NCBI GenBank assembly: GCA_029560465.1
Contig: JAKQKX010000016.1
Coordinates: 141,093-205,092, forward strand
Direction of reading: 5' to 3'
Length of the DNA stretch: 64,000 bases
From: Candidatus Omnitrophota bacterium
Lineage (GTDB): Bacteria; Omnitrophota; Gorgyraeia; Zapsychrales; JANLHA01
How positions within the stretch are numbered: position 1 is the stretch's first letter; each line of letters starts with the position of its first letter. The translations under genes were made by a program, and so were the position numbers. Below, in pieces: positions 1 to 64,000 of this stretch. The notes beneath the pieces are model-generated. The model saw only the letters and a program-made list of their open reading frames with translations, ran no database searches and was not told the DNA's origin.

Positions 1-199
1 AAAAGGAAAAAAAGCCGTTTGACATTGCGGCCGTCCTGAAACACTTTTTTGAAATATGAAATCATGGCGGAACGGGCTTTCCTTGCCGAGAGAAAAATTT
101 ATCATTTTTTGAAAATGTGATAAAATGAAAACCTCATTCAACAATATCATATTATGCGGGCCTCATGGGAAAAAACAAGAAAGAAAATAGGAGTGTTCT

Positions 200-520
200 A
201 TGGTGACATTACAGGAGTTCCAGAACTGCGAATTGATCGTTGCGAGGATTAAAGAGGTGCGCGAGCACCCGGACGCGGACCGTCTTTATGTCCTGAAGAT
301 TGATACCGGCAAGGAAGAGAAACAGCTGGTGGCCGGGATACGGGCGGCGTATACAAAGCAGTCTTTGATCGGCCGGCAGATCATCGTTATTAATAACCTC
401 GAGCCGGCCGTGATCCGGGGAGAGCGGTCCGAAGGCATGTTGCTGGCGGTCAGTGACGCCGCCGGGGTTTCGTTGCTGGGGCCGGACCGGGATATCGCGC
501 TGGGCAGCCGGGTCCGCTGA
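200..520 (+). CDS. tRNA-binding domain protein (CsaA/EMAP/Myf-like OB-fold)
   Basis: 106 aa. AGGAG RBS 8 nt upstream of ATG. The sequence resembles the C-terminal tRNA-binding domain of MetRS and CsaA. Confidence 0.6.
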   Translation: MVTLQEFQNCELIVARIKEVREHPDADRLYVLKIDTGKEEKQLVAGIRAAYTKQSLIGRQIIVINNLEPAVIRGERSEGMLLAVSDAAGVSLLGPDRDIALGSRVR

Positions 521-527
521 TTGTATC

Positions 528-2225
528 TTAGGGTTGCGCTTTCCGCCTGATGATGATCGTCCCGTGGTTCTCCACCCACCCGGCGGGGCGATCCCATTCT
601 CCCAACACCGCCACCTGTTCGTAATTGTCTATGAAATACCGCGCGAGAAGCTGGCAGTGCGTCACGCCGAAATACCCAAGCCGGGATTCCCGCGTGTGAA
701 CACGGTTGGAGAGTACAATGTATCGGGTTTTTTGCCTGTGGAGGTCCTGAATGATGGCGACCTCCTGTTCCAGCGGGATATGGTTGTTGTAGAAAAACAT
801 GAGCTGCCGGCTGGCGGCCTGCCTGCCGGTTATATAATAGTAGAGAGGATCATAAGGGAGAGCCAAAAACGGCTCGCCCGGCTCCAGATGGGCGTCTAAA
901 TACGCGGTGGTCTGTTCGACGGTTTTTATCCATTGCGGGCTGTTGTTGAAATAAATCCGGGCCCGGGGATGTGCCCAGTACTGGCCGGCTTGTTTCATCT
1001 CCCGGGCGTCTTTGCGGATGGAGGTCAGCCCGATAAAGAGGATGAAGAAAGCAACCAGGATGGCCCGCATCGTGGCGCCGCTCCGTCGGGCCATCGTTGA
1101 AAACAGGATAAACATGAAGATGATGTGAAACGGGGAGGCCCAAAATAGTTGGTACTGCACGCCGCTTAACAGGTATTCGTGCAAATGGGCCACGGAAAGA
1201 AAGAGCAGCACGGCCATCGTGAGGAAAACCGTCCCTGAGACAGGAGCGTTTTTTCTGTCTCGAACGGCGCGGGACAGCACGGAAAAGAGCGTGATCCCCA
1301 ACAGGCTGTAAAAGAGTTTTGAAAAAGTTGTCTTTGTGATTTCGTGGGTGAGGTGGGCGCTGTAGACTTTCACCGCCAGAGCCGGCGGCAGGCTGAACTG
1401 GCGGTCCGACCCCAGAAAAGGGAAGGATTGGCGGACAACATAAAAAGGCAGGCCTTTGAAAAAAAAGTAATACACCAGGCCGATCCCTGCCGGGACAATG
1501 ACAAGGGCGGTCAGAAAAAATTTCCACTGTTTCCGGACGGCGCGGCGCTGGATGAGGTCGGTGCAGAGGACGGATAAGGTGAAGCTGAATAGGGAACATA
1601 AGCCCGTGTTGAGTTTCACGAAAGAAAGCAGGAAGATGCCCCCGAGCCCCTGATACAGGGCTCTCCGGGAGCCGGTTTTAATATACCGGATAAGAAAATA
1701 GGTCACTGCCGTCAGCAGGGCAATCCCGCCGGTGTGGTTGTAAGTGAAAAAGAAATACGGGTAAAAATTCCAGAACCACAGAGCCGCGAGGCATCCCCAG
1801 GTTTTTCCGCAGAGGAGGTTGACGGCGCGGTAGATCATGAGCCCGGCGATGATTTTAAGGATGATTTCTCCCGCCAGGATGCTGGGCATGCTTAGCCCCA
1901 GCATTTTAAAGAACAGGGCGTAATAATACGGCATGAGCGGGCCGTAAACCCACCAGTAATCCCTGAAAGGGACCGCGCCTTTTAAAATGGCGGCGTAACA
2001 ATAGAAGTCCCGGCCATGGTCGCCCTGGGCGATGTAGTTTTGGTAATTGTGCAGCGGCCACAGGATCAGCCCCCCGGCCAGAACCAGCAGCCAGGGCCAG
2101 GCCCGGGCCAGCACGCGCCTGGCCGCTGAGTCGGGCCGGAGCGTTGTTTTAAGGAAAGAATATAGATTCATATCACGGGATACCGGATAGAGAAGACGCC
2201 TTTTAAAGGACGGAAGCCCATTCAT
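528..2225 (-). CDS. Polytopic membrane protein, putative GT-C fold glycosyltransferase (ArnT/PMT-like) with a periplasmic C-terminal domain
   Basis: A long ORF of about 565 aa. About 12 predicted hydrophobic helices rich in W/Y/F, followed by a roughly 170-aa soluble C-terminus. GGGAG RBS before the ATG at 2225 (MNGLPSF...). Confidence 0.4.
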   Translation of the reverse strand: MNGLPSFKRRLLYPVSRDMNLYSFLKTTLRPDSAARRVLARAWPWLLVLAGGLILWPLHNYQNYIAQGDHGRDFYCYAAILKGAVPFRDYWWVYGPLMPYYYALFFKMLGLSMPSILAGEIILKIIAGLMIYRAVNLLCGKTWGCLAALWFWNFYPYFFFTYNHTGGIALLTAVTYFLIRYIKTGSRRALYQGLGGIFLLSFVKLNTGLCSLFSFTLSVLCTDLIQRRAVRKQWKFFLTALVIVPAGIGLVYYFFFKGLPFYVVRQSFPFLGSDRQFSLPPALAVKVYSAHLTHEITKTTFSKLFYSLLGITLFSVLSRAVRDRKNAPVSGTVFLTMAVLLFLSVAHLHEYLLSGVQYQLFWASPFHIIFMFILFSTMARRSGATMRAILVAFFILFIGLTSIRKDAREMKQAGQYWAHPRARIYFNNSPQWIKTVEQTTAYLDAHLEPGEPFLALPYDPLYYYITGRQAASRQLMFFYNNHIPLEQEVAIIQDLHRQKTRYIVLSNRVHTRESRLGYFGVTHCQLLARYFIDNYEQVAVLGEWDRPAGWVENHGTIIIRRKAQP

Positions 2226-2325
2226 GATGACTCCCGCCACGTGTTGTGTTACAATAACACCGTTTTAAAATAACACACGTGCAGCGGAAATGGTCAAGTT
2301 TTTTAAGAATCAAAGGAGGGAGCCT

Positions 2326-2742
2326 ATGGCGGTTGTGACGGAATACCTTCACCTGTCAACCGGAGGGAATGGGGACATCGAGGACATCACTTCCGGCGTG
2401 CAAGACAAACTGGCCGCCTCCGGGCTCCGGGATGGCGTTGTGACGGTGAGCGCGGTCGGTTCGACGGCGGCGGTGACCACCTGTGAATACGAGCCGGGGC
2501 TGGTCAAGGATATCAAAGCCCTCTTGGACCGGTTAATTCCCCGGGGAGAATATCACCACGACCAGGCTTGGGGGGACGGGAACGGGCACTCCCATCTGCG
2601 AGCGTCCCTCATGGGCCCGTCCCTGTCGATCCCTTTTTCCGGGGGCCAGCTTATTTTAGGCACATGGCAGCAAATTATTTTTATTGATTGGGACACCCGG
2701 AGCCGCAAGCGTCAGATCGTGGTCCAGATGATGGGGGAATGA
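2326..2742 (+). CDS. YjbQ/UPF0047 family protein (secondary thiamine-phosphate synthase-like)
   Basis: Start chosen at MAVVTEYLHL, which has an AGGAGGG RBS. The length and motifs (GEYHHDQAWGDGNGHSHLRASLMG) are typical of YjbQ. Confidence 0.75.
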   Translation: MAVVTEYLHLSTGGNGDIEDITSGVQDKLAASGLRDGVVTVSAVGSTAAVTTCEYEPGLVKDIKALLDRLIPRGEYHHDQAWGDGNGHSHLRASLMGPSLSIPFSGGQLILGTWQQIIFIDWDTRSRKRQIVVQMMGE

Positions 2743-2743
2743 T

Positions 2744-3259
2744 ATGGAGCTTTTTAAACAGTTTGTCCCCTCTTTGGTCTGTTTGTCCTGCGAGGGGTGC
2801 TGCCGTTTTCATGCTGCGAACAGCCCGTGGCGGCCGAAAGTCGGCCTTGGAGAGAAAGAGGATTTTCAATCCGGGCTGGCCTCCGGGGCCCCGGGGGACG
2901 GCATCCTGGATCGCGGCGCTTACGTGACCGCGGCGCCAGACGGGGATGTTTTCCGTTGCCGGTTTCTGGAGAGGGACGCGAACACCTGTGCCATCTATCC
3001 CGTCCGGCCTTTCGAATGCCGGCTGTACCCGTTTCTGCTTGTTCAAAGCGGCGGGCGGTCCCTGGTCGCGCTTCATCTGAGTTGCCCCTTCGCGCAAAAG
3101 TATTACGGGCGCAAGGAAATGGATGATTACATCGCGTATTTGAAAGAGTTTGTTTCCCGCCCGTCCGTGACGGGGTTCCTGCGTGAAAACCGGGCGCTGT
3201 TTTCGGATTACAGCCAGGCCGGGGACGAATGGGTCCCGGTTTTTGATTGGGAGGCCTGA
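2744..3259 (+). CDS. YkgJ/UPF0153 family putative Zn/Fe-chelating protein (CxxCxxCC motif)
   Basis: N-terminal CLSCEGCCRF motif plus a second cysteine cluster (CAIYPVRPFECRLYPF). Translationally coupled to the flanking genes. Confidence 0.55.
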   Translation: MELFKQFVPSLVCLSCEGCCRFHAANSPWRPKVGLGEKEDFQSGLASGAPGDGILDRGAYVTAAPDGDVFRCRFLERDANTCAIYPVRPFECRLYPFLLVQSGGRSLVALHLSCPFAQKYYGRKEMDDYIAYLKEFVSRPSVTGFLRENRALFSDYSQAGDEWVPVFDWEA

Positions 3260-4155
3260 TGGGGACTGACGTCGGACAGCATAAAGCTCTGGTTCAGAAG
3301 TACCTGCGGGAGCAGCCCTTCCTGTTGTCGGCGTATTCCTTCGTGCCGCTCTTCTTGTGGCAGGATTTTTTCCGGTTTTATTTTGAAATCATAGACGGGC
3401 AACTGTGCATTTTCGCCGAGAATGAAATCGGGAGTTTTTTATCTTTGCCCCCCCTGGGCCGGGAGATCAGCCCCGGCGCGGCGCGGGAGTGTTTCCGCCG
3501 GATGGCACAGCGGAATGCCGGCTCCGGGGTGTCCCGGATCGAAAACGTGGATTTCCGCCAGCGGGCCGCGTTTCCGGACGGCGCGGCGTTTTATCTGCGG
3601 GGGTATGAATTTTTGTATTACAAAAAAGATATCATCGGCTTAAAGGGCAACGCGTACAAATCCAAGCGCTTTGACTATAACCATTTTATAAAAATTTACG
3701 ACGCGGCTTACCTGCCGTTTTGCGAATCCATGGCTGATGAATGCCTGAAGCTTTATGACCAGTGGCAGGAAGGGCGGAAGCGGAAATACGCGGATGATGT
3801 TTACCGGCACATGCTGTCTGAAAACCGGCGGATCCATGAGCTGGCCATGCGCCACGCCGTATGGCTGGACCTGGTCGGCCGTGTCGTTTTGGTCGGTGGG
3901 GAAATAAAAGCCTACACGTTTGGGTACTGGATTCACGATGGGATATTTTGTGTCCTCTTGGAAGTTTCAGACCTGGAATGCAAGGGCTTGCCGGTGTTCA
4001 TTTTTCATGAATTTTGCGCTGATGAGGAACTTGCCGGCGCCCGCTTCATCAACACCATGGATGATTTCGAAATGACAGAGCTTAAACGCGCGAAAGCCTT
4101 GTTCCGGCCGGTCCTGCAATTGCCGGTGTACACCGTTACTTTTTCTGAACCATGA
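3247..4155 (+). CDS. DUF2156 domain protein (MprF C-terminal-like; putative aminoacyl-tRNA-dependent transferase fold)
   Basis: About 300 aa soluble protein. The sequence pattern resembles the lysyl-phosphatidylglycerol synthase C-terminal domain. There is no attached flippase domain. Confidence 0.45.
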   Translation: MGGLMGTDVGQHKALVQKYLREQPFLLSAYSFVPLFLWQDFFRFYFEIIDGQLCIFAENEIGSFLSLPPLGREISPGAARECFRRMAQRNAGSGVSRIENVDFRQRAAFPDGAAFYLRGYEFLYYKKDIIGLKGNAYKSKRFDYNHFIKIYDAAYLPFCESMADECLKLYDQWQEGRKRKYADDVYRHMLSENRRIHELAMRHAVWLDLVGRVVLVGGEIKAYTFGYWIHDGIFCVLLEVSDLECKGLPVFIFHEFCADEELAGARFINTMDDFEMTELKRAKALFRPVLQLPVYTVTFSEP

Positions 4156-4748
4156 TGGAAGGCCTTGCCAACGCCCGTTTTGTGGTCCTGGACGTCGAGA
4201 CGACCGGCTTGTCCAGCCGGCACGGGGACAGGATTATCGAAGTGGCGGCGATAAAATGCGAGGGGCTGCGGGTGATGGACCGCTTTGAATCCCTGGTCAA
4301 CCCACAGCGGCCGCTTTCGTACGGGGCGTATCGTGTTAACCGTATTTCCGCAGAGATGCTGAACGGCGCGCCTCTGGCCGCGGACGTCCTTCCGCAGGTG
4401 CACCGGTTTATTCAGGGCAGCTGCCTGGTGGGGCATAATATTAAATTCGACCTGGGTTTCCTGCGCCATGAGTTTTCATCGTTGGGACTTTCGCTCGGGA
4501 AAGAGGTGGCGGTCCTTGACACTTGTCAAATGGCACGGGCCCTTTTGCCGGAACTGGGGGGGCATTCTTTGCGCGAGGTGGCTTACGCGGTGGGCCTGGA
4601 CGCCTTTCAGCAGCACCGCGCCATGGCGGACGTGGAAATGACCTATGAGGTTTTTCGCGCGCTGCTTCAGGTGGCGCAGCGGCACGATATCTATTCCATG
4701 CCTTTGCTTATGCGGATGTTCGGGCCGCGTCCCGTGGGCGAGGGGTAA
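4152..4748 (+). CDS. DEDDh 3'-5' exonuclease, DnaQ/DNA polymerase III epsilon-like
   Basis: Exo I motif VLDVETTG, Exo II motif GHNIKFDLGFL and Exo III motif HRAMADVEMTYEVF are all present. Confidence 0.75.
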   Translation: MMEGLANARFVVLDVETTGLSSRHGDRIIEVAAIKCEGLRVMDRFESLVNPQRPLSYGAYRVNRISAEMLNGAPLAADVLPQVHRFIQGSCLVGHNIKFDLGFLRHEFSSLGLSLGKEVAVLDTCQMARALLPELGGHSLREVAYAVGLDAFQQHRAMADVEMTYEVFRALLQVAQRHDIYSMPLLMRMFGPRPVGEG

Positions 4749-4751
4749 TTC

Positions 4752-7016
4752 ATGACCGGGAGCGTTATGCTATACCGCAGATTGGCTTTTCAGGGAGACG
4801 CCTGGCAGGTTTTTTCGGCTTTCGCGGACGAGCCTCATGCGTTTATGCTGGAAAGCAGCCTGCGCGACCCGCAGCTGGGGCGGTACACGTTTATCGGGTG
4901 TCGGCCTTTTCAATATTTTTCTTCTTCCCGCAAGACCGCGCTTCAGGATCTGAAACAGGAATTCGGCCGTTATCGCGCCGGCGAGAACCCTCGGCGGGCC
5001 TTGCCCTTCGTTTCTGGAATCGTCGGGTATATCGGTTACGATTACGGCCGCAAGCAGGACCACATCGTGTCCAGGCGGCCGGGGCCCCGCGTCCCGGACG
5101 TGGGATTTGGATTTTATGACACGCTTATTGTCCTGGACCATTGGACCGGTTCCTTGTATGTGACATCGAGCGGTCTGCCCGAACGCGGTTATTACCGGGA
5201 AAAAAGGGCTCAACAGCGTTTGCAGGACATGTTAAAGCGGCTGCGCTCCGCTTGGCCCTGCGCGTCGTCGATAAAGAACGCTCCTCCGCTGGCACCACGG
5301 CGCAGCCCCGCGTTTCCGGCCATGCAAGGCGAGATGACGCGCGTGCAGTATACCCGGAAGGTCTTCCAGGCGCTGGATTATATCCGTCGGGGCGATATTT
5401 ATCAGGTCAATGTGGCCCAGCGTTTTTTTATAGGCGGGAAAAAGCGTTATTCAAAACAGGACGCGGCGTGTTTTTATCAGACCCTGCGCGGCCTGTCGCC
5501 GTCCTGCTTTGGCGCGTATTTTGACGGCGGGGCTTTTCAAATCGTGAGCAGTTCGCCCGAGCGGTTCCTGCGGCTCAAGGGGCGGCGCGTGTCGACCCGG
5601 CCGATGAAAGGCACCCGGCCCCGCGGCTCTTCCCGCCGGGAAGACCTTTGTTTTAAACGCGATTTGTGGCGCAGCCCCAAAGAGCAGGCCGAGCTGCTTA
5701 TGATCACGGACCTTCTGCGCAACGACCTGGGCCGCGTCTGCGCGTACGGGACGGTGCGGGTGGAGGCGTTGAGGACCCTGGAGGCGTACGCCACGGTTTA
5801 CCAGGCCACGTCGACGGTCAGTGGGCTTTTGAGGCCCGGCCTCGATGGGTTTGATGCCCTGGCGGCTTGTTCGCCGGGCGGGTCCATCACCGGGTGCCCG
5901 AAGATCCGGGCCATGGAGATCATTGATGAGCTTGAGCCGTGCCGGCGCTCGGTCTATACCGGGGCGCTGGGGTACATGGATTTTTCCGGCGACATGGATT
6001 TCAGTGTGTTGATCCGGGCTTTGCTGGTCCAACCGCGGGCGGTTTCTTTCCACGTCGGGGCCGGGATTGTCGCCGATTCCTGCCCGGAAGCGGAGTATGA
6101 AGAAACGCTGGTCAAGGCACGGGCGATGCGGCGGTGCCTGCAGGAAGGGCGCGCTTCCTGCACGGAGACCCCGGAGCCCGCCCGCCCGCGCCTTATGGTT
6201 ATCGACGGAGAACTTGTTGAGGCGCCCGCGGCCCGGTGGCGCGCGTTGACGCCGGGTGTTTTGCGGGCCCCGGGGGTTTTTGAAACCCTGCGCGTGAGCC
6301 GGGGGCGCATATTTTTTTTCCGGGACCATGTCCGCCGGATGAGAAAAAGTTTGCGGGTCCTGGGCATAGACTGCCCGGCGGACGCGCCGGACTTTTTAAA
6401 GGGCGCGGAGCGGCTCGTGGCTCTTCAAAAAATCCGTGAAGGCCGTTTGCGGTTGGCGGTCTGGCGGGACGGCCGGCGCCCGCGCTGGTGCGCGGCGGCC
6501 GAACCCTATGCCCCGCCGAGCTTCCGGCGCGGTTTTCGCGCGGCGGTTTCGGCGTGCCGGGTCCCTTCCGCCGGGCCGGGGGCCGGGCATAAGATGGTGC
6601 GGTACGCCCCTTATCATGCGGAGTCGCGCAAGGCCGCGGCCCAAGGGTATGATGAGGCGCTTTTTTTAAACCGCCGTGGCCACCTTGTCGAGGGGAGCCG
6701 GACAAATATTTTTTGGGTGAAGGGGAACGTTGTGTGGACCCCGTCGCTTAAAACCGGGTGCTTGCCCGGCATCGTCCGGGCCAAGGTCCTGGTCCTCGCC
6801 CGGAACAACGGGCTGGTTGCCCGGGAGGGGGCGTGTCCTCTGAGCGCGTTATTTGAAGCGGAGGAGGCGTTTCTGACCAATTCTTTAATCGGGCTCGCGC
6901 CGCTTTTAGAAATTGGCGGGCGGGCTCTTGGCCGGGGAAAGCCGGGCCCTGTGACCGCGGGCTTGCGGGCCGCGTACCGCCGTCTGACGGAAACGGCGGC
7001 GGGCGGATCTCTTTAA
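4752..7016 (+). CDS. pabB: Bifunctional aminodeoxychorismate synthase component I / aminodeoxychorismate lyase (PabB-PabC fusion)
   Basis: N-terminal chorismate-binding enzyme motifs (GDIYQVNVAQRF, SSSPERFL, GGSITGCPKIRAMEII, SVYTGALGY). The C-terminal ~270 aa is a class IV aminotransferase/ADC-lyase fold (GVFETLRV..., TNIFWVKG). Confidence 0.8.
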   Translation: MTGSVMLYRRLAFQGDAWQVFSAFADEPHAFMLESSLRDPQLGRYTFIGCRPFQYFSSSRKTALQDLKQEFGRYRAGENPRRALPFVSGIVGYIGYDYGRKQDHIVSRRPGPRVPDVGFGFYDTLIVLDHWTGSLYVTSSGLPERGYYREKRAQQRLQDMLKRLRSAWPCASSIKNAPPLAPRRSPAFPAMQGEMTRVQYTRKVFQALDYIRRGDIYQVNVAQRFFIGGKKRYSKQDAACFYQTLRGLSPSCFGAYFDGGAFQIVSSSPERFLRLKGRRVSTRPMKGTRPRGSSRREDLCFKRDLWRSPKEQAELLMITDLLRNDLGRVCAYGTVRVEALRTLEAYATVYQATSTVSGLLRPGLDGFDALAACSPGGSITGCPKIRAMEIIDELEPCRRSVYTGALGYMDFSGDMDFSVLIRALLVQPRAVSFHVGAGIVADSCPEAEYEETLVKARAMRRCLQEGRASCTETPEPARPRLMVIDGELVEAPAARWRALTPGVLRAPGVFETLRVSRGRIFFFRDHVRRMRKSLRVLGIDCPADAPDFLKGAERLVALQKIREGRLRLAVWRDGRRPRWCAAAEPYAPPSFRRGFRAAVSACRVPSAGPGAGHKMVRYAPYHAESRKAAAQGYDEALFLNRRGHLVEGSRTNIFWVKGNVVWTPSLKTGCLPGIVRAKVLVLARNNGLVAREGACPLSALFEAEEAFLTNSLIGLAPLLEIGGRALGRGKPGPVTAGLRAAYRRLTETAAGGSL

Positions 7017-7105
7017 AAGGACCCGCGGGTTTCAGCCTGCGGGCCCCCTTGAAATTGATAAGTTTATGATTGCTCTCCTAAATGTTACTAAGTATAATTA
7101 AAACC

Positions 7106-8101
7106 ATGAAAAGAACAGTCAGCTTTTTTATCGTGTGGGCGCTTATCCTTCCATTTTCCCTTGCCGCCGGTCAGGAAGAAACGGGGCCGGGGCTCTCCGA
7201 GGGAGGGCCCGCTGTTTCCCAGCCCAGCAAATGGCAGGAAACGGTCCGGTCTTTAAAAAAACAGACGGAGATGCTCCTGGAAAAGAACAAGACCCTTAAT
7301 GAGGAATATTCTTACCTGCAGGGCAGCATGACAGAGGTCCAGGAGCGCCGGAAGCAGCTTGAGAAAGAAATTGAGGAATACCGCCGGGAGAACCAGCAGT
7401 TGCTGGACCAGCAGAAAAAAAACGCCCTGCAGCAGCAGGACATGAAAAAGAAACGGCTTCAGACGCAAAAAGAACTGGAGCCCTTGCAGAAGCAGAACCG
7501 GGAGCTGGAAGACCGGTGGATGGCGGTCAAAAAAGAAACCGAGGATTGGCATGCCCGGATTTCAGACCTTGAGCGGGAAAAACGGGATTTGATCACGCAA
7601 TTAAAAAATTTGGAGTCTTCGCAGGACGATATGTCTGGCGCCCTTGACGAGGAAATCAAGAAGCTGGACTCGATCCTTCAGGAATATGACGAGGAAGGGG
7701 CCCTGGTGGATTTGGAAAAGGAGTCGTACGCGCGGGAAGAGGCGGAGATTTCCCGCTTGAACGCGCTGTTGGAAGAGGATATTGAAGGATTTCAGAAAGA
7801 GGAAGAGCGCGTGACCGCGCAGATCAACGAGGTGGAGAGGCAGAAAAGCGAACTTAAGAAAAAGGAAAAGCCGGAACGCCTTCCTCCGGAGCTGGTCAAA
7901 GAGAAGCAGCGGTTGGAACTGCAGGTGAAGCAACTGGAAGGGCAGTTGGGAACCATCAAGAAATCCGTGGAAGACACGTCCGCGGTCCTGGAGAAAAAAC
8001 GCGCCTTAATGGACGAGATCATGAGGATTGACACGGAAAACCGCGCGCTGCGGCAGCAGGTTTCTGAGCTCGTTGAGCAGTTGAAGGAAGCGAAGCCGTA
8101 A
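7106..8101 (+). CDS. Secreted coiled-coil protein (E/K/Q/L-rich), function unknown
   Basis: Signal peptide (MKRTVSFFIVWALILPFSLAAG). Almost the entire remainder is heptad-like charged repeats. Confidence 0.6.
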   Translation: MKRTVSFFIVWALILPFSLAAGQEETGPGLSEGGPAVSQPSKWQETVRSLKKQTEMLLEKNKTLNEEYSYLQGSMTEVQERRKQLEKEIEEYRRENQQLLDQQKKNALQQQDMKKKRLQTQKELEPLQKQNRELEDRWMAVKKETEDWHARISDLEREKRDLITQLKNLESSQDDMSGALDEEIKKLDSILQEYDEEGALVDLEKESYAREEAEISRLNALLEEDIEGFQKEEERVTAQINEVERQKSELKKKEKPERLPPELVKEKQRLELQVKQLEGQLGTIKKSVEDTSAVLEKKRALMDEIMRIDTENRALRQQVSELVEQLKEAKP

Positions 8102-8237
8102 GCCCCTCCTTTTTCCCCCGGGCGGGCACCCGCCTCAACGTCATCGTCACCCCTGAAATAATTTATTAGAAGAACCGGAAATAATGATATATAATTTAAC
8201 CCATATGTCTGGGAACAGATAACCAAAGGGGGCCCCT

Positions 8238-8723
8238 ATGGATGAGATACTGGAGATGTTAATGAAGGACGCCCGGTTGACGGCTGAAGAGATCGCCAAA
8301 ATGACGGGGCAGGACGCCGCGGCCGTGCGCAAGAAGATCAAGCAGTATGAAAAAAGCGGGGTGATCGTGCAGTATAAGACCGTGATCAACCAGGACATGG
8401 CGCACGATAACGGCTCTTTTGTCCGGGCGTTGATCGAGGTGAGCATCAACCCGCAGCGCGATGTCGGGTTTGACAACGTGGCGGAGCGCATTTATAGCTT
8501 CGCGGAAGTCAGCAGTTGTTACCTGGTTTCCGGGACGTATGACCTTTTGGTCGTGGTGGAAGGGGAGAATTTGCAGACGGTTTCGAACTTTATCGCGTCC
8601 AAGCTGTCGCCCCTGGCGAACGTGCGCAGCACGACGACGCATTTTCTGTTAAAAAAATACAAGGAAGATGGTTTTGTCCTGAAAAAAGGAAAGCCGCAGA
8701 AGCGGTTGAATATATCCTATTAA
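8238..8723 (+). CDS. Lrp/AsnC family transcriptional regulator
   Basis: N-terminal HTH (LTAEEIAKMTGQDAAAVRKKI) plus a C-terminal RAM domain. Classic pairing with the downstream aminotransferase. Confidence 0.85.
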   Translation: MDEILEMLMKDARLTAEEIAKMTGQDAAAVRKKIKQYEKSGVIVQYKTVINQDMAHDNGSFVRALIEVSINPQRDVGFDNVAERIYSFAEVSSCYLVSGTYDLLVVVEGENLQTVSNFIASKLSPLANVRSTTTHFLLKKYKEDGFVLKKGKPQKRLNISY

Positions 8724-8736
8724 CGGCAGGCCTTCT

Positions 8737-9930
8737 ATGGGTGGAAACATGGACGACAAGACGGTGATACATTCAAGGATATCAAAGACGGTGGAACGTT
8801 TGGCCCCGTCGGGGATCAGGGCTTTCTTTGACCTGGTTTTAAACATGAAAGACGTTATTTCCCTGGGGGTGGGCGAGCCGGACTTCGTGACCCCCTGGCT
8901 CATCCGCGAGAAGGCCATCTCGTCCCTCGAAGAGGGGTTCACCTCCTACACCTCCAACAAGGGGATGATCGAACTGCGCCGGGACATTGACCGGTTCCTG
9001 TCCGAGCGTTACGGCCTGCGGTATGACCCGGAGAACGAGATCCTCCTGACCGTGGGCGTTTCAGAGGGTGTGGACCTGGCCGTGCGCGCGATCCTCAACC
9101 CCGGAGAAAAGGTCCTGGTGCCGGAGCCGGCGTACGTGTCGTACGGCCCGGTCGTGGAGCTGGCCGGCGGAAAACCGGTTTACTTGAAGACGGATTTGAC
9201 GTCCGGGTTTAAGATCACGCCGCAGCTCATAGAAGAGGCCTGCGCGCGGGAAGGCGCAGTGAAGGCGATGGTCATCAATTATCCGGCGAACCCGACCGGG
9301 ACGTCGTATTCCCGCCGGGAACTGTCCGCCATGGCCGCGGTCATAAAAAAACACGATTTGATCGTCATCAGCGATGAGGTGTATGATGAATTGACGTACG
9401 ATTTCGACCACACGCCCTTCGCGTCCCTGCCCGGGATGCGGGACAGGGTCGTTTACTTGAACGGTTTTTCCAAAGCTTACGCCATGACCGGGTTCCGCCT
9501 GGGCTGGGCCAGCGGGCCCGCTGACGTGGTGGCGGCGATGACCAAGATCCACCAGTACACCATGCTGTGCGTGTCCATCACCGCGCAGATGGCGGCCCGC
9601 GAGGCGTTGCGGCACGGGAGGAAGTCCATGCTGGAAATGAAACGCGAGTATAACCGCCGCCGGCGTTTTATCGTCGACGCTTTGAATAAGATCGGATTGA
9701 ACTGCCATATGCCGCAGGGCGCGTTTTACGTGTTCCCTTCCATCGCCAAGACCGGGCAGTCGTCCTTGGATTTCGCCCAGGGGCTGTTAAAGAAAAAGAA
9801 AGTGGCGCTGGTCCCGGGCACGGCGTTCGGCCCTTCCTGTAACGGATTTGTCCGCATTTCTTACGCCTCCAGCTACGAGAATCTTAAAGAGGCCGTGGCC
9901 AGAATTGACGCGTACCTGAAAGAATTGTAA
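8737..9930 (+). CDS. PLP-dependent aminotransferase, class I (aspartate/aromatic aminotransferase family)
   Basis: Carries NPTG and SKAYAMTGFRLGWA (PLP lysine) motifs in about 395 aa. Confidence 0.85.
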   Translation: MGGNMDDKTVIHSRISKTVERLAPSGIRAFFDLVLNMKDVISLGVGEPDFVTPWLIREKAISSLEEGFTSYTSNKGMIELRRDIDRFLSERYGLRYDPENEILLTVGVSEGVDLAVRAILNPGEKVLVPEPAYVSYGPVVELAGGKPVYLKTDLTSGFKITPQLIEEACAREGAVKAMVINYPANPTGTSYSRRELSAMAAVIKKHDLIVISDEVYDELTYDFDHTPFASLPGMRDRVVYLNGFSKAYAMTGFRLGWASGPADVVAAMTKIHQYTMLCVSITAQMAAREALRHGRKSMLEMKREYNRRRRFIVDALNKIGLNCHMPQGAFYVFPSIAKTGQSSLDFAQGLLKKKKVALVPGTAFGPSCNGFVRISYASSYENLKEAVARIDAYLKEL

Positions 9931-9964
9931 GGCGTTTGTCCCGAAAAACAGAAAGCCATGAACC

Positions 9965-10357
9965 ATGACGCAACCATGCAATGATGATTGTGATTTTGAA
10001 ATCGCTTTTTACGAAGGCGTCCTCGAGAAAAGCCGGGATTTCGTGCAGGCCCTGATGGCCCTCGGCGACCTTTACACCAAAAAAGGCCATTATCAGAAAG
10101 GGCTCGACATCGACCAGCGGCTGGCTGAACTCCGCCCCCGTGACCCGCTGGTGCTTTACAACCTCGCGTGCAGTTATGCCCTGCTCGAGCGCGTGGACGA
10201 GGCCTTCCACGCCATGAAACGGGCGGTGGCCTGCGGGTATCATGATTTTGACTACATGCTGCAGGATCAGGACCTGGCCCGCCTCTGGGCGGATGAGCGT
10301 TTCCGGATTTTTATATCCAAGGTCCGGGGGCAACCGTTATCGCAGGATAAATCCTGA
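9965..10357 (+). CDS. Small TPR-repeat protein
   Basis: 130 aa with TPR-like helical repeats (ALGDLYTKKGHYQKGL...YNLACSYALL). Confidence 0.45.
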   Translation: MTQPCNDDCDFEIAFYEGVLEKSRDFVQALMALGDLYTKKGHYQKGLDIDQRLAELRPRDPLVLYNLACSYALLERVDEAFHAMKRAVACGYHDFDYMLQDQDLARLWADERFRIFISKVRGQPLSQDKS

Positions 10358-10358
10358 C

Positions 10359-11471
10359 ATGACGCGCACGGACGAACAATCCCGTCAATACCACCGGGTC
10401 AAAAACACGCTTTCTTATGTGACCGTGGCGATGGATGTCGCGCTTTTGACCCTCTGGATCGCCACCGGGGCTTCGGCAGGGCTCGCGGCAGCCGCGCGCG
10501 TGTTCTCCAAATCTGTCTGGCTGTCCACGGCCGTTTATCTGGCGATTTTTCAGGCGGTCATGACTGCGGTTCATTTTCCGTTCGATTTTTTTACCGGCTA
10601 CCAGTGGGAACACCGCTATGGCCTTTCCACCCAGACGTTCCCGCAGTGGCTTAAAGACGAGGCCAAGAAGGCTTTTTTCAGCTTTTTGCTGGTCCTTGTG
10701 TTTGTGGAGATGATTTATTTTTTCCTGCGGCGGTTCCCTTTCTGGTGGTGGGCCTGGGCCGCGGGGTTCTGGCTGCTGGTCACCGTCTTCCTCTCCCGCA
10801 TCATGCCGCAGGTGATCGTCCCGTTGTTTTATAAATATGTCCCGGTTGAGGACGCCGCGCTCAAGGAGCGCGTGCAGGCCCTGTTTAAGGCCTGCGCCGT
10901 CGGGTTTAGGGACGTATACGCGATCAAGATGTCGGAAAAAACCCGGAAGGCCAACGCGTTTATCTGCGGCTTGGGCCGCAGCCGCCGCGTGATCTTAAGC
11001 GACACCCTGCTGGCGAATTTTTCTTTGCCGCAGATCGAGGCGGTGGTGGCCCACGAGCTGGGGCACCATAAAGAAAAGCACATCCTAAAGATCATTGCCG
11101 TGAACACGGCCGGCGCTTTCCTGGCGTTTCTGTGCGTGCACGCCGCCCTGTCGTGGGGCGTGGCCCGTTTCGGGTTCCAGGGCCTGGATGATATCGGCGG
11201 GTTCCCGCTTTTGTTGCTGATGCTTCTGGTGTTCGGCCTGGCCGGCGCGCCGTTCAGTAATGCTTTAAGCCGTCATTTTGAATATGAGGCCGACCGGTTC
11301 AGCCTGGCGCTGACCCGGGATAAAGGCGCTTTTATTTCCATGCTTAAACAATTAGGCGACCTGAACCTGGCGGAAACCGACCCGCACTGGTTTAATGAAA
11401 TGATGTTCCATGACCATCCGCCTTTGTCGAAACGCATCCGGTTCGCGCAAAATTTTCAAGACCATTCATGA
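10359..11471 (+). CDS. M48 family zinc metallopeptidase (Ste24/HtpX-like), integral membrane
   Basis: Multiple N-terminal TM helices, an HELGHH zinc motif and a downstream E. Start placed 1 nt after the upstream stop. Its stop overlaps the next gene start. Confidence 0.8.
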   Translation: MTRTDEQSRQYHRVKNTLSYVTVAMDVALLTLWIATGASAGLAAAARVFSKSVWLSTAVYLAIFQAVMTAVHFPFDFFTGYQWEHRYGLSTQTFPQWLKDEAKKAFFSFLLVLVFVEMIYFFLRRFPFWWWAWAAGFWLLVTVFLSRIMPQVIVPLFYKYVPVEDAALKERVQALFKACAVGFRDVYAIKMSEKTRKANAFICGLGRSRRVILSDTLLANFSLPQIEAVVAHELGHHKEKHILKIIAVNTAGAFLAFLCVHAALSWGVARFGFQGLDDIGGFPLLLLMLLVFGLAGAPFSNALSRHFEYEADRFSLALTRDKGAFISMLKQLGDLNLAETDPHWFNEMMFHDHPPLSKRIRFAQNFQDHS

Positions 11472-14329
11472 CACAAACTGCCCGCATTTTCTCTGTGGTG
11501 ATCCTGGCCCTGACGGCCCTGCTGGGTCCGGCGGGCGTTTGCCCGGCGGCACCGGCCGCCACGTCCGCTGATACCGGGAAAGGCCGCCCGGTTTATAAAA
11601 TCCAGGCCCGCCTGGACGCGGACGCCAAAACCCTGCACGCGGCGCAAACCGTGACATGGGTGAACCCCGGCCCGTCCTCTGTTGACGAGATCGTCTTCCA
11701 TATTTATCCCAACCGGCGCTATTCAAAAAAAGAACAGGATTTCATGTTCCGTTTCGGCGGGTATTTCAAGGTGAACCCCTATCCGGACGGGTTCCCCGGC
11801 CGCGCCATGGACATCCTGGCCGTTGAAGAGGAGGGCCAGGCCCTGGCCTACGAAATATCCGGCGAGGACCGCACCCTTTTAAAGGTGCGCCTGCCCGCGC
11901 CTTTAGCCTCGGGGGAAACGGTTGAGGTGAATTTGCGCTACACGCTGTATCTCCCTCACGCGTACGGCCGTTACGGCTGGCATGACAATATCATCAAACT
12001 GTCCCGGTGGTACCCGGTGTTGGCTGTGTATCAGGAGGGGAAATGGAACACCGCGCCGTTTTTTCCGTTTCACCGGCCGTTTTTCAGCGAGAGCGCCCGG
12101 TACGAAGTTTCCCTGGAGGCGCCGCCGGAATACACGGTTATTCATACCGGCCAAAAGGCGGGGGAGGAAGCCTCTGGCGCGGATAAAAAATTATTTTTTA
12201 AAACCGGGCTGCCGGTGAGGGAATTCACCCTGGCCATGAGCCCGGATTTCCGGCTGGTGGAAGACACGGCCGGCGGGGTCACGATCAAATCGTATTATCT
12301 CCCCGGGCAGGAAGCGGCCGCCCGGATGGCCCTGGCCGACGCCCGGGACCTGGCGCGGTATTATACCGGGCTTTTCGGCCCGCTGCCTGACACGGAATTC
12401 AGCATCGCGCCGGTGCACCTGGGCTACGGCGGCGAGCAGATGGGCAACATGATTTTCTTGGACACGCGGGTGTACAGCCTGCCGCAATTTTTGCACCGGT
12501 ATTTCGATTTCCTGGTTTCGCATGAAACCGGGCACCTCTGGTTTTATAATCTCGTGGGCATGGACGAGTTCTCCCAGATGTGGCTGGAGGAAGGGGTGAA
12601 CTCCTACTTTGTGTCCGAATACCTCGCGTCCAAATACGGCGAGGACGCGCAGGTGCCGGATTACCCGTCGTGGATGATGGGGTTAGAAGGCATCCTGCCG
12701 CGGCTGACGTTTAAAAAGACACGGGATTTCCGCTACCGTATACTGGCCCAATCGGGGATCGACCATCCGGTGGTGGACAACCTCTCCGGGTTTCAGGAGC
12801 CGAGCAGTATTTTTTCTTTGACCTACGGCAAGGGCTCGCGCGTCGTGGCAATGCTGCGGTATTATCTGGGGGAAGAAAAGTTTGCCGGCGTGTTTAAGCG
12901 CGTTTTTCAGGAATACCGGTTCGTGAATTTAAAGATGGAGGATTTTATCAGGATCTGCGAGGAGGAGAGCGGGCAAAATTTACGCTGGTTCTTCGGCCAG
13001 TGGCTTTATAAAGGCGGCCGGATGGACGCGGCTGTGGTTAAGGCCGGCGGACGGACGGTCATTTTAAGAAATCTGGGGGAGGTCCAATCCCCGGTGCCGG
13101 TTGAGGTGACTCTGGCGGACGGGAGCCGGGAGACTTTTATGTGGGACATGGCGCAGGCGGAGGAAACCATCACCCTGGACGGCGCGGCCGCGGTGAAAAC
13201 AGTAGCCATTGACCCGGACGGGATTTTTCTGGACGTCGACCGGGTCAACAACCGTTGGCCCCGGAAATTCAATTTCAAGCCGGTGCCGTTTTACTGGGGG
13301 CTCTATGACATCCCGCTGTTTTTGCCCGACGACGGATACAATATCGTTGCGGGGCCGGACATGGCTGATTCGGGATTCGGGGTGAAGGCGTCCCTGCAGA
13401 AACCCTATGACTGGATCACCTACGCCGGCACGTCGTATGAGTTCGGCGAGCAGTTGCACCATTCCCGGTTCGGCGCCCAGCGCAAACACGTGTTTTCTTC
13501 GATGGCCTCCGCGGGGTTTGAGGTTGCCAACGTCCATGACCTTGACGGCGGGGACGAAGACCTGGCCAGCGGCAAGGTTTACCTCCGGCAGGAGCTCTGG
13601 CCGGCGGCGTACGGTCTGCTGGAAGACAACGACCACTGGACTTTATACCTGGTGCGCAACCAGCGGTTGAGTGGCCGGCACGACATGGTTGTTCCTATGG
13701 AAGAAGACCGGCAGCGGGATTATTCCCGGCGGGAGGAGGCGATCGTGGGCGCGGCGCTTCATATCAACCGGACCGGGCCTTATCCTGATCCCCGGCAGGG
13801 CTGGAAGCTGGACACGTCTTTGGAAAGCGCCGGGCATTTTCTGGGGGCGGGGCAGTATTTTTACCGTTCGGACGCGGCGTTCACCGTGATTCAGCCGATT
13901 ACGCCGCAGACCCGGGTGGCAGGGCGGATCAAAATTGGATTAGGGTATCCGGATAATAAAGAATTATTTTACCTGGGCGGCATGGACGGCTTGCGGGGGT
14001 ATAAACGGAAAGACGTCCGGGGCGCCAATATTCTGGTGGCGAACCTGGAATACCGGTTCCCACTTGTTGCGGACGCGCGTTTTTCCGTGGCCGACAACCT
14101 TCTGGGGGTCGAGTCGCTGGGCGGGGTGGTGTTTTTCGACGGCGGCAAGGCCTGGATGGATGATTTTTCGGAGCCCGGGTTTAAGAAAGACGCGGGCGCG
14201 GGCCTGCGGTTTAAAATCAATATCGGCTCGTTCCTGGAGCAGGCCCTGGTGCGTCTGGACGTGGCCCACGCCCTGGGCGAAGCGAAACAGGACACCCGGC
14301 TCTGGCTGGGGGTCAGCCACGCCTTCTAA
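11468..14329 (+). CDS. Fusion protein: M1-family (gluzincin) peptidase domain + C-terminal Omp85/BamA-type outer-membrane beta-barrel (surface antigen D15 domain)
   Basis: Signal peptide. HETGHLWFYNLVG-x18-WLEEGVNSYF is an HExxH+E M1 signature. The C-terminal 350 aa carry alternating beta-strand patterns (LGGMDGLRGY motif) and a terminal aromatic (...GVSHAF) typical of OM barrels. Confidence 0.7.
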   Translation: MTQTARIFSVVILALTALLGPAGVCPAAPAATSADTGKGRPVYKIQARLDADAKTLHAAQTVTWVNPGPSSVDEIVFHIYPNRRYSKKEQDFMFRFGGYFKVNPYPDGFPGRAMDILAVEEEGQALAYEISGEDRTLLKVRLPAPLASGETVEVNLRYTLYLPHAYGRYGWHDNIIKLSRWYPVLAVYQEGKWNTAPFFPFHRPFFSESARYEVSLEAPPEYTVIHTGQKAGEEASGADKKLFFKTGLPVREFTLAMSPDFRLVEDTAGGVTIKSYYLPGQEAAARMALADARDLARYYTGLFGPLPDTEFSIAPVHLGYGGEQMGNMIFLDTRVYSLPQFLHRYFDFLVSHETGHLWFYNLVGMDEFSQMWLEEGVNSYFVSEYLASKYGEDAQVPDYPSWMMGLEGILPRLTFKKTRDFRYRILAQSGIDHPVVDNLSGFQEPSSIFSLTYGKGSRVVAMLRYYLGEEKFAGVFKRVFQEYRFVNLKMEDFIRICEEESGQNLRWFFGQWLYKGGRMDAAVVKAGGRTVILRNLGEVQSPVPVEVTLADGSRETFMWDMAQAEETITLDGAAAVKTVAIDPDGIFLDVDRVNNRWPRKFNFKPVPFYWGLYDIPLFLPDDGYNIVAGPDMADSGFGVKASLQKPYDWITYAGTSYEFGEQLHHSRFGAQRKHVFSSMASAGFEVANVHDLDGGDEDLASGKVYLRQELWPAAYGLLEDNDHWTLYLVRNQRLSGRHDMVVPMEEDRQRDYSRREEAIVGAALHINRTGPYPDPRQGWKLDTSLESAGHFLGAGQYFYRSDAAFTVIQPITPQTRVAGRIKIGLGYPDNKELFYLGGMDGLRGYKRKDVRGANILVANLEYRFPLVADARFSVADNLLGVESLGGVVFFDGGKAWMDDFSEPGFKKDAGAGLRFKINIGSFLEQALVRLDVAHALGEAKQDTRLWLGVSHAF

Positions 14330-14334
14330 CCAAT

Positions 14335-14358
14335 CCGGGAGACAATTCCCGGCGCGTT
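14335..14358 (+). terminator. Weak hairpin (6-bp stem, CCGGGA/TCCCGG) followed by a short T run, after the M1-Omp85 gene
   Basis: ccgggagacaattcccgg then cgcgtttt. The U-tract is only 4 nt. Confidence 0.3.
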
Positions 14359-14637
14359 TTCGGTAATCCCTTCCTCATTTCCTTTATATATTTCATCCAA
14401 GGGGCTGGTGGCCGCGGCGGAGACATCCCTTCTTCACAGTTTTAAGATAAGGCAAGATATAGAGTTGCATCAAAATGTTATTGATGAATCATGGATATTT
14501 CCGTAATAAAAAAAGGACACATAAGGGAAACAGGGCTATAATAATAAAAAATCGGGGTAAAAACTGAATTATTCAAGAGGTAAGAAACAACGCCAACCCG
14601 CAAAGGATGGGGCGTTAAATAATTGTTAGGTCATAAA

Positions 14638-15417
14638 ATGGGATTTAATGAAAGAATAAAAAAAGAAGTTAGAAAACTGAGTCATTTTTCATGTTGCCTA
14701 TGTAAAAATATTGGAGCTGAAATTCATCATATTATTCCGCAAGAAGACGGTGGAGCAGATGATTTGGATAATGCGGCTCCTTTATGTCCTACTTGTCACG
14801 AATTGTATGGGGGCAATCCTAGAAAAAGAAAGATTGTAAGAGAAGCGCGGGACCAATGGTATAAAATATGCGAAAAGCGATTCGCTCCAAGTACAGATCG
14901 TTTAAGTGAGCTTGCTCAAAAGATTGATGACTTAGAAAAAAATCTGAAAAAAACTTCTCATGATATTATTAAAAAGTTAACGAAAGAAGAATTTGCTCCG
15001 TCAGGCAAATCTAAAATTAATAAACTGCCACTTAGCAAAGTTATAGAACGAATATTGTGTTTCAATCATATTTTAAAAACACCTAATTCAGAATCTATTA
15101 ACATAACTCATGAACTTTTATTTTGTACAGAAGGAGATCCTAATTCTAAGAATGATCAAGAATATAATCAAGTAAGACGCGAATTTATAGAAAAATTTGG
15201 GTCGCTTGTTGTTTATAATTTCTGCGCTTATCTCGTGTATCATGCAAAAATAGATTGGGTTAAGGGAGTTCCTGAGCCTGAATTGCAAAAATTATTATCA
15301 GCTAGTTTTGTATTTATGGTAATGCTATTGCACCATGAAGATCTCGATAATGATTTGAAACTCGAAATAGGTTTTACCAAAAAAAATGAGTTAATAGGAA
15401 GGATGAAAAAGACCTAA
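14638..15417 (+). CDS. HNH endonuclease-domain protein with an uncharacterised ~190-aa C-terminal region
   Basis: N-terminal CxxC...HHIIPQEDGGADDLDNAAPLCPTCH is a canonical HNH/ββα-Me motif. The C-terminal part has no recognisable motif. Gene GC is about 33% against roughly 60% for flanking DNA. Confidence 0.75.
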   Translation: MGFNERIKKEVRKLSHFSCCLCKNIGAEIHHIIPQEDGGADDLDNAAPLCPTCHELYGGNPRKRKIVREARDQWYKICEKRFAPSTDRLSELAQKIDDLEKNLKKTSHDIIKKLTKEEFAPSGKSKINKLPLSKVIERILCFNHILKTPNSESINITHELLFCTEGDPNSKNDQEYNQVRREFIEKFGSLVVYNFCAYLVYHAKIDWVKGVPEPELQKLLSASFVFMVMLLHHEDLDNDLKLEIGFTKKNELIGRMKKT

Positions 15418-15490
15418 CAAATCGCTTGAGCGGATGGCTGAAAAGCGCCCCCGCTTAGCTTTAGCGTTAGGTTAAATAAAAAGGATTATT

Positions 15491-16204
15491 ATGAAAGGTA
15501 TGGTTTATGAGTTTGCGTCAAAAGTTGATAAGTTAATATCAAGTTTAAGCAAAGAGGATATTTGTCTTCGCAATAAAAATACTAATGCAAAACGTTTAAT
15601 CGAAGAATTATTTCCTATAAGTCGTTTTGCATTAAAATTAGCGCATCCCGGATATGACGTACTTGTTGAGGCACATGAAAATAGTGGCCCCGTAGATGGA
15701 ACTATAATATTGGGCAAAGATAACGATCGGAAATATTTTGTCGAAGTTACCTATATATACTCTTATAAAGAATCAATGCGCAATGAATTGTTATTGAAAA
15801 CTGGAAGTGTCCCAGTTTCCGGGGATATTAATAGGGACAAAGCCTCTGGGGACGTTATTGCAGAGAGCACAATACAAACTATTGATGCTTTATTGAACCA
15901 ATTAGCTGCGAATATAATTGAGAGATATTCGGATAAATGCAAAAAGAATTACCCCAAAGGCACATTTTTAATAATTGCCTTTGATGATCCAACAATATTT
16001 GGGTTTGGTTTCTGGTCACAGTTGTTAGAAGAGATTGATAGACAAGGTGGCCTCCCTGACGGAGACTTCACGGAGGTTAATCTTTTGAATTGTGCAACCA
16101 ATGAGATGCAAAAAATCACATATACTGAGCAAGAACTAATTGTGATGAATTTGAGAAATGAATATAAAGCTAATAAAGTATTGCCAAAAAACAGCAATAC
16201 ATAA
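15491..16204 (+). CDS. Hypothetical protein (237 aa), partner of the HNH protein, no recognisable domain
   Basis: Long ORF with RBS (AAAGGA), the same low GC as the HNH gene, and a 73-nt gap. No P-loop, HTH or nuclease motif identified. Confidence 0.6.
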   Translation: MKGMVYEFASKVDKLISSLSKEDICLRNKNTNAKRLIEELFPISRFALKLAHPGYDVLVEAHENSGPVDGTIILGKDNDRKYFVEVTYIYSYKESMRNELLLKTGSVPVSGDINRDKASGDVIAESTIQTIDALLNQLAANIIERYSDKCKKNYPKGTFLIIAFDDPTIFGFGFWSQLLEEIDRQGGLPDGDFTEVNLLNCATNEMQKITYTEQELIVMNLRNEYKANKVLPKNSNT

Positions 16205-16275
16205 GTTGACGTAGCCATGCAATAAAATACTTATTTGCGGGCACATTTTTTTCATAGTAAAGTAATGAAATTATG

Positions 16276-16317
16276 GGGACACAATACTTATTTATTTTGA
16301 ATTAAGTATTGTGTCCC
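16276..16317. repeat. Perfect 15-bp-stem inverted repeat (GGGACACAATACTTA / TAAGTATTGTGTCCC) with a 12-nt loop
   Basis: Seen directly in sequence 72 nt downstream of the partner gene. It is either a transcript-end hairpin with no U-tract or a recombination site. Confidence 0.7.
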
Positions 16318-16342
16318 TGGAATTACACACTGGAATTACACA
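16318..16342. repeat. Tandem direct repeat, 2 copies of tggaattacaca(c)
   Basis: Immediately abuts the hairpin. 13-nt unit in 2 copies. Confidence 0.6.
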
Positions 16343-16559
16343 AAAGAAGAGCGGGTGATAATAGAAAACTGCCAAATGGGAGATCATAAATGAAAAAGAA
16401 GAAAATAGATGGCAGTGCAATACGTCTTCTTTCTTTGAAAGAAGACAAATTTAAGCAGACAATTGTTTATAGATCTTTTTTGATTCTCAGGCAGACGCTT
16501 GCGCCCGCCTTCCCAGCCGGTGATGCGCAGGCGTTAGCTGACGGATAAAAAAGGAAACA

Positions 16560-16587
16560 TTGACTAGGCGTACGTTTTGTGGTACGC
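16560..16587 (+). promoter_or_regulatory. Putative yefM-yoeB promoter with operator palindrome (TTGACT -35; GCGTAC-N8-GTACGC inverted repeat with GTAC core)
   Basis: TTGACT sits 17 nt upstream of a weak -10. The palindrome overlaps the spacer/-10 region, as in autoregulated YefM-YoeB operators, whose repeats have a TGTACA core. Confidence 0.45.
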
Positions 16588-16607
16588 TTTTGTTGGAGGT
16601 GACCTAT

Positions 16608-16850
16608 ATGACAACTTTAACAGTGAGTCAAGCAAGAGCAATTCTTTATAAACTTTTAGATAAAACCGCAGAATCTCATGAGCCTATTCAAATAACAGGA
16701 AAGAGAAATAATGCTGTGCTTGTTTCGGAGGAGGATTGGCGGTCAATTAAAGAAACCTTATATCTTCTTTCTATCCCAAAAATGCGCGATTCTATCCGTA
16801 AAGGATTAAAAACTTCTCTTGAGGATTGTTCGGAGGAGTTAAGCTGGTGA
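16608..16850 (+). CDS. yefM: Type II antitoxin, Phd/YefM family
   Basis: MTTLTVSQARAILYKLLDKTAESHEPIQITGKRNNAVLVSEEDWRSIKETLYL is a typical YefM N-terminal fold. GGAGGT RBS. Confidence 0.8.
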   Translation: MTTLTVSQARAILYKLLDKTAESHEPIQITGKRNNAVLVSEEDWRSIKETLYLLSIPKMRDSIRKGLKTSLEDCSEELSW

Positions 16851-17110
16851 GTTGGAAATTATATTATACAAAACAAGCACAAAAGGATGCCAAGAATATT
16901 ACAGCCGCAGGGTTACGTCTTAATGTGGAAGCGCTTTTAGAAATTTTAAAAAAGGACCCTTTTCAAAAATACCCACCTTATGAGAAACTCGTAGGCGATT
17001 TAGAAGGGGCCTACTCCAGAAGGATTAATATACAACATCGTCTTGTATATCAGGTCTTAAAGAAAGATAAGGCTGTTAAGGTTTTGAGAATGTGGACTTA
17101 TTATGAGTAA
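16847..17110 (+). CDS. yoeB: Type II toxin YoeB/Txe (RelE/ParE superfamily mRNA interferase)
   Basis: GTG start overlapping the yefM stop (GTGA). RRINIQHRLVYQV...VKVLRMWTYYE matches the YoeB catalytic C-terminus. Confidence 0.8.
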   Translation: MSWKLYYTKQAQKDAKNITAAGLRLNVEALLEILKKDPFQKYPPYEKLVGDLEGAYSRRINIQHRLVYQVLKKDKAVKVLRMWTYYE

Positions 17111-17137
17111 GATAATAAACAGATAAAAAAGCAATAC

Positions 17138-17173
17138 AGCGGTTCCCGCCAAAGCGGAACCGCTGATTTTTTT
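17138..17173 (+). terminator. Rho-independent terminator after yoeB
   Basis: AGCGGTTCC...GGAACCGCT stem (9-11 bp) followed by GATTTTTTT. Confidence 0.75.
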
Positions 17174-17186
17174 GTTAGATTAAAAC

Positions 17187-17741
17187 ATGATGAATATACA
17201 AAAATATGTTTTTGTGCTTCTGGCGGGGTGTTCCCTGGTTCTTGTGAACCCTTTTTTTGTTTATGCTGACCGATGCGATGATATGATGGACAGGGCGAGG
17301 AAGGCCTTTGACTCGGGCGCCCGCGCTACAGAGCAGGGGAAGAATTCCGAGGCCATCAGGTTTTTTCAGGAAGCGGAAAAATATTATGAAAATGCCTCGC
17401 AAATGAAAAACTGCCAATGCCCCAAGATTGCGAGTGTTTCTAAGTATAATATTCAAATGTGCAGGAATAATATAGAAAGCAATAAGCGTGCTTTGGCGGG
17501 ACAGAAGCAACATGCTGATGATTTGGCAACCTATAACGAGGCGATGGGGAACTATAGGCAGGCAGATTCCTGCGCGAACAAGCAGCAGTGGGACAATGCT
17601 GTTTATTTTTTTGAAAAGGCGGCGGCGATTTGGGAGGGCATGTCTTCCCCGTCGACTGAAAACGGCAGAAGAGCTGTAGAGTCGGCCAGAATGGCGCGTA
17701 ACAAGGCGGCCCTGGCCCGTAAACAGATGGGACGGCAATAA
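17187..17741 (+). CDS. Putative lipoprotein (lipobox LLAGC), cysteine-containing, function unknown
   Basis: Signal peptide with L-A-G-C lipobox. 184 aa. Confidence 0.55.
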   Translation: MMNIQKYVFVLLAGCSLVLVNPFFVYADRCDDMMDRARKAFDSGARATEQGKNSEAIRFFQEAEKYYENASQMKNCQCPKIASVSKYNIQMCRNNIESNKRALAGQKQHADDLATYNEAMGNYRQADSCANKQQWDNAVYFFEKAAAIWEGMSSPSTENGRRAVESARMARNKAALARKQMGRQ

Positions 17742-17850
17742 TAATACCCTTCAGCGGCCGCTGTTCGCCCCTTGCGGCAGCCTCGCGACACCGCTGAGTT
17801 CCTTGCGTTAGAAGGCCGCTCCGCACGGGAGAAACAGGAGAGATAGTCTG

Positions 17851-18540
17851 ATGAACACATCCGTTCAGGTTTTGATCGTTGGCTCTGGAAAACTTGCCGC
17901 AGAACTCATTGAAAACCTCAAGAGCCGGAGTATCGCTTCTGTGCTTCCCTGGAACAGAAAAGGTGAAAGGCTTGAATGTAAAAGCGTCGTCGTCCATGCC
18001 GGGTCAGGGCGTGAACTGCCGGGCGTGGTGTCGTTCTGCTCAGCCAATAATTCGGTGCTGATAGAGCTGTCGACAGGCGGAAACCTGGCTGAGGAAAGCC
18101 ATCCGTTCCCGGTTATAATTTGCCCGAACATAAATATCCTGATGTTGAAATTCATGGCCATGCTTCAAAGCCAGGGCTATCTGTTCCGGGAATACCAGAA
18201 AACGATTCTTGAGTCACATCAGGCGGCAAAGACGTCCGCGCCGGGCACGGCCATTAACATTGCTCGTTCCCTTGGCGTGGACCCCGGGCAAATTGTTTCG
18301 GTGCGAAACCCGGTGGTGCAGGAAAATGAGCTTGGAATCCCTTCAGAATTTCTCCCGCGGCATGCCTACCACCGGGTCATCATTGGCGACGAGAATGTCA
18401 GGATAACCTTTGAGACAAAGGTGCTTGGACAGTCGCCCTATGCTTTGGGGCTGGCAAAGGTCATTGAAGCCATCTGCGGAAGAGACCTGGAGCCGAAGCC
18501 CTATGATATCCTTACCTTGATCCAAAGCGGGTGGCTATGA
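17851..18540 (+). CDS. DapB-family (4-hydroxy-tetrahydrodipicolinate reductase-like) protein, short divergent form
   Basis: N-terminal GxGxxA Rossmann motif (VLIVGSGKLAAEL). ESHQAAKTSAPGTA matches the DapB E-x-H-H-x-x-K-x-DAPSGTA region with one His replaced. Confidence 0.5.
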   Translation: MNTSVQVLIVGSGKLAAELIENLKSRSIASVLPWNRKGERLECKSVVVHAGSGRELPGVVSFCSANNSVLIELSTGGNLAEESHPFPVIICPNINILMLKFMAMLQSQGYLFREYQKTILESHQAAKTSAPGTAINIARSLGVDPGQIVSVRNPVVQENELGIPSEFLPRHAYHRVIIGDENVRITFETKVLGQSPYALGLAKVIEAICGRDLEPKPYDILTLIQSGWL

Positions 18541-18802
18541 AAAGCCGGAGGGGTGCATTCGTAACCGGCGCTGGAACCGGAAACGGCGAGTCAATCGCGG
18601 AACGTCTTTTTGCTGGCGGCGCTTCGGTTGCGCTGGTCAGCCGTCGCCTTGATCTAGAGAAAGCTGTCTGCCAAAGAATTGATCCAGAGGGCTGCGTGCC
18701 TTAGCCCTTGAGGCTATTGAAACAGACCAGGCCGATGTTTTTTCCTCTATGAAGGATGATATCCCTGCCATGCTTGCCAACGGCTATGGTGCTATCGTGT
18801 AA
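18536..18802 (+). pseudogene. Short-chain dehydrogenase/reductase (SDR) pseudogene, 5' part (frameshifted, internally deleted), disrupted by an IS element
   Basis: MKSRRGAFVTGAGTGNGESIA is an SDR TGxxxGxG N-terminus. A premature stop and a frame change follow. The second frame reads ...MLANGYGAIV up to the IS boundary. Confidence 0.65.
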
Positions 18803-18826
18803 TGCACCCCATTAAGCAAGGGATTT

Positions 18827-19609
18827 TTAAGTTAGAATCGGCTCTTTGTTAAGCTGACATTTTTCATAAAATTGCGCTGGCGTCAGGTTGTCCAGAGACT
18901 GATGGGGGAAATCGGTGTTGTAGTCGTGGATCCATTGAGCCAGACGGACTTCGAATTCAAAAGGGTTTTCCCAGTCATAGGGCCAAACAATGTCTTCTTT
19001 GATGGTTCGCATGACACGTTCGGTATCTGAGTTGCCTTTGGGGTTTGACCAGGTTGTAAAGATTTGTTTTAAGCCCAGGATCGAGCAGTTCATCATGAAC
19101 CGCTGGGATGTGGGCTGGCAGCCGTTATCTGATATAAGAAACAATTTTTGTTCTTTGAGTGCTTCACGGATTCCGTCAGGGAATCGGTCATTGACCGCCA
19201 TCTGTAAGGCGTCGAGCCAGTGATCGGTTTTGGATTGAAGGCTCAAAGCATGGCCGACGATCTCCTTGGAATGCCAGTCAAGGACAACGCAGAGGTACAG
19301 CCAGCCCCAGCCATAGAGTTTGATTTTGGTCATGTCGATGCCCCAGAACTGATTGGGGCGGGAAGCGACGGGCTTGGGACGCATTGGTCCGCGTTTGGCC
19401 TTGAGGCGAGCCTGCGGTGTCACGATCAGGTTTTGCTCTTTCATAAGACGATAGATGCGTTTTTTATTAACCGCCATACCTTGACGGTATTTGAGATACG
19501 ACCAGATTCTGCGGTAGCCCCATAAGGGATGGTCGGTCTTGATCTGTTTGATCTGATCCAGTAGTTTTTGATTGCGCCGGGTTACGGATTGGGATTTTGC
19601 TCTTTTCAT
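18827..19609 (-). CDS. IS3-family transposase OrfB (rve/DDE integrase core)
   Basis: DDE residues in WGIDMTKI, SDNGCQPTS and ERVMRTIKE contexts. 260 aa. Confidence 0.8.
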   Translation of the reverse strand: MKRAKSQSVTRRNQKLLDQIKQIKTDHPLWGYRRIWSYLKYRQGMAVNKKRIYRLMKEQNLIVTPQARLKAKRGPMRPKPVASRPNQFWGIDMTKIKLYGWGWLYLCVVLDWHSKEIVGHALSLQSKTDHWLDALQMAVNDRFPDGIREALKEQKLFLISDNGCQPTSQRFMMNCSILGLKQIFTTWSNPKGNSDTERVMRTIKEDIVWPYDWENPFEFEVRLAQWIHDYNTDFPHQSLDNLTPAQFYEKCQLNKEPILT

Positions 19610-19881
19610 AACTCGAATTCGCTTTTTTTTAACTCAACAGTGAGGTCGCCGATGATTCTTTTGAGTTGGGTGACTTCCTGTTCGAGGTGATGTTCTTTCT
19701 TGGTGATATTTTTGGTTTCGAAGGCTTGATGGCCGAATTTCAAGAGTTGATCGCGCCATTGATAGTACTGAGTCTGGGCGATCTGGTACTTGGCGCAGAG
19801 CTTGCTGATTTCGATTTGGCCGGAAAGGCCCTCTAAGACGATTTGCAGCTTTTGCTGGCTGGTCCATTGACGTTTTTTCAT
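19606..19881 (-). CDS. IS3-family transposase OrfA (HTH)
   Basis: 91 aa. HTH plus leucine zipper. An AAAAAAAAG slippery run at the orfA/orfB overlap supports -1 frameshifting. Confidence 0.75.
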   Translation of the reverse strand: MKKRQWTSQQKLQIVLEGLSGQIEISKLCAKYQIAQTQYYQWRDQLLKFGHQAFETKNITKKEHHLEQEVTQLKRIIGDLTVELKKSEFEL

Positions 19882-19948
19882 TGAATAAAGCTCCTTTTAG
19901 TTGGAGCCTTATTCTAACTTAAAACCGCGATTCTGTTAATGGGGTGCA

Positions 19949-20070
19949 GTATAATCGTGAACATGTCTTCCGCTAACGGGATGGTTGGCCGGCCCAAGAA
20001 AGGGGCCAGGAAACTTGGCGCCGAGGGCGCAACCCCGGTCACTTTATCAGGACTAACAGGCACAGGATTA
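19949..20070 (+). pseudogene. SDR pseudogene, 3' fragment (IVNMSSANGMVG...)
   Basis: Continues the SDR catalytic Ser region after the IS. The downstream sequence is degenerate (YxxxK not intact). Confidence 0.55.
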
Positions 20071-21707
20071 TGATCATGAGAATCCGGGAAAAAATATTTC
20101 CGTATACAATTGTGTGCTTTCTTGCGTTTTTATGTTTGCTCACCGTTTCTGTTTGCGCGGCAACCATAGACGACACGTTTGACCTGCCGCAGGATCTTGA
20201 GGAGGCCATGGTCAAGGATGCCTGGGAAGAGGGTGATCTAAAGAGAACCCAGTCTATGCTCAACAGCGCCCTGGCCAAGTATCCTGAAAGCGCCGTATTG
20301 TGGGATATTCAGTCTGGTGTTGCGTTAAAGCGAAATGATTATAGGAAGGCCGCGGAGGCGGAAACCCGGGCGCTGAAAATATCCTCAACGCCTGTGAGAC
20401 ATAGCAACCTGGGCTGGATATACTTTCAGCTGAAACAATACAACAGTGCTGTTATGCATTATAAGATAGGGCTGAACGGGGTGCAGAAATGTACGGATGC
20501 TTGTTTCTACCTTGCGGAGTGCTTGGAGAAGATCGGTAGGCAGGACGAAGCCGCAACATATTACCGCCAATATCTGGAGGCGTCCCCGGCCGGGCCGAAA
20601 AGGAATGCCGCGGAAGAACGCCTGGCGTCGCTTACAGGAATCAGGGGCCCTGGAAACGACGCTGGAGTTCCGCCGGTAATATCAGGCGGCCTTGAGAGCC
20701 TGTCCCCGGAACAGAAACGCCGGTCGGATGCCGACTGCAACGAAAAATTCCCTGGTCTTGTTGCCGTTGATTTTAATCCTCAAACCCGGAAAGTGACTTG
20801 CGGCTGCCCGGACGGCGGTGTCGATATCGGCGAGGGATGCCTGGGCAGACTTGAACTGGAGATCATCCGGGCCGTGAACAGGAAGGACGTCGACCGGGCG
20901 GAACAACTGGCCGCCATGGTGAAACCGGGAACTCAATTCTATTCCAAGGTGCTGGAAGATGTGCGGTTTCTGGCAAAGATCAAGAGAGAAACCCCGTGGA
21001 TGTTCCATGAAGAAACATTCAGGCGGGAGATGGATCGGCGGGACCGCGAGTTTCAGAAGGCCATGCGGGAGCATGACCAGCAGAGCCGGCAGAATGATGC
21101 GCTGTGGGCTCAGCTTATTCAGACAAACCTTGAAACACAGATGAAGGCCATGAGCGATATGTTTGCCGCCGCGGGAAGCACAGCATCGTCTAATGCGTTT
21201 ACTCACGGAAACACACCGCCCGACGGAACCCCTGGAGGAACGAGCAACGAACAAATGACAGACCGGCTGGTCTTGATGCAGACACCGTATGATGGGCCGG
21301 ATAGCGGGTCCTACAACTGGGTTCCTCCTTTAAACGTCGGCAAAGATGACATCGTGGGGGTATGGACGTGTGAATTATTTAAGATTGCCGTTATGAAAGA
21401 CGGTAAGAATTACGTGGTGAAAGTCCTTGATACATACCCCATCCCGAAGAAAAAAGGCCGTGGTGTCACAAAATACCCTTTTGGGCCGGGAGAGACCTGC
21501 TGTAGTGTCGGGGAAGGAGTCGGCGGCGGAGGCGACGCGTTTTTAGCGTACCGGGGATCCGGATGGCTTTGGGCCGGAACGGACAGGACCTGGGGCGCGC
21601 AGGAGCTTGTGATGAAGTCTGATAAAGACGGGCTTTATCTTTATATGTATTATGGCGAAGCCGATGGGCATTGGTTTTCAGCGTACAAAATGAGAAAATT
21701 AAAATAG
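20070..21707 (+). CDS. Secreted TPR-repeat protein, C-terminal region unknown
   Basis: Signal peptide. TPR-like repeats occupy roughly residues 50-170. 545 aa. Confidence 0.6.
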   Translation: MIMRIREKIFPYTIVCFLAFLCLLTVSVCAATIDDTFDLPQDLEEAMVKDAWEEGDLKRTQSMLNSALAKYPESAVLWDIQSGVALKRNDYRKAAEAETRALKISSTPVRHSNLGWIYFQLKQYNSAVMHYKIGLNGVQKCTDACFYLAECLEKIGRQDEAATYYRQYLEASPAGPKRNAAEERLASLTGIRGPGNDAGVPPVISGGLESLSPEQKRRSDADCNEKFPGLVAVDFNPQTRKVTCGCPDGGVDIGEGCLGRLELEIIRAVNRKDVDRAEQLAAMVKPGTQFYSKVLEDVRFLAKIKRETPWMFHEETFRREMDRRDREFQKAMREHDQQSRQNDALWAQLIQTNLETQMKAMSDMFAAAGSTASSNAFTHGNTPPDGTPGGTSNEQMTDRLVLMQTPYDGPDSGSYNWVPPLNVGKDDIVGVWTCELFKIAVMKDGKNYVVKVLDTYPIPKKKGRGVTKYPFGPGETCCSVGEGVGGGGDAFLAYRGSGWLWAGTDRTWGAQELVMKSDKDGLYLYMYYGEADGHWFSAYKMRKLK

Positions 21708-21770
21708 AGGTTTTTCGTAACATGCCGGCATTGCCCTAACGGAGCTCATTTAACGATCGCTTTAGCCGGG

Positions 21771-21795
21771 CTCCGGGGGGGGGAAACCCCCGGAG
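21771..21795. repeat. Perfect 9-bp-stem hairpin containing a G9 homopolymer (CTCCGGGGG-ggggaaa-CCCCCGGAG)
   Basis: Seen in sequence 64 nt after the TPR gene stop. No U-tract follows. Confidence 0.6.
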
Positions 21796-22067
21796 GAAGA
21801 GGGTAATCCTGTCTGAAAAACAGGCCTATAAAGAGTTAGAAAAGAGGGCCCTGGAATTAGAAGCCGTTGAGCTTGAACTCGAGAAAGCGGGAGGGAGTTA
21901 TCGTTGTTTTCCCGAACGGGTCAAGCCCATTGTCGAGACAGCATCTTGCCACATGGAACGCAGGCGAGTGCTGCGGTTATGCGCGTGATGAGGCGATTGA
22001 GGAAGCGCTGAGGACTGTGGAAGACAGCTAGGGCACACCTTGATTTTTAAATAAAAGGAGAGGGACA

Positions 22068-22631
22068 GTGAATCAAACTATTGAGACAATTATGAACCGG
22101 CGGTCTGTCAGGTTTTACGCATCGAGGCCAATCCCCAGGGAAGCATTGCGGACAATCCTTGAGGCCGGCCATGCGGCGCCGTCAGGGATGAACGCGCGGA
22201 ATTGGCGATTTGTTGCCGTGGAAGACCCATTATTCAAGAATAAACTGCTGTCTTTGGCTTTGCCAAGATATCAGGCCTGGCTGGAAAAAGCTCCGGAAGC
22301 GTTAAAAAATATGCGCAAGGAGATTGATGCCGCTTGTCCGGACCCCATATATTACAATGCCGCCGCCATCATCTTTGTCATCGGCTCCGGGATGACCAGC
22401 GACCTTGATACGCCCATGGTCTGTCAGAATATTATGCTTGCCGCGCGTTCTTTGGAAATAGGAAGTTGCTGGGTTTATTTTGGGCAGTTACCGCTCGACG
22501 ATCTGAAAGTTAGAAATATCCTGGAGCTTCAAGAGCAAGAGAAGGTTTACGGCCCCATTTTGCTGGGATATCCTCAAAGAGGCTTCCCGGAAGCGTCGCC
22601 CAAGAACGCCCCTGTTATAAAATGGATTTAG
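22068..22631 (+). CDS. Nitroreductase family protein
   Basis: MNRRSVRFY...HAAPSGMNARNWRFVAV is the typical FMN nitroreductase N-terminus. Confidence 0.75.
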   Translation: MNQTIETIMNRRSVRFYASRPIPREALRTILEAGHAAPSGMNARNWRFVAVEDPLFKNKLLSLALPRYQAWLEKAPEALKNMRKEIDAACPDPIYYNAAAIIFVIGSGMTSDLDTPMVCQNIMLAARSLEIGSCWVYFGQLPLDDLKVRNILELQEQEKVYGPILLGYPQRGFPEASPKNAPVIKWI

Positions 22632-22698
22632 AAACAATGCGGAAGGTGGATTCCTGCCCGGCCGGCGTGGTGACGCAATGGGGGCAGGGCGGATCGCG

Positions 22699-24570
22699 TT
22701 AGGAAGTTTCTAGAACAAATTCTCCAACGGTTTTTTTTAATTCTTCAGATAAATTAGAAAGTTTCTTCGCCGAGTCCATAAATTGTTGTGTGGAAGATAA
22801 GAATTGTTGAGTAACATCAGAAATGTTCAATATGCAACCCACCGTCTCATTTGAAGCGACGCGCTGTTCTTGGATAATGCGCGAAATTTCTTGCGCGGCA
22901 GTGCTGGTTTCCTGTACTAACTCTAAGACGTGTGCCACTTGCTTAACAGAATCACTCATATCACTAACAGCCAATCTTGTTTCTTCTTGAATCTCGTCAA
23001 TTATTACTCTTATTTCGTTTGTAGACGAAGAAGACTTCGAGGCAAGCTTTTTTACTTCTCTGGCAACAATACTAAACCCTCTCCCCGCCTCTCCAGCCCT
23101 AGCCGCTTCAATACTCGCGTTTAACGCCAAAAGGTTTGTTTGTTCGACAACATTATCAATTAATTCGGTAATTCCTCCAATATATTTTAACTTTTTTTCC
23201 AAATTCGCGATACGCGAGTCCGTTTGAATGATCTTTTGATTCACTTCCTGCATGCTGAAAAATGTGCGTTCAGCAATCTTGGCAACCCCTTCTGAACTTT
23301 CGGCAATATGCGAAGAAGTGGTCGCCAGTTCTTCAGCCGTTGAAGAAGCCTGTTCCACTGTCGTCGCCTGGGCTTGGGCGTCGGAAGCTTGTTTGGTCGC
23401 ATTGCTATTAATTTTTGCAGCAAATTGGTTGATTTCAAGCCCGGCATTCCGGATATGTGATATGACGTCTCTTAAAGTCTCAACAACTTTATTATAAGAA
23501 ATCGCAAGTTCACCGATTTCATCATGGCTGTTGACACGAATTGCCTTCGTTAAATTTTTTGCCCCGATATTTTTCATCCCATCTTTCAGCCTTTCTATAG
23601 GATTTGTAATCGAAACCGATATAAAGAAACTAAAAATAACCGCCACAATAATGCTGATAATCCCCACAGCCACAATAACACCTTTTAATTTCAAAGCCTC
23701 CTTGAATAATTCATTATCAGGAATAGTTATCGCCGCGGACCAATTTAAGCGCTGATAAGGAAAATAAAATATGTATTTTAACACGCCTTCGAATTCATAC
23801 TCGCCGCGCCCCTGCTCCATGTTGATCATATGATTTCCCACTTCGGTTAACCTTTTATCTGAACTCTTGAGTATATTAAGATGTAAGATATTGTCTTTTT
23901 TGGGGTGAGCAATGGCGAGGCCGTCTTTGTTCACCAAATATCCATATCCTGTCTCGCCAGCCTTTATTTCGTCAATAAACGAAGTTACGGCGCTCCCTTT
24001 TATGTCCAAGGCAATAACGCCGATCTTTTTGCCATCTTTAGCAGTTAACACTTTTGACATTGTTAATATAGCCGAGTTCGTTGTTTGATCAAGGTACATA
24101 TCAGAGATATAGACTTTTTGGGGGTCTGTTAACGCGCCACGAAACCATCCGGCTTTTGATTCATCCTTGTTAATATTTCCAGAATTATTTAAAGTCGTTA
24201 ACATTTGTTTGCCTTCAAGGGATACCAGCCGAATCCGTGATAAGTACGGCCGTTTATTTATATAATCCTGATACTCATTAATGACGTCGGAAAGACGGCT
24301 GCGCATGTAGTCATTTAAGTAAAACGCTATTTGTGTAGTAGGCTTGCTTGACAATTCTTCAGCATCACGAATACAAACTTCTAAAAAAGCATCCATTTGT
24401 TTTATGGATTTTTCGAGGAGACTGCTTAATGATTGGGAAAACTGAGAAACGAGCGCTTGGGAAGCAGAAGAGTAAGAGAAATATCCTAAAGCGCACAGCG
24501 GGAGAGCAATAAGAATTAAATAGGAGAGGAACAGTTTTACTTGCATCTTCGTTTTTTTTAAAAAAAACAT
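22699..24570 (-). CDS. Methyl-accepting chemotaxis protein with periplasmic dCache-type sensor, HAMP and MCP signalling domains
   Basis: N-terminal TM, a roughly 270-aa periplasmic region, a second TM, HAMP, then a methyl-accepting signalling domain ([31 protein letters not shown]). Low GC, about 38%. Confidence 0.8.
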
Positions 24571-24884
24571 GACGCTTCCCTTCTTGTTTTTGAAGTCGAG
24601 AAACAAAAAATAAACGGCGATATCATCAGTCTTCGGCTTTGATGCCTCATTCCAACGATTTGTTAAGAATTGTCATATTAAATATATCTCTCTTTCTTGA
24701 AACTTGCATTTAAAATCTCGTTTTTTTGGTTGATACAAAAACTAACTCATTATGAAAACAAAAGTAACATTAGAGAATTTTTCTTTAATTTTAAAATGAC
24801 AAAAAAAACAGAATTTTGCTAAATTAAGAATTGAATATTGGTTATAATATTAGCAACTTTAATTTTAAAAGGAAGGAGAGCGTT

Positions 24885-26240
24885 ATGGAGAAGTGCCTGA
24901 GGAAATGTTTCATCGTTTTGACTTTAGTTGGGTTTATTATTTCCATGGCAGGAGTCGCAAGTGCAGACTTCTTGCAAGAGTTAGAAGAAAGGCTCGAAGT
25001 CAGCGGTGACATCATGACGATGGCAACTTATATGACGAATTACCGAGGGCAGGGGGGCGACGACGGGGCAATTATTACAAGGGCATTAGTGGCCTTGGAT
25101 TCCAAGATAACCGATAACCTGCTTTTAAGGAGCGAGCTTGGCTACTGGCAGAATTGGCAACATTACCGTAAAACTTATCATGCCAGTGAATTAGAAGATG
25201 CCCCTGAGTCTGCTGACCCGGTTGTGGCAAATCTTTATTTACAGCTTACAGATTTTTGGCAGGGCTTTAGCGCTACTCTTGGAAGGCAATATATGGGGGA
25301 AAGTGAAGACGCCTTTTTCTATTTTGGGCCTCACTCCGGACGCTTTTTGGAATTGACGGCCATTGATGCCATAAAGGTGGACAAGAACTGGGCTAAGATT
25401 AACTGGAGTACTTTTTTCGGGCAGCGGGCTAGAATGGGGACCGGGATCGCCATGGAAGGAAATTACGATGATCTCTTCTATGGTATCGAAGCCCAGACCG
25501 ACGAGATTTTTGAAGGTCATAATTTTAGGATGGGAACCTATTACCGCAAGCGGGTGGATGACACCCTGGGCGAAAAGTCCAACCTTGTCCTTTGGACATT
25601 AAAAGGTGACGGCAAAACCTTTATCGACAACTTGGACTATGCTTTTCTCCTGGGAATTAATGCCGGGGAAGACGATATAGCCAATAAAGATTACACCGGC
25701 TGGCTTGCCAGGTTAAAGGGCGATTATTCAATTAAATTAGAGGAAGACAACACAATTGATTTGAACGCCGGTTATGTTTATGTTTCCGGAGACAAGCTCG
25801 CCAGCCCGGGTAAGGATGAGAATTTCCGGCGCATCAGCCGTGACTGTTTTTTCTCCATGGCGTATATTACCTACGAGATATTAAATGATTCGTATGCCGA
25901 AGATGTTATTAATGTAAAGATCCCTTTTGTCGGCGTGGAGTATGGCTTTGGCGGAAAAGGCGAACAGATGGAGAACAAGATTTATAAAGAGTATGGCATA
26001 AAGACTGAAGATAAAGTCACGGTCGGGACGCGGTATGCGCTTCTTGATTGTGTCAGGGCCATATCCGGGGAAAAAGGAAAAGCGACCGAGGTCAATGGAT
26101 ATATTAAATATGAATTGAATAAAAATGTTTCGTTTCAGCTGGTAGGGGCCCGATTTTGGCCGAGAGGTTATTTGGAGAAAGCTTTCAAATCAGGGAAACC
26201 CATGAACCAGGTTTCTCTTTATACAGAAGTGCGTTTCTAA
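24885..26240 (+). CDS. Putative outer-membrane beta-barrel protein (porin-like)
   Basis: Signal peptide. The alternating-residue strand pattern and C-terminal ...YTEVRF aromatic terminus are typical of OM barrels. Strong AAGGAAGGAGAG RBS. Confidence 0.55.
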   Translation: MEKCLRKCFIVLTLVGFIISMAGVASADFLQELEERLEVSGDIMTMATYMTNYRGQGGDDGAIITRALVALDSKITDNLLLRSELGYWQNWQHYRKTYHASELEDAPESADPVVANLYLQLTDFWQGFSATLGRQYMGESEDAFFYFGPHSGRFLELTAIDAIKVDKNWAKINWSTFFGQRARMGTGIAMEGNYDDLFYGIEAQTDEIFEGHNFRMGTYYRKRVDDTLGEKSNLVLWTLKGDGKTFIDNLDYAFLLGINAGEDDIANKDYTGWLARLKGDYSIKLEEDNTIDLNAGYVYVSGDKLASPGKDENFRRISRDCFFSMAYITYEILNDSYAEDVINVKIPFVGVEYGFGGKGEQMENKIYKEYGIKTEDKVTVGTRYALLDCVRAISGEKGKATEVNGYIKYELNKNVSFQLVGARFWPRGYLEKAFKSGKPMNQVSLYTEVRF

Positions 26241-26486
26241 TTGCCGTTTTGTGTTTTCAAGGGGTTCAAACAGCCAAACAAAAGATAGATTAGGTTTTGG
26301 AAAATAGTTTTTAACGCATTTTCCGGTTAAGAAACTGTTTGTGCTTTATTATCTAAAAATCCTGCAGAGACCGCTTCGCTTAATAATTGATATTGTCTTT
26401 GGCCTCCAATCCGTCCAAGCTAACCCTGCTATCCGACTACTTCTTAATACCCGCATTAATGATGGATGGCAATTTATACAATTGTT

Positions 26487-26515
26487 TTGATTGACGTTCG
26501 GAATTAACGTATAAT
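26487..26515 (+). promoter_or_regulatory. Putative sigma70-type promoter (TTGATT-17-TATAAT)
   Basis: Hexamers with 17-nt spacing lie about 110 nt upstream of the 26626 start. Confidence 0.4.
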
Positions 26516-26625
26516 TTTTTAATTGAAAAGAGCCTTTATGAAACAGCGAAAAATAGCCGGCTCATGAGTTGAGGGGCCGCGGCATAAATTGTTTTGGGAT
26601 TTACAAATTAAAAAAGGAGTAAAAT

Positions 26626-27645
26626 ATGAGGTGGAATGTTATAAAAATTATTAGTATTTGCGCCGTCTTTTGTTTTGTAAATACCGCAATTTGTAAAGCA
26701 TCTGATAAAAAACAAACCGTTATTGGAATATTAAGGGTCGCTCCTCCGTTTGGAGTTGAGATCGAACAGGGATTTAAGGATACTTTAATATCTTTGAGCC
26801 AGGAAGCAGGGAACAAGATCCAATTTTTACCAACAAAAATAGCGCATAGCGAGTCAAAATATTTTGATGAAAACATCGCTATGGCGCAAGAATTACTTGA
26901 ACAAGGAGCCGATATCCTTATTACGATCGGGACACAGGCGAGTGTGCCGGTATGGCCGGCAATAAAGAAAACTGGAATTCCGATGATTTTCTCGGGAGTA
27001 ACCTTTCCCATTGAAGGAGGATTGATAAAAGAATTTAATAACCCTACAGGTGAAAATATAACGGGAATAAGTTATGGCGTGACGCCAGAGGCAAGATTAG
27101 AACTTTTCCGTAACATGTTTTCTGATGAAAGCAGATTTAATAAATTGGGATTTGTATACGATGGTAATGTGCTTCAAGAAACGATCTATGTAAAGCGTCT
27201 TAAAGCACTTGTTGATACGAAAGGATGGGAAATAGTATTTTTAGATTTTTATGACCCTGATCAAGGGAAGATTAGCTGTGAGCTTCTGTTGGAGAAATTG
27301 AAGCAAAGTACCCCGGACCTTATCTTTGGTTGGTTTAGCCTTGACCAGCTTAGTTCTGATGAAGAACAATTTAAGAAGTTGCAAGATTTATATAAAAAAC
27401 CAATACTCGGGATTACCAGTAAATTTACCGATGAAGGCGCGATCGGCGGCGTTTTAACGAACCATTTTTCTTTGGGGGCCCTGCAGGCAAAGATTGTGGA
27501 TAAGATAATCCAAGGGGAGAAAGCAGGCGCTATCCCTCCCATGGAGCCTGTTGAATATTTGATAGAACTCAACCTTAAAAAAGCTGCTGAGCTGGGAGTC
27601 GAGTTTGATTTGGATGTCATGGCTGCCGCGGACAGATTGATTTAA
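26626..27645 (+). CDS. Periplasmic substrate-binding protein, COG2984/ABC-type uncharacterised transport system-like
   Basis: Signal peptide. Size and alternating beta/alpha pattern fit a type I periplasmic-binding-protein fold. No adjacent permease or ATPase. Confidence 0.45.
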   Translation: MRWNVIKIISICAVFCFVNTAICKASDKKQTVIGILRVAPPFGVEIEQGFKDTLISLSQEAGNKIQFLPTKIAHSESKYFDENIAMAQELLEQGADILITIGTQASVPVWPAIKKTGIPMIFSGVTFPIEGGLIKEFNNPTGENITGISYGVTPEARLELFRNMFSDESRFNKLGFVYDGNVLQETIYVKRLKALVDTKGWEIVFLDFYDPDQGKISCELLLEKLKQSTPDLIFGWFSLDQLSSDEEQFKKLQDLYKKPILGITSKFTDEGAIGGVLTNHFSLGALQAKIVDKIIQGEKAGAIPPMEPVEYLIELNLKKAAELGVEFDLDVMAAADRLI

Positions 27646-27886
27646 TAAGCCGAAGGTGGATTCCAGGGAGCCGGAGAGCCCTCGCCGTCATCCCAGCAGC
27701 CTTCGCCCCAAGGAAAGCCTCTGTTTTCGCGACAGCGTGTTCTCCTCTACGACAGATGATTACGACTTCGGATTGTATCCTTAAAGGGATGATGCCCCGC
27801 TATGGGTTGAGGGGTTGGTAAGGTCAGGGTTGTTGATAAGAATTGTGAAATGTTAAATCAGTGCTTTTATAGAAAGGAACCAAAAA

Positions 27887-28783
27887 ATGAGTGAAGAAAA
27901 AAACGTGATGAGCCCTCCAACTTTTGAGAATAAGTCATTGCCGGGACGCTGGTGCCGAGCGGCCATCCTCGCGCTGTCGGTCCTTGGATTCGCGGTGACC
28001 GCCTTTGCCGGCACGGTATACGTCACATACGTGACAGATAACAACGCGCAGGTTTTGAGCGAGCCGTCAAGCGCCGGGAGCGTCTTGTACACTCCACCCC
28101 TATTCGGCGTGCTTGAGGTGGTGGAGTATGAATCGCAGGCTGACTGGCTTCAGGTGGTTACTCCGGGAGGAGAAAAGGGCTGGATCCTCAGGTCTTCCGT
28201 CCTGTTTCAGGAGGGCGGAACGGGCGACCCCTCATCTGCGAAGAAGGGCGTGGTCGACCGCGCGTTCGCTAAGCAGGAAATACTGAAGTGGTGGCAGACA
28301 ACAGGCAAGAATGCGACGCCGGTATGTGATATCTGCAACGCCCGGGTGCCCCAGGACACTGGCTACATGCTGACCACCCAGCAGGTGCTGGGATCCAGGG
28401 CGTATCATGAAATGTTGAAGAGCCGGGCGCCGGGCACGTATAGTCAGATGATCGAGCGGTTCGAGCACGACCCTACCCCATGGTGCATCTGCGAAAAGTG
28501 CATCGAGCAGTACTTTATGGATGTGCCGGGTTCGTCCAATCCGGACGAGTTATCGAAAGCTCTTCAGGCTAACAAAGATTTGCGTAAGCGTACCCTTGAG
28601 GCTGTCAGGAGTCAGTATACGATGGAACAGGTGCGGGAAAGAATGAGTAGCGGCCAAATATGGCTGGTTGAAGACGCTGCTCACCCGGGGACTGTTTATC
28701 CCATCACCCCCGGAATAGATGGATGGATTTTGGAGGAGCTTGAAGCCGAGCAACTTTCTGCGCCGGCAGGTTCCGGACAATAG
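27887..28783 (+). CDS. Membrane-anchored/secreted protein with bacterial SH3 (SH3b)-like domain, Cys-rich C-terminal region
   Basis: TM/signal segment then AQVLSEPSSAGSVLYTPPLFGVLEVVEYESQADWLQVVTPGGEKGWI is an SH3b-like pattern. CxxC pairs occur later. Confidence 0.45.
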   Translation: MSEEKNVMSPPTFENKSLPGRWCRAAILALSVLGFAVTAFAGTVYVTYVTDNNAQVLSEPSSAGSVLYTPPLFGVLEVVEYESQADWLQVVTPGGEKGWILRSSVLFQEGGTGDPSSAKKGVVDRAFAKQEILKWWQTTGKNATPVCDICNARVPQDTGYMLTTQQVLGSRAYHEMLKSRAPGTYSQMIERFEHDPTPWCICEKCIEQYFMDVPGSSNPDELSKALQANKDLRKRTLEAVRSQYTMEQVRERMSSGQIWLVEDAAHPGTVYPITPGIDGWILEELEAEQLSAPAGSGQ

Positions 28784-28867
28784 TTGAGTGTCTCTGCTTC
28801 TGATGGAGCCTTTTTTAGCGTGAAGATAAGAGTGAAGATTGCTGAGTCCGTCGGGCAAATTCAGAGC

Positions 28868-29287
28868 TTATTCCCCGATGATTTTTACCAGGACTCGTTT
28901 CTTGCGGCGGCCGTCGAACTCGCCGTAAAAGATTTGTTCCCAGGGGCCGAGGTCCAATTTTCCTCGCGTGACGGCCAGGAGGGACTCCCTGCCCATCAAC
29001 TGGCGTTTTAGATGGGCGTCCGCGTTGTCTTCCCCGGTGTCGTTGTGCCGGTACTGTTCAACAGGGGCGTGGGGGGCCAACGTTTCCAGCAGTTTGTCAA
29101 AATCATGGATGAGCCCCTGTTCGTCATCGTTCACGAAGACCGACGCGGTTATATGCATCGGGTTCACTAAACAAAGCCCCTCTTGGATGCCGCTTTTATC
29201 AATGACCTTTTGGACTTCCGGGGTAATGTTAATGTATTCCCTGCGAGTTTTGGTGTTAAACCAAAGTTCTTCTTTGTGTGACTTCAT
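28868..29287 (-). CDS. YjbQ/UPF0047 family protein (second paralog)
   Basis: Start at [46 protein letters not shown] is a YjbQ signature. Confidence 0.75.
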
Positions 29288-29657
29288 CGGAAGCCTCCTG
29301 CTCTGCCCTGAAGAGGCGCGCGTTTGTTGTGAGTGTTTGAAATCGGTTTTTATGGTTTTGAGCAGCGTCGCCGGCGGATTGCTGCCTGGCGAACGATGTT
29401 GACGCATGATATTATATCCCCGCCACGGGTGTTCTGCCAGCATTTTTGATTCATGTTCAGGTTGCCCTGGCGCGTGAATTTATGATATTCCCTGCTTTTC
29501 TTCGGGACAGAAGCAGGGTAGAATAGGAAATCAGGGGTTCTGCCCCGGGCATGCCTGGGGAAAGGCCGTTTTATTCCTGCTTGTTATAAGGCGCGGGCCG
29601 GTTATAATCCTGGAAAACGTGCGGTTTGGCATTGAAAGCTGATAAAAGGAGGCGCTT

Positions 29658-30794
29658 ATGTTTCATCGCCGTATCCTGATCGTGGAAGACGATCTTCAGA
29701 TTGGAGTGCTGGTGAGCGAGTTGTTCAAGGACCGCAATTTTGACGTGGATCTGGCCCGGACCGGGCAGGAGGCGATCGAACTGATTAAATTGCATCCGGA
29801 TATTATTCTGCTGGACCGCAATCTCCCTGATATGGAAGGGCTGGATATCTGCCGGATGATCAGAGGGGACAAACGGTTCCGGGGCATCCCGATTATTATT
29901 GTCAGCGGCCGGGATACCAGCCAGGATAAAATTCAGGGGTTGTACGTCGGGGCCGATGATTATATCACCAAGCCTTTTCTCCCCGCCGAACTGGTGGCCC
30001 GGGTTGACGTGATCCTCCGGCGCGTGCGCTTCGCGGAGCAGCTTGAAGAAGAGCGGGAATCGTTGATCGCGGAGCTGGACAAAATTATGCGGGAAGACCT
30101 GGTCACGATCTTTTTCCAGCCTATTTTCCTTTTCCGGTCCCGGCAGCCTATCGGGTTCGAGGTCTTGAGCCGGCCCCCGCAGGATAGCCGGCTGAATAAT
30201 CCGGAGTTTCTTTTTAAACTGGCTTTATCCTGCGGGAAGTATTTTGAGCTGGAAATGTACTGTTGGAAAAAAGCTTTTTCCCAATGGAAACAATCGGGGC
30301 GTCCTGAAAAACTTTTTTTAAACTGCAGCCCTTACTTGATTGAGTGCGGCGATTTTAACCGGGATATTTTAGAAAAGGCCGGGATTCATCCCCGGAACAT
30401 CGTCATGGAACTGACGGAGCGGATCGCCATCAACGATTATGGCTATTTTTACAATAAACTGAGCGAGTTTAAGGACATGGATATCCAGATCGCGGTTGAT
30501 GATGTCGGGTGCGGATATGCTAGTTTGAATATGGTCGCGGAAATTAAGCCTGACTTTTTGAAGATCGATGCCTCCCTTGTGCGCTCCATTGAAAAAGACC
30601 TCCTTAAACAGGACATTGTCGAGGCGGTCATCCAGTTTTCTTCTAAAAATGGAATGACGACCATCGCGGAAGGGATAGAGACAGCAACGGAAATGAGCCA
30701 GGTCCAGTTTCTTGGGGTTGATGCCGGCCAAGGGTATTTTCTAGCCAGGCCCAGCGGGTCTCTGGAAATCCTTGGCATGTCGGCAGGAGTCTGA
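29658..30794 (+). CDS. Response regulator with REC receiver and EAL (c-di-GMP phosphodiesterase) domains
   Basis: REC motifs (ILIVEDD, DIILLD, KPF). The EAL domain carries EVLSR(P), QIAVDDVGCGYASL and KIDASLV motifs. Confidence 0.8.
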   Translation: MFHRRILIVEDDLQIGVLVSELFKDRNFDVDLARTGQEAIELIKLHPDIILLDRNLPDMEGLDICRMIRGDKRFRGIPIIIVSGRDTSQDKIQGLYVGADDYITKPFLPAELVARVDVILRRVRFAEQLEEERESLIAELDKIMREDLVTIFFQPIFLFRSRQPIGFEVLSRPPQDSRLNNPEFLFKLALSCGKYFELEMYCWKKAFSQWKQSGRPEKLFLNCSPYLIECGDFNRDILEKAGIHPRNIVMELTERIAINDYGYFYNKLSEFKDMDIQIAVDDVGCGYASLNMVAEIKPDFLKIDASLVRSIEKDLLKQDIVEAVIQFSSKNGMTTIAEGIETATEMSQVQFLGVDAGQGYFLARPSGSLEILGMSAGV

Positions 30795-30931
30795 TGACGG
30801 TGGGGCGGGTGTGTGCTGGCCGTTGCGACCCCCTGCGATCCTTGGCGACCGCATTTTCGCGCCTCACGCCGCTTTCAGTCCGGCCCTGACATGGGATTGG
30901 TGTTTCCCCTTTTCTATCCGAAGGCCTTGTC

Positions 30932-30959
30932 TTGCAAAATTATTTTTGCCTGTTATAAT
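30932..30959 (+). promoter_or_regulatory. Putative sigma70 promoter (TTGCAA-16-TATAAT)
   Basis: Near-consensus hexamers lie about 70 nt upstream of the PfkB-kinase start. Confidence 0.45.
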
Positions 30960-31028
30960 ACTTCGATTCCAAAGCAGGGGGGCTTTTAAACCTAAAATGA
31001 AACACTCTTCTTTATAAGGAGCCCGTTT

Positions 31029-31940
31029 ATGAGTCTTCTGGTTTTAGGCACGGTGGCGCTGGATAATATTAAAACTCCGGCCGGGATTAAAAAAGATTTG
31101 TTGGGCGGGTCTGCTGCCCATTTCGCGATGAGCGCGCGGCTTTTTACCGACGTGCATCTGGTCGCCATTATCGGCAGGGATTTCCCCAAACGGCATATTC
31201 AGTTTTTGCGCGAGAAAGGCATTGATCTGACGTCGCTGCAAACGGGGGATGGAAAAAGTTTTCGCTGGGAAGGGGAGTATAAGAAGGAAGATTTGAACTC
31301 CGCCTTAACGCTGGCCACCGAGCTGGGGGTTCTGACGGGGTTCCAGCCGGCCGTGGCCGCGCATCAGCGTTCGATCCGGAATGTCTTTTTGGCTAATATT
31401 GATCCGGATATTCAAATGGGCCTGTTAAAAGCCATGCGCACCCCCGGACTGGTGGGCTTGGACAGCATGAATCTTTGGATCACGCATAAATTGGGATCTT
31501 TAAAAGTTTTGATGAAGGAGGTTGACCTTTTTGTCGCCAACGACGGGGAAGCCCGGGCGATCAGCGGGGAGACGAATCTGATACAGGCGGCCCGCTCTTT
31601 ACGCAAGCTCGGGCCACGATGGATTGTCGTTAAGAAAGGGGAACACGGGGTCCTGTTTTATTGCGATCAATTTATGTTTTCTTTCCCGGCTTATCCTGTC
31701 GACCGCGTCGTTGATCCGACAGGCGCTGGGGACACGTTCGCCGGCGGCTTGATGGGATATTTGTGCAAGGCGAGGAAAGTCAACGAAAACACCCTTAAGA
31801 AGGCGGTTATTTACGCGACCACCATAGCGTCTTTTAATGTGGAAGGGTTCGGGATGGCCAAGACCGCTCCGTTGACCATGGCCGCTGTTCATCAGCGCAT
31901 GCGGACTTTTTTGAAGTTTATGCATCCTGGGCGTGGTTAG
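31029..31940 (+). CDS. PfkB-family carbohydrate/nucleoside kinase
   Basis: DPTGAGDTFAGGLMGYL anion-hole/ATP motif near the C-terminus and a GG dipeptide near the N-terminus. Confidence 0.75.
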   Translation: MSLLVLGTVALDNIKTPAGIKKDLLGGSAAHFAMSARLFTDVHLVAIIGRDFPKRHIQFLREKGIDLTSLQTGDGKSFRWEGEYKKEDLNSALTLATELGVLTGFQPAVAAHQRSIRNVFLANIDPDIQMGLLKAMRTPGLVGLDSMNLWITHKLGSLKVLMKEVDLFVANDGEARAISGETNLIQAARSLRKLGPRWIVVKKGEHGVLFYCDQFMFSFPAYPVDRVVDPTGAGDTFAGGLMGYLCKARKVNENTLKKAVIYATTIASFNVEGFGMAKTAPLTMAAVHQRMRTFLKFMHPGRG

Positions 31941-31983
31941 GGGACGATTCTGTTCTATGCGGAAGAAAGGCGGGTTGAAGCGG

Positions 31984-32253
31984 ATGGAATTGGGGCTTAT
32001 TGAAAAAGTGGGGTTAGTCGCGGCGGTGGCGTTGCCGCTTTGGAATATCCCTCTGATATTAAAGATTATCCGCCGGCGGTCGTCAGGAGACATCAGCCTG
32101 GCTTGGGCGCTGGGGGTTTGGGTTTGCATCCTTTTTATGGCGCCCTCAGGATTCCGGTCGGAAGATATTGTCTGGAGGACGTTTAATATTATTAATTGCG
32201 CATTGTTCACCGGGGTGGTCATCGTAACGTTTAAATACAGACATGGCACGTAA
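31984..32253 (+). CDS. Small 3-TM membrane protein (PQ-loop/SemiSWEET- or LAB_N-like)
   Basis: About 90 aa with three hydrophobic helices. Start uncertain (31933, 31957 or 31984). Confidence 0.35.
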   Translation: MELGLIEKVGLVAAVALPLWNIPLILKIIRRRSSGDISLAWALGVWVCILFMAPSGFRSEDIVWRTFNIINCALFTGVVIVTFKYRHGT

Positions 32254-33208
32254 ATTAAAAAAAACACAGCCGCCGGAGGCCCCGGTGGCACTGGAGCCCT
32301 CTCAGCCGCTGTCCCGTTGCGGGACCGTGTCGATTGTGGGCCGCCCGAATGTGGGGAAGTCCACCTTGCTGAATCATGTCGTGGGGGAGAAGGTGTCCAT
32401 TGTGTCCCAGGTCCCGCAGACGACCCGGAATCAGATCCGCGGCATTTATACGGAAGAACGGGGGCAAATTGTATTTATTGACACCCCCGGGATCCATAAA
32501 AATAAAGACAAGTTAGACCAATTCATGAACAAGGCCGCGACGATTGAGACGGATTGCGTCATTCATCTGGTGGATTGCGGCGATCCGGTCGGGCCCGAGG
32601 AGGAAACCGTTGTCCGGAAATTGGCCTCGCTGACGGTTCCGGTGGTGCTGGGGTTAAACAAGGTCGACATAACCGATAAATTTATCCCGGAGTATATCTC
32701 TTTATGGGAGAAGGTGACGGAGAAGCCGGTCACACAACTGGAACGTTTTGTGATTTTGCCGCTGTCTGGGAAAACGGGGATGAACACCGAGAAGCTGTTG
32801 GATGCCCTGTTTGAGCTCCTGCCTCCCGGGCCTGCGCTTTACCCCGCGGACGTGGTGTGCGATATCCCGCAGCGCATGGCCGTCGCGGATATCATCCGCG
32901 AAAAGTTTTTTCAGATCATGCGCCAGGAGGTCCCCCATGCTCTGGCAGTCTTGATTGAAGACATGCAGCCCAAGCGGAACAAGGTGGTCCATATCCGGGC
33001 GCTGGTTTTAGTGGAGAGGGAGTCCCAAAAAAATATCGTCATCGGGAAGAATGGAAATATCCTCAAGGAAGTGGGGACCTTGGCCCGTCAGGAATTAGAG
33101 GATTTGATGGATGGAAAGGTTTTTCTGGAGTTGTTTGTGAAAAGTAAACGCAACTGGCGTCAGGATTATTCCCTCCTGGTTGAAATGGGGTATTACGAAA
33201 ATTTTTGA
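32243..33208 (+). CDS. era: GTPase Era
   Basis: G1 motif GRPNVGKST, G3 motif DTPG, NKVD, and a C-terminal KH domain. 321 aa. Confidence 0.9.
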   Translation: MARKLKKTQPPEAPVALEPSQPLSRCGTVSIVGRPNVGKSTLLNHVVGEKVSIVSQVPQTTRNQIRGIYTEERGQIVFIDTPGIHKNKDKLDQFMNKAATIETDCVIHLVDCGDPVGPEEETVVRKLASLTVPVVLGLNKVDITDKFIPEYISLWEKVTEKPVTQLERFVILPLSGKTGMNTEKLLDALFELLPPGPALYPADVVCDIPQRMAVADIIREKFFQIMRQEVPHALAVLIEDMQPKRNKVVHIRALVLVERESQKNIVIGKNGNILKEVGTLARQELEDLMDGKVFLELFVKSKRNWRQDYSLLVEMGYYENF

Positions 33209-33421
33209 AATCCTCCTGTCCGGATCCTGAAATTTTTTGATTTTTTCCCCCAATCCCCCGTCTTTTGGCTTATACTGAACCTGTATTTGTCTTGATTGTC
33301 CTGCTCGTGTTGGCGTATCCTTTTAAATTTATAAGCGCGTGGTGATCCTGTCCGTTTCGCATGTGGGGCGCATGTTTTTGAGCCTATATGCGGTTTTATT
33401 TTAGGAGCATATTTTTGTGCG

Positions 33422-34108
33422 ATGATGAAATCCGCGGAAATTGAAAAAGCGTTGAGTGTCCGTGAGATTCAGGCGTTGGACCGCAAGGCGATTGAGCGCT
33501 GTGGTATCCCGTCGCTGGCATTGATGGAGAACGCGGGCAAGGCGGTAGCCGTTGAATCGGTGCGCCTGCTTAAAACTGTTTCCCGCCCGCGCGTTGTGGC
33601 CGTCTGCGGGCTCGGGAATAACGCGGGGGACGGCTTTGTGGCCGCCCGCCATCTGCTGAATGCCGGGGTTCCGGTCAAAGTGTTTGTTGTCGGAAGCGTC
33701 AGCCAATTAAAAAACGACGCGGCTGTGTATGCCCGGGTTTTAAAGAACTGCAGATATCCGGTGGTGGAAATTCGGGGCGTGACGCCGGATTTTAGAAAGA
33801 ATCTTCGGGGCGCGGACCTTGTTGTTGACGCGATTTTCGGAGTGGGGCTGAACCGGGCCATAACGGGATTGTTCGCGGATGTTATTTCCGCTTTGAATGA
33901 ATCGCGGAAGAATATCCTTGCTGTCGATATCCCTTCCGGGCTCGACGGGACGACAGGGGATGTTTACGGCGCCTGTGTTAAAGCCCGTGAAACAGTGACT
34001 TTTGCCGTTATGAAAAAAGGTTTTTTAAATAAGGCGGCGGCCCGATGGACAGGGAGGGTGATTGTCGCAGATATCGGTATCCCCAGAAAATTGTGGGTGA
34101 ACACTTAA
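33422..34108 (+). CDS. nnrE: NAD(P)H-hydrate epimerase (YjeF N-terminal domain)
   Basis: CGLGNNAGDGFVAARHL motif. 228 aa with no C-terminal dehydratase domain. Confidence 0.8.
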   Translation: MMKSAEIEKALSVREIQALDRKAIERCGIPSLALMENAGKAVAVESVRLLKTVSRPRVVAVCGLGNNAGDGFVAARHLLNAGVPVKVFVVGSVSQLKNDAAVYARVLKNCRYPVVEIRGVTPDFRKNLRGADLVVDAIFGVGLNRAITGLFADVISALNESRKNILAVDIPSGLDGTTGDVYGACVKARETVTFAVMKKGFLNKAAARWTGRVIVADIGIPRKLWVNT

Positions 34109-34111
34109 AGC

Positions 34112-34774
34112 ATGCCCGTTACAAACCGTAACATTCATCGGGTGATCGCTTTGATCCGGCGGGCCATGAAGGACATGCCCGACCCATCGGTCACTCTGGT
34201 CGGAAAAAAATGGCAGGACCCGTATTTGGTCCTGATCTCCTGTTTGTTGAGTCTGCGCACGAAAGACGAAACCACCTTGCCGGCGGCTGAGCGCCTGTTT
34301 AAGCTGGCCAGCACTCCCCGGGGAATGGCCGGATTGGAGGTCAAGGCCATTGAGGACGCCATTTATCCGGTGGGATTTTACCGGACCAAGGCCCGGACTG
34401 TCCGGGGGGTTAGCCGCGATATCCTGGAGAGGTTTCATGGGGAGGTCCCGCGCACTTTGGAGGACCTGATGTCTTTTAAAGGAGTCGGGCGCAAAACCGC
34501 TAATTTGGTCTTGATCGAAGGCTTTCATATCCCGGCGATGTGCGTGGATACCCACGTTCACCGGATCTCAAACCGGTTCGGATACGTGAAAACGCGGGAC
34601 CCGCATCAGACCGAGTGGGCTTTGAGAAAAAAATTGCCCAAGCCTTATTGGACGGATTATAATGCGTTGCTCGTCACTTGGGGACAGAATATTTGCAAGC
34701 CGGTGTCTCCCTTGTGCTCGCAGTGTCCGGTTAATCATTTTTGCGCCCGGGAGGGCGTGACAAAAAGCCGTTAA
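34112..34774 (+). CDS. nth: Endonuclease III (HhH-GPD DNA glycosylase with 4Fe-4S cluster loop)
   Basis: LMSFKGVGRKTANLVL is the HhH-GPD motif. C-x6-C-x2-C-x5-C lies at the C-terminus. Confidence 0.9.
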   Translation: MPVTNRNIHRVIALIRRAMKDMPDPSVTLVGKKWQDPYLVLISCLLSLRTKDETTLPAAERLFKLASTPRGMAGLEVKAIEDAIYPVGFYRTKARTVRGVSRDILERFHGEVPRTLEDLMSFKGVGRKTANLVLIEGFHIPAMCVDTHVHRISNRFGYVKTRDPHQTEWALRKKLPKPYWTDYNALLVTWGQNICKPVSPLCSQCPVNHFCAREGVTKSR

Positions 34775-34776
34775 GG

Positions 34777-36135
34777 ATGTGTGCCGTGGAAAAAAGCAAG
34801 TCCCTTATCGCGCCGCAAATTCTGGAAATTTTGCAGGCGGAGAATAAAGACCAAAAGCTGCGGGATTTTTTTTCTGACATGCACCCTTATGATATTTTTG
34901 TGCTTTGCGAGGATCTGGGCGATGCCGAGATCACGGAATGCATCAAAGCCTTGGGCGTGCCGCATGGGATTGATGTCTTTGAATATTTTGATGACGACCG
35001 CCGGGAGGAAATCTTTAATTGTTTTTCCAGGGAATGGATGGCGGATATCCTTGAGGAGATGGACCCCGATGACCGCGCGGATTTCGTGAAGTTCCTCCCT
35101 AAGGCTAAGCGGGAGGAAATCCTGCCGCTCGTGGCCAGGGCGGAGCGCTTGGATATCAAGAAGCTGATCGAATATAAGGAAGGGACCGCCGGGTCGATTC
35201 TTACCACCGATTACGCGTTTTTGCCGCCGGATATCACGGTCAGGGACGCTATTGAAAAAATCAAGCAGCAGGCTTTTGACCGGGAAACGATCTATTACAT
35301 TTATGTGATCGACAGCGAGAGGAAGCTCCTCGGCTTTGTGACTTTGAAGGATATGATTGTCGCCCCTTCTCATAAGATGGTGGCGGACATCATGCTTCGG
35401 AACCTTATCAGTGCCAACGTCAATGAAGACAAGGAGGAGGTGGCTAAAAAACTCAATGATTATGATTTCTTGGCTATCCCGATTGTCAATGACTTGAACC
35501 AACTGGTGGGGATCGTGACGGTTGACGACGTGGTGGACGTTGTGATTGAGGAGACGACCGAGGATATATATAAATACGGCGCGGCCGGGGAATATATCGA
35601 TTATTTAAAAGCCAACTCATTTCATGTCGCGAAGCAGCGGGTCATCTGGCTGATGCTTTTGGTTTTCGTCGGGTTTGTTTCTGCGTGGGTCCTGGAGCGG
35701 AACGCCGATTTGATCGAGCGGGTGGTGGCCTTGAGTTTTTTCACCACGCTGTTGCTAGGCGCCGGGGGCAACGCGGGAACTCAGTCGTCGACGGTCGTGA
35801 TCCGTGGGATGGCGACCGGGAGCATTAATTTAAGTGATTTGCAAGACGTGATCCGGAAAGAATTGAGCGTCGGAATCATGGTAGGGGCTTTTATGGCGGT
35901 TCTTGTTTCCCTGCGCGCATTGTTTATCACACACGGGGACCCGAGGCTAGGGATCACGGTGGGGATCGCCATGATCGCCAACGTGTGCCTCGCGACCACG
36001 CTCGGAGCCGTGTTGCCGATGATGTTTAAAAAAGTGAAACTGGACCCAGCGCTCATGTCCGGGCCGTTCATTACCAGTATCGTGGATGTTTTTTCGTTGT
36101 TAATTTATTTTAAGATCGCCATGTGGGTGTTTTAA
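34777..36135 (+). CDS. mgtE: Magnesium transporter MgtE
   Basis: MgtE N-domain, tandem CBS domains and a C-terminal 5-TM MgtE domain (GNAGTQSS, PFITSIVD). Confidence 0.85.
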   Translation: MCAVEKSKSLIAPQILEILQAENKDQKLRDFFSDMHPYDIFVLCEDLGDAEITECIKALGVPHGIDVFEYFDDDRREEIFNCFSREWMADILEEMDPDDRADFVKFLPKAKREEILPLVARAERLDIKKLIEYKEGTAGSILTTDYAFLPPDITVRDAIEKIKQQAFDRETIYYIYVIDSERKLLGFVTLKDMIVAPSHKMVADIMLRNLISANVNEDKEEVAKKLNDYDFLAIPIVNDLNQLVGIVTVDDVVDVVIEETTEDIYKYGAAGEYIDYLKANSFHVAKQRVIWLMLLVFVGFVSAWVLERNADLIERVVALSFFTTLLLGAGGNAGTQSSTVVIRGMATGSINLSDLQDVIRKELSVGIMVGAFMAVLVSLRALFITHGDPRLGITVGIAMIANVCLATTLGAVLPMMFKKVKLDPALMSGPFITSIVDVFSLLIYFKIAMWVF

Positions 36136-36414
36136 CGTTTTGAAACAGCTGTGAGCTTTTCTCGTCATGAAAATGCATTTTAAAGGGGCGCGGCGCGATT
36201 TTTTGCGGGAGGCCGCTGCGACGGCTTTAAAAATTTATGGCAAGAATACTTGACATGCCCATACAGGTATGATAACACCTAATTAGATTTGTATGAAAAA
36301 GGAATTAAATATGTTGAGCTGGCAACTTGAAAGGCGTGAGCAGGAAAATATCATTTGTGCTTTTCATTAGGGTTTGTCCCGGGAGGATTTCCCCTTGACT
36401 ATAAAGACTTAAAG

Positions 36415-36462
36415 ACAGGAATCTGAAAAAAGTGGCGGTTCCTGTTTTTTTTTGTGAATACA
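36415..36462 (+). promoter_or_regulatory. Leader hairpin (ACAGGAA...TTCCTGT) followed by T9, immediately upstream of the ATP-grasp/kamA operon RBS; putative attenuator/riboswitch terminator
   Basis: 7-bp stem, 17-nt loop, then TTTTTTTTT. It lies within a 340-nt untranslated leader. Confidence 0.4.
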
Positions 36463-36477
36463 AGGAAGAGGAGCGTT

Positions 36478-37500
36478 ATGAAAGTTGGCTTCACATACGA
36501 TTTGAAATCTGATTGGGTGCGGACATCCGGGGACCCACGGGATGCCAGTGCGGAATATGACACACCGCAAACGATTGATGCGGTTGCCGGGGCGTTGGCC
36601 TCTGAAGGGCATGAGGTTTTGCGGATCGGCAATCTGCGGCAGTTGCTGGATGGCTTGGACACGTTAGACGTGGATCTGGTGTTTAATATTTGTGAGGGCA
36701 TCCGGGGCCGCAACCGGGAATCCCAGGTTCCGGTTCTGCTGGAGGCCCGCGATATTCCTTATGTGGGCTCTGACGGGCTGACGATGGCTCTGACCCTGGA
36801 CAAGGTGATGGCTAAAAAGTGTTTCCTGGCGGACGGGATCCTGACACCCCGGTCTTGGGTCGCCCATCAAGCCACGGATATCCCGGAGGCATGCCTGAGT
36901 CATTTCCCGCTCTTTGTCAAGGCTTCTGCGGAAGGGTCCTCGAAAAGTTTAAACGCGGCTTCCCGGGTGGAAAACAGGGAAGACCTCATTAGGCAGGTTG
37001 ATTTTGTTTCTTCAAGATATCATCAGCCCGTTTTGATCGAGGAATTTATCCAGGGGCAAGAATTCACCGTGGCTGTGTTGGGGAATAATCCACCCCAGGC
37101 CGCGCCGGTTGTTCAGGTAAGCATTGGCGATGGAGAGGATTTGGGCGACCGGTTTTTTACTTATGATATGGTTGTGGATGAAGATATTTTGACGTACCTT
37201 TGCCCGGCGCGAATACCGGCGGATCTGGCGCGGACGATCCAGGATTTGGCCATCAGGGCGTTTCAGTCCGTCGGTTGCCGTGATTTCGGCCGGGTCGATT
37301 TCCGGGTTGACCGTGACGGAACGCCTTATGCGCTGGAAGTTAATCCCTTGCCTTCCCTGGGGATGAATGACGTGTTTAATGTCTTTCCCCAAGCGATGGG
37401 GATAACATACGATGCCGTTATTCAGCGTATCCTGCGCTTTGCCTTGGAACGTTACGGGATGGTTAGCCCGGTTGGAAACGAAAGGATTGTGACCATATAA
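36478..37500 (+). CDS. D-alanine--D-alanine ligase family ATP-grasp enzyme (divergent N-terminal domain)
   Basis: C-terminal ATP-grasp motifs align with Ddl (LFVKASAEGSSKS, VLIEEFIQGQEFTVAVLG, GCRDFGRVDFRVD, ALEVNPLPSLG). The N-terminus lacks the canonical Ddl motif. Confidence 0.7.
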   Translation: MKVGFTYDLKSDWVRTSGDPRDASAEYDTPQTIDAVAGALASEGHEVLRIGNLRQLLDGLDTLDVDLVFNICEGIRGRNRESQVPVLLEARDIPYVGSDGLTMALTLDKVMAKKCFLADGILTPRSWVAHQATDIPEACLSHFPLFVKASAEGSSKSLNAASRVENREDLIRQVDFVSSRYHQPVLIEEFIQGQEFTVAVLGNNPPQAAPVVQVSIGDGEDLGDRFFTYDMVVDEDILTYLCPARIPADLARTIQDLAIRAFQSVGCRDFGRVDFRVDRDGTPYALEVNPLPSLGMNDVFNVFPQAMGITYDAVIQRILRFALERYGMVSPVGNERIVTI

Positions 37501-37520
37501 TGACGAACGAAAGATAGAGC

Positions 37521-38684
37521 ATGAAGGATTCCCCGTCTCCCTTAACAGAACTCACCTTGGAAGAAGCGAACGCTACGGATCAGGGAGTGCGCGTGCGTGC
37601 CTGCTTCCCGGGTGTTTCGGATGACGAATGGAACGACTGGCGCTGGCAGATTAGAAATTGCTTTAAGACGCGCCAAGCCCTGGAAGCCATCATGTCTTTG
37701 ACCCCGGACGAACAGGAGGGGATAGATCATTGCGGCCAGAAGCTGACCATGGCGATCCCCCCGTATTTCGCCGCTTTGATCGACCCCGATGACCCGGCGT
37801 GCCCTATCCGGCGACAGTGTGTTCCCACCCGGCAGGAGTTGATCGCCAGTGATGGAGAGCTGGTGGACCCTTGCGGCGAGGACAAAGACTCGCCGGTTAA
37901 GGGGGTGGTGCACCGTTACCCGGATCGGGTTTTGTTTTTGGTGAGCGACCAGTGCGCGATGTATTGCCGTCATTGCACGCGTTCACGGATACTGAATGAT
38001 GGCCACAGCCACTTTAATTCTTCCACCTATGACGAAGCGTTTCATTATATCCTGGAGCATAAAGAGGTGCGGGATGTGCTGGTGTCCGGGGGGGACCCGC
38101 TTCTCCTTAACGATAACCTGCTGGAATATCTGCTCCAGAGAATCAAGTCGATCCCGCATGTTGAATTTGTCCGTATCGGCACCCGGGCGCCGGTGAGCCT
38201 GCCGCAGCGGATCACTCCGGCGCTGTTGAGAGTGTTAAAGAAATATTCTCCGTTATGGATCAGCATCCATTGCAACCATCCCCAAGAGATCACTCCTGCT
38301 GTCCGGGAGGCCTGCGGGGCATTGGCGGATATCGGAATTCCCCTGGGAAGCCAGACCGTGCTTTTAAAAGGGATTAATGATGACCCGGTAACGATGAAAA
38401 CGTTAATGCACGCCTTGCTGAAGATCCGGGTGCGGCCGTATTATATTTACCAGTGTGACCCGGTTGTGGGAACCCGGCATTTCCGCGCGACCATTCAGGG
38501 CGGGCTTGAGATTATGGAACAGTTACAGGGTTTTACCAGCGGCTACGCCGTGCCCAAATTTGTCCTGGATGTCCCCGGCGGGGGCGGAAAAATCCCTCTG
38601 AATCCCAACTACATTGTCCGCAGAGAAGAGACTCAGTACGTTCTACGGAATTACGCCGGAGAACTGTTTTATTATCTTTCTTAA
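37521..38684 (+). CDS. kamA: L-lysine 2,3-aminomutase (radical SAM, PLP-dependent)
   Basis: CAMYCRHCTR is the CxxxCxxC motif. There is near-collinear similarity to clostridial KamA throughout (HRYPDRVLFL, IRVRPYYIYQCD, GYAVPKFVLDVPGGGGKIPL). Confidence 0.9.
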   Translation: MKDSPSPLTELTLEEANATDQGVRVRACFPGVSDDEWNDWRWQIRNCFKTRQALEAIMSLTPDEQEGIDHCGQKLTMAIPPYFAALIDPDDPACPIRRQCVPTRQELIASDGELVDPCGEDKDSPVKGVVHRYPDRVLFLVSDQCAMYCRHCTRSRILNDGHSHFNSSTYDEAFHYILEHKEVRDVLVSGGDPLLLNDNLLEYLLQRIKSIPHVEFVRIGTRAPVSLPQRITPALLRVLKKYSPLWISIHCNHPQEITPAVREACGALADIGIPLGSQTVLLKGINDDPVTMKTLMHALLKIRVRPYYIYQCDPVVGTRHFRATIQGGLEIMEQLQGFTSGYAVPKFVLDVPGGGGKIPLNPNYIVRREETQYVLRNYAGELFYYLS

Positions 38685-38889
38685 GAAAAAATCCCGTTGA
38701 AAAGCGTCGGGTCCATGTCTCCGGAGCAGAAGCGCCCTTCCCGGCCCAAGGCCGAAATTGACAAATTTAATAGATATGTTAAGATAGCGCCGGCTGCGGA
38801 AGAAGTCTGCGGCGTGGTTAACATCAATTGTGTGATCACGCGCGTTTTTCCCGGGTTGCGGGATGCGCGTTTTTCGAAAGAGGTGATTT

Positions 38890-39192
38890 ATGAAAAAAGT
38901 GGAAGCGATTATTCGCAAAGAGAAATTTCAGGATGTGTGTGACGCCCTGGAAAAATCCGGGTTTGGGGGGGTGACGGTTCTGGAGGCCCGGGGTTTCGGC
39001 CGGCACCGCAACGGGTTGCAGGAGAAAGTCAAATTGGAAGTTTATGTTGATGAATTTCAGATTGACAAGCTTGTGGAGCTTATTTTCAAGCATGCCCGCA
39101 TGGGGGTGACCGGGGACGGGAAAATTGCCGTTGTTGACTTGCATAATTTGTACCGGATCCGGACTGGAGAGCAGGGCGCGAGCGCCATTTAA
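38890..39192 (+). CDS. P-II (GlnB-like) family signal-transduction protein with shortened T-loop
   Basis: MKKVEAIIRKEKF...GFGRHRNG...DGKIAVVDLHNLYRIRTGE. The T-loop is about 12 aa shorter than GlnB and lacks the Tyr51 context. Confidence 0.7.
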   Translation: MKKVEAIIRKEKFQDVCDALEKSGFGGVTVLEARGFGRHRNGLQEKVKLEVYVDEFQIDKLVELIFKHARMGVTGDGKIAVVDLHNLYRIRTGEQGASAI

Positions 39193-39306
39193 AGGGAAGC
39201 CGTCAGAAGTTCCGCTTTACAAATTCGGAATGTGTAATATAATACTCCTACTTGTCACGGAATGTTGAAACCTTTAAAGAGAGTTGGAAGGTGGTGAATA
39301 TTTTTT

Positions 39307-39462
39307 ATGGTTGAAGTTAAAATTAATGATAAGAACAGCTTTGAGAAAGCGATACGGATATTTAAAAAGCAATGCCAGAAAGAAGGATTTTTGGTTGAAT
39401 TGAAAGAGAGGCGTTATTATTCCAAGCCCTCGGAAAAGAAGCGCCGCAAAAAAAGTTCCTGA
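39307..39462 (+). CDS. rpsU: 30S ribosomal protein S21
   Basis: 51-aa ORF, below the ORF-track cutoff. MVEVKINDKNSFEKAIRIFKKQCQKEGFLVELKERRYYSKPSEKKRRKK matches the S21 pattern. Confidence 0.75.
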   Translation: MVEVKINDKNSFEKAIRIFKKQCQKEGFLVELKERRYYSKPSEKKRRKKSS

Positions 39463-39468
39463 TTTTTT

Positions 39469-39500
39469 CGGCCCGGCCTGTTTGCCGGGTCGAATTTTTT
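39469..39500 (+). terminator. Rho-independent terminator after rpsU
   Basis: CGGCCCGGC-ctgttt-GCCGGGTCG hairpin followed by AATTTTTT. Confidence 0.7.
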
Positions 39501-39643
39501 ATGTGGCCGCCTTCCTTGCAAAAAGCGGGAGGCGGTAAAAAGTTCCTGGAGCGGCGGCGGGTATGACGTCGCGGTTCGGGAAGGATAGCAGGTATCCGCA
39601 GAATCCCGCCGTTTTGAACATCAGTTAAAAGGATCGCAGAAGG

Positions 39644-41200
39644 ATGATTAAAGTCAAAAGAGCTCTGTTGAGCGTGTCGGACAAGTCCGGACTTGTTGAA
39701 TTTGCCAGGGGCTTGCAGGGGCTGGGGGTGGAAATTGTTTCCACGGGAGGTACGGCCCGGGCGTTGAAGAACGCACAGGTCCCGGTGGTGGAAGTTTCGG
39801 ATTACACCGGGTATCCGGAAATCCTGGATGGCCGGGTCAAAACCTTGAATCCTGTTATTCACGGCGGCTTGCTGGCGGTGCGCGACAATCAGCAGCACAT
39901 GGAACAACTGGGGCAGCAGAAAATTGGCCTTATTGACCTGGTCGTGGTCAACCTGTATCCTTTTGAAAAAGTTATCCAGAAAAAAAATGTTTTTTTGGAT
40001 GAGGCGCTGGAAAATATTGATGTCGGCGGCCCGACCATGCTAAGGGCCGCGGCTAAAAATTTCAAGAGCGTGGCCGTCGTTTGTAATCCGGCCCGGTACA
40101 GGGAGGTTCTGGAGGAGCTTCAGAGGAATAACGGCCTGCTTTCCGAGTCTGTTCTCAAAAGCCTTGCGGTGGAAGTCTTCCGGCATACCTCCCAATATGA
40201 TGAGGTGATTTATGATTTCCTGAATCAAAGGATGCGCAGCGGGGAGTTGACCGGCTTGCCCCGCAATTTGACCCTGCGGTTCAATAAAGTCGTGGACTTG
40301 CGCTATGGGGAAAATCCTCATCAGGATGCGGCGTTTTATCAGAGCGCGCAGGGGACGTCTGGCCTGGCCCTGCTTCGGCAACTTCATGGCAAGGAACTGT
40401 CGTTTAATAATTATCTGGACCTGCACACGGCCATCCGGGTTGTCAAGGATTTTTCTTCGCCGGCGGCGGTTGTGATCAAGCACAATAATCCCACTGGCGT
40501 GGCCGAAGATGCCCGCCTTTCGGAGGCGTACAAAAAAGCATGGAAATCCGACACATTGTCCGCGTTCGGAGGCATTATCGGGTTGAATAAGAAAGTGGAC
40601 GCCCAGACCGCGGAGCTGATTGAAAAAAGCGGGTTTATGGAATGCGTTATCGCCCCGGATTACGCCCGGGACGCGTTGAAAATTTTAACCCAGAAAAAGA
40701 ATATCCGTCTTATAAAATTAAGTGAGAGTGACCTGGAAAAGAACCCGTGGGATTTCCGGCAGGTCGACGGCGGCTTGCTGGTTCAAACAAAAGATGAGAA
40801 AAAATTGACCGAGGCCCAGTTGAACGTGGTTTCTCTCCGGAAACCGACGCAACTTCAGCTGGCATCCATGCTGTTCGGGTGGAAAGTGATCCGGCACGTT
40901 AAATCTAACGCCATTATTCTTGTTAAAGGGCTGCGGACCGTTGGGATTGGTTGCGGCCAGACGTCCCGCGTGGAGAGTGTGCATTTGGCCATCCGTAAAG
41001 CCGGGACGGCCGCGCGGGGATCCTGCCTAGTTTCGGACGCCTTTATCCCCAAGACGGACAACATCGAAGCCGCGGCCCGGGCTGGAATCAAGGCGATCAT
41101 CCAGACCGGCGGCTCCATCGCGGATGAGGACGTTATTAAGGCCGCGGACAAGCATAAGATAGCCATGGTGATGACCGGCGTTCGTCATTTTAAACATTGA
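39644..41200 (+). CDS. purH: Bifunctional AICAR transformylase / IMP cyclohydrolase
   Basis: N-terminal MGS-like domain (ALLSVSDKSGL...STGGTA) and a C-terminal AICARFT domain. Confidence 0.9.
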   Translation: MIKVKRALLSVSDKSGLVEFARGLQGLGVEIVSTGGTARALKNAQVPVVEVSDYTGYPEILDGRVKTLNPVIHGGLLAVRDNQQHMEQLGQQKIGLIDLVVVNLYPFEKVIQKKNVFLDEALENIDVGGPTMLRAAAKNFKSVAVVCNPARYREVLEELQRNNGLLSESVLKSLAVEVFRHTSQYDEVIYDFLNQRMRSGELTGLPRNLTLRFNKVVDLRYGENPHQDAAFYQSAQGTSGLALLRQLHGKELSFNNYLDLHTAIRVVKDFSSPAAVVIKHNNPTGVAEDARLSEAYKKAWKSDTLSAFGGIIGLNKKVDAQTAELIEKSGFMECVIAPDYARDALKILTQKKNIRLIKLSESDLEKNPWDFRQVDGGLLVQTKDEKKLTEAQLNVVSLRKPTQLQLASMLFGWKVIRHVKSNAIILVKGLRTVGIGCGQTSRVESVHLAIRKAGTAARGSCLVSDAFIPKTDNIEAAARAGIKAIIQTGGSIADEDVIKAADKHKIAMVMTGVRHFKH

Positions 41201-41213
41201 CCCCCTCCCTTCC

Positions 41214-42602
41214 ATGAACTCCCAGGACGTCAGAGTTTACCTCGAATCTTTTTTTAATTTCGAAAAATCAGCATCCGTGGCGTTCTTCCCGGACGTGTTT
41301 AAGTTGAAACGGGTGGAGCATGTCCTCGGTCTTTTGGGGTCTCCGCAGAAGGACATGGTTTTTATTCACGTCGCCGGGACCAAAGGGAAAGGGTCAACGT
41401 GTGCTTACGCGGCGCATATTTTAAAGGAAGCCGGATATACGGCGGGGTTGTACACGTCGCCTCATCTGTGGGATGTTAAGGAACGGATCCGGGTTTTGAG
41501 CCCAGGGGGGGGCGGGTTCGCGCGCCCAGGGTTGTTTGAAGGTTGTATCCGCGAAGAGGAGTTCTGCGAGATTTTCAGGAAAATGAAGCCGGTCTTGGAT
41601 CTTATGACGGGAAACGGTGCCTTGGGGCGGTTGACGTATTTTGAGGTCTTGACCCTGGCGGCTTTGGTGTATTTTAAAAGCAGGCGGGTGGATTGCGTTG
41701 TCCTGGAAACAGGGATGGGGGGGCGGCTGGACGCGACGAATGTCGTTGAGGCGTCCGTGTGCGGCCTGACCCCGGTCAGCCTGGATCACACGCATATCCT
41801 CGGAGATTCTCTGGTCTCGATCGCGCGGGAGAAGGCGGGAATTATAAAAACAGTGCGTCAGAAGGTGGTGGTGTCCCGCCAGGCCCCTGCGGCAGAGGTG
41901 GTTATCCGGCAGCGGATTAGCGATGTCGGCTGTGAAGCTTTCTTCGCCGGAAAGGATTTCAGCGCTTTAGACGTGGAGGAGGCCGGGACCCAGCAGACGT
42001 TTGTGATCCGGGGCCGCCGTTCGGATTACATGGTCACGACAGAGCTGTTGGGGCGGCATCAACGGGAGAATGCCGCGTTGGCGGTCGGGTTGGTTGAGTG
42101 CCTGGCGGAAACAACTCAATGGAAGGTTCCTGCGGAAGCTATTCAAAAGGGCATCGCCGCAACGTCCTGGCCGGGGCGGTTTCAGATTGTGCGGACCGAC
42201 CCTACGGTCGTCTTGGACGTGGCCCATAACCCGGACTCGGCGCGGGCTTTGGCGGAAACGGTGCAGAGTTGTTTTCCGGGGAAACGGATCGTTTTGCTTC
42301 TGGGAATCTCTCGGGATAAAGATTTGCCTGGCATTTGTCGTCAGTTGACGCAGATTTCGCGGGAGGTTATCATAACGAGGGCCGGGCATCCCCGGGCCGC
42401 TGACCTGGATAATCCGGACATCCGGGAGATATTCCGGGGCCAGCCGTTTTTTGTTTCGCCGCATGTCCGGGAAGGGCTGAAAATGGCTTTGAGCAGGGCC
42501 GGCAAGGGCGATGTTATTGTGGCGACGGGTTCGGTTTTCGTCGTGGCGGAAGCGGGGGAAGGTTTCTTGGGCGGAAAGGCCGCGGACGATGATCCTCGGT
42601 GA
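41214..42602 (+). CDS. folC: Folylpolyglutamate synthase / dihydrofolate synthase
   Basis: Mur-ligase P-loop HVAGTKGKGST. Confidence 0.85.
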   Translation: MNSQDVRVYLESFFNFEKSASVAFFPDVFKLKRVEHVLGLLGSPQKDMVFIHVAGTKGKGSTCAYAAHILKEAGYTAGLYTSPHLWDVKERIRVLSPGGGGFARPGLFEGCIREEEFCEIFRKMKPVLDLMTGNGALGRLTYFEVLTLAALVYFKSRRVDCVVLETGMGGRLDATNVVEASVCGLTPVSLDHTHILGDSLVSIAREKAGIIKTVRQKVVVSRQAPAAEVVIRQRISDVGCEAFFAGKDFSALDVEEAGTQQTFVIRGRRSDYMVTTELLGRHQRENAALAVGLVECLAETTQWKVPAEAIQKGIAATSWPGRFQIVRTDPTVVLDVAHNPDSARALAETVQSCFPGKRIVLLLGISRDKDLPGICRQLTQISREVIITRAGHPRAADLDNPDIREIFRGQPFFVSPHVREGLKMALSRAGKGDVIVATGSVFVVAEAGEGFLGGKAADDDPR

Positions 42603-42623
42603 AAAGAGGGAACAGCAAACATT

Positions 42624-44111
42624 ATGGATCCTTTGTATAAGTTTGATGATACTATTGCGGCGATCGCAACCCCGCCCGGACAGGGAGGGATCGGCATCGT
42701 CCGTTTAAGCGGGCCGCGGGCCCTGGCCGTTGCGGATAAGATTTTCCATATCAAAAGCGGTAGGCTTCCGTCTGAGTGCTTGAGCCACACCGTTCATTTC
42801 GGGCATGTGGTTCAGAAGGCTGCGGGACCAACCGGAGGCGCTCGGGAGGACCAGGATTTTGATATGATCGATGAGGCGCTCCTTGTGGTGATGCGCGGGC
42901 CGAAGTCTTATACCGGTGAAGATGTGGTGGAGTTGAACTGTCATGGCGGCGCGGTTATTTTAGCGACGGTTTTGCGGCTCGTTATTGAACAGGGGGCCCG
43001 CTTGGCAGAGCCGGGCGAATTTACCAAGAGGGCTTTTTTGAGAGGCCGGATGGATTTGACGCAGGCGGAAGCGGTCCTGGATATTATCCGGGCTAAAACA
43101 GAAGCGTTTGTGAAAATCAGCGCGCATCAATTGAAAGGGGATTTGACGGCGGCCCTGGGATCGATCCGTGAACGGCTGATGGATGTTTATACGGGGCTGG
43201 AAGCAGCGGTGAATTTTCCGGAGGATGATATTCAACAGCAGAGCCGGTTTTTTCGCGCGGATAGCGCGCCAGGGGGCGTGGGTCGTCCGTTGTCCCGAAA
43301 CTCCGCCGGTCCGCTGGCCGCCACGGAGCAGGCTTTGGCGCAAATCCGGGCATTGATCGCCACGTCAACCGAGGGACGTATTTTAAGAGACGGGATTAAA
43401 GCCGTCATTTGCGGGAAGCCGAATGTTGGGAAATCTTCGCTTTTGAACCGGCTTCTTCGGCAACCGAGGGCGATCGTCAGCCCCTTGGAAGGCACGACGA
43501 GGGACACAATCGAAGAGCCCGTGTCGATCAACGGGATCCCTTTTCAGCTCGTTGACACGGCCGGGATCCTGCATCCCCGAGGCCTTATTGAGGAGGAGGC
43601 GGTCCGGCGCAGCCGTTTATGTATGGGAAGCGCGGATTTGATTATATTCGTGCTCGACGGGTCCAAAGAGCTCTCTGCGGAGGACGAAGCTTTAATCCCC
43701 GCTGTTACGGATAAGAACGCGCTGATTGTCGTGAACAAATGCGATTTGCCGCTTAAAGTGGATGACCCCATCATGAAGAAATTTTTTCCGGGCCATGCTG
43801 TCGTGCGGGTGTCCGCCCTTACGGAAGAGGGGATCCCGGAGCTTCTGGACAGGATGTTTAAGGCCGCCGTGCCGTCGGAGTCACATTGTTCCCGGAACAT
43901 CTTGATCAGCAACACGCGCCATGCGGAAGCGCTTTTTCAGGCTGAACGGTCTTTGCTGGAAGCGTCCGCGCATTTCGCGTCGGGTTTATCCTTGGAATTT
44001 GTCTCCGAAGATGTTAAGGCCGCGATCCGGGCTTTGGACCAGATTACCGGGCGGGACATCGACATGGATTTGCTGGATAAGATTTTTTCGGAATTTTGTA
44101 TCGGAAAATAA
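42624..44111 (+). CDS. mnmE: tRNA modification GTPase MnmE
   Basis: N-terminal IAAIATPPGQGGIGIVRLSG, a G domain (GKPNVGKSS) and the C-terminal CIGK tetrapeptide. Confidence 0.9.
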   Translation: MDPLYKFDDTIAAIATPPGQGGIGIVRLSGPRALAVADKIFHIKSGRLPSECLSHTVHFGHVVQKAAGPTGGAREDQDFDMIDEALLVVMRGPKSYTGEDVVELNCHGGAVILATVLRLVIEQGARLAEPGEFTKRAFLRGRMDLTQAEAVLDIIRAKTEAFVKISAHQLKGDLTAALGSIRERLMDVYTGLEAAVNFPEDDIQQQSRFFRADSAPGGVGRPLSRNSAGPLAATEQALAQIRALIATSTEGRILRDGIKAVICGKPNVGKSSLLNRLLRQPRAIVSPLEGTTRDTIEEPVSINGIPFQLVDTAGILHPRGLIEEEAVRRSRLCMGSADLIIFVLDGSKELSAEDEALIPAVTDKNALIVVNKCDLPLKVDDPIMKKFFPGHAVVRVSALTEEGIPELLDRMFKAAVPSESHCSRNILISNTRHAEALFQAERSLLEASAHFASGLSLEFVSEDVKAAIRALDQITGRDIDMDLLDKIFSEFCIGK

Positions 44112-44151
44112 ATCCGTTGGGCCCGGGGACTCGCTTGGGCCCGCATACGGC

Positions 44152-44886
44152 TTACGGGGCCGCCTTCTCCGCTGAATTCTCCCTGAAAAAAGATTCGCTA
44201 AAACGCGTCAGTTTTTCCATAAGATTGTCATCTTTCAGAAGGGCCTTGATCTTCGGGTGCGAGAGTAATTTGATATAATCCTGATTGTCCATCAGCGTTT
44301 GTATCTCTTGATCCTCGGTGATGCCTTTTATCTTTGGGTCGGACATGAGTTCTTTGCACTCTGGACGCGTTGATAAAGCCTGTAGTTTCTTGGGGTTTTC
44401 GAGGACGCGGAAAGCTTGCTTGATTTTCTGGGTTTGGGGTATCCGGCTTAGAACAATTTGGTTCAGGAGGGAGAAGGAAACCGACCCGTTGATGTCGTCC
44501 TTAACCGTCCCTAAGTTCAGCGCGTTAAAAGGGATTAAGGTCAGAAGGAACAGGATCCCGAACAGGACGCCCCATTTCCAGGCGAGGTTCACAACCCCGC
44601 CTAAAACACGGCTCAAAACGAGCGTTGTGCTTTTCCCTGTTTTCCCGATGGTGGATTTCCCTATGATGAGGACCAGGCGGAAGGCGAGGGACAGGATCAT
44701 GGTCCCGATAAAGGCGATGATGAGGGCGTTCAGGATGTTGCCGGTGATATCGTAATAGATGATCGCGGTGATGGAACAGAGGGCGAGGGCGATCGGGCCG
44801 ATGAGGACGCGGCACAAGCCCCTCCTGAACCCGCTTATGAAGAAAATGATCCCGGTTATCGCCACACCGTAATCCGTGTATGTCAT
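44152..44886 (-). CDS. CvpA-family membrane protein
   Basis: Four N-terminal TM helices in the CvpA pattern, then a soluble helical C-terminal region. Confidence 0.55.
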   Translation of the reverse strand: MTYTDYGVAITGIIFFISGFRRGLCRVLIGPIALALCSITAIIYYDITGNILNALIIAFIGTMILSLAFRLVLIIGKSTIGKTGKSTTLVLSRVLGGVVNLAWKWGVLFGILFLLTLIPFNALNLGTVKDDINGSVSFSLLNQIVLSRIPQTQKIKQAFRVLENPKKLQALSTRPECKELMSDPKIKGITEDQEIQTLMDNQDYIKLLSHPKIKALLKDDNLMEKLTRFSESFFRENSAEKAAP

Positions 44887-44931
44887 CGTGTTATTCCTTC
44901 TGGAGCCTGTCCGGGCTCAATGCCTGCAGTC

Positions 44932-45288
44932 TTACCGCCGGGTAGATTTCTTTTGTTCCGCGCGTTCTTTTTCGTCTTCAACAGCCGTTTTGTCTTTTTT
45001 GCTTTCGGATGACTTCCCTTCTGGAGAGGTAAGCACAACATAAATGATCCAGGGGATAAAAAAAATGCCGTAACCGAAGAGGATGAGAAAAGGTGTTCCT
45101 AAAATAAATTTGACATGCAGGGGGATTGAAAGTTTTTTGCGGTTCCTTTTCTTTTCCCTCTGCGCGATATAATCTTTGTAGGAGATAGACTGCGCGCCGC
45201 GTTTTTTGTATTCTTGCTCTACGTGCTGGCGCTCTTCCGGGGACATCTCCGCCCCGCCGTGATGAGTTTTGTTCTCCTGGTCGTCCAT
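44932..45288 (-). CDS. Small charged membrane protein, unknown function
   Basis: GAGGAG RBS before MDDQENK. One hydrophobic helix is flanked by K/E-rich segments. Confidence 0.4.
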   Translation of the reverse strand: MDDQENKTHHGGAEMSPEERQHVEQEYKKRGAQSISYKDYIAQREKKRNRKKLSIPLHVKFILGTPFLILFGYGIFFIPWIIYVVLTSPEGKSSESKKDKTAVEDEKERAEQKKSTRR

Positions 45289-45529
45289 CATGTTCTCCTC
45301 GGCTCGAATATAACATGGAACCATGGTCGGTTCAATGTTTTATCAATATATTTGCTTGGATAACCGCTGTGCGCAGTGTTAACTGGGGCGGGCCCGGGGC
45401 CCAGCTTATCCCGGAATCCCTCGAGCCGGCCCTGAAATTATCAAATAATTCTGTTGATTATTGAAGAGGTAAAGCATAAAATTAAACTGGATGTGGATTT
45501 TAAATGAATACGATCAAAAGGAAAGCCCC

Positions 45530-45880
45530 ATGAAAAAAAAGTCTGAACAAAGAAGGATGTCGAGACAATCTTGCCGTGTTCCTGTTGACGGGAAAGAAGG
45601 CAGTGTTTTTGAGGGACTGCGCACCGTGGATATTGGCCAAGGCGGGGTGGGGTTGATTTCCAACAACGCGATACCATTAAATGAAAAAATTGTCGTTCAA
45701 CTAGACCTCGGCCCGGACGAACAACCGGTATTGATGTTAGGAGAAGTTAAGTGGATTACAAAAGTCCGGAATGCGGACTATTACCGGGTCGGGATGTCTT
45801 TCTGCGAAGAAGTCGGTACCAGCTCGAGGTCTCGGTTAAAAAATTATTTCAAAGTTGAACCTTCCCCTTCTCCCAAGTGA
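45530..45880 (+). CDS. PilZ domain protein
   Basis: MSRQSCRVPVD...GLRTVDIGQGGVGL matches the PilZ RxxxR...DxSxxG pattern. Confidence 0.65.
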   Translation: MKKKSEQRRMSRQSCRVPVDGKEGSVFEGLRTVDIGQGGVGLISNNAIPLNEKIVVQLDLGPDEQPVLMLGEVKWITKVRNADYYRVGMSFCEEVGTSSRSRLKNYFKVEPSPSPK

Positions 45881-45889
45881 TCGAGTTTT

Positions 45890-46252
45890 ATGAAGAAGAA
45901 CATCATGACCCCTCTGGAAAACGATAATCGGTTATTTGAACGTTTCCTGGCCCGGTTCCCTGTTAAATTTCAGCATTCCCAACAGGATTACGGAACGAAT
46001 GTTTTTCTCCGAGACGCGTCTGCCCAGGGAGCCAAGTTTTCCACCTCCGAGCGTGTGTACGTGAAGGATAGTGTGTCTTTGCTTGTGAAGCTTCCTGACG
46101 GGGGAGACCCGCTGTCTTTGAATGGCCGTGTCGTGTGGGTGAAAGAAAAGTTCCCTAATCTCTGGGATGCTGGTCTGCAATTTCATAAAGCTAATTTTAT
46201 GCAACTTCAGAGAATGTACCGGCTTGTACGCAAACCTTCGTTTATATTTTAA
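45890..46252 (+). CDS. PilZ domain protein
   Basis: NRLFERFLARFPVKF...LRDASAQGAKF matches PilZ motifs. In tandem with the previous PilZ gene. Confidence 0.65.
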   Translation: MKKNIMTPLENDNRLFERFLARFPVKFQHSQQDYGTNVFLRDASAQGAKFSTSERVYVKDSVSLLVKLPDGGDPLSLNGRVVWVKEKFPNLWDAGLQFHKANFMQLQRMYRLVRKPSFIF

Positions 46253-46353
46253 TTCCATTCAAAATAACAGTAGAATTGATAAATAGTTATTTGTTTTTAT
46301 ATTATTAATATTAATATGAATATTATACATATTAAATTTTGTTGCAAAACTAA

Positions 46354-46382
46354 TTGACCAATAAACCATAATTTGCTATATT
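46354..46382 (+). promoter_or_regulatory. Putative sigma70 promoter (TTGACC-17-TATATT) for the pur operon
   Basis: Lies in the AT-rich 160-nt region upstream of purB. Confidence 0.45.
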
Positions 46383-46418
46383 ACATGCGTTTATAATCCA
46401 AAAAAAAGGAGTTGTCTT

Positions 46419-47714
46419 ATGATAGATCGCTATACCTTATCCAAGATGGGTAATATTTGGACAGATGAGCACAAGTTCTCTATTATGCTTCAGATAGAGG
46501 TCTTAGCCTGTGAAGCCTTGGCGAAACTGGGGGTTATTCCCAAGAAGGCTATGGAAAAAATAAAGAAAAATGCCAAATTTGATATTGATGAAGTGCAGCG
46601 GCTGGAAGAAAGGACGAAGCATGATATCGTCGCGTTTATTAATAACGTGGGGCAGTACCTCGGCCCGGAGGCCCGGTATTTGCATATGGGGTTAACGTCC
46701 TCAGATCTCCTGGACACTTCTCTTTCTGTGCAGTGCGTTGAGGCCAGTGATATTCTGATTGGTGATTTGAAAAAATTGTTGGCCGCTTTAAAGGTGAAAG
46801 CGAAGAAATATAAAGACACGTTTTGCATTGCCCGGACCCATGGCGTACACGCGGAGCCTATCACGTTCGGGTTGAAGCTGGCCGTCTGGTATGATGAAAC
46901 GAAGAGGAATATCGAACGCATGGAACAGGCCAGAGAAGCGATGCGGATCGGCAAGTTGTCGGGCGCAGTCGGCACATTTGCGAATATTGATCCTTCTGTC
47001 GAGGAATATGTGTGCGAGAAGCTGGCGCTTAAGCCGGCCAATATTGCGACACAGATCATCCAGCGCGATGTGCACTGCCAGTTCGTGACAACACTGGCGC
47101 TGGTTGGTTCCTCGTTGAATAAGTTCGCGACGGAAATCAGGCTGCTTCAGAAAACAGAAGTCCTGGAGGTTGAGGAGCCGTTTTTTAAGGGGCAGATCGG
47201 TTCGTCCGCCATGCCGCATAAACGGAACCCCGTGACCTGCGAGAGGATTTCTGGCCTCTCCCGGATCCTTCGCGCGAACGCTCAGGCCGCTTTTGAAAAT
47301 ATTTGCCTCTGGCATGAAAGGGATATCAGCCATTCTTCCGTGGAGCGCATTATCTTGCCGGACAGCGCGATTGCGTTGCATTATATGCTGCATAAATTGA
47401 TCCCCATCATAGATGGCCTGCTCGTTTACCCCAAGAACATGGTCGTCAGCCTCAGCAAGACCAAGGGGCTGATCTATTCCCAGCGAGTCCTTTTGGAACT
47501 TATGAAAAAGGGGTTAACTCGGGAAGATGCGTATGAGATTATCCAGCACTGCGCCATGCAGGTCTGGAAGGAAACGTCTGAGTTTAAAGACGTGCTTTAC
47601 CGGGACAGAAAAGTGCGGAAACATTTGAGTGCGGCGGAGATTGACGCCTGTTTTGACATTAAGTATTATGCCCGTTACCGGGATATGATCTACAAGCGGG
47701 TTGGTTTGAAATAA
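46419..47714 (+). CDS. purB: Adenylosuccinate lyase
   Basis: 431 aa fumarate-lyase family with the conserved S-loop (GSSAMPHKRNP). Confidence 0.9.
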   Translation: MIDRYTLSKMGNIWTDEHKFSIMLQIEVLACEALAKLGVIPKKAMEKIKKNAKFDIDEVQRLEERTKHDIVAFINNVGQYLGPEARYLHMGLTSSDLLDTSLSVQCVEASDILIGDLKKLLAALKVKAKKYKDTFCIARTHGVHAEPITFGLKLAVWYDETKRNIERMEQAREAMRIGKLSGAVGTFANIDPSVEEYVCEKLALKPANIATQIIQRDVHCQFVTTLALVGSSLNKFATEIRLLQKTEVLEVEEPFFKGQIGSSAMPHKRNPVTCERISGLSRILRANAQAAFENICLWHERDISHSSVERIILPDSAIALHYMLHKLIPIIDGLLVYPKNMVVSLSKTKGLIYSQRVLLELMKKGLTREDAYEIIQHCAMQVWKETSEFKDVLYRDRKVRKHLSAAEIDACFDIKYYARYRDMIYKRVGLK

Positions 47715-47757
47715 CAGCTGTTTTTTCTAAAAAAGTTTTAATTGGGGGGTTGTTCTA

Positions 47758-48462
47758 ATGGAAAAATTAAAAAAGATTTATGAAGGGAAGGCCAAAATTC
47801 TTTATGAAACCGACTCCCCGGATTATATCATTCAGTATTTTAAGGATGATGCTACGGCTTTTAACGCGGCCAAAAAGGGGACGATTCGTGATAAAGGAGT
47901 GGTTAATAATAAGATCTCCTCTAAGGTTTTTGAGCTTCTGGAGTCGGAGGGCATTCCCACTCACTTTGAAAAGATGCTTAGCGACAGGGAAATGCTCGTT
48001 AAGAGGGTGGAGATCGTGCCCCTTGAAGTGATTGTCCGTAATGTTGCCGCCGGCAGCCTTTGCCGCCTTTTGGGGCTGGAGGAGGGGACGGCGCTGCGGT
48101 GCCCGACACTGGAATTCAGCTACAAAGAAGACCGCTTGAATGACCCGATGATCAATGAATATCATATCCGGGCTTTGGGCCTTTCGAGCGACGCCGAAAT
48201 GGAAGCCATTAAAGGATTGACTTTTCGGATCAATGATATCATGACACGGTTTTTTAAATCCTTGAATATCATATTGGTCGATTTTAAGCTGGAGTTCGGC
48301 CGTTATAAAGGACAAATCCTCCTCGCAGATGAAATTTCACCGGACACCTGCCGGCTGTGGGAAATGGGGTCGGGGCGCAGGTTGGATAAAGACCGTTTCC
48401 GGAAAGATCTGGGTGAGATTGAAGAGGCTTACCAAGAAGTTTTGTGCCGGGTCAGCCGTTAG
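47758..48462 (+). CDS. purC: Phosphoribosylaminoimidazole-succinocarboxamide synthase
   Basis: MEKLKKIYEGKAKILYETD is the typical SAICAR synthetase N-terminus. Confidence 0.9.
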   Translation: MEKLKKIYEGKAKILYETDSPDYIIQYFKDDATAFNAAKKGTIRDKGVVNNKISSKVFELLESEGIPTHFEKMLSDREMLVKRVEIVPLEVIVRNVAAGSLCRLLGLEEGTALRCPTLEFSYKEDRLNDPMINEYHIRALGLSSDAEMEAIKGLTFRINDIMTRFFKSLNIILVDFKLEFGRYKGQILLADEISPDTCRLWEMGSGRRLDKDRFRKDLGEIEEAYQEVLCRVSR

Positions 48463-48595
48463 GGCGTGTTTCTTCGCGAACCTTCCCGTGCTTCTGAATC
48501 ATTAACCAAGTTCCACTTCTTCATGGCGTTCCCCCGGGGTGATAAACCCCGCTTGGAAAAATGCGCAGCGAAGACAACTTTTTCAAAAAGACATG

Positions 48596-51511
48596 TTATC
48601 CACGATGATTTGGCGTGTTGAGATTAAAGAAAAACCAGGAATAGAGGGGCCCTCCGGAACCGGCGTTTTGCGGGATATCGTCGACTTGGGGATCACCTCG
48701 TTGACCCGGGTGGATGTTTCGCAATTTTACACGATCAAGGCGCCCTTGTCGGCAGAACAGATTGTGGCTGTCGCCTCGCGGCTTTTGGCCGACCCGGTCA
48801 CCCAAGACTATTTTTGTTCGCCATTGGAGCCTGGTGCGGCCGGCCCGTCATCGTCTTTAACCTGTACGGAAATTGAGGTGGCGCATAATCCCGGGGTGAT
48901 GGATCCGGTGGAAGCTTCGACGATGAAAGGGATAAGGGATCTAGGGCTGGGATCCGTGGAATGGGTTCGGACGGCGAAGAAATATTATTTGCACGGGACT
49001 TTAACAAAACATCAGGTCCTCTTGATTATTGAAAAAGTCCTGTCTAACAAATTGATTCAGCATGCCGTTCAGGACCCGGTCGTTTCCTACGGGGCGGGCA
49101 CAACGGCCGGTGCGTCGAAAGATACGGTCTTTACGGTTCCTGTCCTCGGGGTATCCGGAAAAGAGCTGTTGAAACTCAGCGCCGAGGGCCAGCTGTTTTT
49201 AAACCGGCAGGAAATGCAGAGCATCCAGAGATATTTTCAGGCCATCGGGCGCGACCCTACCGACTGCGAGCTGGAAACCATCGCCCAGACCTGGAGCGAG
49301 CATTGTCATCACAAAACGTTCCGGGGGAAAATCCGGTATGAATTTGAAGAACGCGGCCGGAAAAAGGTCAGGGTGATCAACAACCTGCTGAAATCGACGA
49401 TTGCCAAAGCCACGATGGATTTGGCTAAGCCCTGGTGCGTTTCGGTTTTTCATGATAATGCCGGCGTGATCCGTTTTGATAAAGAAACGAATGTGTGTTT
49501 TAAGGTGGAGACGCATAATCACCCTTCCGCGCTGGAGCCGTTCGGGGGGGCGAATACCGGCATCGGTGGGGTGATCCGGGATGTTTTAGGCACGGGGCTG
49601 GGGGCCAAGCCAATCTGCAACACGGATGTTTTTTGTTTTGCTCCGCCTGATTTTCCGCCGGCGGAACTTCCTGCGGGGACGCTTCATCCCAAGCGGATTA
49701 TGAAAGGGGTTGTCGCCGGAGTCCGCGACTACGGCAATAAGATGGGGATTCCTACAGTGAACGGCGCGATCCTGTTTGATGACGGATTTGTCGGCAATCC
49801 TTTGGTGTACTGCGGGAACGTCGGGATCATTCCGAGAGGCAAAGAATTCAAGAAAGTGTTGAAAGGGGACGTTATCGTTGTGGCGGGCGGCCGGACCGGG
49901 CGGGACGGGATTCACGGGGCCACGTTCTCTTCCGCGGAGTTAACCGATTCCTCGGAAGTGGTTTCTTCCGGGGCCGTGCAGATCGGCGACCCGATCCAGG
50001 AGAAGAAAGTCCTGGATTGCCTGTTGCTGGCCCGGGACCGGAATTTGTATCACGCGATCACGGATTGCGGGGCCGGAGGGCTTTCTTCGGCAGTCGGGGA
50101 GATGGGGGAAACCCTGGGGGCGCGCGTGGACCTGGAGAAAGTGCCTTTGAAATATCAGGGCCTTTCCTACATGGAAATATGGATTTCGGAATCCCAGGAG
50201 CGCATGGTCCTGGCGGTGGGACCCGGGGAGGTTGAAGCGCTGCTGGATGTTTTTCGCTCGGAAAATGTGGAGGCGACCGTGATCGGTTTTTTTACCGGCA
50301 CCGGGAAGCTGGAGTTGTTTTTTCACGGGCAGCAGGTTTGCGACCTGGGGATGTCTTTCCTGCACGACGGCATCCCGGACATTACTAAAAAGGCGGTTTG
50401 GAAAACGCCGCGGCTCAAAACGCCGCGTATTCAATGCCCGGCCGACTTAACCCTGAGTCTTCTGGATGTGCTTTCGCATTATAATGTGTGTTCCAAAGAG
50501 TGGGTTATCCGCCAGTATGATCATGAAGTCCAGGGGGGCAGCGTGATTAAACCATTATGCGGAGCGGGGTTTGACGGCCCTTCCGACGCCAGCGTGATTC
50601 GGCCCCGGCTGCATTCCGATCGGGGGTTAGCGGTCGCCAACGGCATTAACGTCCTTTACGGCAAGATCGACCCTTATTGGATGGCGGCGGCCTGTATTGA
50701 CGAGGCTGTCCGGCAGGTTGTCGCCGTGGGGGGGGCCTCGGATCGAATCGCGATCCTGGACAATTTTTGCTGGGGGAATCCGGATAAACCGGACCGATTG
50801 GGAGGGCTGGTGCGGGCCGCGCAAGGGTGTTATAAAGCCGCTGTCGAATACGGCGTGCCGTTTATCTCCGGGAAAGACAGTCTTTATAATGAGTATACGC
50901 TCGATAAAAGGTCCATCGCGATCCCAGGCACGCTCCTGATTTCCGCCATTGGGCTTATTGACGACGTGAACCGTTGCGTGACTATGGATTTCAAGAACGC
51001 CGGATCGCTTATTTATCTTATTGGCGAAACGCATGACGAGATGGGCGGGTCGGTTTATTATGATACTTTGGGGCGGTTGGGTGCGGACGTCCCCTGCGTG
51101 CGTTTCAGAAAAGGGAAGGCGATTTTTGACCGCGTATCCCAAACGGTCCGCCGGGGACTTGTCCGTTCTCTTCATGATTGTTCGGAAGGGGGGCTGGGTG
51201 TCGCTTTGGCGGAAATGGCGTTCAGTGGCGGGTTTGGGGCCACGGTGACCTTGAAAGATGTCTGTTTTAAGGGGCCGGTGGCGCGGAACGACACTGTTTT
51301 ATTCTCGGAATCGACCTCAAGATTTGTTGCGGAAGTCAGCCCGCGCCAAGAAAAGGCGTTTAAAAAGGCGATGGGGCCGGTCTCCTGTCGCTGTATCGGC
51401 CGGGTTGAAGAAAGCCCGGAATTCGTGGTTTATGGGCGTGACGATAAAATTTGCGTGAATGTGGTGATTGGCGATTTGAAAGAGGCCTGGCAAAAGCCTT
51501 TGCGTTGGTAA
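48596..51511 (+). CDS. purL: Phosphoribosylformylglycinamidine synthase subunit PurL with two N-terminal PurS-like domains (PurS-PurS-PurL fusion)
   Basis: Two roughly 80-aa PurS-like repeats precede a full FGAM synthase II body. Start ambiguous (48539, 48596 or 48608). Confidence 0.8.
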   Translation, partial: LSTMIWRVEIKEKPGIEGPSGTGVLRDIVDLGITSLTRVDVSQFYTIKAPLSAEQIVAVASRLLADPVTQDYFCSPLEPGAAGPSSSLTCTEIEVAHNPGVMDPVEASTMKGIRDLGLGSVEWVRTAKKYYLHGTLTKHQVLLIIEKVLSNKLIQHAVQDPVVSYGAGTTAGASKDTVFTVPVLGVSGKELLKLSAEGQLFLNRQEMQSIQRYFQAIGRDPTDCELETIAQTWSEHCHHKTFRGKIRYEFEERGRKKVRVINNLLKSTIAKATMDLAKPWCVSVFHDNAGVIRFDKETNVCFKVETHNHPSALEPFGGANTGIGGVIRDVLGTGLGAKPICNTDVFCFAPPDFPPAELPAGTLHPKRIMKGVVAGVRDYGNKMGIPTVNGAILFDDGFVGNPLVYCGNVGIIPRGKEFKKVLKGDVIVVAGGRTGRDGIHGATFSSAELTDSSEVVSSGAVQIGDPIQEKKVLDCLLLARDRNLYHAITDCGAGGLSSAVGEMGETLGARVDLEKVPLKYQGLSYMEIWISESQERMVLAVGPGEVEALLDVFRSENVEATVIGFFTGTGKLELFFHGQQVCDLGMSFLHDGIPDITKKAVWKTPRLKTPRIQCPADLTLSLLDVLSHYNVCSKEWVIRQYDHEVQGGSVIKPLCGAGFDGPSDASVIRPRLHSDRGLAVANGINVLYGKIDPYWMAAACIDEAVRQVVAVGGASDRIAILDNFCWGNPDKPDRLGGLVRAAQGCYKAAVEYGVPFISGKDSLYNEYTLDKRSIAIPGTLLISAIGLIDDVNRCVTMDFKNAGSLIYLIGETHDEMGGSVYYDTLGRLGADVPCVRFRKGKAIFDRVSQTVRRGLVRSLHDCSEGGLGVALAEMAFSGGFGATVTLKDVCFKGPVARNDTVLFSESTSRFVAEVSPRQEKAFKKAMGPVSCRCIGRVEESPEFVVYGRDDKICVNVVIGDLKEAWQKPLRW

Positions 51512-51577
51512 CCGGGGCCGGGTGGATGAAAATTCCAGGACGATGTCCCAAAACGATTAATCAGAAAGCGGTGAGGT

Positions 51578-52237
51578 ATGGTCAAAGGACGTAAGTTAAC
51601 GGATGAAATCAATAATATGGAAGACCCGTGGCGGGTGTTCCGGATTATGGCTGAATTTGTTGACGGGTTTCACCAGTTGTCTCAGATTGGGGATGCGGTG
51701 ACGATTTTCGGCTCAGCCCGGACCAAGGTGAATCATCGTATGTATAAAGATGCCCAGAAAACCGCCCGGCTTCTGGTGAAGGAAGGCTACAGTGTGATCA
51801 CCGGCGGAGGCCCCGGAATTATGGAGGCGGCTAACCGGGGGGCGTTCATTGATCCTGAGCGTTCCGTCGGGCTGAATATTGAACTCCCTTTTGAGCAGAA
51901 GCCGAATCGGTATATTTCCCATCTGATCAAGTTTCATTATTTCTTTTGCCGGAAGGTTATGTTCGTGAAATATGCCAAGGCTTTTGTTATTTTCCCCGGC
52001 GGATTTGGAACTTTGGATGAATTCTTTGAAAGTGTCACCCTGATTCAGACCGGGCGCATTGACCGTTTCCCTGTTGTATTGTTCGGATCCTCTTATTGGG
52101 GAGGATTGATCCGGTGGGTCAAGGAATCGATGCTCGCGGAAGAGAACATTAATAAAAAGGATTTGGAAATTTTTACAATCGTGGATAAACCGGAAGACGT
52201 TGTGAAATCAATCCGGTCTTTTTATAAGAAGAAATGA
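51578..52237 (+). CDS. LOG family protein (TIGR00730 Rossmann-fold nucleotide-binding; cytokinin riboside 5'-monophosphate phosphoribohydrolase-like)
   Basis: VTIFGSARTK, VITGGGPGIMEAANRGA and PGGFGTLDEFFE motifs. Confidence 0.75.
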   Translation: MVKGRKLTDEINNMEDPWRVFRIMAEFVDGFHQLSQIGDAVTIFGSARTKVNHRMYKDAQKTARLLVKEGYSVITGGGPGIMEAANRGAFIDPERSVGLNIELPFEQKPNRYISHLIKFHYFFCRKVMFVKYAKAFVIFPGGFGTLDEFFESVTLIQTGRIDRFPVVLFGSSYWGGLIRWVKESMLAEENINKKDLEIFTIVDKPEDVVKSIRSFYKKK

Positions 52238-52238
52238 T

Positions 52239-53057
52239 ATGGCTCAAGATGTTCGGGTTATCGTATTAAGAACAGCCGGGACGAACTGTGATGGAGAAAC
52301 CGCTTATGCGTTTGAGCGCTGCGGCGCTGCGGTTGACCTGGTTCACATCAATCGGCTCTCGAGCGGGGAGGTGTCCTTGGGGGATTACCATATCCTTGCG
52401 GTCCCGGGGGGCTTTACCTACGGTGATGATATCATGTCCGGACGGATATTGGCGAATGAACTGCGGTTGAACCTGGGTAAGGACTTGGAGGCTTTTATCG
52501 CTTCCGGTAAGCTTGTACTCGGGATTTGCAATGGGTTCCAGGTTTTGGTCCGGGCCGGGATATTGCCGGGGCCGTTAAGCGGGCAGTCCCTGTGGCATCC
52601 CGGGGTCCCCCAGACCGTGAGTCTGACCCATAATGATTCCGGAAAATTTGAAGACCGTTGGGTACGACTGAAGGTGTCGGGGGTATCGGTGTGGACGGAA
52701 GGGCTTGGGGACACGGTTTTGTTCCCGGTCGCCCACGCGGAAGGGAAATTCATGACCCGGGATGACGCGGTTTTGCGTTCCTTGAGAGAGAACGGCCAGG
52801 TGATTTTTCGTTACTGTTCTGAAGACGGGCAATCCGTGGCCTATCCGGGCAACCCTAACGGGTCGATGGATCATATCGCCGGGATTGCGGACCGCACCGG
52901 CCGCGTTCTGGGGTTGATGCCTCACCCGGAACGGCATTTTGTTGTGACCCAGCACCCGGCATGGACGCGCTTGGGGAAGAAATCCGGATACGGAGAGGGA
53001 GCCCGGATTTTTCAAAACGGGGTCACTTACGTGAAGGACAATCTGATAAAAAATTGA
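52239..53057 (+). CDS. purQ: Phosphoribosylformylglycinamidine synthase glutaminase subunit
   Basis: Class I glutamine amidotransferase with GICNGFQ (nucleophile Cys) and a His/Glu pair. Confidence 0.85.
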   Translation: MAQDVRVIVLRTAGTNCDGETAYAFERCGAAVDLVHINRLSSGEVSLGDYHILAVPGGFTYGDDIMSGRILANELRLNLGKDLEAFIASGKLVLGICNGFQVLVRAGILPGPLSGQSLWHPGVPQTVSLTHNDSGKFEDRWVRLKVSGVSVWTEGLGDTVLFPVAHAEGKFMTRDDAVLRSLRENGQVIFRYCSEDGQSVAYPGNPNGSMDHIAGIADRTGRVLGLMPHPERHFVVTQHPAWTRLGKKSGYGEGARIFQNGVTYVKDNLIKN

Positions 53058-53068
53058 GCGGAGGAACT

Positions 53069-54076
53069 ATGAAGAAAAGCGTGACGTACCAGTCCAGCGG
53101 CGTGGATATTGATGGCGCCAACAGCTTTGTCCGTTCTATCCAGAAAATGATGGGGCCTTCCTGTTCCTCTTCCGTTATTGGCAACCGTGGTGGCTTTGGT
53201 GGTTTGTTCGATTTTTCAGGGGAGAAATACCGCGAGCCGGTCCTGGTTTCGTCGACGGATGGCGTGGGCACCAAACTCCTGATCGCCCAGGCCGCCGGGA
53301 AGCATGACACGATCGGGATTGATTGCGTGGCGATGAACGTTAATGACATTTTGTGCGTTGGCGCCCGGCCGCTGTTTTTTTTGGATTATATCGCCTGCGG
53401 GAAGCTTAACCCGGTGGTGCTGAAGGATGTGGTAGCGGGGGTCGTGAAGGGGTGCCGGCAGTCCGGGTGCGGGCTGATCGGAGGGGAAACCGCAGAAATG
53501 CCAGGGATGTACGGGCCGGAAGAATATGACTTAGCCGGATTTGCCGTCGGAGTCGTTGAGAAGCGTCAGCGCATTGACGGCTCGGATATTCGGCCCGGCG
53601 ATCAGCTGATCGGTTTGGTTTCCAATGGCCTGCATTCCAACGGGTTTAGCCTGGTGCGGAAGGCTTTGTCTCCGGCCGAGCGTAAGCGCCTCGCCGGAGA
53701 ACTCCTTAAACCCACCCGGATTTATGTCCGGGACGTCTTGGCGTGTCTGGAACAATTCTCTTTGAAAGGCATTGCTCATATCACGGGCGGCGCCTATTAT
53801 GAAAAACTCACGAAGATTCTTCCTCCAGGGGCCTGTTTTGTCGTGGACCGCAAGAGTTGGCCTGTCCCGGAGATTTTTAACATCGTGCAGAAGAAGGGGC
53901 TGGTCCCCCGGGAAGATATGTATAAGACGTTTAACATGGGGATTGGGATGGTCCTGGTCGTGCGGCCGCACGACGCTTCGGCGGTAAAAAATTTTTTGGC
54001 CCGCCGGCGCATGAAAGCGTATGTCATCGGTGAGGTGGTTATGGATAGAAAACATAAATTAAGATTTTTGAATTAA
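53069..54076 (+). CDS. purM: Phosphoribosylformylglycinamidine cyclo-ligase (AIR synthase)
   Basis: Start at MKKSVTYQSSGVDIDG with a GGAGG RBS. PurM family. Confidence 0.9.
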   Translation: MKKSVTYQSSGVDIDGANSFVRSIQKMMGPSCSSSVIGNRGGFGGLFDFSGEKYREPVLVSSTDGVGTKLLIAQAAGKHDTIGIDCVAMNVNDILCVGARPLFFLDYIACGKLNPVVLKDVVAGVVKGCRQSGCGLIGGETAEMPGMYGPEEYDLAGFAVGVVEKRQRIDGSDIRPGDQLIGLVSNGLHSNGFSLVRKALSPAERKRLAGELLKPTRIYVRDVLACLEQFSLKGIAHITGGAYYEKLTKILPPGACFVVDRKSWPVPEIFNIVQKKGLVPREDMYKTFNMGIGMVLVVRPHDASAVKNFLARRRMKAYVIGEVVMDRKHKLRFLN

Positions 54077-54089
54077 TCAGCGGGGTTGA

Positions 54090-55400
54090 GTGATCATGAA
54101 TATTCTGGTCGTTGGTTCCGGAGGACGGGAGCATGTGTTGGCGTGGAAATTGCGGCAAAGCCCAAAGGTGAAACAGGTTTTTTGCGCCCCGGGAAACGGG
54201 GGGATCGCCGGGGTCGCCGCGTGTTGTCCGGTGCCCGCGGACGACATTGACGGCCTGGTGAAACTGGCAAAAGAAAAAAACATTGATTTAACGGTCGTGG
54301 GCCCGGAAGCGCCGCTTGTGGCTGGCCTGGTGGATGCGTTCCAGTTGAATGGCTTGAGGGTTTTCGGCCCGAGCCGACAAGCAGCCCGGCTGGAAGGGAG
54401 CAAGGTTTTTGCCAAACAGTTCATGCAGCGGTATAAAATTCCGACCGCGGAATTTAAAGTTTTTTCTGCCGCTGAAGAAGCGCGGGCGTTTCTTCAGCGG
54501 ACGCGTTTTCCTGTTGTCATTAAGGCCGATGGCTTGGCGGCGGGCAAAGGTGTTTTCGTCTGCCAGAATCTTGAAGATGGATTGGATGCTATCGAGCAGA
54601 CGATGGTGGTCAAGGCGTTCCGGAACGCCGGCAACCAGGTGGTGGTTGAAGAATGTTTGACCGGGGAAGAGGTTTCAATTCTGGCGGTGAGTGATGGCCT
54701 GAATTATGCGCTGCTGGAGACCTCCCAGGATCATAAACGGATTTTTGATGATGATTTGGGCCCGAATACCGGCGGGATGGGGGCGTATTCTCCGGCTCCG
54801 GTCGCGACGAACAGCCGCATGTATGACATTGATCGTTATATTATCGCCCCGACGATCCGTGGGATGGCCCAGGAGGGATGCCCTTTCCAGGGGATCCTTT
54901 ATGCGGGCCTGATGATAACGCCTGACGGCCCAAAGGTTTTGGAATATAATGTCCGCTTTGGCGACCCCGAGGCCCAGGTTGTCATTCCGCGGCTTAAAAC
55001 GGACCTCTTAGATGTTTTGCTGGCGGCCAGCGATGGCCAATTGAATGACATGGTTTTGCATTGGGATGCCCGCAGCTGTGTTTGTGTTGTGATGAGTTCG
55101 GGCGGTTACCCCGGCGTTTATGAGAAAGGGAAAACGATTGGGGGGCTGGACCGCTTGGCTGCCCGGGAGGACCTCTGGGTTTTTCACTCCGGCACCAAAA
55201 AAGAAACGGGGCAGGTGGTCACCTCCGGCGGCCGGGTCTTGGGCGTGACCGCGTTGGGGGATAATATAGAAACCGCGGTTCAACGGGCTTATCAGGCGGT
55301 TGAAGAGATTTCTTTTGACCGGTGCTTTTTCCGCCGGGATATCGGCGCCAGAGCGCTGAGGCGATGTCAGGCGACGCGGGTGCCGGAATTCAACTCATAA
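54090..55400 (+). CDS. purD: Phosphoribosylamine--glycine ligase
   Basis: ILVVGSGGREHVLAWKL at the N-terminus. ATP-grasp fold. Confidence 0.9.
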   Translation: MIMNILVVGSGGREHVLAWKLRQSPKVKQVFCAPGNGGIAGVAACCPVPADDIDGLVKLAKEKNIDLTVVGPEAPLVAGLVDAFQLNGLRVFGPSRQAARLEGSKVFAKQFMQRYKIPTAEFKVFSAAEEARAFLQRTRFPVVIKADGLAAGKGVFVCQNLEDGLDAIEQTMVVKAFRNAGNQVVVEECLTGEEVSILAVSDGLNYALLETSQDHKRIFDDDLGPNTGGMGAYSPAPVATNSRMYDIDRYIIAPTIRGMAQEGCPFQGILYAGLMITPDGPKVLEYNVRFGDPEAQVVIPRLKTDLLDVLLAASDGQLNDMVLHWDARSCVCVVMSSGGYPGVYEKGKTIGGLDRLAAREDLWVFHSGTKKETGQVVTSGGRVLGVTALGDNIETAVQRAYQAVEEISFDRCFFRRDIGARALRRCQATRVPEFNS

Positions 55401-55420
55401 ACACGCGAGAGGGGACAAGC

Positions 55421-55906
55421 ATGGAATCAATTCAAGTCGCGGTCATGATGGGGAGCCAATCGGATTGGCCAACGATGGAGGAAGCTGTTAAAATTCTCCG
55501 GGAGTTCGGGGTGGGGTGTGAAGTCAGAATTTTATCCGCGCACCGTACGCCTAAGGAGACCGCCGCTTACGCTGAAGAGCTCATGACGCGGGGGGTGCAG
55601 GTGGTGATCTGCGGGGCGGGCGGTGCCGCCGCGCTGGCCGGGGTTGTGGCCGCCCACACGTTGTTGCCGGTGATCGGGGTCCCGATTGAATCCGTGTTGC
55701 GGGGCATGGACTCGTTGCTGTCAACCGTTCAGATGCCACCGGGAGTTCCTGTGGGCGGGGTCGGGATTGGGAAAGCCGGGGCCCAAAACGCCGCGCTGTT
55801 AGCGTTAAGGATATTGGCCCTCAAGGACCAGGATATCGGGCCCAAGATCCAGGCTTTTCAGGAAAGACAAAAACAAAAAGTCCTGCAACAAAAGGTGGAT
55901 TTTTGA
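55421..55906 (+). CDS. purE: N5-carboxyaminoimidazole ribonucleotide mutase / AIR carboxylase catalytic subunit
   Basis: VAVMMGSQSDW...SAHRTP motif. Confidence 0.85.
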   Translation: MESIQVAVMMGSQSDWPTMEEAVKILREFGVGCEVRILSAHRTPKETAAYAEELMTRGVQVVICGAGGAAALAGVVAAHTLLPVIGVPIESVLRGMDSLLSTVQMPPGVPVGGVGIGKAGAQNAALLALRILALKDQDIGPKIQAFQERQKQKVLQQKVDF

Positions 55907-56967
55907 AGACCCAGATTATCCCTATCGACCCGGAGTATCCGGAACTGGATAGAATCGCGGCCTGTGCCAAGATGATCCGGCAGGGCGGCCTTGTTATTTT
56001 TCCGACGGAAACGGTTTACGGCATCGCGGCGGATTACAATAACCCGAAGGCGATGGCGCGCCTCCGGGCCGTGAAGCAGCGGGCGGAAGACAAGCCGTTT
56101 TCCATTCATATTTCTCAGAAAAACTTGGTTTATAATTACACGTCTATGACCGACCCGAAACTGTACAAACTCATTGACGCCTGCTGGCCCGGGCCTTTAA
56201 CCGTGATTGTCCCCGGACGTTCGGAAGATAAAACGATTGGGATCCGTATGCCGCAGAATAATATCGCCCTGATGCTTGTTCAGGAATCTCAATGCACGGT
56301 CGCGGCTCCTTCGGCGAATCTGGCCGGGAAACCGTCTCCCGGCACCTGCGGGGAAGCTCTGCGTGATCTGGACGGGCTGGTTGATATTGCGATCGACGGA
56401 GGGTCGGCTCAACTCGGATTGGCCTCCTCGGTCGTGGATTTCACGGGAGCGGCTCCGGAGGTCGTGCGGCAGGGTGCGATTTCCCAACAGGACGTGGATC
56501 GGATCACGAACAAGAAAACAATTTTATTTATTTGCACGGGGAACAGCTGCCGTTCGGTGATGGCGGAATATTTGTTGCGGCAAGCCCTGAAGGACCGTGA
56601 TGACGTTGAAATTTACTCGGCGGGAACCGGGGTTTTCCTTCGGTCTTCCGCCAGCCAGGAAACACGGCAGGTTCTCGCGCGTCGCGGGATTGACGCCTCG
56701 ATGCACGTTTCTCAACCGGTCACCAATATTTTGCTGAATCAGGCGGATTTGATTTTGGTTATGACCCGCGCCCACCGCCAGCAGATCCTAGAACGGGTGC
56801 CTGTCGTGGAAAACCGGGTGTACCTGTTGGGAGAGTTTAATGATGACCCGGCGGCTCGGTTTGCGAGCCCGGATATCCCCGACCCGATCGGTAAGCCGGC
56901 GGACGCTTATGAGGAATGCCTTTTGTTGATTCAAGAGGCTGTTGAGAAACTGGTTAAGTTAATTTAA
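55903..56967 (+). CDS. Fusion: L-threonylcarbamoyladenylate synthase (YrdC/TsaC domain) + low-molecular-weight protein phosphatase (LMW-PTP/arsenate reductase fold)
   Basis: N-terminal 190 aa is a YrdC domain (VIFPTETVYGIAAD). The C-terminus carries ILFICTGNSCRS, a CX5R P-loop. Confidence 0.8.
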   Translation: MKTQIIPIDPEYPELDRIAACAKMIRQGGLVIFPTETVYGIAADYNNPKAMARLRAVKQRAEDKPFSIHISQKNLVYNYTSMTDPKLYKLIDACWPGPLTVIVPGRSEDKTIGIRMPQNNIALMLVQESQCTVAAPSANLAGKPSPGTCGEALRDLDGLVDIAIDGGSAQLGLASSVVDFTGAAPEVVRQGAISQQDVDRITNKKTILFICTGNSCRSVMAEYLLRQALKDRDDVEIYSAGTGVFLRSSASQETRQVLARRGIDASMHVSQPVTNILLNQADLILVMTRAHRQQILERVPVVENRVYLLGEFNDDPAARFASPDIPDPIGKPADAYEECLLLIQEAVEKLVKLI

Positions 56968-57052
56968 TACGCAGCGGGATTGGGCGGACACGCCCGGCGG
57001 TGTCGTTGTGCCGTGAGTTGTTAAGGACGGCTGTGAGGAGAACAGGAGTGTT

Positions 57053-57508
57053 ATGAAAATTTTTATTGCTGCGGACCACCGGGGTTTTCAATTGAAGCAG
57101 ACGATCAGGGGCTTTTTGCTGGATAAAGGATTTGATGTGAGTGACGAGGGGTGCCATGAAGACGGGGTGGCGTGTGATTACCCGGAATTTTCCTGCAAAG
57201 TCGCCTGGGCCGTCAGCCAAACCCCCGGTGCCCGCGGGATTCTGGTTTGCATGACCGGCATCGGCCATGCTATTGCCGCGAATAAAGTCCCGGGGGCCTA
57301 CGCTGCCTTGTGCTACAATAAGGAAGCTGCTGTTTTGTCCCGGGAGCATAATAATGCCAATATCCTGGTTTTAGGGGCCCGCTTCGTGCCGGAGCCTGAA
57401 ATACCCGATATTGTTTTAACGTGGCTTCGGACCGAGTTTGAAGGCGGGCGTCATCTCAGGCGGGTTCAGAAAATCAAAGAGATTGAAAAGAAATTTTTAA
57501 AGACATAA
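57053..57508 (+). CDS. rpiB: Ribose-5-phosphate isomerase B
   Basis: MKIFIAADHRGFQLK... is the RpiB/LacAB family pattern. Confidence 0.85.
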   Translation: MKIFIAADHRGFQLKQTIRGFLLDKGFDVSDEGCHEDGVACDYPEFSCKVAWAVSQTPGARGILVCMTGIGHAIAANKVPGAYAALCYNKEAAVLSREHNNANILVLGARFVPEPEIPDIVLTWLRTEFEGGRHLRRVQKIKEIEKKFLKT

Positions 57509-57585
57509 CCCTGGTTGCAGGAGTTCCTGTTTTTAGGCCCGGATAGGGTTTTCATGTTAAGGCGTCATCAGTAAAGGGGAAACAT

Positions 57586-58854
57586 ATGAAGTGCATAAAA
57601 AAGATAGATCCGGAGATATATCAAGCGATTATCCATGAGCTGAACCGGCAGCGGAATAATTTGGAACTGATCGCTTCGGAGAACATTGTGTCCGAGGCGG
57701 TTTTGGAAGCTCAGGGATGCGTCATGACCAATAAATATGCGGAAGGATATCCTGACCGCCGTTGGTATGGCGGATGTCAATACATTGATGTAGCCGAGAA
57801 ATTGGCGATTGAGAGAGCTAAACAATTATTTGGGGCCGAGCACGTGAATGTTCAGCCTCATTCCGGGTCCCAGGCCAATCAGGCGGTTTATCAGGTAGCG
57901 GTTGAGCCGCAGGACACGGTTCTCGCTTTGGATTTGGCCTGCGGCGGGCATCTGACCCACGGGCACAAATTGAATTTTTCCGGAAAGACGTATCATATGG
58001 TCCCTTACACGGTTCATCCGGAAACTGAAATGCTGGATTATGACGAGATTGAACGGTTGGCCCGCTTACATAAGCCGAAGATGATCCTGGCCGGAGCTTC
58101 CGCGTATTCCCGTTTTATTGATTTTGAAAGGTTTCGGAAAATTTGCGATTCCGTCGGGGCGTTCCTGTTTGTTGATATGGCCCATATCGCCGGACTGGTG
58201 GCGGCCGGGTTGCATCCCAATCCGGTGCCGTATGCCGAATTTGTTACGACCACAACGCACAAAACCTTGCGCGGCCCCCGCGGGGGGATGATTTTGTGCC
58301 GGGAGGAGTTCGGGAAGAAGATTGATACGAACGTGTTCCCCGGCCTGCAGGGAGGGCCGCTGATGCATGTGATCGCGGCCAAGGCCGTGGCCTTCCAGGA
58401 GGCGCTTTCAGATGATTTTAAACAGTATCAGAAACAGGTTATTGCCAATGCCAAAGCCTTGTCGGCCAGTTTGGCGGAGCGGGGATTCCGTATCGTGGCC
58501 GGAGGCACCGATAACCATTTGTTTATGGTTGACCTAAGGTCCAAGAACGTGACGGGGAAAGAGGCGTCGGCCATCCTGGATAGCGTGCATATTACGGTGA
58601 ACAAGAACCTGATCCCGCGTGACCCTCAGAGCCCCATGGTGACCAGCGGGATTCGAATTGGGACCCCGGCGATAACAACGCGCGGGATGAAAGAACCGCA
58701 AATGAAGCGCGTGGCCGAGTTCATGGATGAGGCGATAACGCATAAAGATGAGGAAACGGTTTTATCCCGTGTCCGGGACGGGGTGAAGGCTTTGACAGAG
58801 GCGTTCCCGATTTATGAGCGGCTGCCGGAGTCAGGGGCGGATGAGCGGTTATGA
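57586..58854 (+). CDS. glyA: Serine hydroxymethyltransferase
   Basis: 422 aa with the [17 protein letters not shown]-lysine motif. Confidence 0.95.
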
Positions 58855-59327
58855 AATGCCCGGGGTGTGGACATAAAGAAACAAAAGTGGTCGATTCCCG
58901 CATGAGCGGGGACAACGGCGTGATACGCCGCCGCCGGGAATGTCTGAAGTGTGAGAAAAGGTTTACGACGTATGAATACATTGAGCAGACGCCTTTGATG
59001 GTCGTCAAAAAAGACGGCCGCCGTCAGCCGTTTGACCGCAAAAAGATAATCGCCGGGCTGGTGAAGGCGTGTGGAAAAAGGCCGGTCAGTGTTGATAAGA
59101 TTGAAGAGTTGACGATGGAGGTTGAGCGCGCTATTCAGAGAAAATATGACCGGGAAGTTCTTTACAGCGATATTGGTGAAATTATTATGGAGAAGCTGGC
59201 GGTCCTCGATCAAGTCGCGTATGTCCGGTTCGCGTCGGTTTACCGGCAATTTCGGGACGTGAACCATTTTATGACGGAGATCAAATACATTTTGGAAAAG
59301 GACAAGGTGCCGGCCCGAAGGAAATGA
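58851..59327 (+). CDS. nrdR: Transcriptional repressor NrdR
   Basis: MKCPGCGH...[13 protein letters not shown] is a zinc ribbon, followed by an ATP-cone. It overlaps the glyA stop (ATGA). Confidence 0.9.
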
Positions 59328-59371
59328 ACGCCCCGGTTTTTCAGGGATAGGGGGGAAGAAAGAAGACTGTT

Positions 59372-59779
59372 ATGATTCAAGTGGATTTAACGAAAATTAT
59401 TATTGATGAACGGCGACAGGACCAGGTCATTGTCCTGAAAGAAAAATCCGGGGAACGGCAATTCCCGATTGTGATTGGCTTTATGGAGGCCTCAACGATC
59501 AAAATGAAGTTGTCCGGCATAGAAGTCCCCCGGCCCATGACGCATGACCTTTTATTATCCACGATTCAGGCGCTGGACTCAAGCGTGGAGAGGTTGGTGA
59601 TTGATAAGCTTATTGAAAACACCTTTCATGCCAAGCTGGTGTTGCGGACACGGGGCGGGGAAGAGCGGATTGTTGATTCCCGGCCTTCTGACGGCATCGC
59701 TTTGGCCGTCCGGGCGCACGCGCCTATTTTTGTGGAAGAAGAAGTTTTACAGAAAGCCTCGATTTCTAAACTGGATTAG
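59372..59779 (+). CDS. Bifunctional nuclease (BFN/DUF151) family protein
   Basis: 135 aa with the BFN pattern (PIVIGFMEA...MTHDLL...). Confidence 0.65.
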   Translation: MIQVDLTKIIIDERRQDQVIVLKEKSGERQFPIVIGFMEASTIKMKLSGIEVPRPMTHDLLLSTIQALDSSVERLVIDKLIENTFHAKLVLRTRGGEERIVDSRPSDGIALAVRAHAPIFVEEEVLQKASISKLD

Positions 59780-59854
59780 GCCGGCTCGTCACAGAACGGG
59801 TGTCTTGAAGTCAAGCCTTACGGGTTAGGCTGAAAAATAAGGTCATTCCCTCAG

Positions 59855-61306
59855 ATGTCTTTCCTGAATCAGTATCCGCTTTTAAAAATTATCCGGGAGC
59901 TGGCCCAAAAGCGCCGTTTAGAGGTGTTTTTAGTCGGAGGGTTCCTCCGGGATTTCGCGATCGGCCGGCCGTGTGATGATTTCGATTTTGCCGTCAATCG
60001 GAATGCGATTGCATTGGCTCGGGCTTTTGCCAAAAAGGTGAAGGGCGCTTTTGTGCTCCTGGACGAGGAACACGGGTGCGCCCGGGTGGTCAAGAAAGAA
60101 CGGGGCGGACCGCGGACCTATGACTTCGCCGATTATCGGGCGCAGACGCTACGCAAAGATTTATGGCATCGGGATTTTACGATCAACACCTTGGTCGTTG
60201 ATATAGGCGCCTGCCCTGCCGACGCTGAACTTGAGGATATTGTCCAGGATTACCGAAAAGCCTGGCCGGATATCCGCGCCCGGCGGATTCGCATGGCATC
60301 GGTGAAAGTTTTTCAGGAGGACCCGTTGCGCATTCTGCGGGCTTTCAGTTTGAAGGCGGCTTTGGGGTTCGAGATGGATGCGCGCACCCGGCAACAAATC
60401 TGTAAAGACAAAGATCTGTTGAGGGACGTGTCTCCGGAAAGGGTCAGGGACGAACTTTTTAAGATATTGCAGACAAACGTTGCGGCCCGGATTCTTAAAG
60501 AAATGGACCGGCTGAAGATTCTGGAACAGGTGATCCCTCAAGTCCGGGTGATGTATCGTGTGAAACAGGGCACGTATCATCATTTGGATGTGTGGCCTCA
60601 TTCCATGGAAACGGTTGTTCAGCTTGAACATATTTACGCAGAAGGGGCACGCCATCCGGATATCCCCTTATACCTGGCGGAAACGCTGGGGGCGGCCCGG
60701 ACGCGTGGGGCTTTAATGAAGCTGGGGGCGTTGCTGCACGATATCGGCAAGCCGGAATCAAAACGCAAACAGGATAACCGCACGCTTTTTCACGGGCATG
60801 AGCGCATCGGAAGTCAGATTGTCAGCCATGTCTCCCGGATGCTTAAGCTTTCAACGCGGGAACGCCATGCGCTTATGGACATGGTGGCGTGTCATTTGCG
60901 GCCGGGGTACCTTTCCAATTTTAAGTCCCCTAGCGCGAAAGCCGTTTTCCGTTATTTCCGAGACACGAAAGAGGAAGCTGTCAGCGTCGCGCTTATTTCC
61001 CTGGCAGACCAAAAGTCAACGCGGGGCCCGTTAACCACCGAGGAAGATCAGCGGCATCACGAAGAGATATGCTGGAGGCTTGTTCACGCCTATTTTGAAA
61101 ACAAAAAGAACGTCCCTGCCGCGCGGCTTTTAACCGGGGATGACCTTATCGAAGCGTTGAAGTTGTCTCCGTCCCCGATGTTCTCGGTGATCCTGCGGGA
61201 AATCGAAGAACAGCAAGCCCTGGGCAAGGTGACGTCCAAGTCGGAGGCGCTGGCGCTGGCGGAACGCATCGCGGCCCGCCTTACACAAGGAGAAAAGCAC
61301 GGATGA
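59855..61306 (+). CDS. cca: CCA tRNA nucleotidyltransferase (class II polymerase beta family head + HD domain)
   Basis: GGFLRD...DFDF nucleotidyltransferase motif and a C-terminal HD motif (HDIGK). Confidence 0.85.
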   Translation: MSFLNQYPLLKIIRELAQKRRLEVFLVGGFLRDFAIGRPCDDFDFAVNRNAIALARAFAKKVKGAFVLLDEEHGCARVVKKERGGPRTYDFADYRAQTLRKDLWHRDFTINTLVVDIGACPADAELEDIVQDYRKAWPDIRARRIRMASVKVFQEDPLRILRAFSLKAALGFEMDARTRQQICKDKDLLRDVSPERVRDELFKILQTNVAARILKEMDRLKILEQVIPQVRVMYRVKQGTYHHLDVWPHSMETVVQLEHIYAEGARHPDIPLYLAETLGAARTRGALMKLGALLHDIGKPESKRKQDNRTLFHGHERIGSQIVSHVSRMLKLSTRERHALMDMVACHLRPGYLSNFKSPSAKAVFRYFRDTKEEAVSVALISLADQKSTRGPLTTEEDQRHHEEICWRLVHAYFENKKNVPAARLLTGDDLIEALKLSPSPMFSVILREIEEQQALGKVTSKSEALALAERIAARLTQGEKHG

Positions 61307-62235
61307 TCAAGATCAAAGATGTGCAGCTTGATATTATTCAGGGGCGTGCTGTGGATGCGCGAGGCGACGCGCTTGTTAACCCGTGTGATGCCCGCTGCGC
61401 TTTGTCTGATACCCTGGATGGGATCCGGGTGCGGGCGGGTTTTTTAAAAGGGGAGGCGGGGGAGGATATTCTTGGCCCCTTAACCCCTGGCGCGGTCGCC
61501 TGGACGATGGAGGACGGTTCCCCCAACCGCCTGGTCATTCACGCCCTGTTTGCGGATAGGGGGCGGACGGATGAAAATATTTTGCGGCAAGCCTGCCGGA
61601 ACGCATTGTCTTTGGCCCGTTCCCGCCACGCAGAAATCTTGGCGTTCCCGCCGTTGTTTCAGCGTGGGGTGGCCTTTCCCGCGCGCGGGGCGGTCAAGAT
61701 TTTGGCGCAGGAAATCCTGAAATTTGCCCGCACGGACCCGGGCCGGGTGAAGCGGATTGCCGTTTGTCTTGAAGACGCTGGAGATTACGATTTTTATTTA
61801 AAAGAGATGAGCGGGTATATCCGTCATATTCAGGATGAACTTGGTTCCGGCCCGTATGTGACGGTGGATATTATTATTGAACAGCCGGACGGGATCGTCG
61901 TCATTGAGCGGTCGAATCCTCCGCTTGGGTTGGCTTTGCCCGGAGGATTTGTGGACCCCGGCGAGTCCCTGGAAGCGGCGGCCCGGAGGGAAACCCGGGA
62001 GGAAACCGGGTTGGAGCTGGATGACGTGCGGCAGTTTCACACATATTCTGCGCCTGACCGCGATCCGAGGTTCCATACCGTCAGCACGGTGTTTGTGGCG
62101 CGGGGCCGCGGAATCCCCCGGTTCGGGGATGATGCCCAAGGGCTGAAAGTGATTCCTAAAGACGCCATTTTGTCGCACACGTTTGCGTTTGACCACAAGG
62201 CCATTCTTCAGGATTATTTAAACGGGGCTTATTAA
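61303..62235 (+). CDS. Fusion: Macro domain-like N-terminus + NUDIX hydrolase C-terminus
   Basis: NUDIX box GGFVDPGESLEAAARRETREETGL in the C-terminal half. The N-terminal 150 aa has a macro-domain-like pattern. Start overlaps the cca stop. Confidence 0.6.
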   Translation: MIKIKDVQLDIIQGRAVDARGDALVNPCDARCALSDTLDGIRVRAGFLKGEAGEDILGPLTPGAVAWTMEDGSPNRLVIHALFADRGRTDENILRQACRNALSLARSRHAEILAFPPLFQRGVAFPARGAVKILAQEILKFARTDPGRVKRIAVCLEDAGDYDFYLKEMSGYIRHIQDELGSGPYVTVDIIIEQPDGIVVIERSNPPLGLALPGGFVDPGESLEAAARRETREETGLELDDVRQFHTYSAPDRDPRFHTVSTVFVARGRGIPRFGDDAQGLKVIPKDAILSHTFAFDHKAILQDYLNGAY

Positions 62236-62250
62236 TATCAGGAGAAAAAT

Positions 62251-62367
62251 GTGGTGGGAGAGGAAAACCTTCCGGGATTATCCGACACCGCGGCGGGGTT
62301 CATCACGGCCGGGATTGTCGCGGTGATTTATATTCTGATCCGGTTTCTGCAAAGACGGCCTCGTTGA
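62251..62367 (+). CDS. Putative small (38-aa) single-TM protein
   Basis: AGGAG RBS, GTG start (an alternative ATG lies 2 nt upstream in another frame), a hydrophobic helix FITAGIVAVIYILIRFL, and a GC hairpin following. Confidence 0.3.
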   Translation: MVGEENLPGLSDTAAGFITAGIVAVIYILIRFLQRRPR

Positions 62368-62400
62368 GGCCGTTTCCGTTTCGCCTTTCTTTTTTAAAAA
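62357..62400 (+). terminator. Possible terminator hairpin (GGCCTCGTTGAGGCC) with a distal T-run
   Basis: The hairpin overlaps the small-ORF stop. T6 lies about 20 nt downstream. Confidence 0.3.
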
Positions 62401-62708
62401 GAAAATATTGAATAATAGCTAGAATAACCTTGGGGTGAGGATATAATTATTTTGAATTACCTCCTAGGGGGCCGTTCTGCAATATCGGGGGCGAGAAAAC
62501 GCTTCCTTTTCGTGACGCCCGGTCCCGCGTGGCGGGGGTCGGACCATTTTTAAAAATTTTTATTTATGATCGACGAGAAAGTATTTATGGGGGGCCTGGG
62601 GAGGCCCAGATACTTTGGTAAATGCGTGGAGTATTATTGTATACTTTTTATAGTAGGAATAATAGAAAACGCGATAAGCATGTCAACCATGCCGTTAGGA
62701 GATCCGGA

Positions 62709-63569
62709 ATGAACCACAAAAAGAACTTTGCTGTCATGCTTTGGGGAATTATGTTTTTTGGGTTTGCCGTTACAGCCGTTTGCGCCGGCACGTTAACGTT
62801 AACGACGTATTATCCCGCGCCTTTTGGTTCTTATTCTCAGCTTCGCCTTGTCCCGCGTACCGCGATAAGCGGCGCGTGTGATGTCGGGAGCATGTACGTG
62901 GATCAGGCCACCGGCCTCTTAATGTATTGCCGGAGCGATTCGACGTATGGGCTTTTGCCGACAGCCTGGACCCAGGACGCTAATGCGGTTTTTTTGACGG
63001 ACGTGACGAATTACAGTTTTTTAAAAGTCGGGATCGGGACCATTAACCCCGACAGCTTGCTGCAGGTCGAGGCGCAGGGGACGGACGCCACTTTTAAAGT
63101 CGACCAGATGGGCGGCAGCGCTTACGTTGTGCGAAGCCAGGCCACCAATTCTTCGATCGGGACCACCGGGAATACGTCTCTGCAGATTAATACCAATAAC
63201 ACGGCCCGGATTCACATCACGTCCCAGGGGAAGGTGGGGGTCAATATGACCAACCCCACCCAAGAATTGGTTGTCAAAGGGGGCGTGGAGATTACTGTTG
63301 ACGCGGGCCAGGACAGCCAGGTGACGTTTTCCAGGGGGACGACGTTTGTGACCATGGGGCTTGACGCGGCGGATAATTATTTTAAGATCAATTACGGGAC
63401 CGCCGTTGGCGCCACGACCGAGCTTGTCCTTCTGCCCAGCGGGAAGCTGCGCATCAACGGGCCCATTGAAGTTAAACTCGGTAGCGACCCGATCGGGGAG
63501 ATTAAGTTGAGGTATATCGATACCGGGGATCCGAACACTTCGGGATATTATGCGATGTACGCACCGTAA
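62709..63569 (+). CDS. Secreted/membrane-anchored hypothetical protein, beta-rich, T/S/G/N-rich C-terminal region
   Basis: AGGAGA RBS. N-terminal hydrophobic segment. Confidence 0.5.
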   Translation: MNHKKNFAVMLWGIMFFGFAVTAVCAGTLTLTTYYPAPFGSYSQLRLVPRTAISGACDVGSMYVDQATGLLMYCRSDSTYGLLPTAWTQDANAVFLTDVTNYSFLKVGIGTINPDSLLQVEAQGTDATFKVDQMGGSAYVVRSQATNSSIGTTGNTSLQINTNNTARIHITSQGKVGVNMTNPTQELVVKGGVEITVDAGQDSQVTFSRGTTFVTMGLDAADNYFKINYGTAVGATTELVLLPSGKLRINGPIEVKLGSDPIGEIKLRYIDTGDPNTSGYYAMYAP

Positions 63570-63593
63570 TATTTCAAAAAGGAGACAGGGGAT

Positions 63594-64000
63594 ATGGAAA
63601 GGAACAACAGGTTTTTCAGCGGGGGAAACGGATGTTTTCTGGCGGTGACTGTGATGGTGGCCGTGGCGGTGTTCCTGGCGGGAGGCCCGCGGGCGGGGGC
63701 TCAGACATGGACAGACGGCGATCTGGTGACCCTGCAACGGGCCGTGAAACCGATCCATATCCGGGAATTACGAAGAGCTATTTATAATAAGCGCATGCTG
63801 TGCGGCATGTCCGCTCCCGTCTGGGAGAACCCGAATATTATTTCCAAGGTCACCCCGATCCGCGCTCAACATGTCGAGGAATTACGCCAAACCCTTAAAG
63901 ATATCTATGACCTTCCTCCTGCCCGGCCTCTTCCGGAGGGGGTGGTTCTTGAGACGGATATCCCGGCGGATGCCGCCATTCAAGCCTCGCATATTTATGA
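63594..64000 (+). CDS. Hypothetical secreted protein (partial, runs off window end)
   Basis: ATG with a GGAGA RBS and a signal peptide (FLAVTVMVAVAVFLAGGPRAGA). Open to the window end. Confidence 0.45.
   Translation, partial: MERNNRFFSGGNGCFLAVTVMVAVAVFLAGGPRAGAQTWTDGDLVTLQRAVKPIHIRELRRAIYNKRMLCGMSAPVWENPNIISKVTPIRAQHVEELRQTLKDIYDLPPARPLPEGVVLETDIPADAAIQASHIY

What the first reader, a model, noticed from the sequence alone, without database searches (positions are those of the whole stretch)
10359..14329. Translationally coupled M48 (Ste24/HtpX-like) inner-membrane peptidase and an unusual M1-aminopeptidase-domain/Omp85 beta-barrel fusion protein
The 953-aa protein combines a signal peptide, a gluzincin HExxH-x18-E M1 catalytic core, and a C-terminal Omp85/TpsB-like barrel ending in an aromatic residue. 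An outer-membrane-embedded M1 peptidase is an architecture I do not recognise as described. Its start overlaps the stop of an M48 CAAX-type protease, suggesting a two-component envelope proteolysis, secretion or processing system.
Basis: partly seen in the sequence, partly recalled or inferred. Interest (0 to 1): 0.6.

Follow-up and report, generated by a model that had tools for sequence, protein, structure and literature searches.

The report
M1 peptidase fused to Omp85 barrel
A candidate-phylum (Omnitrophota) bacterium encodes an intact zinc peptidase fused to an outer-membrane barrel of the BamA type, a real, widespread and apparently unstudied protein design, but the neighbouring membrane protease is not a dedicated partner of it.

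Summary
Window 10359-11471 encodes a 370-aa Ste24-type M48 membrane peptidase. Window 11468-14329 encodes a 953-aa protein, and the two genes overlap by 4 nt (ATGA).

The 953-aa protein has:
- a signal peptide;
- a three-domain M1 module with intact HExxH-x18-E and the catalytic Tyr;
- a conserved 42-residue linker, with no POTRA domain;
- a 16-strand Omp85 barrel with the RGY and FxDxG motifs and a terminal Phe.

The fusion is not a one-off. More than 120 full-length Omnitrophota homologues exist, in 72 GTDB species genomes. A wider set of about 900-aa M1 proteins has diverged barrels that are homologous by hhalign (99.3 %). These occur in Latescibacterota, KSB1, WOR-3, Zixibacteria, TA06 and Gemmatimonadota. 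They carry only automatic names, and I found no paper describing them.

The "two-component M48 system" reading fails:
- M48 is near the fusion in only 22 of 53 informative Omnitrophota loci.
- Each gene occurs without the other at the same syntenic site.
- The fusion's start overlaps a small TPR gene in the same way when M48 is absent.
- Four loci from other phyla have no M48 nearby.

Most likely this is a periplasm-facing peptidase anchored in the outer membrane. It is a new enzyme-bearing Omp85 subfamily analogous to PlpD. The orientation and the substrate are inferred, not shown.

The parts
9965..10357 (+). Small TPR protein (130 aa) with no signal peptide. It is the most constant upstream neighbour of the fusion gene in Omnitrophota.
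   Evidence: Pfam TPR_2/TPR_17. NCBIfam TPR end-of-group domain, E 3e-15. No hydrophobic N-terminal segment. A TPR gene lies upstream in 46 of 53 informative loci.
10359..11471 (+). Ste24-type M48 (M48A) integral-membrane zinc peptidase, 370 aa.
   Evidence: Pfam Peptidase_M48_N plus Peptidase_M48. ZMPSTE24 (6bh8) E 6e-31 and yeast Ste24p E 7e-27. Six to seven hydrophobic segments. A 100 % identical protein in an Omnitrophota MAG is named 'M48 family metallopeptidase'.
11052..11066 (+). HELGH zinc-binding motif of the M48 peptidase (residues 232-236).
   Evidence: Motif search in the translation. It aligns with the ZMPSTE24 HELGH.
11468..11471 (+). ATGA overlap: the fusion-gene start codon overlaps the M48 stop codon.
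   Evidence: Sequence read directly. The same -4 overlap occurs in L001, L002 and L064. It also occurs with the TPR gene in loci that lack M48.
11468..14329 (+). Complete M1-Omp85 fusion gene (953 aa plus stop).
   Evidence: ORF. Pfam Peptidase_M1 plus Omp85. More than 120 full-length homologues carry both Pfam domains. AF2 model pLDDT 86.9, pTM 0.86.
11468..11557 (+). Sec-type signal peptide (about residues 1-30; the cleavage site is not determined).
   Evidence: Hydrophobic core IFSVVILALTAL at residues 7-18. An N-terminal hydrophobic segment followed by small residues is seen across the family. The model shows helix 4-18 and then a low-confidence stretch.
11591..12298 (+). M1 N-terminal beta domain (residues 42-277).
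   Evidence: All-beta in the model. It falls within the ~580-column Foldseek alignments to IRAP/ERAP1/ERAP2/F3, E about 1e-26, and within phmmer alignments starting at query residue ~122-204.
12311..13003 (+). M1 thermolysin-like catalytic domain (residues 282-512).
   Evidence: Pfam PF01433 at residues 348-512. PDB hits include glutamyl aminopeptidase at 2e-14. Helical in the model.
12428..12439 (+). GGEQ (residues 321-324), at the position of the M1 exopeptidase motif GxMEN.
   Evidence: G322, E323 and Q324 are invariant. G[GS]EQ is present in 117 of 120 Omnitrophota homologues. HMMER aligns E323 with the GAMEN Glu. MAFFT aligns Q324 with the Glu of G[GA]MEY in the wider family.
12521..12592 (+). 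HETGH-x18-E zinc-binding and catalytic motif (H352, E353, H356, E375).
   Evidence: Invariant in 42 of 42 aligned homologues. HE..H-x18-E is present in 120 of 120. It aligns with HELVHQW...WLNEG of aminopeptidase A.
12824..12826 (+). Tyr453, at the position of the M1 catalytic (transition-state) tyrosine.
   Evidence: Invariant. It aligns with the Y of 'isYsKGs' in glutamyl aminopeptidase.
13028..13210 (+). Small beta-sandwich (residues 521-581), equivalent to M1 domain III. It is not a POTRA domain.
   Evidence: Six strands and no helices. No POTRA Pfam hit at E <= 0.1. The M1 structural alignments extend to ~580 columns.
13211..13336 (+). Conserved linker (residues 582-623) with the motif D-x5-LDxDRxNNxWPR...Y..LYD.P.F.P.D.Y.
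   Evidence: D582, L588, D589, D591, N595, P598 and Y609 are invariant. The motif is also kept in the diverged relatives from other phyla. Block pLDDT is about 89-94 in the full model against 37-74 in the barrel-only model.
13337..14326 (+). 16-stranded Omp85-type beta-barrel (residues 624-953).
13991..14002 (+). LRGY (residues 842-845), the Omp85 loop-6 signature, in the 26-residue loop between strands 11 and 12.
   Evidence: R843 and G844 are invariant. [LIM]RG[YF] is present in 119 of 120 homologues. It aligns with the RGY/RGF of BamA and TamA.
14132..14146 (+). FFDGG (residues 889-893), the FxDxG motif of strand 13 that locks loop 6 in Omp85 proteins.
   Evidence: F889 and G893 are invariant. 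It aligns with FaDaG of F. nucleatum BamA. The motif is described in PMC11358297.
14303..14326 (+). C-terminal beta-signal WLGVSHAF, ending in Phe.
   Evidence: F953 is nearly invariant and W946 is conserved. 119 of 120 homologues end in an aromatic residue.

Best explanation
The 953-aa protein belongs to an uncharacterised subfamily of the Omp85 superfamily. In it, a catalytically intact M1 zinc peptidase module takes the place of the POTRA domains.

Shown:
- It has a Sec signal peptide.
- It has M1 domains I-III with every zinc-binding and catalytic residue conserved.
- It lacks the helical C-terminal domain of classical M1 aminopeptidases.
- A 42-residue linker, conserved across phyla, leads into a 16-strand barrel. 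The barrel has the loop-6 RGY and strand-13 FxDxG lock motifs and a C-terminal aromatic beta-signal.
- The fusion is conserved in Omnitrophota. With more diverged barrels, it also occurs in several FCB-group candidate phyla and in Gemmatimonadota.

Inferred:
- The barrel has the canonical Omp85 register, with the RGY loop between strands 11 and 12 and the long loops at odd positions. Strand 1 therefore starts at the periplasmic face.
- The M1 module is consequently held rigidly under the barrel in the periplasm, as was shown experimentally for the patatin domain of PlpD.
- There it most likely works as an outer-membrane-tethered exopeptidase. It would trim peptides or unfolded chain ends that reach the periplasmic face of the outer membrane.

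The upstream M48 gene is an ordinary Ste24-type inner-membrane protease. It lies in the same compact, conserved housekeeping gene block (PabB, coiled-coil protein, AsnC regulator, aminotransferase, TPR, [M48], [fusion], YjbQ, PfkB, Era). The 4-nt overlap reflects tight operon packing. It does not indicate a dedicated two-protein machine.
For: Architecture:
- Pfam M1 plus Omp85.
- Invariant H352/E353/H356/E375/Y453, R843/G844, F889/G893 and F953.
- AF2 pLDDT 86.9, pTM 0.86, 16 strands, no beta-alpha-alpha-beta-beta unit.
- Foldseek aligns ~580 columns with IRAP/ERAP/F3 at E about 1e-26.

Family breadth:
- More than 120 full-length homologues and 72 GTDB species loci.
- 63 of the 150 best 50 %-identity representatives are at least 850 aa.
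- Their Pfam-silent C-termini match the barrel at hhalign probability 99.3 %, E 8e-21, including the linker, RG[YF] and FxDxG motifs.
- Source names include Latescibacterota, KSB1, WOR-3, Zixibacteria, TA06 and Gemmatimonadota.

Periplasmic orientation:
- Connection lengths read from the DSSP are 2, 4, 7, 27, 9, 26, 9, 7 at odd positions and 3, 4, 13, 9, 5, 11, 4 at even positions. The RGY loop lies between strands 11 and 12, as in BamA and TamA.
- The linker is confident only when the M1 module is present.
- The PlpD enzyme domain is periplasmic (PMC11116518).

M48 is not a dedicated partner.
Against: - I could not read the model coordinates or the PAE. The side of the membrane on which the M1 module sits is therefore inferred from topology rules and analogy, not seen.
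- The 42-residue linker is long enough in principle to cross a barrel lumen.
- No substrate, activity or localisation data exist for any member.
- The GxMEN exopeptidase motif is altered to GGEQM in the Omnitrophota clade, so aminopeptidase specificity is uncertain.
- M48 adjacency is scattered over the whole fusion-protein tree. It may be the ancestral state, so a loose functional link cannot be excluded.
- I did not check whether these genomes also have a canonical BamA.
Confidence: 0.6

Rival explanations
1. Surface display or self-export. The Omp85 barrel exports its own N-terminal M1 module to the cell surface, as a type V-like autotransporter. The cell would then digest external proteins or peptides, which would fit the proposed predatory or host-dependent lifestyle of Omnitrophota.
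For: - The order of passenger then Omp85 barrel resembles the original type Vd model for PlpD (PMC4104836).
- The linker of 42 residues could span a lumen.
- Some loci from other phyla sit next to other secreted-type peptidases: M6 with CHU_C in WOR-3, and M10 and S9-like in Gemmatimonadota.
Against: - There is no POTRA domain.
- The loop-6 RGY and FxDxG lock motifs of closed BamA/TamA-type barrels are invariant.
- The module is about 580 residues of folded zinc enzyme.
- The prototype PlpD has since been shown to keep its enzyme domain in the periplasm (PMC11116518).
- The linker is confidently modelled only when packed against the M1 module.
Confidence: 0.15
2. Assembly or quality-control machine. 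The barrel keeps a BamA/TamA-like insertase or gate function, and the fused M1 module degrades stalled or misfolded outer-membrane proteins. This would be a single-chain analogue of BamA working with a BepA-type protease. The inner-membrane M48 and the TPR protein might contribute.
For: - The barrel is closest to the BamA, TamA and Sam50 insertases.
- It carries their lock motifs.
- The TPR, M48 and fusion genes are tightly packed in 15 loci, and this arrangement is scattered across the tree.
- From my own knowledge: E. coli BepA is an M48 protease with a TPR domain that acts at BAM.
Against: - POTRA domains, which insertases use to handle substrates and partners, are absent.
- The M48 here is a Ste24-type polytopic membrane protein.
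- The TPR protein has no signal peptide, so neither resembles periplasmic BepA.
- M1 enzymes are typically exopeptidases and are poorly suited to degrading folded or stalled barrels.
- The fusion is missing from its syntenic site in some related genomes.
- Neighbours differ in other phyla.
Confidence: 0.12
3. M48 and the M1-Omp85 protein form a dedicated, translationally coupled two-component system for envelope proteolysis, secretion or processing. M48 might, for example, process the fusion protein or keep the Sec translocon clear during its export.
For: - The ATGA overlap occurs in the window and its closest relatives.
- M48 lies within 5 kb upstream in 22 of 53 informative loci, in deep and shallow branches alike.
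Against: - 24 of 53 loci have TPR followed by the fusion without M48, and 7 have neither upstream gene.
- Two loci have TPR and M48 without the fusion at the same site.
- The same kind of overlap is seen between the TPR gene and the fusion.
- In 7 loci a PilZ-domain gene and other genes are inserted between the two.
- This M48 subfamily is common in phyla for which no fusion was seen.
- Four loci from other phyla have no M48.
- The surrounding block consists of unrelated housekeeping genes.
Confidence: 0.08

Closest known systems
PlpD / FplA (patatin-like Omp85 proteins, formerly 'type Vd')
   Same: An N-terminal hydrolytic enzyme domain is fused to a C-terminal 16-strand BamA/TamA-like Omp85 barrel in one polypeptide. 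The Omp85 scaffold is reused for something other than protein insertion. In PlpD the enzyme domain is held in the periplasm (PMC11116518).
   Different: The enzyme here is an M1 zinc peptidase of about 540 residues in three domains, not a patatin lipase. There is no POTRA domain between enzyme and barrel, only a family-specific 42-residue linker. The taxa are also different: Omnitrophota and FCB candidate phyla.
'Metallo' and WD40-like Omp85 subfamilies of Heinz & Lithgow 2014 (PMC4104836)
   Same: These are Omp85 barrels with non-POTRA N-terminal domains. They are uncharacterised and were found by domain-architecture census.
   Different: The 'Metallo' subfamily carries PF00149 (a metallophosphoesterase fold), not a peptidase. 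PF01433 occurs 0 times in that paper's domain-profile table. The M1 fusion was therefore not part of the ten-subfamily scheme.
noNterm Omp85 proteins (e.g. Leptospira LIC12252/12254/12258; PMC11358297)
   Same: POTRA-less Omp85 barrels with conserved loop-6 (L/M)RG(W/Y) and FxDxG motifs, and of unknown function.
   Different: Those proteins have no periplasmic domain at all. Here a large enzyme module precedes the barrel.
BamA / TamA / Sam50
   Different: There are no POTRA domains. Scores against the NCBIfam BamA and TamA models (37 and 30 bits) are far below their cut-offs (297 and 625). An enzyme is fused to the barrel.
Short M1 peptidases without the helical C-terminal domain (e.g. D. radiodurans 'zinc metalloprotease', PDB 6a8z/6iff, 474 aa)
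   Same: The M1 N-terminal and catalytic domains are present without an ERAP1_C-like cap. Many standalone proteins of about 480-620 aa match positions 7-510 of the fusion profile at E about 1e-75 to 1e-90. The PDB hit 6a8z has E 7e-6.
   Different: Those proteins are soluble and end after the catalytic or sandwich domain. The fusion continues into a membrane barrel.
Ste24 / ZMPSTE24 (M48A), for the upstream gene
   Same: Both Pfam domains are present, together with the HExxH motif and a polytopic membrane topology (E 6e-31).
   Different: It is about 100 residues shorter at the N-terminus than the eukaryotic enzymes. Bacteria have no CAAX substrates, and its own substrate is unknown.

Membership tests
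Peptidase family M1 (gluzincins) | HExxH-x18-E zinc-binding and catalytic motif | tested here: met
   HETGH at residues 352-356 and E375. Invariant in 42 of 42 aligned homologues and present in 120 of 120. Pfam PF01433 E 7e-22.
Peptidase family M1 (gluzincins) | N-terminal beta domain plus thermolysin-like catalytic domain fold | tested here: met
   Foldseek against PDB aligns ~580 columns with IRAP, ERAP1/2 and tricorn factor F3 at E about 1e-26, probability 1.00.
Peptidase family M1 (gluzincins) | Catalytic tyrosine downstream of the zinc site | tested here: met
   Y453 is invariant and aligns with the Tyr of the Y-x-K-G motif.
Peptidase family M1 (gluzincins) | GxMEN exopeptidase motif (its Glu anchors the substrate N-terminus) | tested here: inconclusive
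   The Omnitrophota clade has an invariant GGEQM. HMMER puts E323 on the motif Glu, while MAFFT puts Q324 there. Relatives in other phyla keep G[GA]MEY (80 of 109).
Peptidase family M1 (gluzincins) | Helical C-terminal domain (ERAP1_C type) of classical four-domain aminopeptidases | tested here: not met
   After the beta-sandwich the chain continues as the linker and barrel. This domain is not universal in M1; the 474-aa chains 6a8z/6iff are too short to carry it.
Omp85 superfamily | [quoted passage not shown] | tested here: met
Omp85 superfamily | Loop-6 (V/L/M)RG(F/Y/W) motif and strand-13 FxDxG lock | tested here: met
   LRGY at residues 842-845 and FFDGG at 889-893. R843, G844, F889 and G893 are invariant. 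They align with the same motifs in F. nucleatum BamA and P. aeruginosa TamA.
Omp85 superfamily | [quoted passage not shown] | tested here: not met
   No PF07244 or PF08479 hit at E <= 0.1. There is no beta-alpha-alpha-beta-beta unit in the model, and residues 521-581 are all-beta. The published noNterm, Metallo and WD40-like subfamilies also lack POTRA.
Omp85 superfamily | C-terminal aromatic beta-signal | tested here: met
   The protein ends ...WLGVSHAF. 119 of 120 homologues end in F, Y or W.
BamA or TamA orthologue | Score above the curated equivalog cut-off; five (BamA) or three (TamA) POTRA domains | tested here: not met
   TIGR03303 scores 36.6 bits against a cut-off of 297. The TamA model scores 29.6 against 625. 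There is no POTRA domain.
Type Vd autotransporter (PlpD-like) | Passenger, single POTRA and Omp85 barrel, with a patatin passenger | tested here: not met
   There is no POTRA and no patatin domain.
Type Vd autotransporter (PlpD-like) | Passenger exported to the cell surface | not testable with these tools
   This needs localisation experiments. It is also disputed for PlpD itself (PMC11116518).
Peptidase family M48A (Ste24), for the upstream gene | Peptidase_M48_N membrane helices, M48 catalytic domain and HExxH motif | tested here: met
   PF16491 E 5e-24, PF01435 E 9e-32. HELGH at residue 232 and 6-7 hydrophobic segments. ZMPSTE24 E 6e-31.
Dedicated M48 + M1-Omp85 two-gene system | Conserved co-occurrence and adjacency of the two genes across the family | tested here: not met
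   M48 is upstream in 22 of 53 Omnitrophota loci and in 0 of 4 loci from other phyla. Each gene is found without the other at the same syntenic site.
BepA-like periplasmic M48-TPR protease | Signal peptide, soluble M48 domain and TPR domain in one periplasmic protein | tested here: not met
   The M48 is polytopic and Ste24-type. The TPR is a separate 130-aa protein without a signal peptide.

The most novel reading that the evidence does not exclude
The POTRA-less Omp85 barrel and the M1 peptidase may work as one machine of a kind not yet described. One possibility is that the barrel exports the 580-residue enzyme to the cell surface, which would be a new class of type V-like secretion. Another is that the barrel acts as a gate that passes peptides or unfolded chains directly to the active site fixed beneath it. 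In that case the barrel would replace the helical cap domain of classical M1 enzymes. Such a machine would be shared by Omnitrophota and a broad set of FCB-group candidate phyla and Gemmatimonadota.
Probability: 0.2. Interest if true: 0.8.

Novelty: new variant of a known kind. Interest (0 to 1): 0.55.

Why it matters
Omp85 proteins were long thought to do only two things: insert or translocate other proteins. PlpD showed that the scaffold can carry a periplasmic enzyme. The family described here would be a second, much larger and phylogenetically broader example, with a protease instead of a lipase and no POTRA domain at all.

It occurs in phyla known almost only from metagenomes: Omnitrophota, Latescibacterota, KSB1, WOR-3, Zixibacteria, TA06 and Gemmatimonadota. 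Outer-membrane biology in these phyla is essentially unexplored.

The family gives a concrete, testable case for how an outer-membrane barrel and a soluble enzyme fold are combined. It may bear on peptide nutrition or envelope quality control in these organisms.

The work also corrects a tempting inference. The overlapping M48 gene is a syntenic neighbour, not a partner.

Tried and rejected
- **AFDB fold search.** A Foldseek search of the AlphaFold database (afdb50), meant to find the architecture elsewhere, could not run because the library was unavailable. I replaced it with the 1.84-billion-representative HMMER search.
- **Barrel-only structure prediction.** I repeated it with sub-sequences of proteins from the homology search.
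- **Model coordinates.** These are not exposed to scripts. I could not read the side of the barrel on which the M1 module sits, the active-site geometry or the PAE.
- **Promoter and terminator scan of 6900-14800.** It gave nothing above background that would define the operon.
- **Second Omp85 barrel.** An HMM scan of 1.07 Mb of fetched loci plus the window found only the fusion genes. This does not test for BamA genome-wide, because all the loci surround the same gene.
- **Pfam and NCBIfam on the diverged relatives.** Neither recognised the barrels of most ~900-aa relatives from other phyla. hhalign against the Omnitrophota barrel alignment settled the homology.
- **Literature searches.** Searches for the fusion, and for BamA or outer-membrane proteins in Omnitrophota, found nothing relevant. 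The library lacks most subscription journals.
- **POTRA-like linker.** Rejected. The segment is an all-beta M1 domain III followed by a family-specific linker.

Full report

Yes. Window 10359-11471 (+) encodes a 370-aa protein and window 11468-14329 (+) a 953-aa protein. The ATG of the second gene overlaps the TGA of the first (ATGA).

Pfam assigns Peptidase_M48_N (E 5e-24) and Peptidase_M48 (E 9e-32) to the first protein. It assigns Peptidase_M1 (residues 348-512, E 7e-22) and Omp85 (residues 748-922, E 1e-16) to the second. All four are above the curated cut-offs. This is far beyond chance.

**2. Anatomy of the 953-aa protein**

I aligned 42 homologues of 47-88 % identity. The invariant residues are H352, E353, H356 and E375 (HExxH-x18-E), Y453, G322-E323-Q324, R843-G844, F889 and G893. 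F953 is nearly invariant. In 120 database homologues the zinc motif is present 120 times, [LIM]RG[YF] 119 times and a terminal aromatic residue 119 times.

The AlphaFold2 model built on this alignment is confident (pLDDT 86.9, pTM 0.86). It shows, in order:
- a signal-peptide helix (residues 4-18);
- an all-beta domain (42-277);
- a helical catalytic domain (282-512);
- a six-strand beta-sandwich (521-581);
- a 42-residue linker (582-623);
- 16 long strands (624-949).

Foldseek aligns about 580 columns of the model with IRAP, ERAP1/2 and tricorn factor F3, at E about 1e-26. The N-terminal part is therefore M1 domains I-III. The helical fourth domain of classical M1 aminopeptidases is missing, and the barrel stands in its place.

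There is no POTRA domain. Pfam gives no hit, and the model contains no beta-alpha-alpha-beta-beta unit. Its "POTRA-like linker" is not there, however.

**3. The exopeptidase motif**

Classical M1 enzymes carry GxMEN, whose Glu holds the substrate's free N-terminus. The Omnitrophota proteins have an invariant GGEQM instead. HMMER places E323 on the motif Glu. MAFFT, in an alignment with relatives from other phyla, places Q324 there. Those relatives keep G[GA]MEY (80 of 109). Whether the window protein is a strict aminopeptidase is therefore open.

**4. How widespread is the fusion?**

A search of 5.8 billion proteins returned more than 120 full-length hits. All carry both Pfam domains, and all named ones come from Omnitrophota. 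They are annotated automatically as "M1 family aminopeptidase" or "BamA/TamA family outer membrane protein". A scan of one genome per GTDB species found 72 loci, all in Omnitrophota MAGs. Some of these are labelled "uncultured Planctomycetales" in the records.

An exhaustive HMMER search of 1.84 billion cluster representatives gave more. After the Omnitrophota-type proteins, the list continues with many proteins of about 880-1050 aa. Their M1 module matches the profile up to position ~590-600, which includes the start of the linker. Of the best 150 representatives, 63 are at least 850 aa, and 42 of those end in an aromatic residue.

Pfam and NCBIfam see only the M1 domain in most of these proteins. 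An alignment of 31 of their C-terminal regions nevertheless matches the Omnitrophota barrel alignment at hhalign probability 99.3 % (E 8e-21, 287 columns). The match is collinear and includes the DRxNN linker motif, the RG[YF] loop and FxDxG (motifs shown).

Names attached to these proteins and their cluster mates point to Latescibacterota, candidate divisions KSB1, WOR-3, Zixibacteria and TA06, and Gemmatimonadota. The M1-linker-Omp85 design is thus a broad family rather than a peculiarity of this genome. A few members have lost the zinc motif, for example P0368.

**5. The M48 gene and the "two-component" idea**

The 370-aa protein is a Ste24-type (M48A) polytopic membrane peptidase. It matches ZMPSTE24 at E 6e-31, carries HELGH at residue 232, and has six to seven hydrophobic segments. 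Homologues of the same length at 38-42 % identity are named from Chloroflexi, Acidobacteria, Anaerolineae and Planctomycetota. That is about as similar as most of the Omnitrophota orthologues, which are 41-49 % identical. The subfamily is therefore not tied to the fusion.

In Omnitrophota the fusion gene lies in a conserved block. The order is PabB, a coiled-coil protein, an AsnC-family regulator, an aminotransferase, a small TPR protein, [M48], [fusion], YjbQ, a PfkB kinase and Era.

The 53 loci with enough upstream sequence divide as follows:

| Upstream arrangement | Loci |
|---|---|
| TPR, M48, fusion directly adjacent | 15 |
| TPR and M48 lying 2-4.6 kb upstream, with a PilZ-domain gene (and sometimes endonuclease III or others) in between | 7 |
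| TPR then fusion, no M48 | 24 |
| Neither upstream gene | 7 |

The M48-adjacent state is scattered over the neighbour-joining tree of the fusion protein. It may be ancestral and repeatedly lost.

Two contigs found through M48 homologues carry the same block with TPR and M48 but without the fusion. In one (L074), M48 is followed directly by YjbQ.

The start of the fusion gene overlaps or abuts whichever gene precedes it. With M48 the spacing ranges from -17 to +22 nt, apart from one +68 case. With TPR it is -4, -1, +1 or +2 nt in many loci. The ATGA overlap is thus a property of a compact operon. It is not evidence of a specific M48 partnership.

Four loci from Gemmatimonadota, KSB1, WOR-3 and an unnamed 2.4-Mb contig have no M48 within 6 kb. 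They share no neighbour with each other either.

I conclude that M48 is a syntenic neighbour. A loose functional link is not excluded, but an obligate system is not supported.

**6. How it most likely works**

The following are shown:
- a signal peptide;
- an intact catalytic centre;
- a BamA/TamA-like barrel with lock motifs and a beta-signal;
- a linker conserved across phyla;
- a high pTM, which suggests a fixed arrangement of the two halves.

The rest is inferred.

The connection lengths between strands in the model are 2, 4, 7, 27, 9, 26, 9, 7 at odd positions and 3, 4, 13, 9, 5, 11, 4 at even positions (read). The RGY motif sits in the 26-residue connection between strands 11 and 12. This is the canonical Omp85 register, with long extracellular loops 4 and 6 and short periplasmic turns. 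Strand 1 therefore starts at the periplasmic face, and the M1 module, which is joined to it, should be periplasmic.

Two further points support this:
- The linker is confidently modelled only when the M1 module is present (block pLDDT about 89-94 against 37-74). That fits packing against the enzyme rather than lying inside the lumen.
- PlpD is the only studied enzyme-Omp85 fusion, and its enzyme domain has been shown to stay in the periplasm (PMC11116518).

I therefore favour an outer-membrane-tethered, periplasm-facing zinc exopeptidase, with confidence about 0.6 for the whole statement. What it cuts is unknown. Peptide trimming for nutrition and removal of unfolded chain ends at the outer membrane are both possible.

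The rivals are surface display (0.15), a BamA-like assembly or quality-control machine (0.12) and the dedicated M48 system (0.08).

**7. Comparison with what is known**

The protein meets the defining features of family M1, except for the uncertain GxMEN motif and the non-universal C-terminal domain. It meets those of the Omp85 superfamily, except for the POTRA domain, which several published subfamilies also lack.

It is not a BamA or TamA orthologue: it scores 37 and 30 bits against cut-offs of 297 and 625. It is not a PlpD-type protein either.

The 2014 census that defined ten Omp85/TpsB subfamilies lists a "Metallo" group, but that group carries PF00149. PF01433 does not occur in its domain table. 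Later papers repeat the same list. I found no paper that mentions an M1-Omp85 fusion. The searchable library omits most subscription journals, so this is absence of evidence only.

**8. Verdict**

This is a real and well-conserved family that is known only by automatic annotation. It is best classed as a new variant of a known kind, namely an enzyme-bearing, POTRA-less Omp85 subfamily.

It would interest people who work on outer-membrane biogenesis. It would become much more interesting if the barrel and enzyme prove to act together, or if these genomes lack a canonical BamA, which I could not test.

The M48 part of the finding is ordinary.

Noticed in passing
window 14400-30900: A stretch of about 16 kb, mostly low in GC (39-44 % in several 2-kb windows against 55-59 % upstream), separates the fusion gene from PfkB (31029-31940) and Era (32243-33208). 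In other Omnitrophota these genes follow within 1-3 kb. The stretch carries an HNH endonuclease (14623-15417), a Phd/YefM-YoeB toxin-antitoxin pair (16560-17110), an rve-family transposase (18827-19609, minus strand), a chemoreceptor (22699-24606, minus strand), an ABC substrate-binding protein and an EAL response regulator. It looks like an accessory or mobile insertion into the conserved block.
   Followed up: partly
window 9965-10357 and loci L001-L072: The 130-aa TPR protein has no signal peptide and only generic 'TPR end-of-group' similarity. It is a steadier neighbour of the fusion gene than M48 is, and M48 is always found directly after it. Its start or stop often overlaps its neighbours. 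Its role is unknown.
   Followed up: partly
protein P0028: One database entry of 1088 aa joins the TPR protein in frame to the fusion protein, which leaves the signal peptide internal. This may be a gene-calling or frameshift artefact, given the -1/-4 overlaps seen elsewhere, or it may be a real fusion.
   Followed up: no
loci L024, L028, L035, L038, L047, L061, L062, L053; also L073: In several Omnitrophota a gene for a protein of about 660 aa with an N-terminal PilZ (c-di-GMP-binding) domain is inserted between M48 and the fusion gene. It is sometimes accompanied by an endonuclease III-like gene. L023 and L073 have short PilZ proteins at the same place.
   Followed up: partly
window 4752-7016: This 754-aa ORF appears to join a chorismate-binding (PabB-like) enzyme to a class IV aminotransferase-like part. 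In L073 and L074 these are two separate adjacent genes (468/464 aa and 271/275 aa). In several loci tblastn hits cover only one half.
   Followed up: no
protein P0368: At least one ~900-aa relative from outside Omnitrophota has lost the zinc motif (NEICL in place of HExxH, and GKG in place of DEG). Some family members may therefore be inactive pseudo-peptidases that keep the barrel.
   Followed up: no
locus L075 3193-8931 (Gemmatimonadota chromosome CP070758.1): Here the fusion gene is preceded by a standalone 591-aa M1 peptidase and a 296-aa protein with no domain hit. M10-like and S9-like hydrolase genes lie nearby, forming a peptidase-rich neighbourhood unlike the Omnitrophota context.
   Followed up: no
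locus L076 1061-3298 (KSB1): A second, different Omp85 protein (DUF5686 plus Omp85, 745 aa) lies 2.7 kb upstream of the M1-barrel gene.
   Followed up: no

Follow-up and report, generated by a model that had tools for sequence, protein, structure and literature searches.

A Ddl-fold ATP-grasp ligase gene next to a KamA-family aminomutase gene in Candidatus Omnitrophota: a candidate unit for beta-lysine formation and ligation

Only a few fates of beta-lysine are known: fermentation, N-acetylation to an osmolyte, modification of EF-P and incorporation into NRPS-made antibiotics. In the AblA/AblB system, a lysine 2,3-aminomutase is encoded beside the enzyme that consumes the beta-lysine, a GNAT acetyltransferase. 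In the EpmB/EpmA pathway, beta-lysine comes from a KamA paralogue that lacks the C-terminal zinc domain and is passed to an ATP-dependent ligase, EpmA, which is a paralogue of lysyl-tRNA synthetase and not an ATP-grasp enzyme. Carnosine synthase is an ATP-grasp enzyme that activates a beta-amino acid, beta-alanine, as carboxyl donor, and Ngg, from the synthesis of the osmolyte NAGGN, is an ATP-grasp enzyme that makes a small capped dipeptide together with a GNAT domain. Compared with the ligase described here, both belong to other ATP-grasp clades, have other substrates and are not accompanied by an aminomutase. The closest analogue in two-step logic is PylB/PylC, in which a radical-SAM enzyme rearranges L-lysine to a diamino acid outside the proteinogenic set, whose amide bond to a second amine is then made by an ATP-dependent member of the carbamoyl-phosphate-synthetase/Ddl superfamily of ligases (PMC2933860, PMC8225853).

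Here we describe a Ddl-fold ATP-grasp gene that lies 20 nt upstream of a KamA-family radical-SAM gene, on the same strand of a Candidatus Omnitrophota genome. In the window, by which we mean the whole 64-kb stretch of DNA that was analysed, the ligase gene occupies positions 36478..37500 of the + strand and encodes 340 amino acids. Its ATG at 36478 is preceded by a Shine-Dalgarno-like AGGAAGAGGAG and agrees with the N-termini of homologues (MK[IV]G...), and its stop codon ends at 37500. The protein is 100% identical to a protein of a Candidatus Omnitrophota MAG. The first-pass annotation had placed the ATP-grasp gene directly upstream of kamA with a 20-nt gap, and direct reading of the sequence gives exactly this spacer (37501..37520, + strand), in which a terminator scan reported no terminator-like site. 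The KamA gene follows at 37521..38684 (+ strand, 387 amino acids), and the two genes are presumably co-transcribed. Genes for MgtE and a P-II protein border the pair. The same annotation did not count ATP-grasp ligases among the known partners of KamA, and this agrees with text searches of a collection of open-access papers, in which no description of a KamA/ATP-grasp pairing was found.

The KamA protein matches the Pfam models Radical_SAM and LAM_C and aligns without gaps to the lysine 2,3-aminomutase of Clostridium subterminale (PDB 2A5H), with 52.8% identity over 358 residues. All residues checked for catalysis and lysine binding are kept. The CxxxCxxC radical-SAM motif and the PLP-binding lysine are present, C145/C149/C152, R154, D313, D350 and K357 corresponding to C125/129/132, R134, D293, D330 and K337 of 2A5H, so that both aspartates for the lysine epsilon-amine are retained. 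Across 74 ligase-linked KamAs, C125/129/132, R134, D330 and K337 are invariant (100%), and 73 of the 74 have D293; in L083, a fused homologue, position 293 is Q. We take R134, D293, D330 and K337 to bind the carboxylate, the epsilon-amine and (via PLP) the alpha-amine of lysine. Because the conserved residues engage all three charged groups, the substrate of KamA should be free L-lysine, with KamA acting before the ligase.

Profile searches place the protein in the KamA subfamily (TIGR00238, 354.6 against a cut-off of 199.2) and below the cut-offs of the individual equivalogs. The lysine 2,3-aminomutase equivalog (TIGR03820) comes closest with 488.4 bits against 525.4, the match covering profile positions 3-358 of 417. 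Glutamate and arginine 2,3-aminomutase score further below their thresholds (TIGR04368, 451.5 against 650; TIGR04468, 411.2 against 600), and so does EpmB (246.8 against 369.3). The zinc site formed by C268, C375, C377 and C380 is absent: C268 is replaced by D and is never Cys among the 74 homologues, and the protein ends ahead of the C-terminal cysteines. We therefore describe it as a predicted lysine 2,3-aminomutase (EC 5.4.3.2) without the C-terminal zinc-binding extension.

The ligase belongs to the ATP-grasp superfamily with a Ddl-like fold. It matches the Pfam model Dala_Dala_lig_C (PF07478, 1.4e-34) and generic ATP-grasp models, and the best PDB fold matches of its AF2 model (pLDDT 82, pTM 0.85) are Ddl enzymes (Foldseek top E 1e-26). 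When the family profile is searched against the PDB, Ddl and VanA make up most of the 60 best matches. Membership of the PylC family was considered and rejected, no PylC being found among these 60 matches or among phmmer hits. What the ligase shares with Ddl and VanA is the fold (TM about 0.75), the residues for ATP, Mg and the acyl-phosphate, and the equivalent of Glu15: in DdlB numbering, the ATP/Mg2+ ligands K97, K144, E180, E187, R255, D257, E270 and N272 are all kept, together with E148, S150 and E15.

By the curated thresholds (TIGR01205, NF002378 and the equivalogs), however, it does not score as a canonical Ddl (EC 6.3.2.4). Identity to Ddl structures is only 20-28%, and the ligase stays under every NCBIfam Ddl cut-off, with 173.7 bits against 243 at best and 144.3 against 245.65 for TIGR01205. 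In a Pfam scan, its N-terminal part has no match to the Ddl N-terminal domain, and PDB and profile alignments begin at about residue 47-66, in line with the divergent N-terminal substrate domain noted in the first-pass annotation; compared with Ddl, this domain has been rebuilt with an inserted acidic loop. The D-Ala residues differ as well. A motif FNI[AC]EG..G..RE replaces the H63 region (FIALHGRGGEDG) of E. coli DdlB, with E for H63 and R for E68, the K215/Y216 pair of the omega loop has become V V, and G276, S281 and L282 are replaced by S, D and V, where the equation of S281 with D298 of the ligase comes from a single MAFFT alignment, at a place with gaps. Of the E15-S150-Y216 triad of DdlB, the ligase thus retains E15 and S150, but not Y216. 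The same replacement pattern is seen across the relatives of the ligase. K215 is important for phosphoryl transfer in Ddl, and it is possible, judging by the residues, that the window ligase, which has no equivalent of it, has reduced or altered activity. The question raised at the outset, whether all Ddl substrate residues are conserved, can accordingly be answered in the negative, since H63, K215, Y216 and S281 are replaced and the NCBIfam scores are below cut-off. As to its surroundings, the ligase gene is linked or fused to KamA rather than placed among mur/fts genes; among the Pfam-scanned ORFs of the window, no cell-wall genes were seen.

The pairing with KamA is not a chance adjacency. 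We fetched 80 Omnitrophota loci, 72 of which are not truncated by a contig end, and in all 72 KamA follows the ligase. In 58 of the 80, a second ligase paralogue lies between the two, and in this two-ligase form start and stop codons overlap; a tblastn search found no ligase of the second type elsewhere in the window. As PurH, FolC and MnmE near the pair are likewise syntenic in many Omnitrophota loci, the adjacency within Omnitrophota alone is weaker evidence than it appears. Relatives of the ligase occur in at least 565 species-level genomes of the collection searched. In other phyla, a close relative is part of a four-gene module composed of KamA, ATP-grasp A, ATP-grasp B and a GNAT. The module recurs in MAGs or contigs labelled Myxococcota, Desulfobacterota (Desulfoferrobacter), Gammaproteobacteria, Spirochaetota and Planctomycetales, and individual examples come from Myxococcota and other contigs. 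Among the informative metagenome loci, KamA is adjacent in 49/53, a B-type ligase in 51/59 and a GNAT in 29/38. The synteny with kamA in relatives, which the first-pass annotation had made a touchstone of its proposal, is therefore conserved both in Omnitrophota and in metagenome loci from other lineages. Family members away from KamA are L088, L085/L090, L092 and those of the remaining 4/53 metagenome loci.

In dozens of database members, the two enzymes are fused into single proteins, and this in both orders: ATPg::KamA in P0184, and KamA::ATPg in P0205, P0266, P0375, P0379, P0387 (36 members), P0391 (22 members) and P0396 (Desulfoferrobacter). In these proteins, KamA's partner domain is of the KamA-associated ‘A-type’, the subfamily to which the window ligase belongs. 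The fusions are strong evidence of functional coupling. Occasional accessories of the module are an MFS transporter, a Peptidase_S58 (twice) and an HDAC-family deacetylase; beta-aminopeptidases are among the members of S58, the DmpA/BapA family. All of these are in keeping with small-molecule peptide metabolism. The extended module's GNATs have only weak RimI-like matches (40 against 86 bits) and are not AblB, and tblastn searches with three GNAT probes gave no match in the window or the Omnitrophota loci. Unsupervised clustering of the ORFs in 80 metagenome loci, which is noisy because of long antisense ORFs, added no strongly recurrent neighbour to KamA, the two ligases and the GNAT.

An ATP-dependent ligation of beta-lysine, as originally suggested for this locus, finds support at the sequence level in the residues, the synteny and the fusions in both orders. 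We consider it fairly probable (about 0.65) that the two genes form a bicistronic unit for the formation and ligation of beta-lysine, with an amide-linked small product. Going by its conserved residues, the KamA-family enzyme would turn free L-lysine into beta-lysine by a radical-SAM/PLP 2,3-amino shift. The Ddl-fold ATP-grasp enzyme would then use ATP to make an acyl-phosphate and subsequently an amide bond that incorporates beta-lysine, as suggested by fold, catalytic residues, synteny and fusions. In the simplest version, beta-lysine would be the carboxyl donor, and the amine partner could be beta-lysine, lysine, another amino acid or an amine, similar to the way in which Ddl joins two D-alanines, or PylC joins 3-methylornithine to lysine. 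The window represents the minimal core of the system; in most other Omnitrophota this core is joined by a second paralogous ligase, in other phyla by a divergent second ATP-grasp enzyme and a small GNAT acetyltransferase. Going by the composition of the module, the product may be a peptide that contains beta-lysine and is capped or extended, or a polyamine-like metabolite.

The related systems named above differ from this arrangement. PylB is biotin synthase-like and outside the KamA family, and its product is 3-methylornithine, whereas we propose a KamA enzyme and beta-lysine here; nor are pylD, pylS and pylT near the window pair. Of the equivalogs, AblA gives the window KamA its highest score, and the extended module of other phyla shares a GNAT with AblA/AblB. 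In the window, however, the partner is an ATP-grasp ligase rather than an acetyltransferase, there is no adjacent GNAT, and the KamA, which lacks the C-terminal extension, falls under the AblA cut-off. The lack of a zinc domain and the transfer of beta-lysine to an ATP-dependent ligase would be shared with EpmB/EpmA, but the window KamA is far under the EpmB cut-off, and tblastn did not find EF-P nearby.

The closeness of the ligase to Ddl raises the question whether it is a divergent housekeeping D-Ala-D-Ala ligase of Omnitrophota that neighbours kamA only as a result of general genome colinearity. A public annotation as D-alanine--D-alanine ligase, the Ddl fold with E15 and S150, and the synteny of neighbouring housekeeping genes would all suit such an enzyme, and with E. 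coli DdlB as query, tblastn gave no further Ddl homologue in either the 64-kb window or the 80 loci. The peptidoglycan pathway of Omnitrophota is intact, and a preprint reports the KEGG orthologue K01921 (Ddl) in 176/176 complete Omnitrophota genomes, a call that could stem from the KamA-linked paralogue. We nevertheless regard this explanation as highly improbable. The ligase misses all curated Ddl cut-offs, has no N-terminal Ddl-domain match in the Pfam scan and carries replacements of H63, K215, Y216 and S281; most Omnitrophota have two paralogues at the locus; and members of this subfamily occur as KamA fusions and in KamA/GNAT modules of MAGs labelled Myxococcota, Gammaproteobacteria, Spirochaetota and Desulfobacterota. 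From cultured members of these groups, ordinary Ddl is known. The ligase might also put beta-lysine on a macromolecule, be it the conserved lysine of EF-P (as a non-orthologous replacement of EpmA), a peptidoglycan precursor or a ribosomal protein. With a macromolecular target, it would make sense that all non-truncated Omnitrophota loci fetched have the pair (72/72, with a ligase relative in at least 565 species genomes) and that the pair lies among translation genes, with Era, MnmE and S21 as neighbours and an EF-G paralogue right after KamA in two-ligase loci. The EpmB/EpmA pathway is a precedent for a KamA paralogue working with an ATP-dependent ligase, and the ATP-grasp enzymes RimK and LysX modify proteins. 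We still think such a target very unlikely, as tblastn with E. coli EF-P found no homologue in the window or the 80 loci, and as the KamA resembles LAM/AblA (488 bits) far more than EpmB (247, with the cut-off at 369). Enzymes of the Ddl clade are known for small-molecule substrates, and the GNAT, MFS transporter, S58 peptidase and deacetylase elsewhere would better suit a small molecule.

The substrate or the order of reactions could differ from our proposal. L-lysine or some other amino acid might be what the ligase takes in place of beta-lysine, or the aminomutase might rearrange a conjugate made by the ligase. The Q at position 293 of the fused homologue hints at a varying aminomutase substrate, and KamA is under the lysine, glutamate and arginine aminomutase equivalog cut-offs. 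Against this, R134, D293, D330 and K337, kept in 73/74 linked KamAs, leave no free group for a pre-attached partner, and product hand-over is the easiest explanation for joining the two enzymes in one protein. A different order or substrate is unlikely in our view. The formation of a beta-lysine-based compatible solute, resembling N-epsilon-acetyl-beta-lysine or NAGGN, would be a special case of the beta-lysine ligation that we favour. N-epsilon-acetyl-beta-lysine is known to be made by KamA together with a GNAT, Ngg unites GNAT and ATP-grasp domains, the extended module includes a GNAT, and at one locus the flanking genes include Na+/H+ exchangers and a TrkA_N-domain gene. But the pair has no adjoining GNAT in the window and the Omnitrophota loci, the module GNATs are weakly RimI-like rather than AblB, many contig titles name non-saline sources (groundwater, lakes, activated sludge), and nearby sigma-54 activators and the P-II gene point equally to nitrogen control. 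An osmolyte role is thus doubtful, if still conceivable.

If the beta-lysine ligation reading is correct, there would be a widespread, undescribed metabolite or modification that contains beta-lysine. The module points to an additional, ATP-grasp-dependent fate of beta-lysine, compactly encoded and in some lineages fused into one polypeptide. The two-gene version of the window is an easy target for reconstitution. The ligase genes carry public annotations as D-alanine--D-alanine ligase (for example from JGI), and annotation of this kind can inflate peptidoglycan-synthesis pathway calls in uncultured phyla.

The ligase gene is preceded by an intergenic leader or promoter region of 342 nt (36136..36477, + strand). 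In a pairwise alignment with L005, the genome locus closest to it, the spacer has diverged except for two conserved blocks, one containing TTGACA at about 36240-36285 and one of 40 nt at 36349-36388. A hairpin at 36415-36445 is followed by a T-run to 36453, just ahead of the ribosome-binding site, and a promoter scan proposes TTGAAA-16-TATCAT, ending at 36354. A regulatory role of the blocks and the hairpin can only be inferred. A known riboswitch was dropped as a candidate, since the leader matches no Rfam family, including the lysine riboswitch, at gathering or relaxed thresholds and has an unremarkable fold z-score of -1.2.

Downstream of the pair, 206 nt after KamA, lies the gene for a P-II-family small signalling protein of 100 amino acids (38890..39192, + strand; Pfam P-II, 1.1e-21). 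It is uncertain whether this protein is part of the system. According to the promoter scan, the gene has a promoter-like sequence of its own, TTGACA-16-TAAGAT at 38758-38785, and a P-II gene is found at the equivalent position, with 65-71% identity, in 8 single-ligase Omnitrophota loci.

The two genes lie on the forward strand, the ATP-grasp ligase at 36478-37500 and KamA (387 residues) at 37521-38684, separated by a 20-nt spacer in which a terminator scan found no terminator-like site; their coordinates and description in the first-pass annotation were correct. AGGAAGAGGAG precedes the ligase ATG at 36478, a start that agrees with the N-termini of homologues. A Candidatus Omnitrophota metagenome-assembled genome encodes a protein 100% identical to the ligase. 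The pair is embedded in ordinary housekeeping genes of the same strand: Era, YjeF_N, endonuclease III and MgtE lie upstream, and a P-II-family protein, ribosomal protein S21, PurH, FolC, MnmE and the greater part of the purine pathway downstream.

The ligase (340 residues) has the fold of D-Ala-D-Ala ligases (Ddl), but not their substrate site. Its Pfam match is limited to the C-terminal Ddl domain, and it scores below all NCBIfam models for Ddl, VanA-type and D-Ala-D-Ser ligases (at best 173.7 versus 243). An AlphaFold2 model based on 17 homologues (pLDDT 82, pTM 0.85) is confident except for residues 10-25 and 75-79, and the solved structures that match it best are in every case Ddl enzymes (TM about 0.75, 20-28% identity). 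Sequence and profile searches of solved structures found no relative nearer than Ddl, and left the N-terminal 47-65 or so residues unmatched. In the numbering of E. coli DdlB, the residues for ATP, Mg2+ and the acyl-phosphate are retained (K97, K144, E148, S150, E180, E187, R255, D257, E270, N272), and so is E15, the residue that contacts the first substrate's amino group. Conservation of all Ddl substrate-binding residues, which the first-pass annotation had named among the things that would count against its reading, is not what we find: an invariant Glu stands at H63, two valines take the place of omega-loop K215/Y216, and S281/L282 have become Asp/Val, although the mapping of S281 depends on the alignment. 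E68 is replaced by Arg. The family has two signatures of its own, an inserted, acidic and conserved N-terminal loop (TYDLKxDW...DPxDAxAE[FY]D) and the motif FNI[AC]EGxxGRxRE. Judging by these residues, the ligase has gained acidic side chains about its substrate sites, which would favour a positively charged substrate, beta-lysine for instance. The absence of a K215 equivalent is a caveat on the predicted activity.

The KamA protein of the window matches the Pfam Radical_SAM and LAM_C domains and aligns without gaps to residues 8-365 of the Clostridium subterminale lysine 2,3-aminomutase (2A5H), with 52.8% identity. At a constant offset of 20, it retains C125/C129/C132, R134, D293, D330 and K337, which we take to be, respectively, the cluster cysteines, the carboxylate-binding arginine, the two aspartates that hold the lysine epsilon-ammonium group, and the PLP lysine. 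Among 74 KamA homologues that adjoin such ligases, the three cysteines, R134, D330 and K337 are invariant, and D293 is kept in 73. These contacts would engage both amino groups of lysine (alpha and epsilon) as well as its carboxylate, so that KamA is predicted to act on free L-lysine and to yield free beta-lysine. The chain terminates two residues past the aligned region, so that the C-terminal cysteines of the inter-subunit zinc site are missing; together with the replacement of C268 by Asp, this explains why the protein passes the KamA subfamily model only and narrowly misses the AblA equivalog (488 versus 525). It lies much further below the thresholds of the glutamate, arginine and EpmB models. 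A ligase::KamA fusion at another locus (P0184, L083 7171-9258), preceded by an aminotransferase gene, has Gln in place of Asp293 and may act on a different amino acid.

The first-pass annotation had proposed checking whether the ATP-grasp subfamily co-occurs with kamA across genomes. With each species represented by one genome, a scan detected a relative of the ligase in at least 565 genomes, and we examined the best 80 loci, all from Omnitrophota or so labelled, except one labelled Margulisiibacteriota. KamA lies immediately 3' of the ligase or ligases in 72 of the 80; in the other eight the contig ends before the KamA position, so that KamA follows wherever the contig is long enough (72/72). 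The order is that of the window in 22 loci, while in 58 a second paralogue, 35-40% identical to the first, is inserted before KamA such that stop and start codons overlap (for example L034 7992-11161 and L046 7977-13879). At L046, an EF-G paralogue (653 residues) and a protein bearing the YchF C-terminal domain alone come next. As PurH, FolC and MnmE are likewise syntenic in many of these loci, adjacency inside the phylum is not decisive by itself.

Beyond this set, searching 1.84 billion representative proteins with a profile yielded 2,486 matches at E < 1e-30. The best 150 score at least 258 bits, versus at most 136 for solved Ddl enzymes with the same profile; 39 of these 150 are tandem fusions of two ATP-grasp units, and three carry a fused KamA domain, with both domain orders represented. 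Further searching found ligase-ligase-GNAT tri-domain proteins and more KamA::ligase fusions, some with 22 and 36 database members and one annotated from Desulfoferrobacter. Tandem ligases also occur in metagenome-assembled genomes labelled Gammaproteobacteria, Spirochaetota, Planctomycetales, Deltaproteobacteria and Omnitrophica. By pairwise comparison, the ATP-grasp units split into an A-type (the KamA-fused unit and the first unit of tandems such as P0147), with which the window ligase and the second Omnitrophota paralogue both group, and a divergent B-type (the second tandem unit and the GNAT-fused unit). A metagenome scan seeded with A-type sequences from outside the window gave 80 loci; counting only sufficiently long contigs, KamA is directly 5' of the A-type ligase in 49/53 (median gap 75 nt), a B-type ligase is 3' of it in 51/59, and a GNAT gene follows the ligases in 29/38. 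The arrangement varies: KamA, tandem ligase and GNAT on a Myxococcota contig and one other, KamA::ligase then ligase::GNAT at L084, and KamA::ligase, MFS transporter and ligase at L081. At L093 (10018-11868), a deacetylase of the HDAC/acetylpolyamine-amidohydrolase family (Hist_deacetyl, 6.9e-73) stands between the second ligase and the GNAT of a four-gene module, so the product's acetylation may be reversible or protective. Not every family member is linked to KamA. Two independent tandem ligases without it (L085 8001-11432, L090 3181-6368) are followed by a Peptidase_S58 gene, and one single ligase by a methyltransferase gene. Beta-aminopeptidases are among the members of the S58 (DmpA/BapA) family, and the combination suggests paired synthesis and hydrolysis of a peptide containing a beta-amino acid.

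The conserved catalytic equipment of both proteins, their tight and recurrent linkage, and their fusion lead us to propose a three-step scheme. KamA would convert free lysine to beta-lysine; the A-type ligase would phosphorylate a carboxylate with ATP and then form an amide that incorporates beta-lysine, as either acyl donor or amine acceptor; and in the extended module the second ligase would add another unit and the GNAT would cap an amine, sometimes reversibly. We put the probability of this general scheme at about 0.65. Only the core is present in the window and in the 22 Omnitrophota loci with a single ligase, and these two genes are tractable for reconstitution. The earlier idea that KamA and the ligase belong together is supported as a functional link, and the finding is larger than first thought: the pair represents the smallest version of a module that spans several phyla and includes fusion proteins. 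In its logic, the scheme comes closest to pyrrolysine synthesis, in which the radical-SAM lysine mutase PylB supplies PylC, an ATP-dependent ligase of the Ddl/CPS superfamily (PMC2933860, PMC8225853), but the window proteins fall outside both families. AblA/AblB and EpmB/EpmA share the aminomutase and differ in the kind of partner enzyme, whereas Ddl shares fold and catalytic core, but neither substrate residues nor genomic context. Text searches of the open-access literature returned no account of an aminomutase or beta-lysine paired with an ATP-grasp enzyme, nor one for Omnitrophota; within the literature searched, the pair is a conserved and so far undescribed combination of known enzyme families.

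That the ligase is simply the housekeeping Ddl is highly improbable, given the missed curated thresholds, the replaced D-Ala residues, the fusions with KamA and the occurrence of the family in other phyla. A preprint does report K01921 in 176/176 complete Omnitrophota genomes, but this count may itself rest on the present paralogue. Public databases name the family “D-alanine--D-alanine ligase” (NCBI for the same genome, JGI widely) although it misses those thresholds, and K01921 calls in Omnitrophota and other uncultured phyla may be inflated by it. Ligation to a macromolecule such as EF-P would fit a pair that is set among housekeeping genes and occurs at every locus examined; the accessory genes found elsewhere speak against it, and we consider it very unlikely. 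A different order of reactions or a different substrate is unlikely in view of the lysine-binding residues of KamA. A compatible-solute role, which would be a special case of the favoured scheme, is possible, if rather doubtful.

The leader of the ligase gene (36136-36477, 342 nt) shares two conserved blocks with L005, the closest genome locus; the first surrounds TTGACA at 36250, the second spans 36349-36388. Immediately 5' of the ribosome-binding site there is a 7-bp hairpin with a long loop and then a run of nine T's (36415-36453). The leader matched no Rfam family, and may act as an attenuator or as a cis-regulatory RNA of an undescribed kind. The P-II-family gene (38890-39192, 100 residues) begins 206 nt 3' of KamA with a promoter-like site of its own, and keeps this position in eight single-ligase Omnitrophota loci. 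Elsewhere, sigma-54 activators and PAS histidine kinases occasionally lie upstream of the module; the P-II gene here and the sigma-54 activators in other phyla hint at nitrogen-linked control.

Two stretches of the window, 14001-18000 and 22001-28000, have 39-44% GC, versus 50-59% in the rest, and may be horizontally acquired islands. The former contains an HNH endonuclease gene (14623-15417) beside ORFs without Pfam match, the latter a Cache/HAMP methyl-accepting chemotaxis protein (22699-24606, minus strand), a 469-residue ORF without Pfam match and an ABC substrate-binding protein. A 953-residue protein (11468-14329) joins Peptidase_M1 to a C-terminal Omp85 domain; as an outer-membrane-anchored aminopeptidase, it would have an unusual architecture. 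The purine genes (39644-55400: PurH, PurB, PurC, a fused PurS-PurL of 990 residues, PurQ, PurM and PurD) are all on one strand; FolC, MnmE and a LOG-family (“Lysine_decarbox”) gene at 51578-52237 lie in between. Beyond them, the product of 55903-56967 is a fusion of a Sua5/YrdC domain and a low-molecular-weight phosphotyrosine phosphatase domain.
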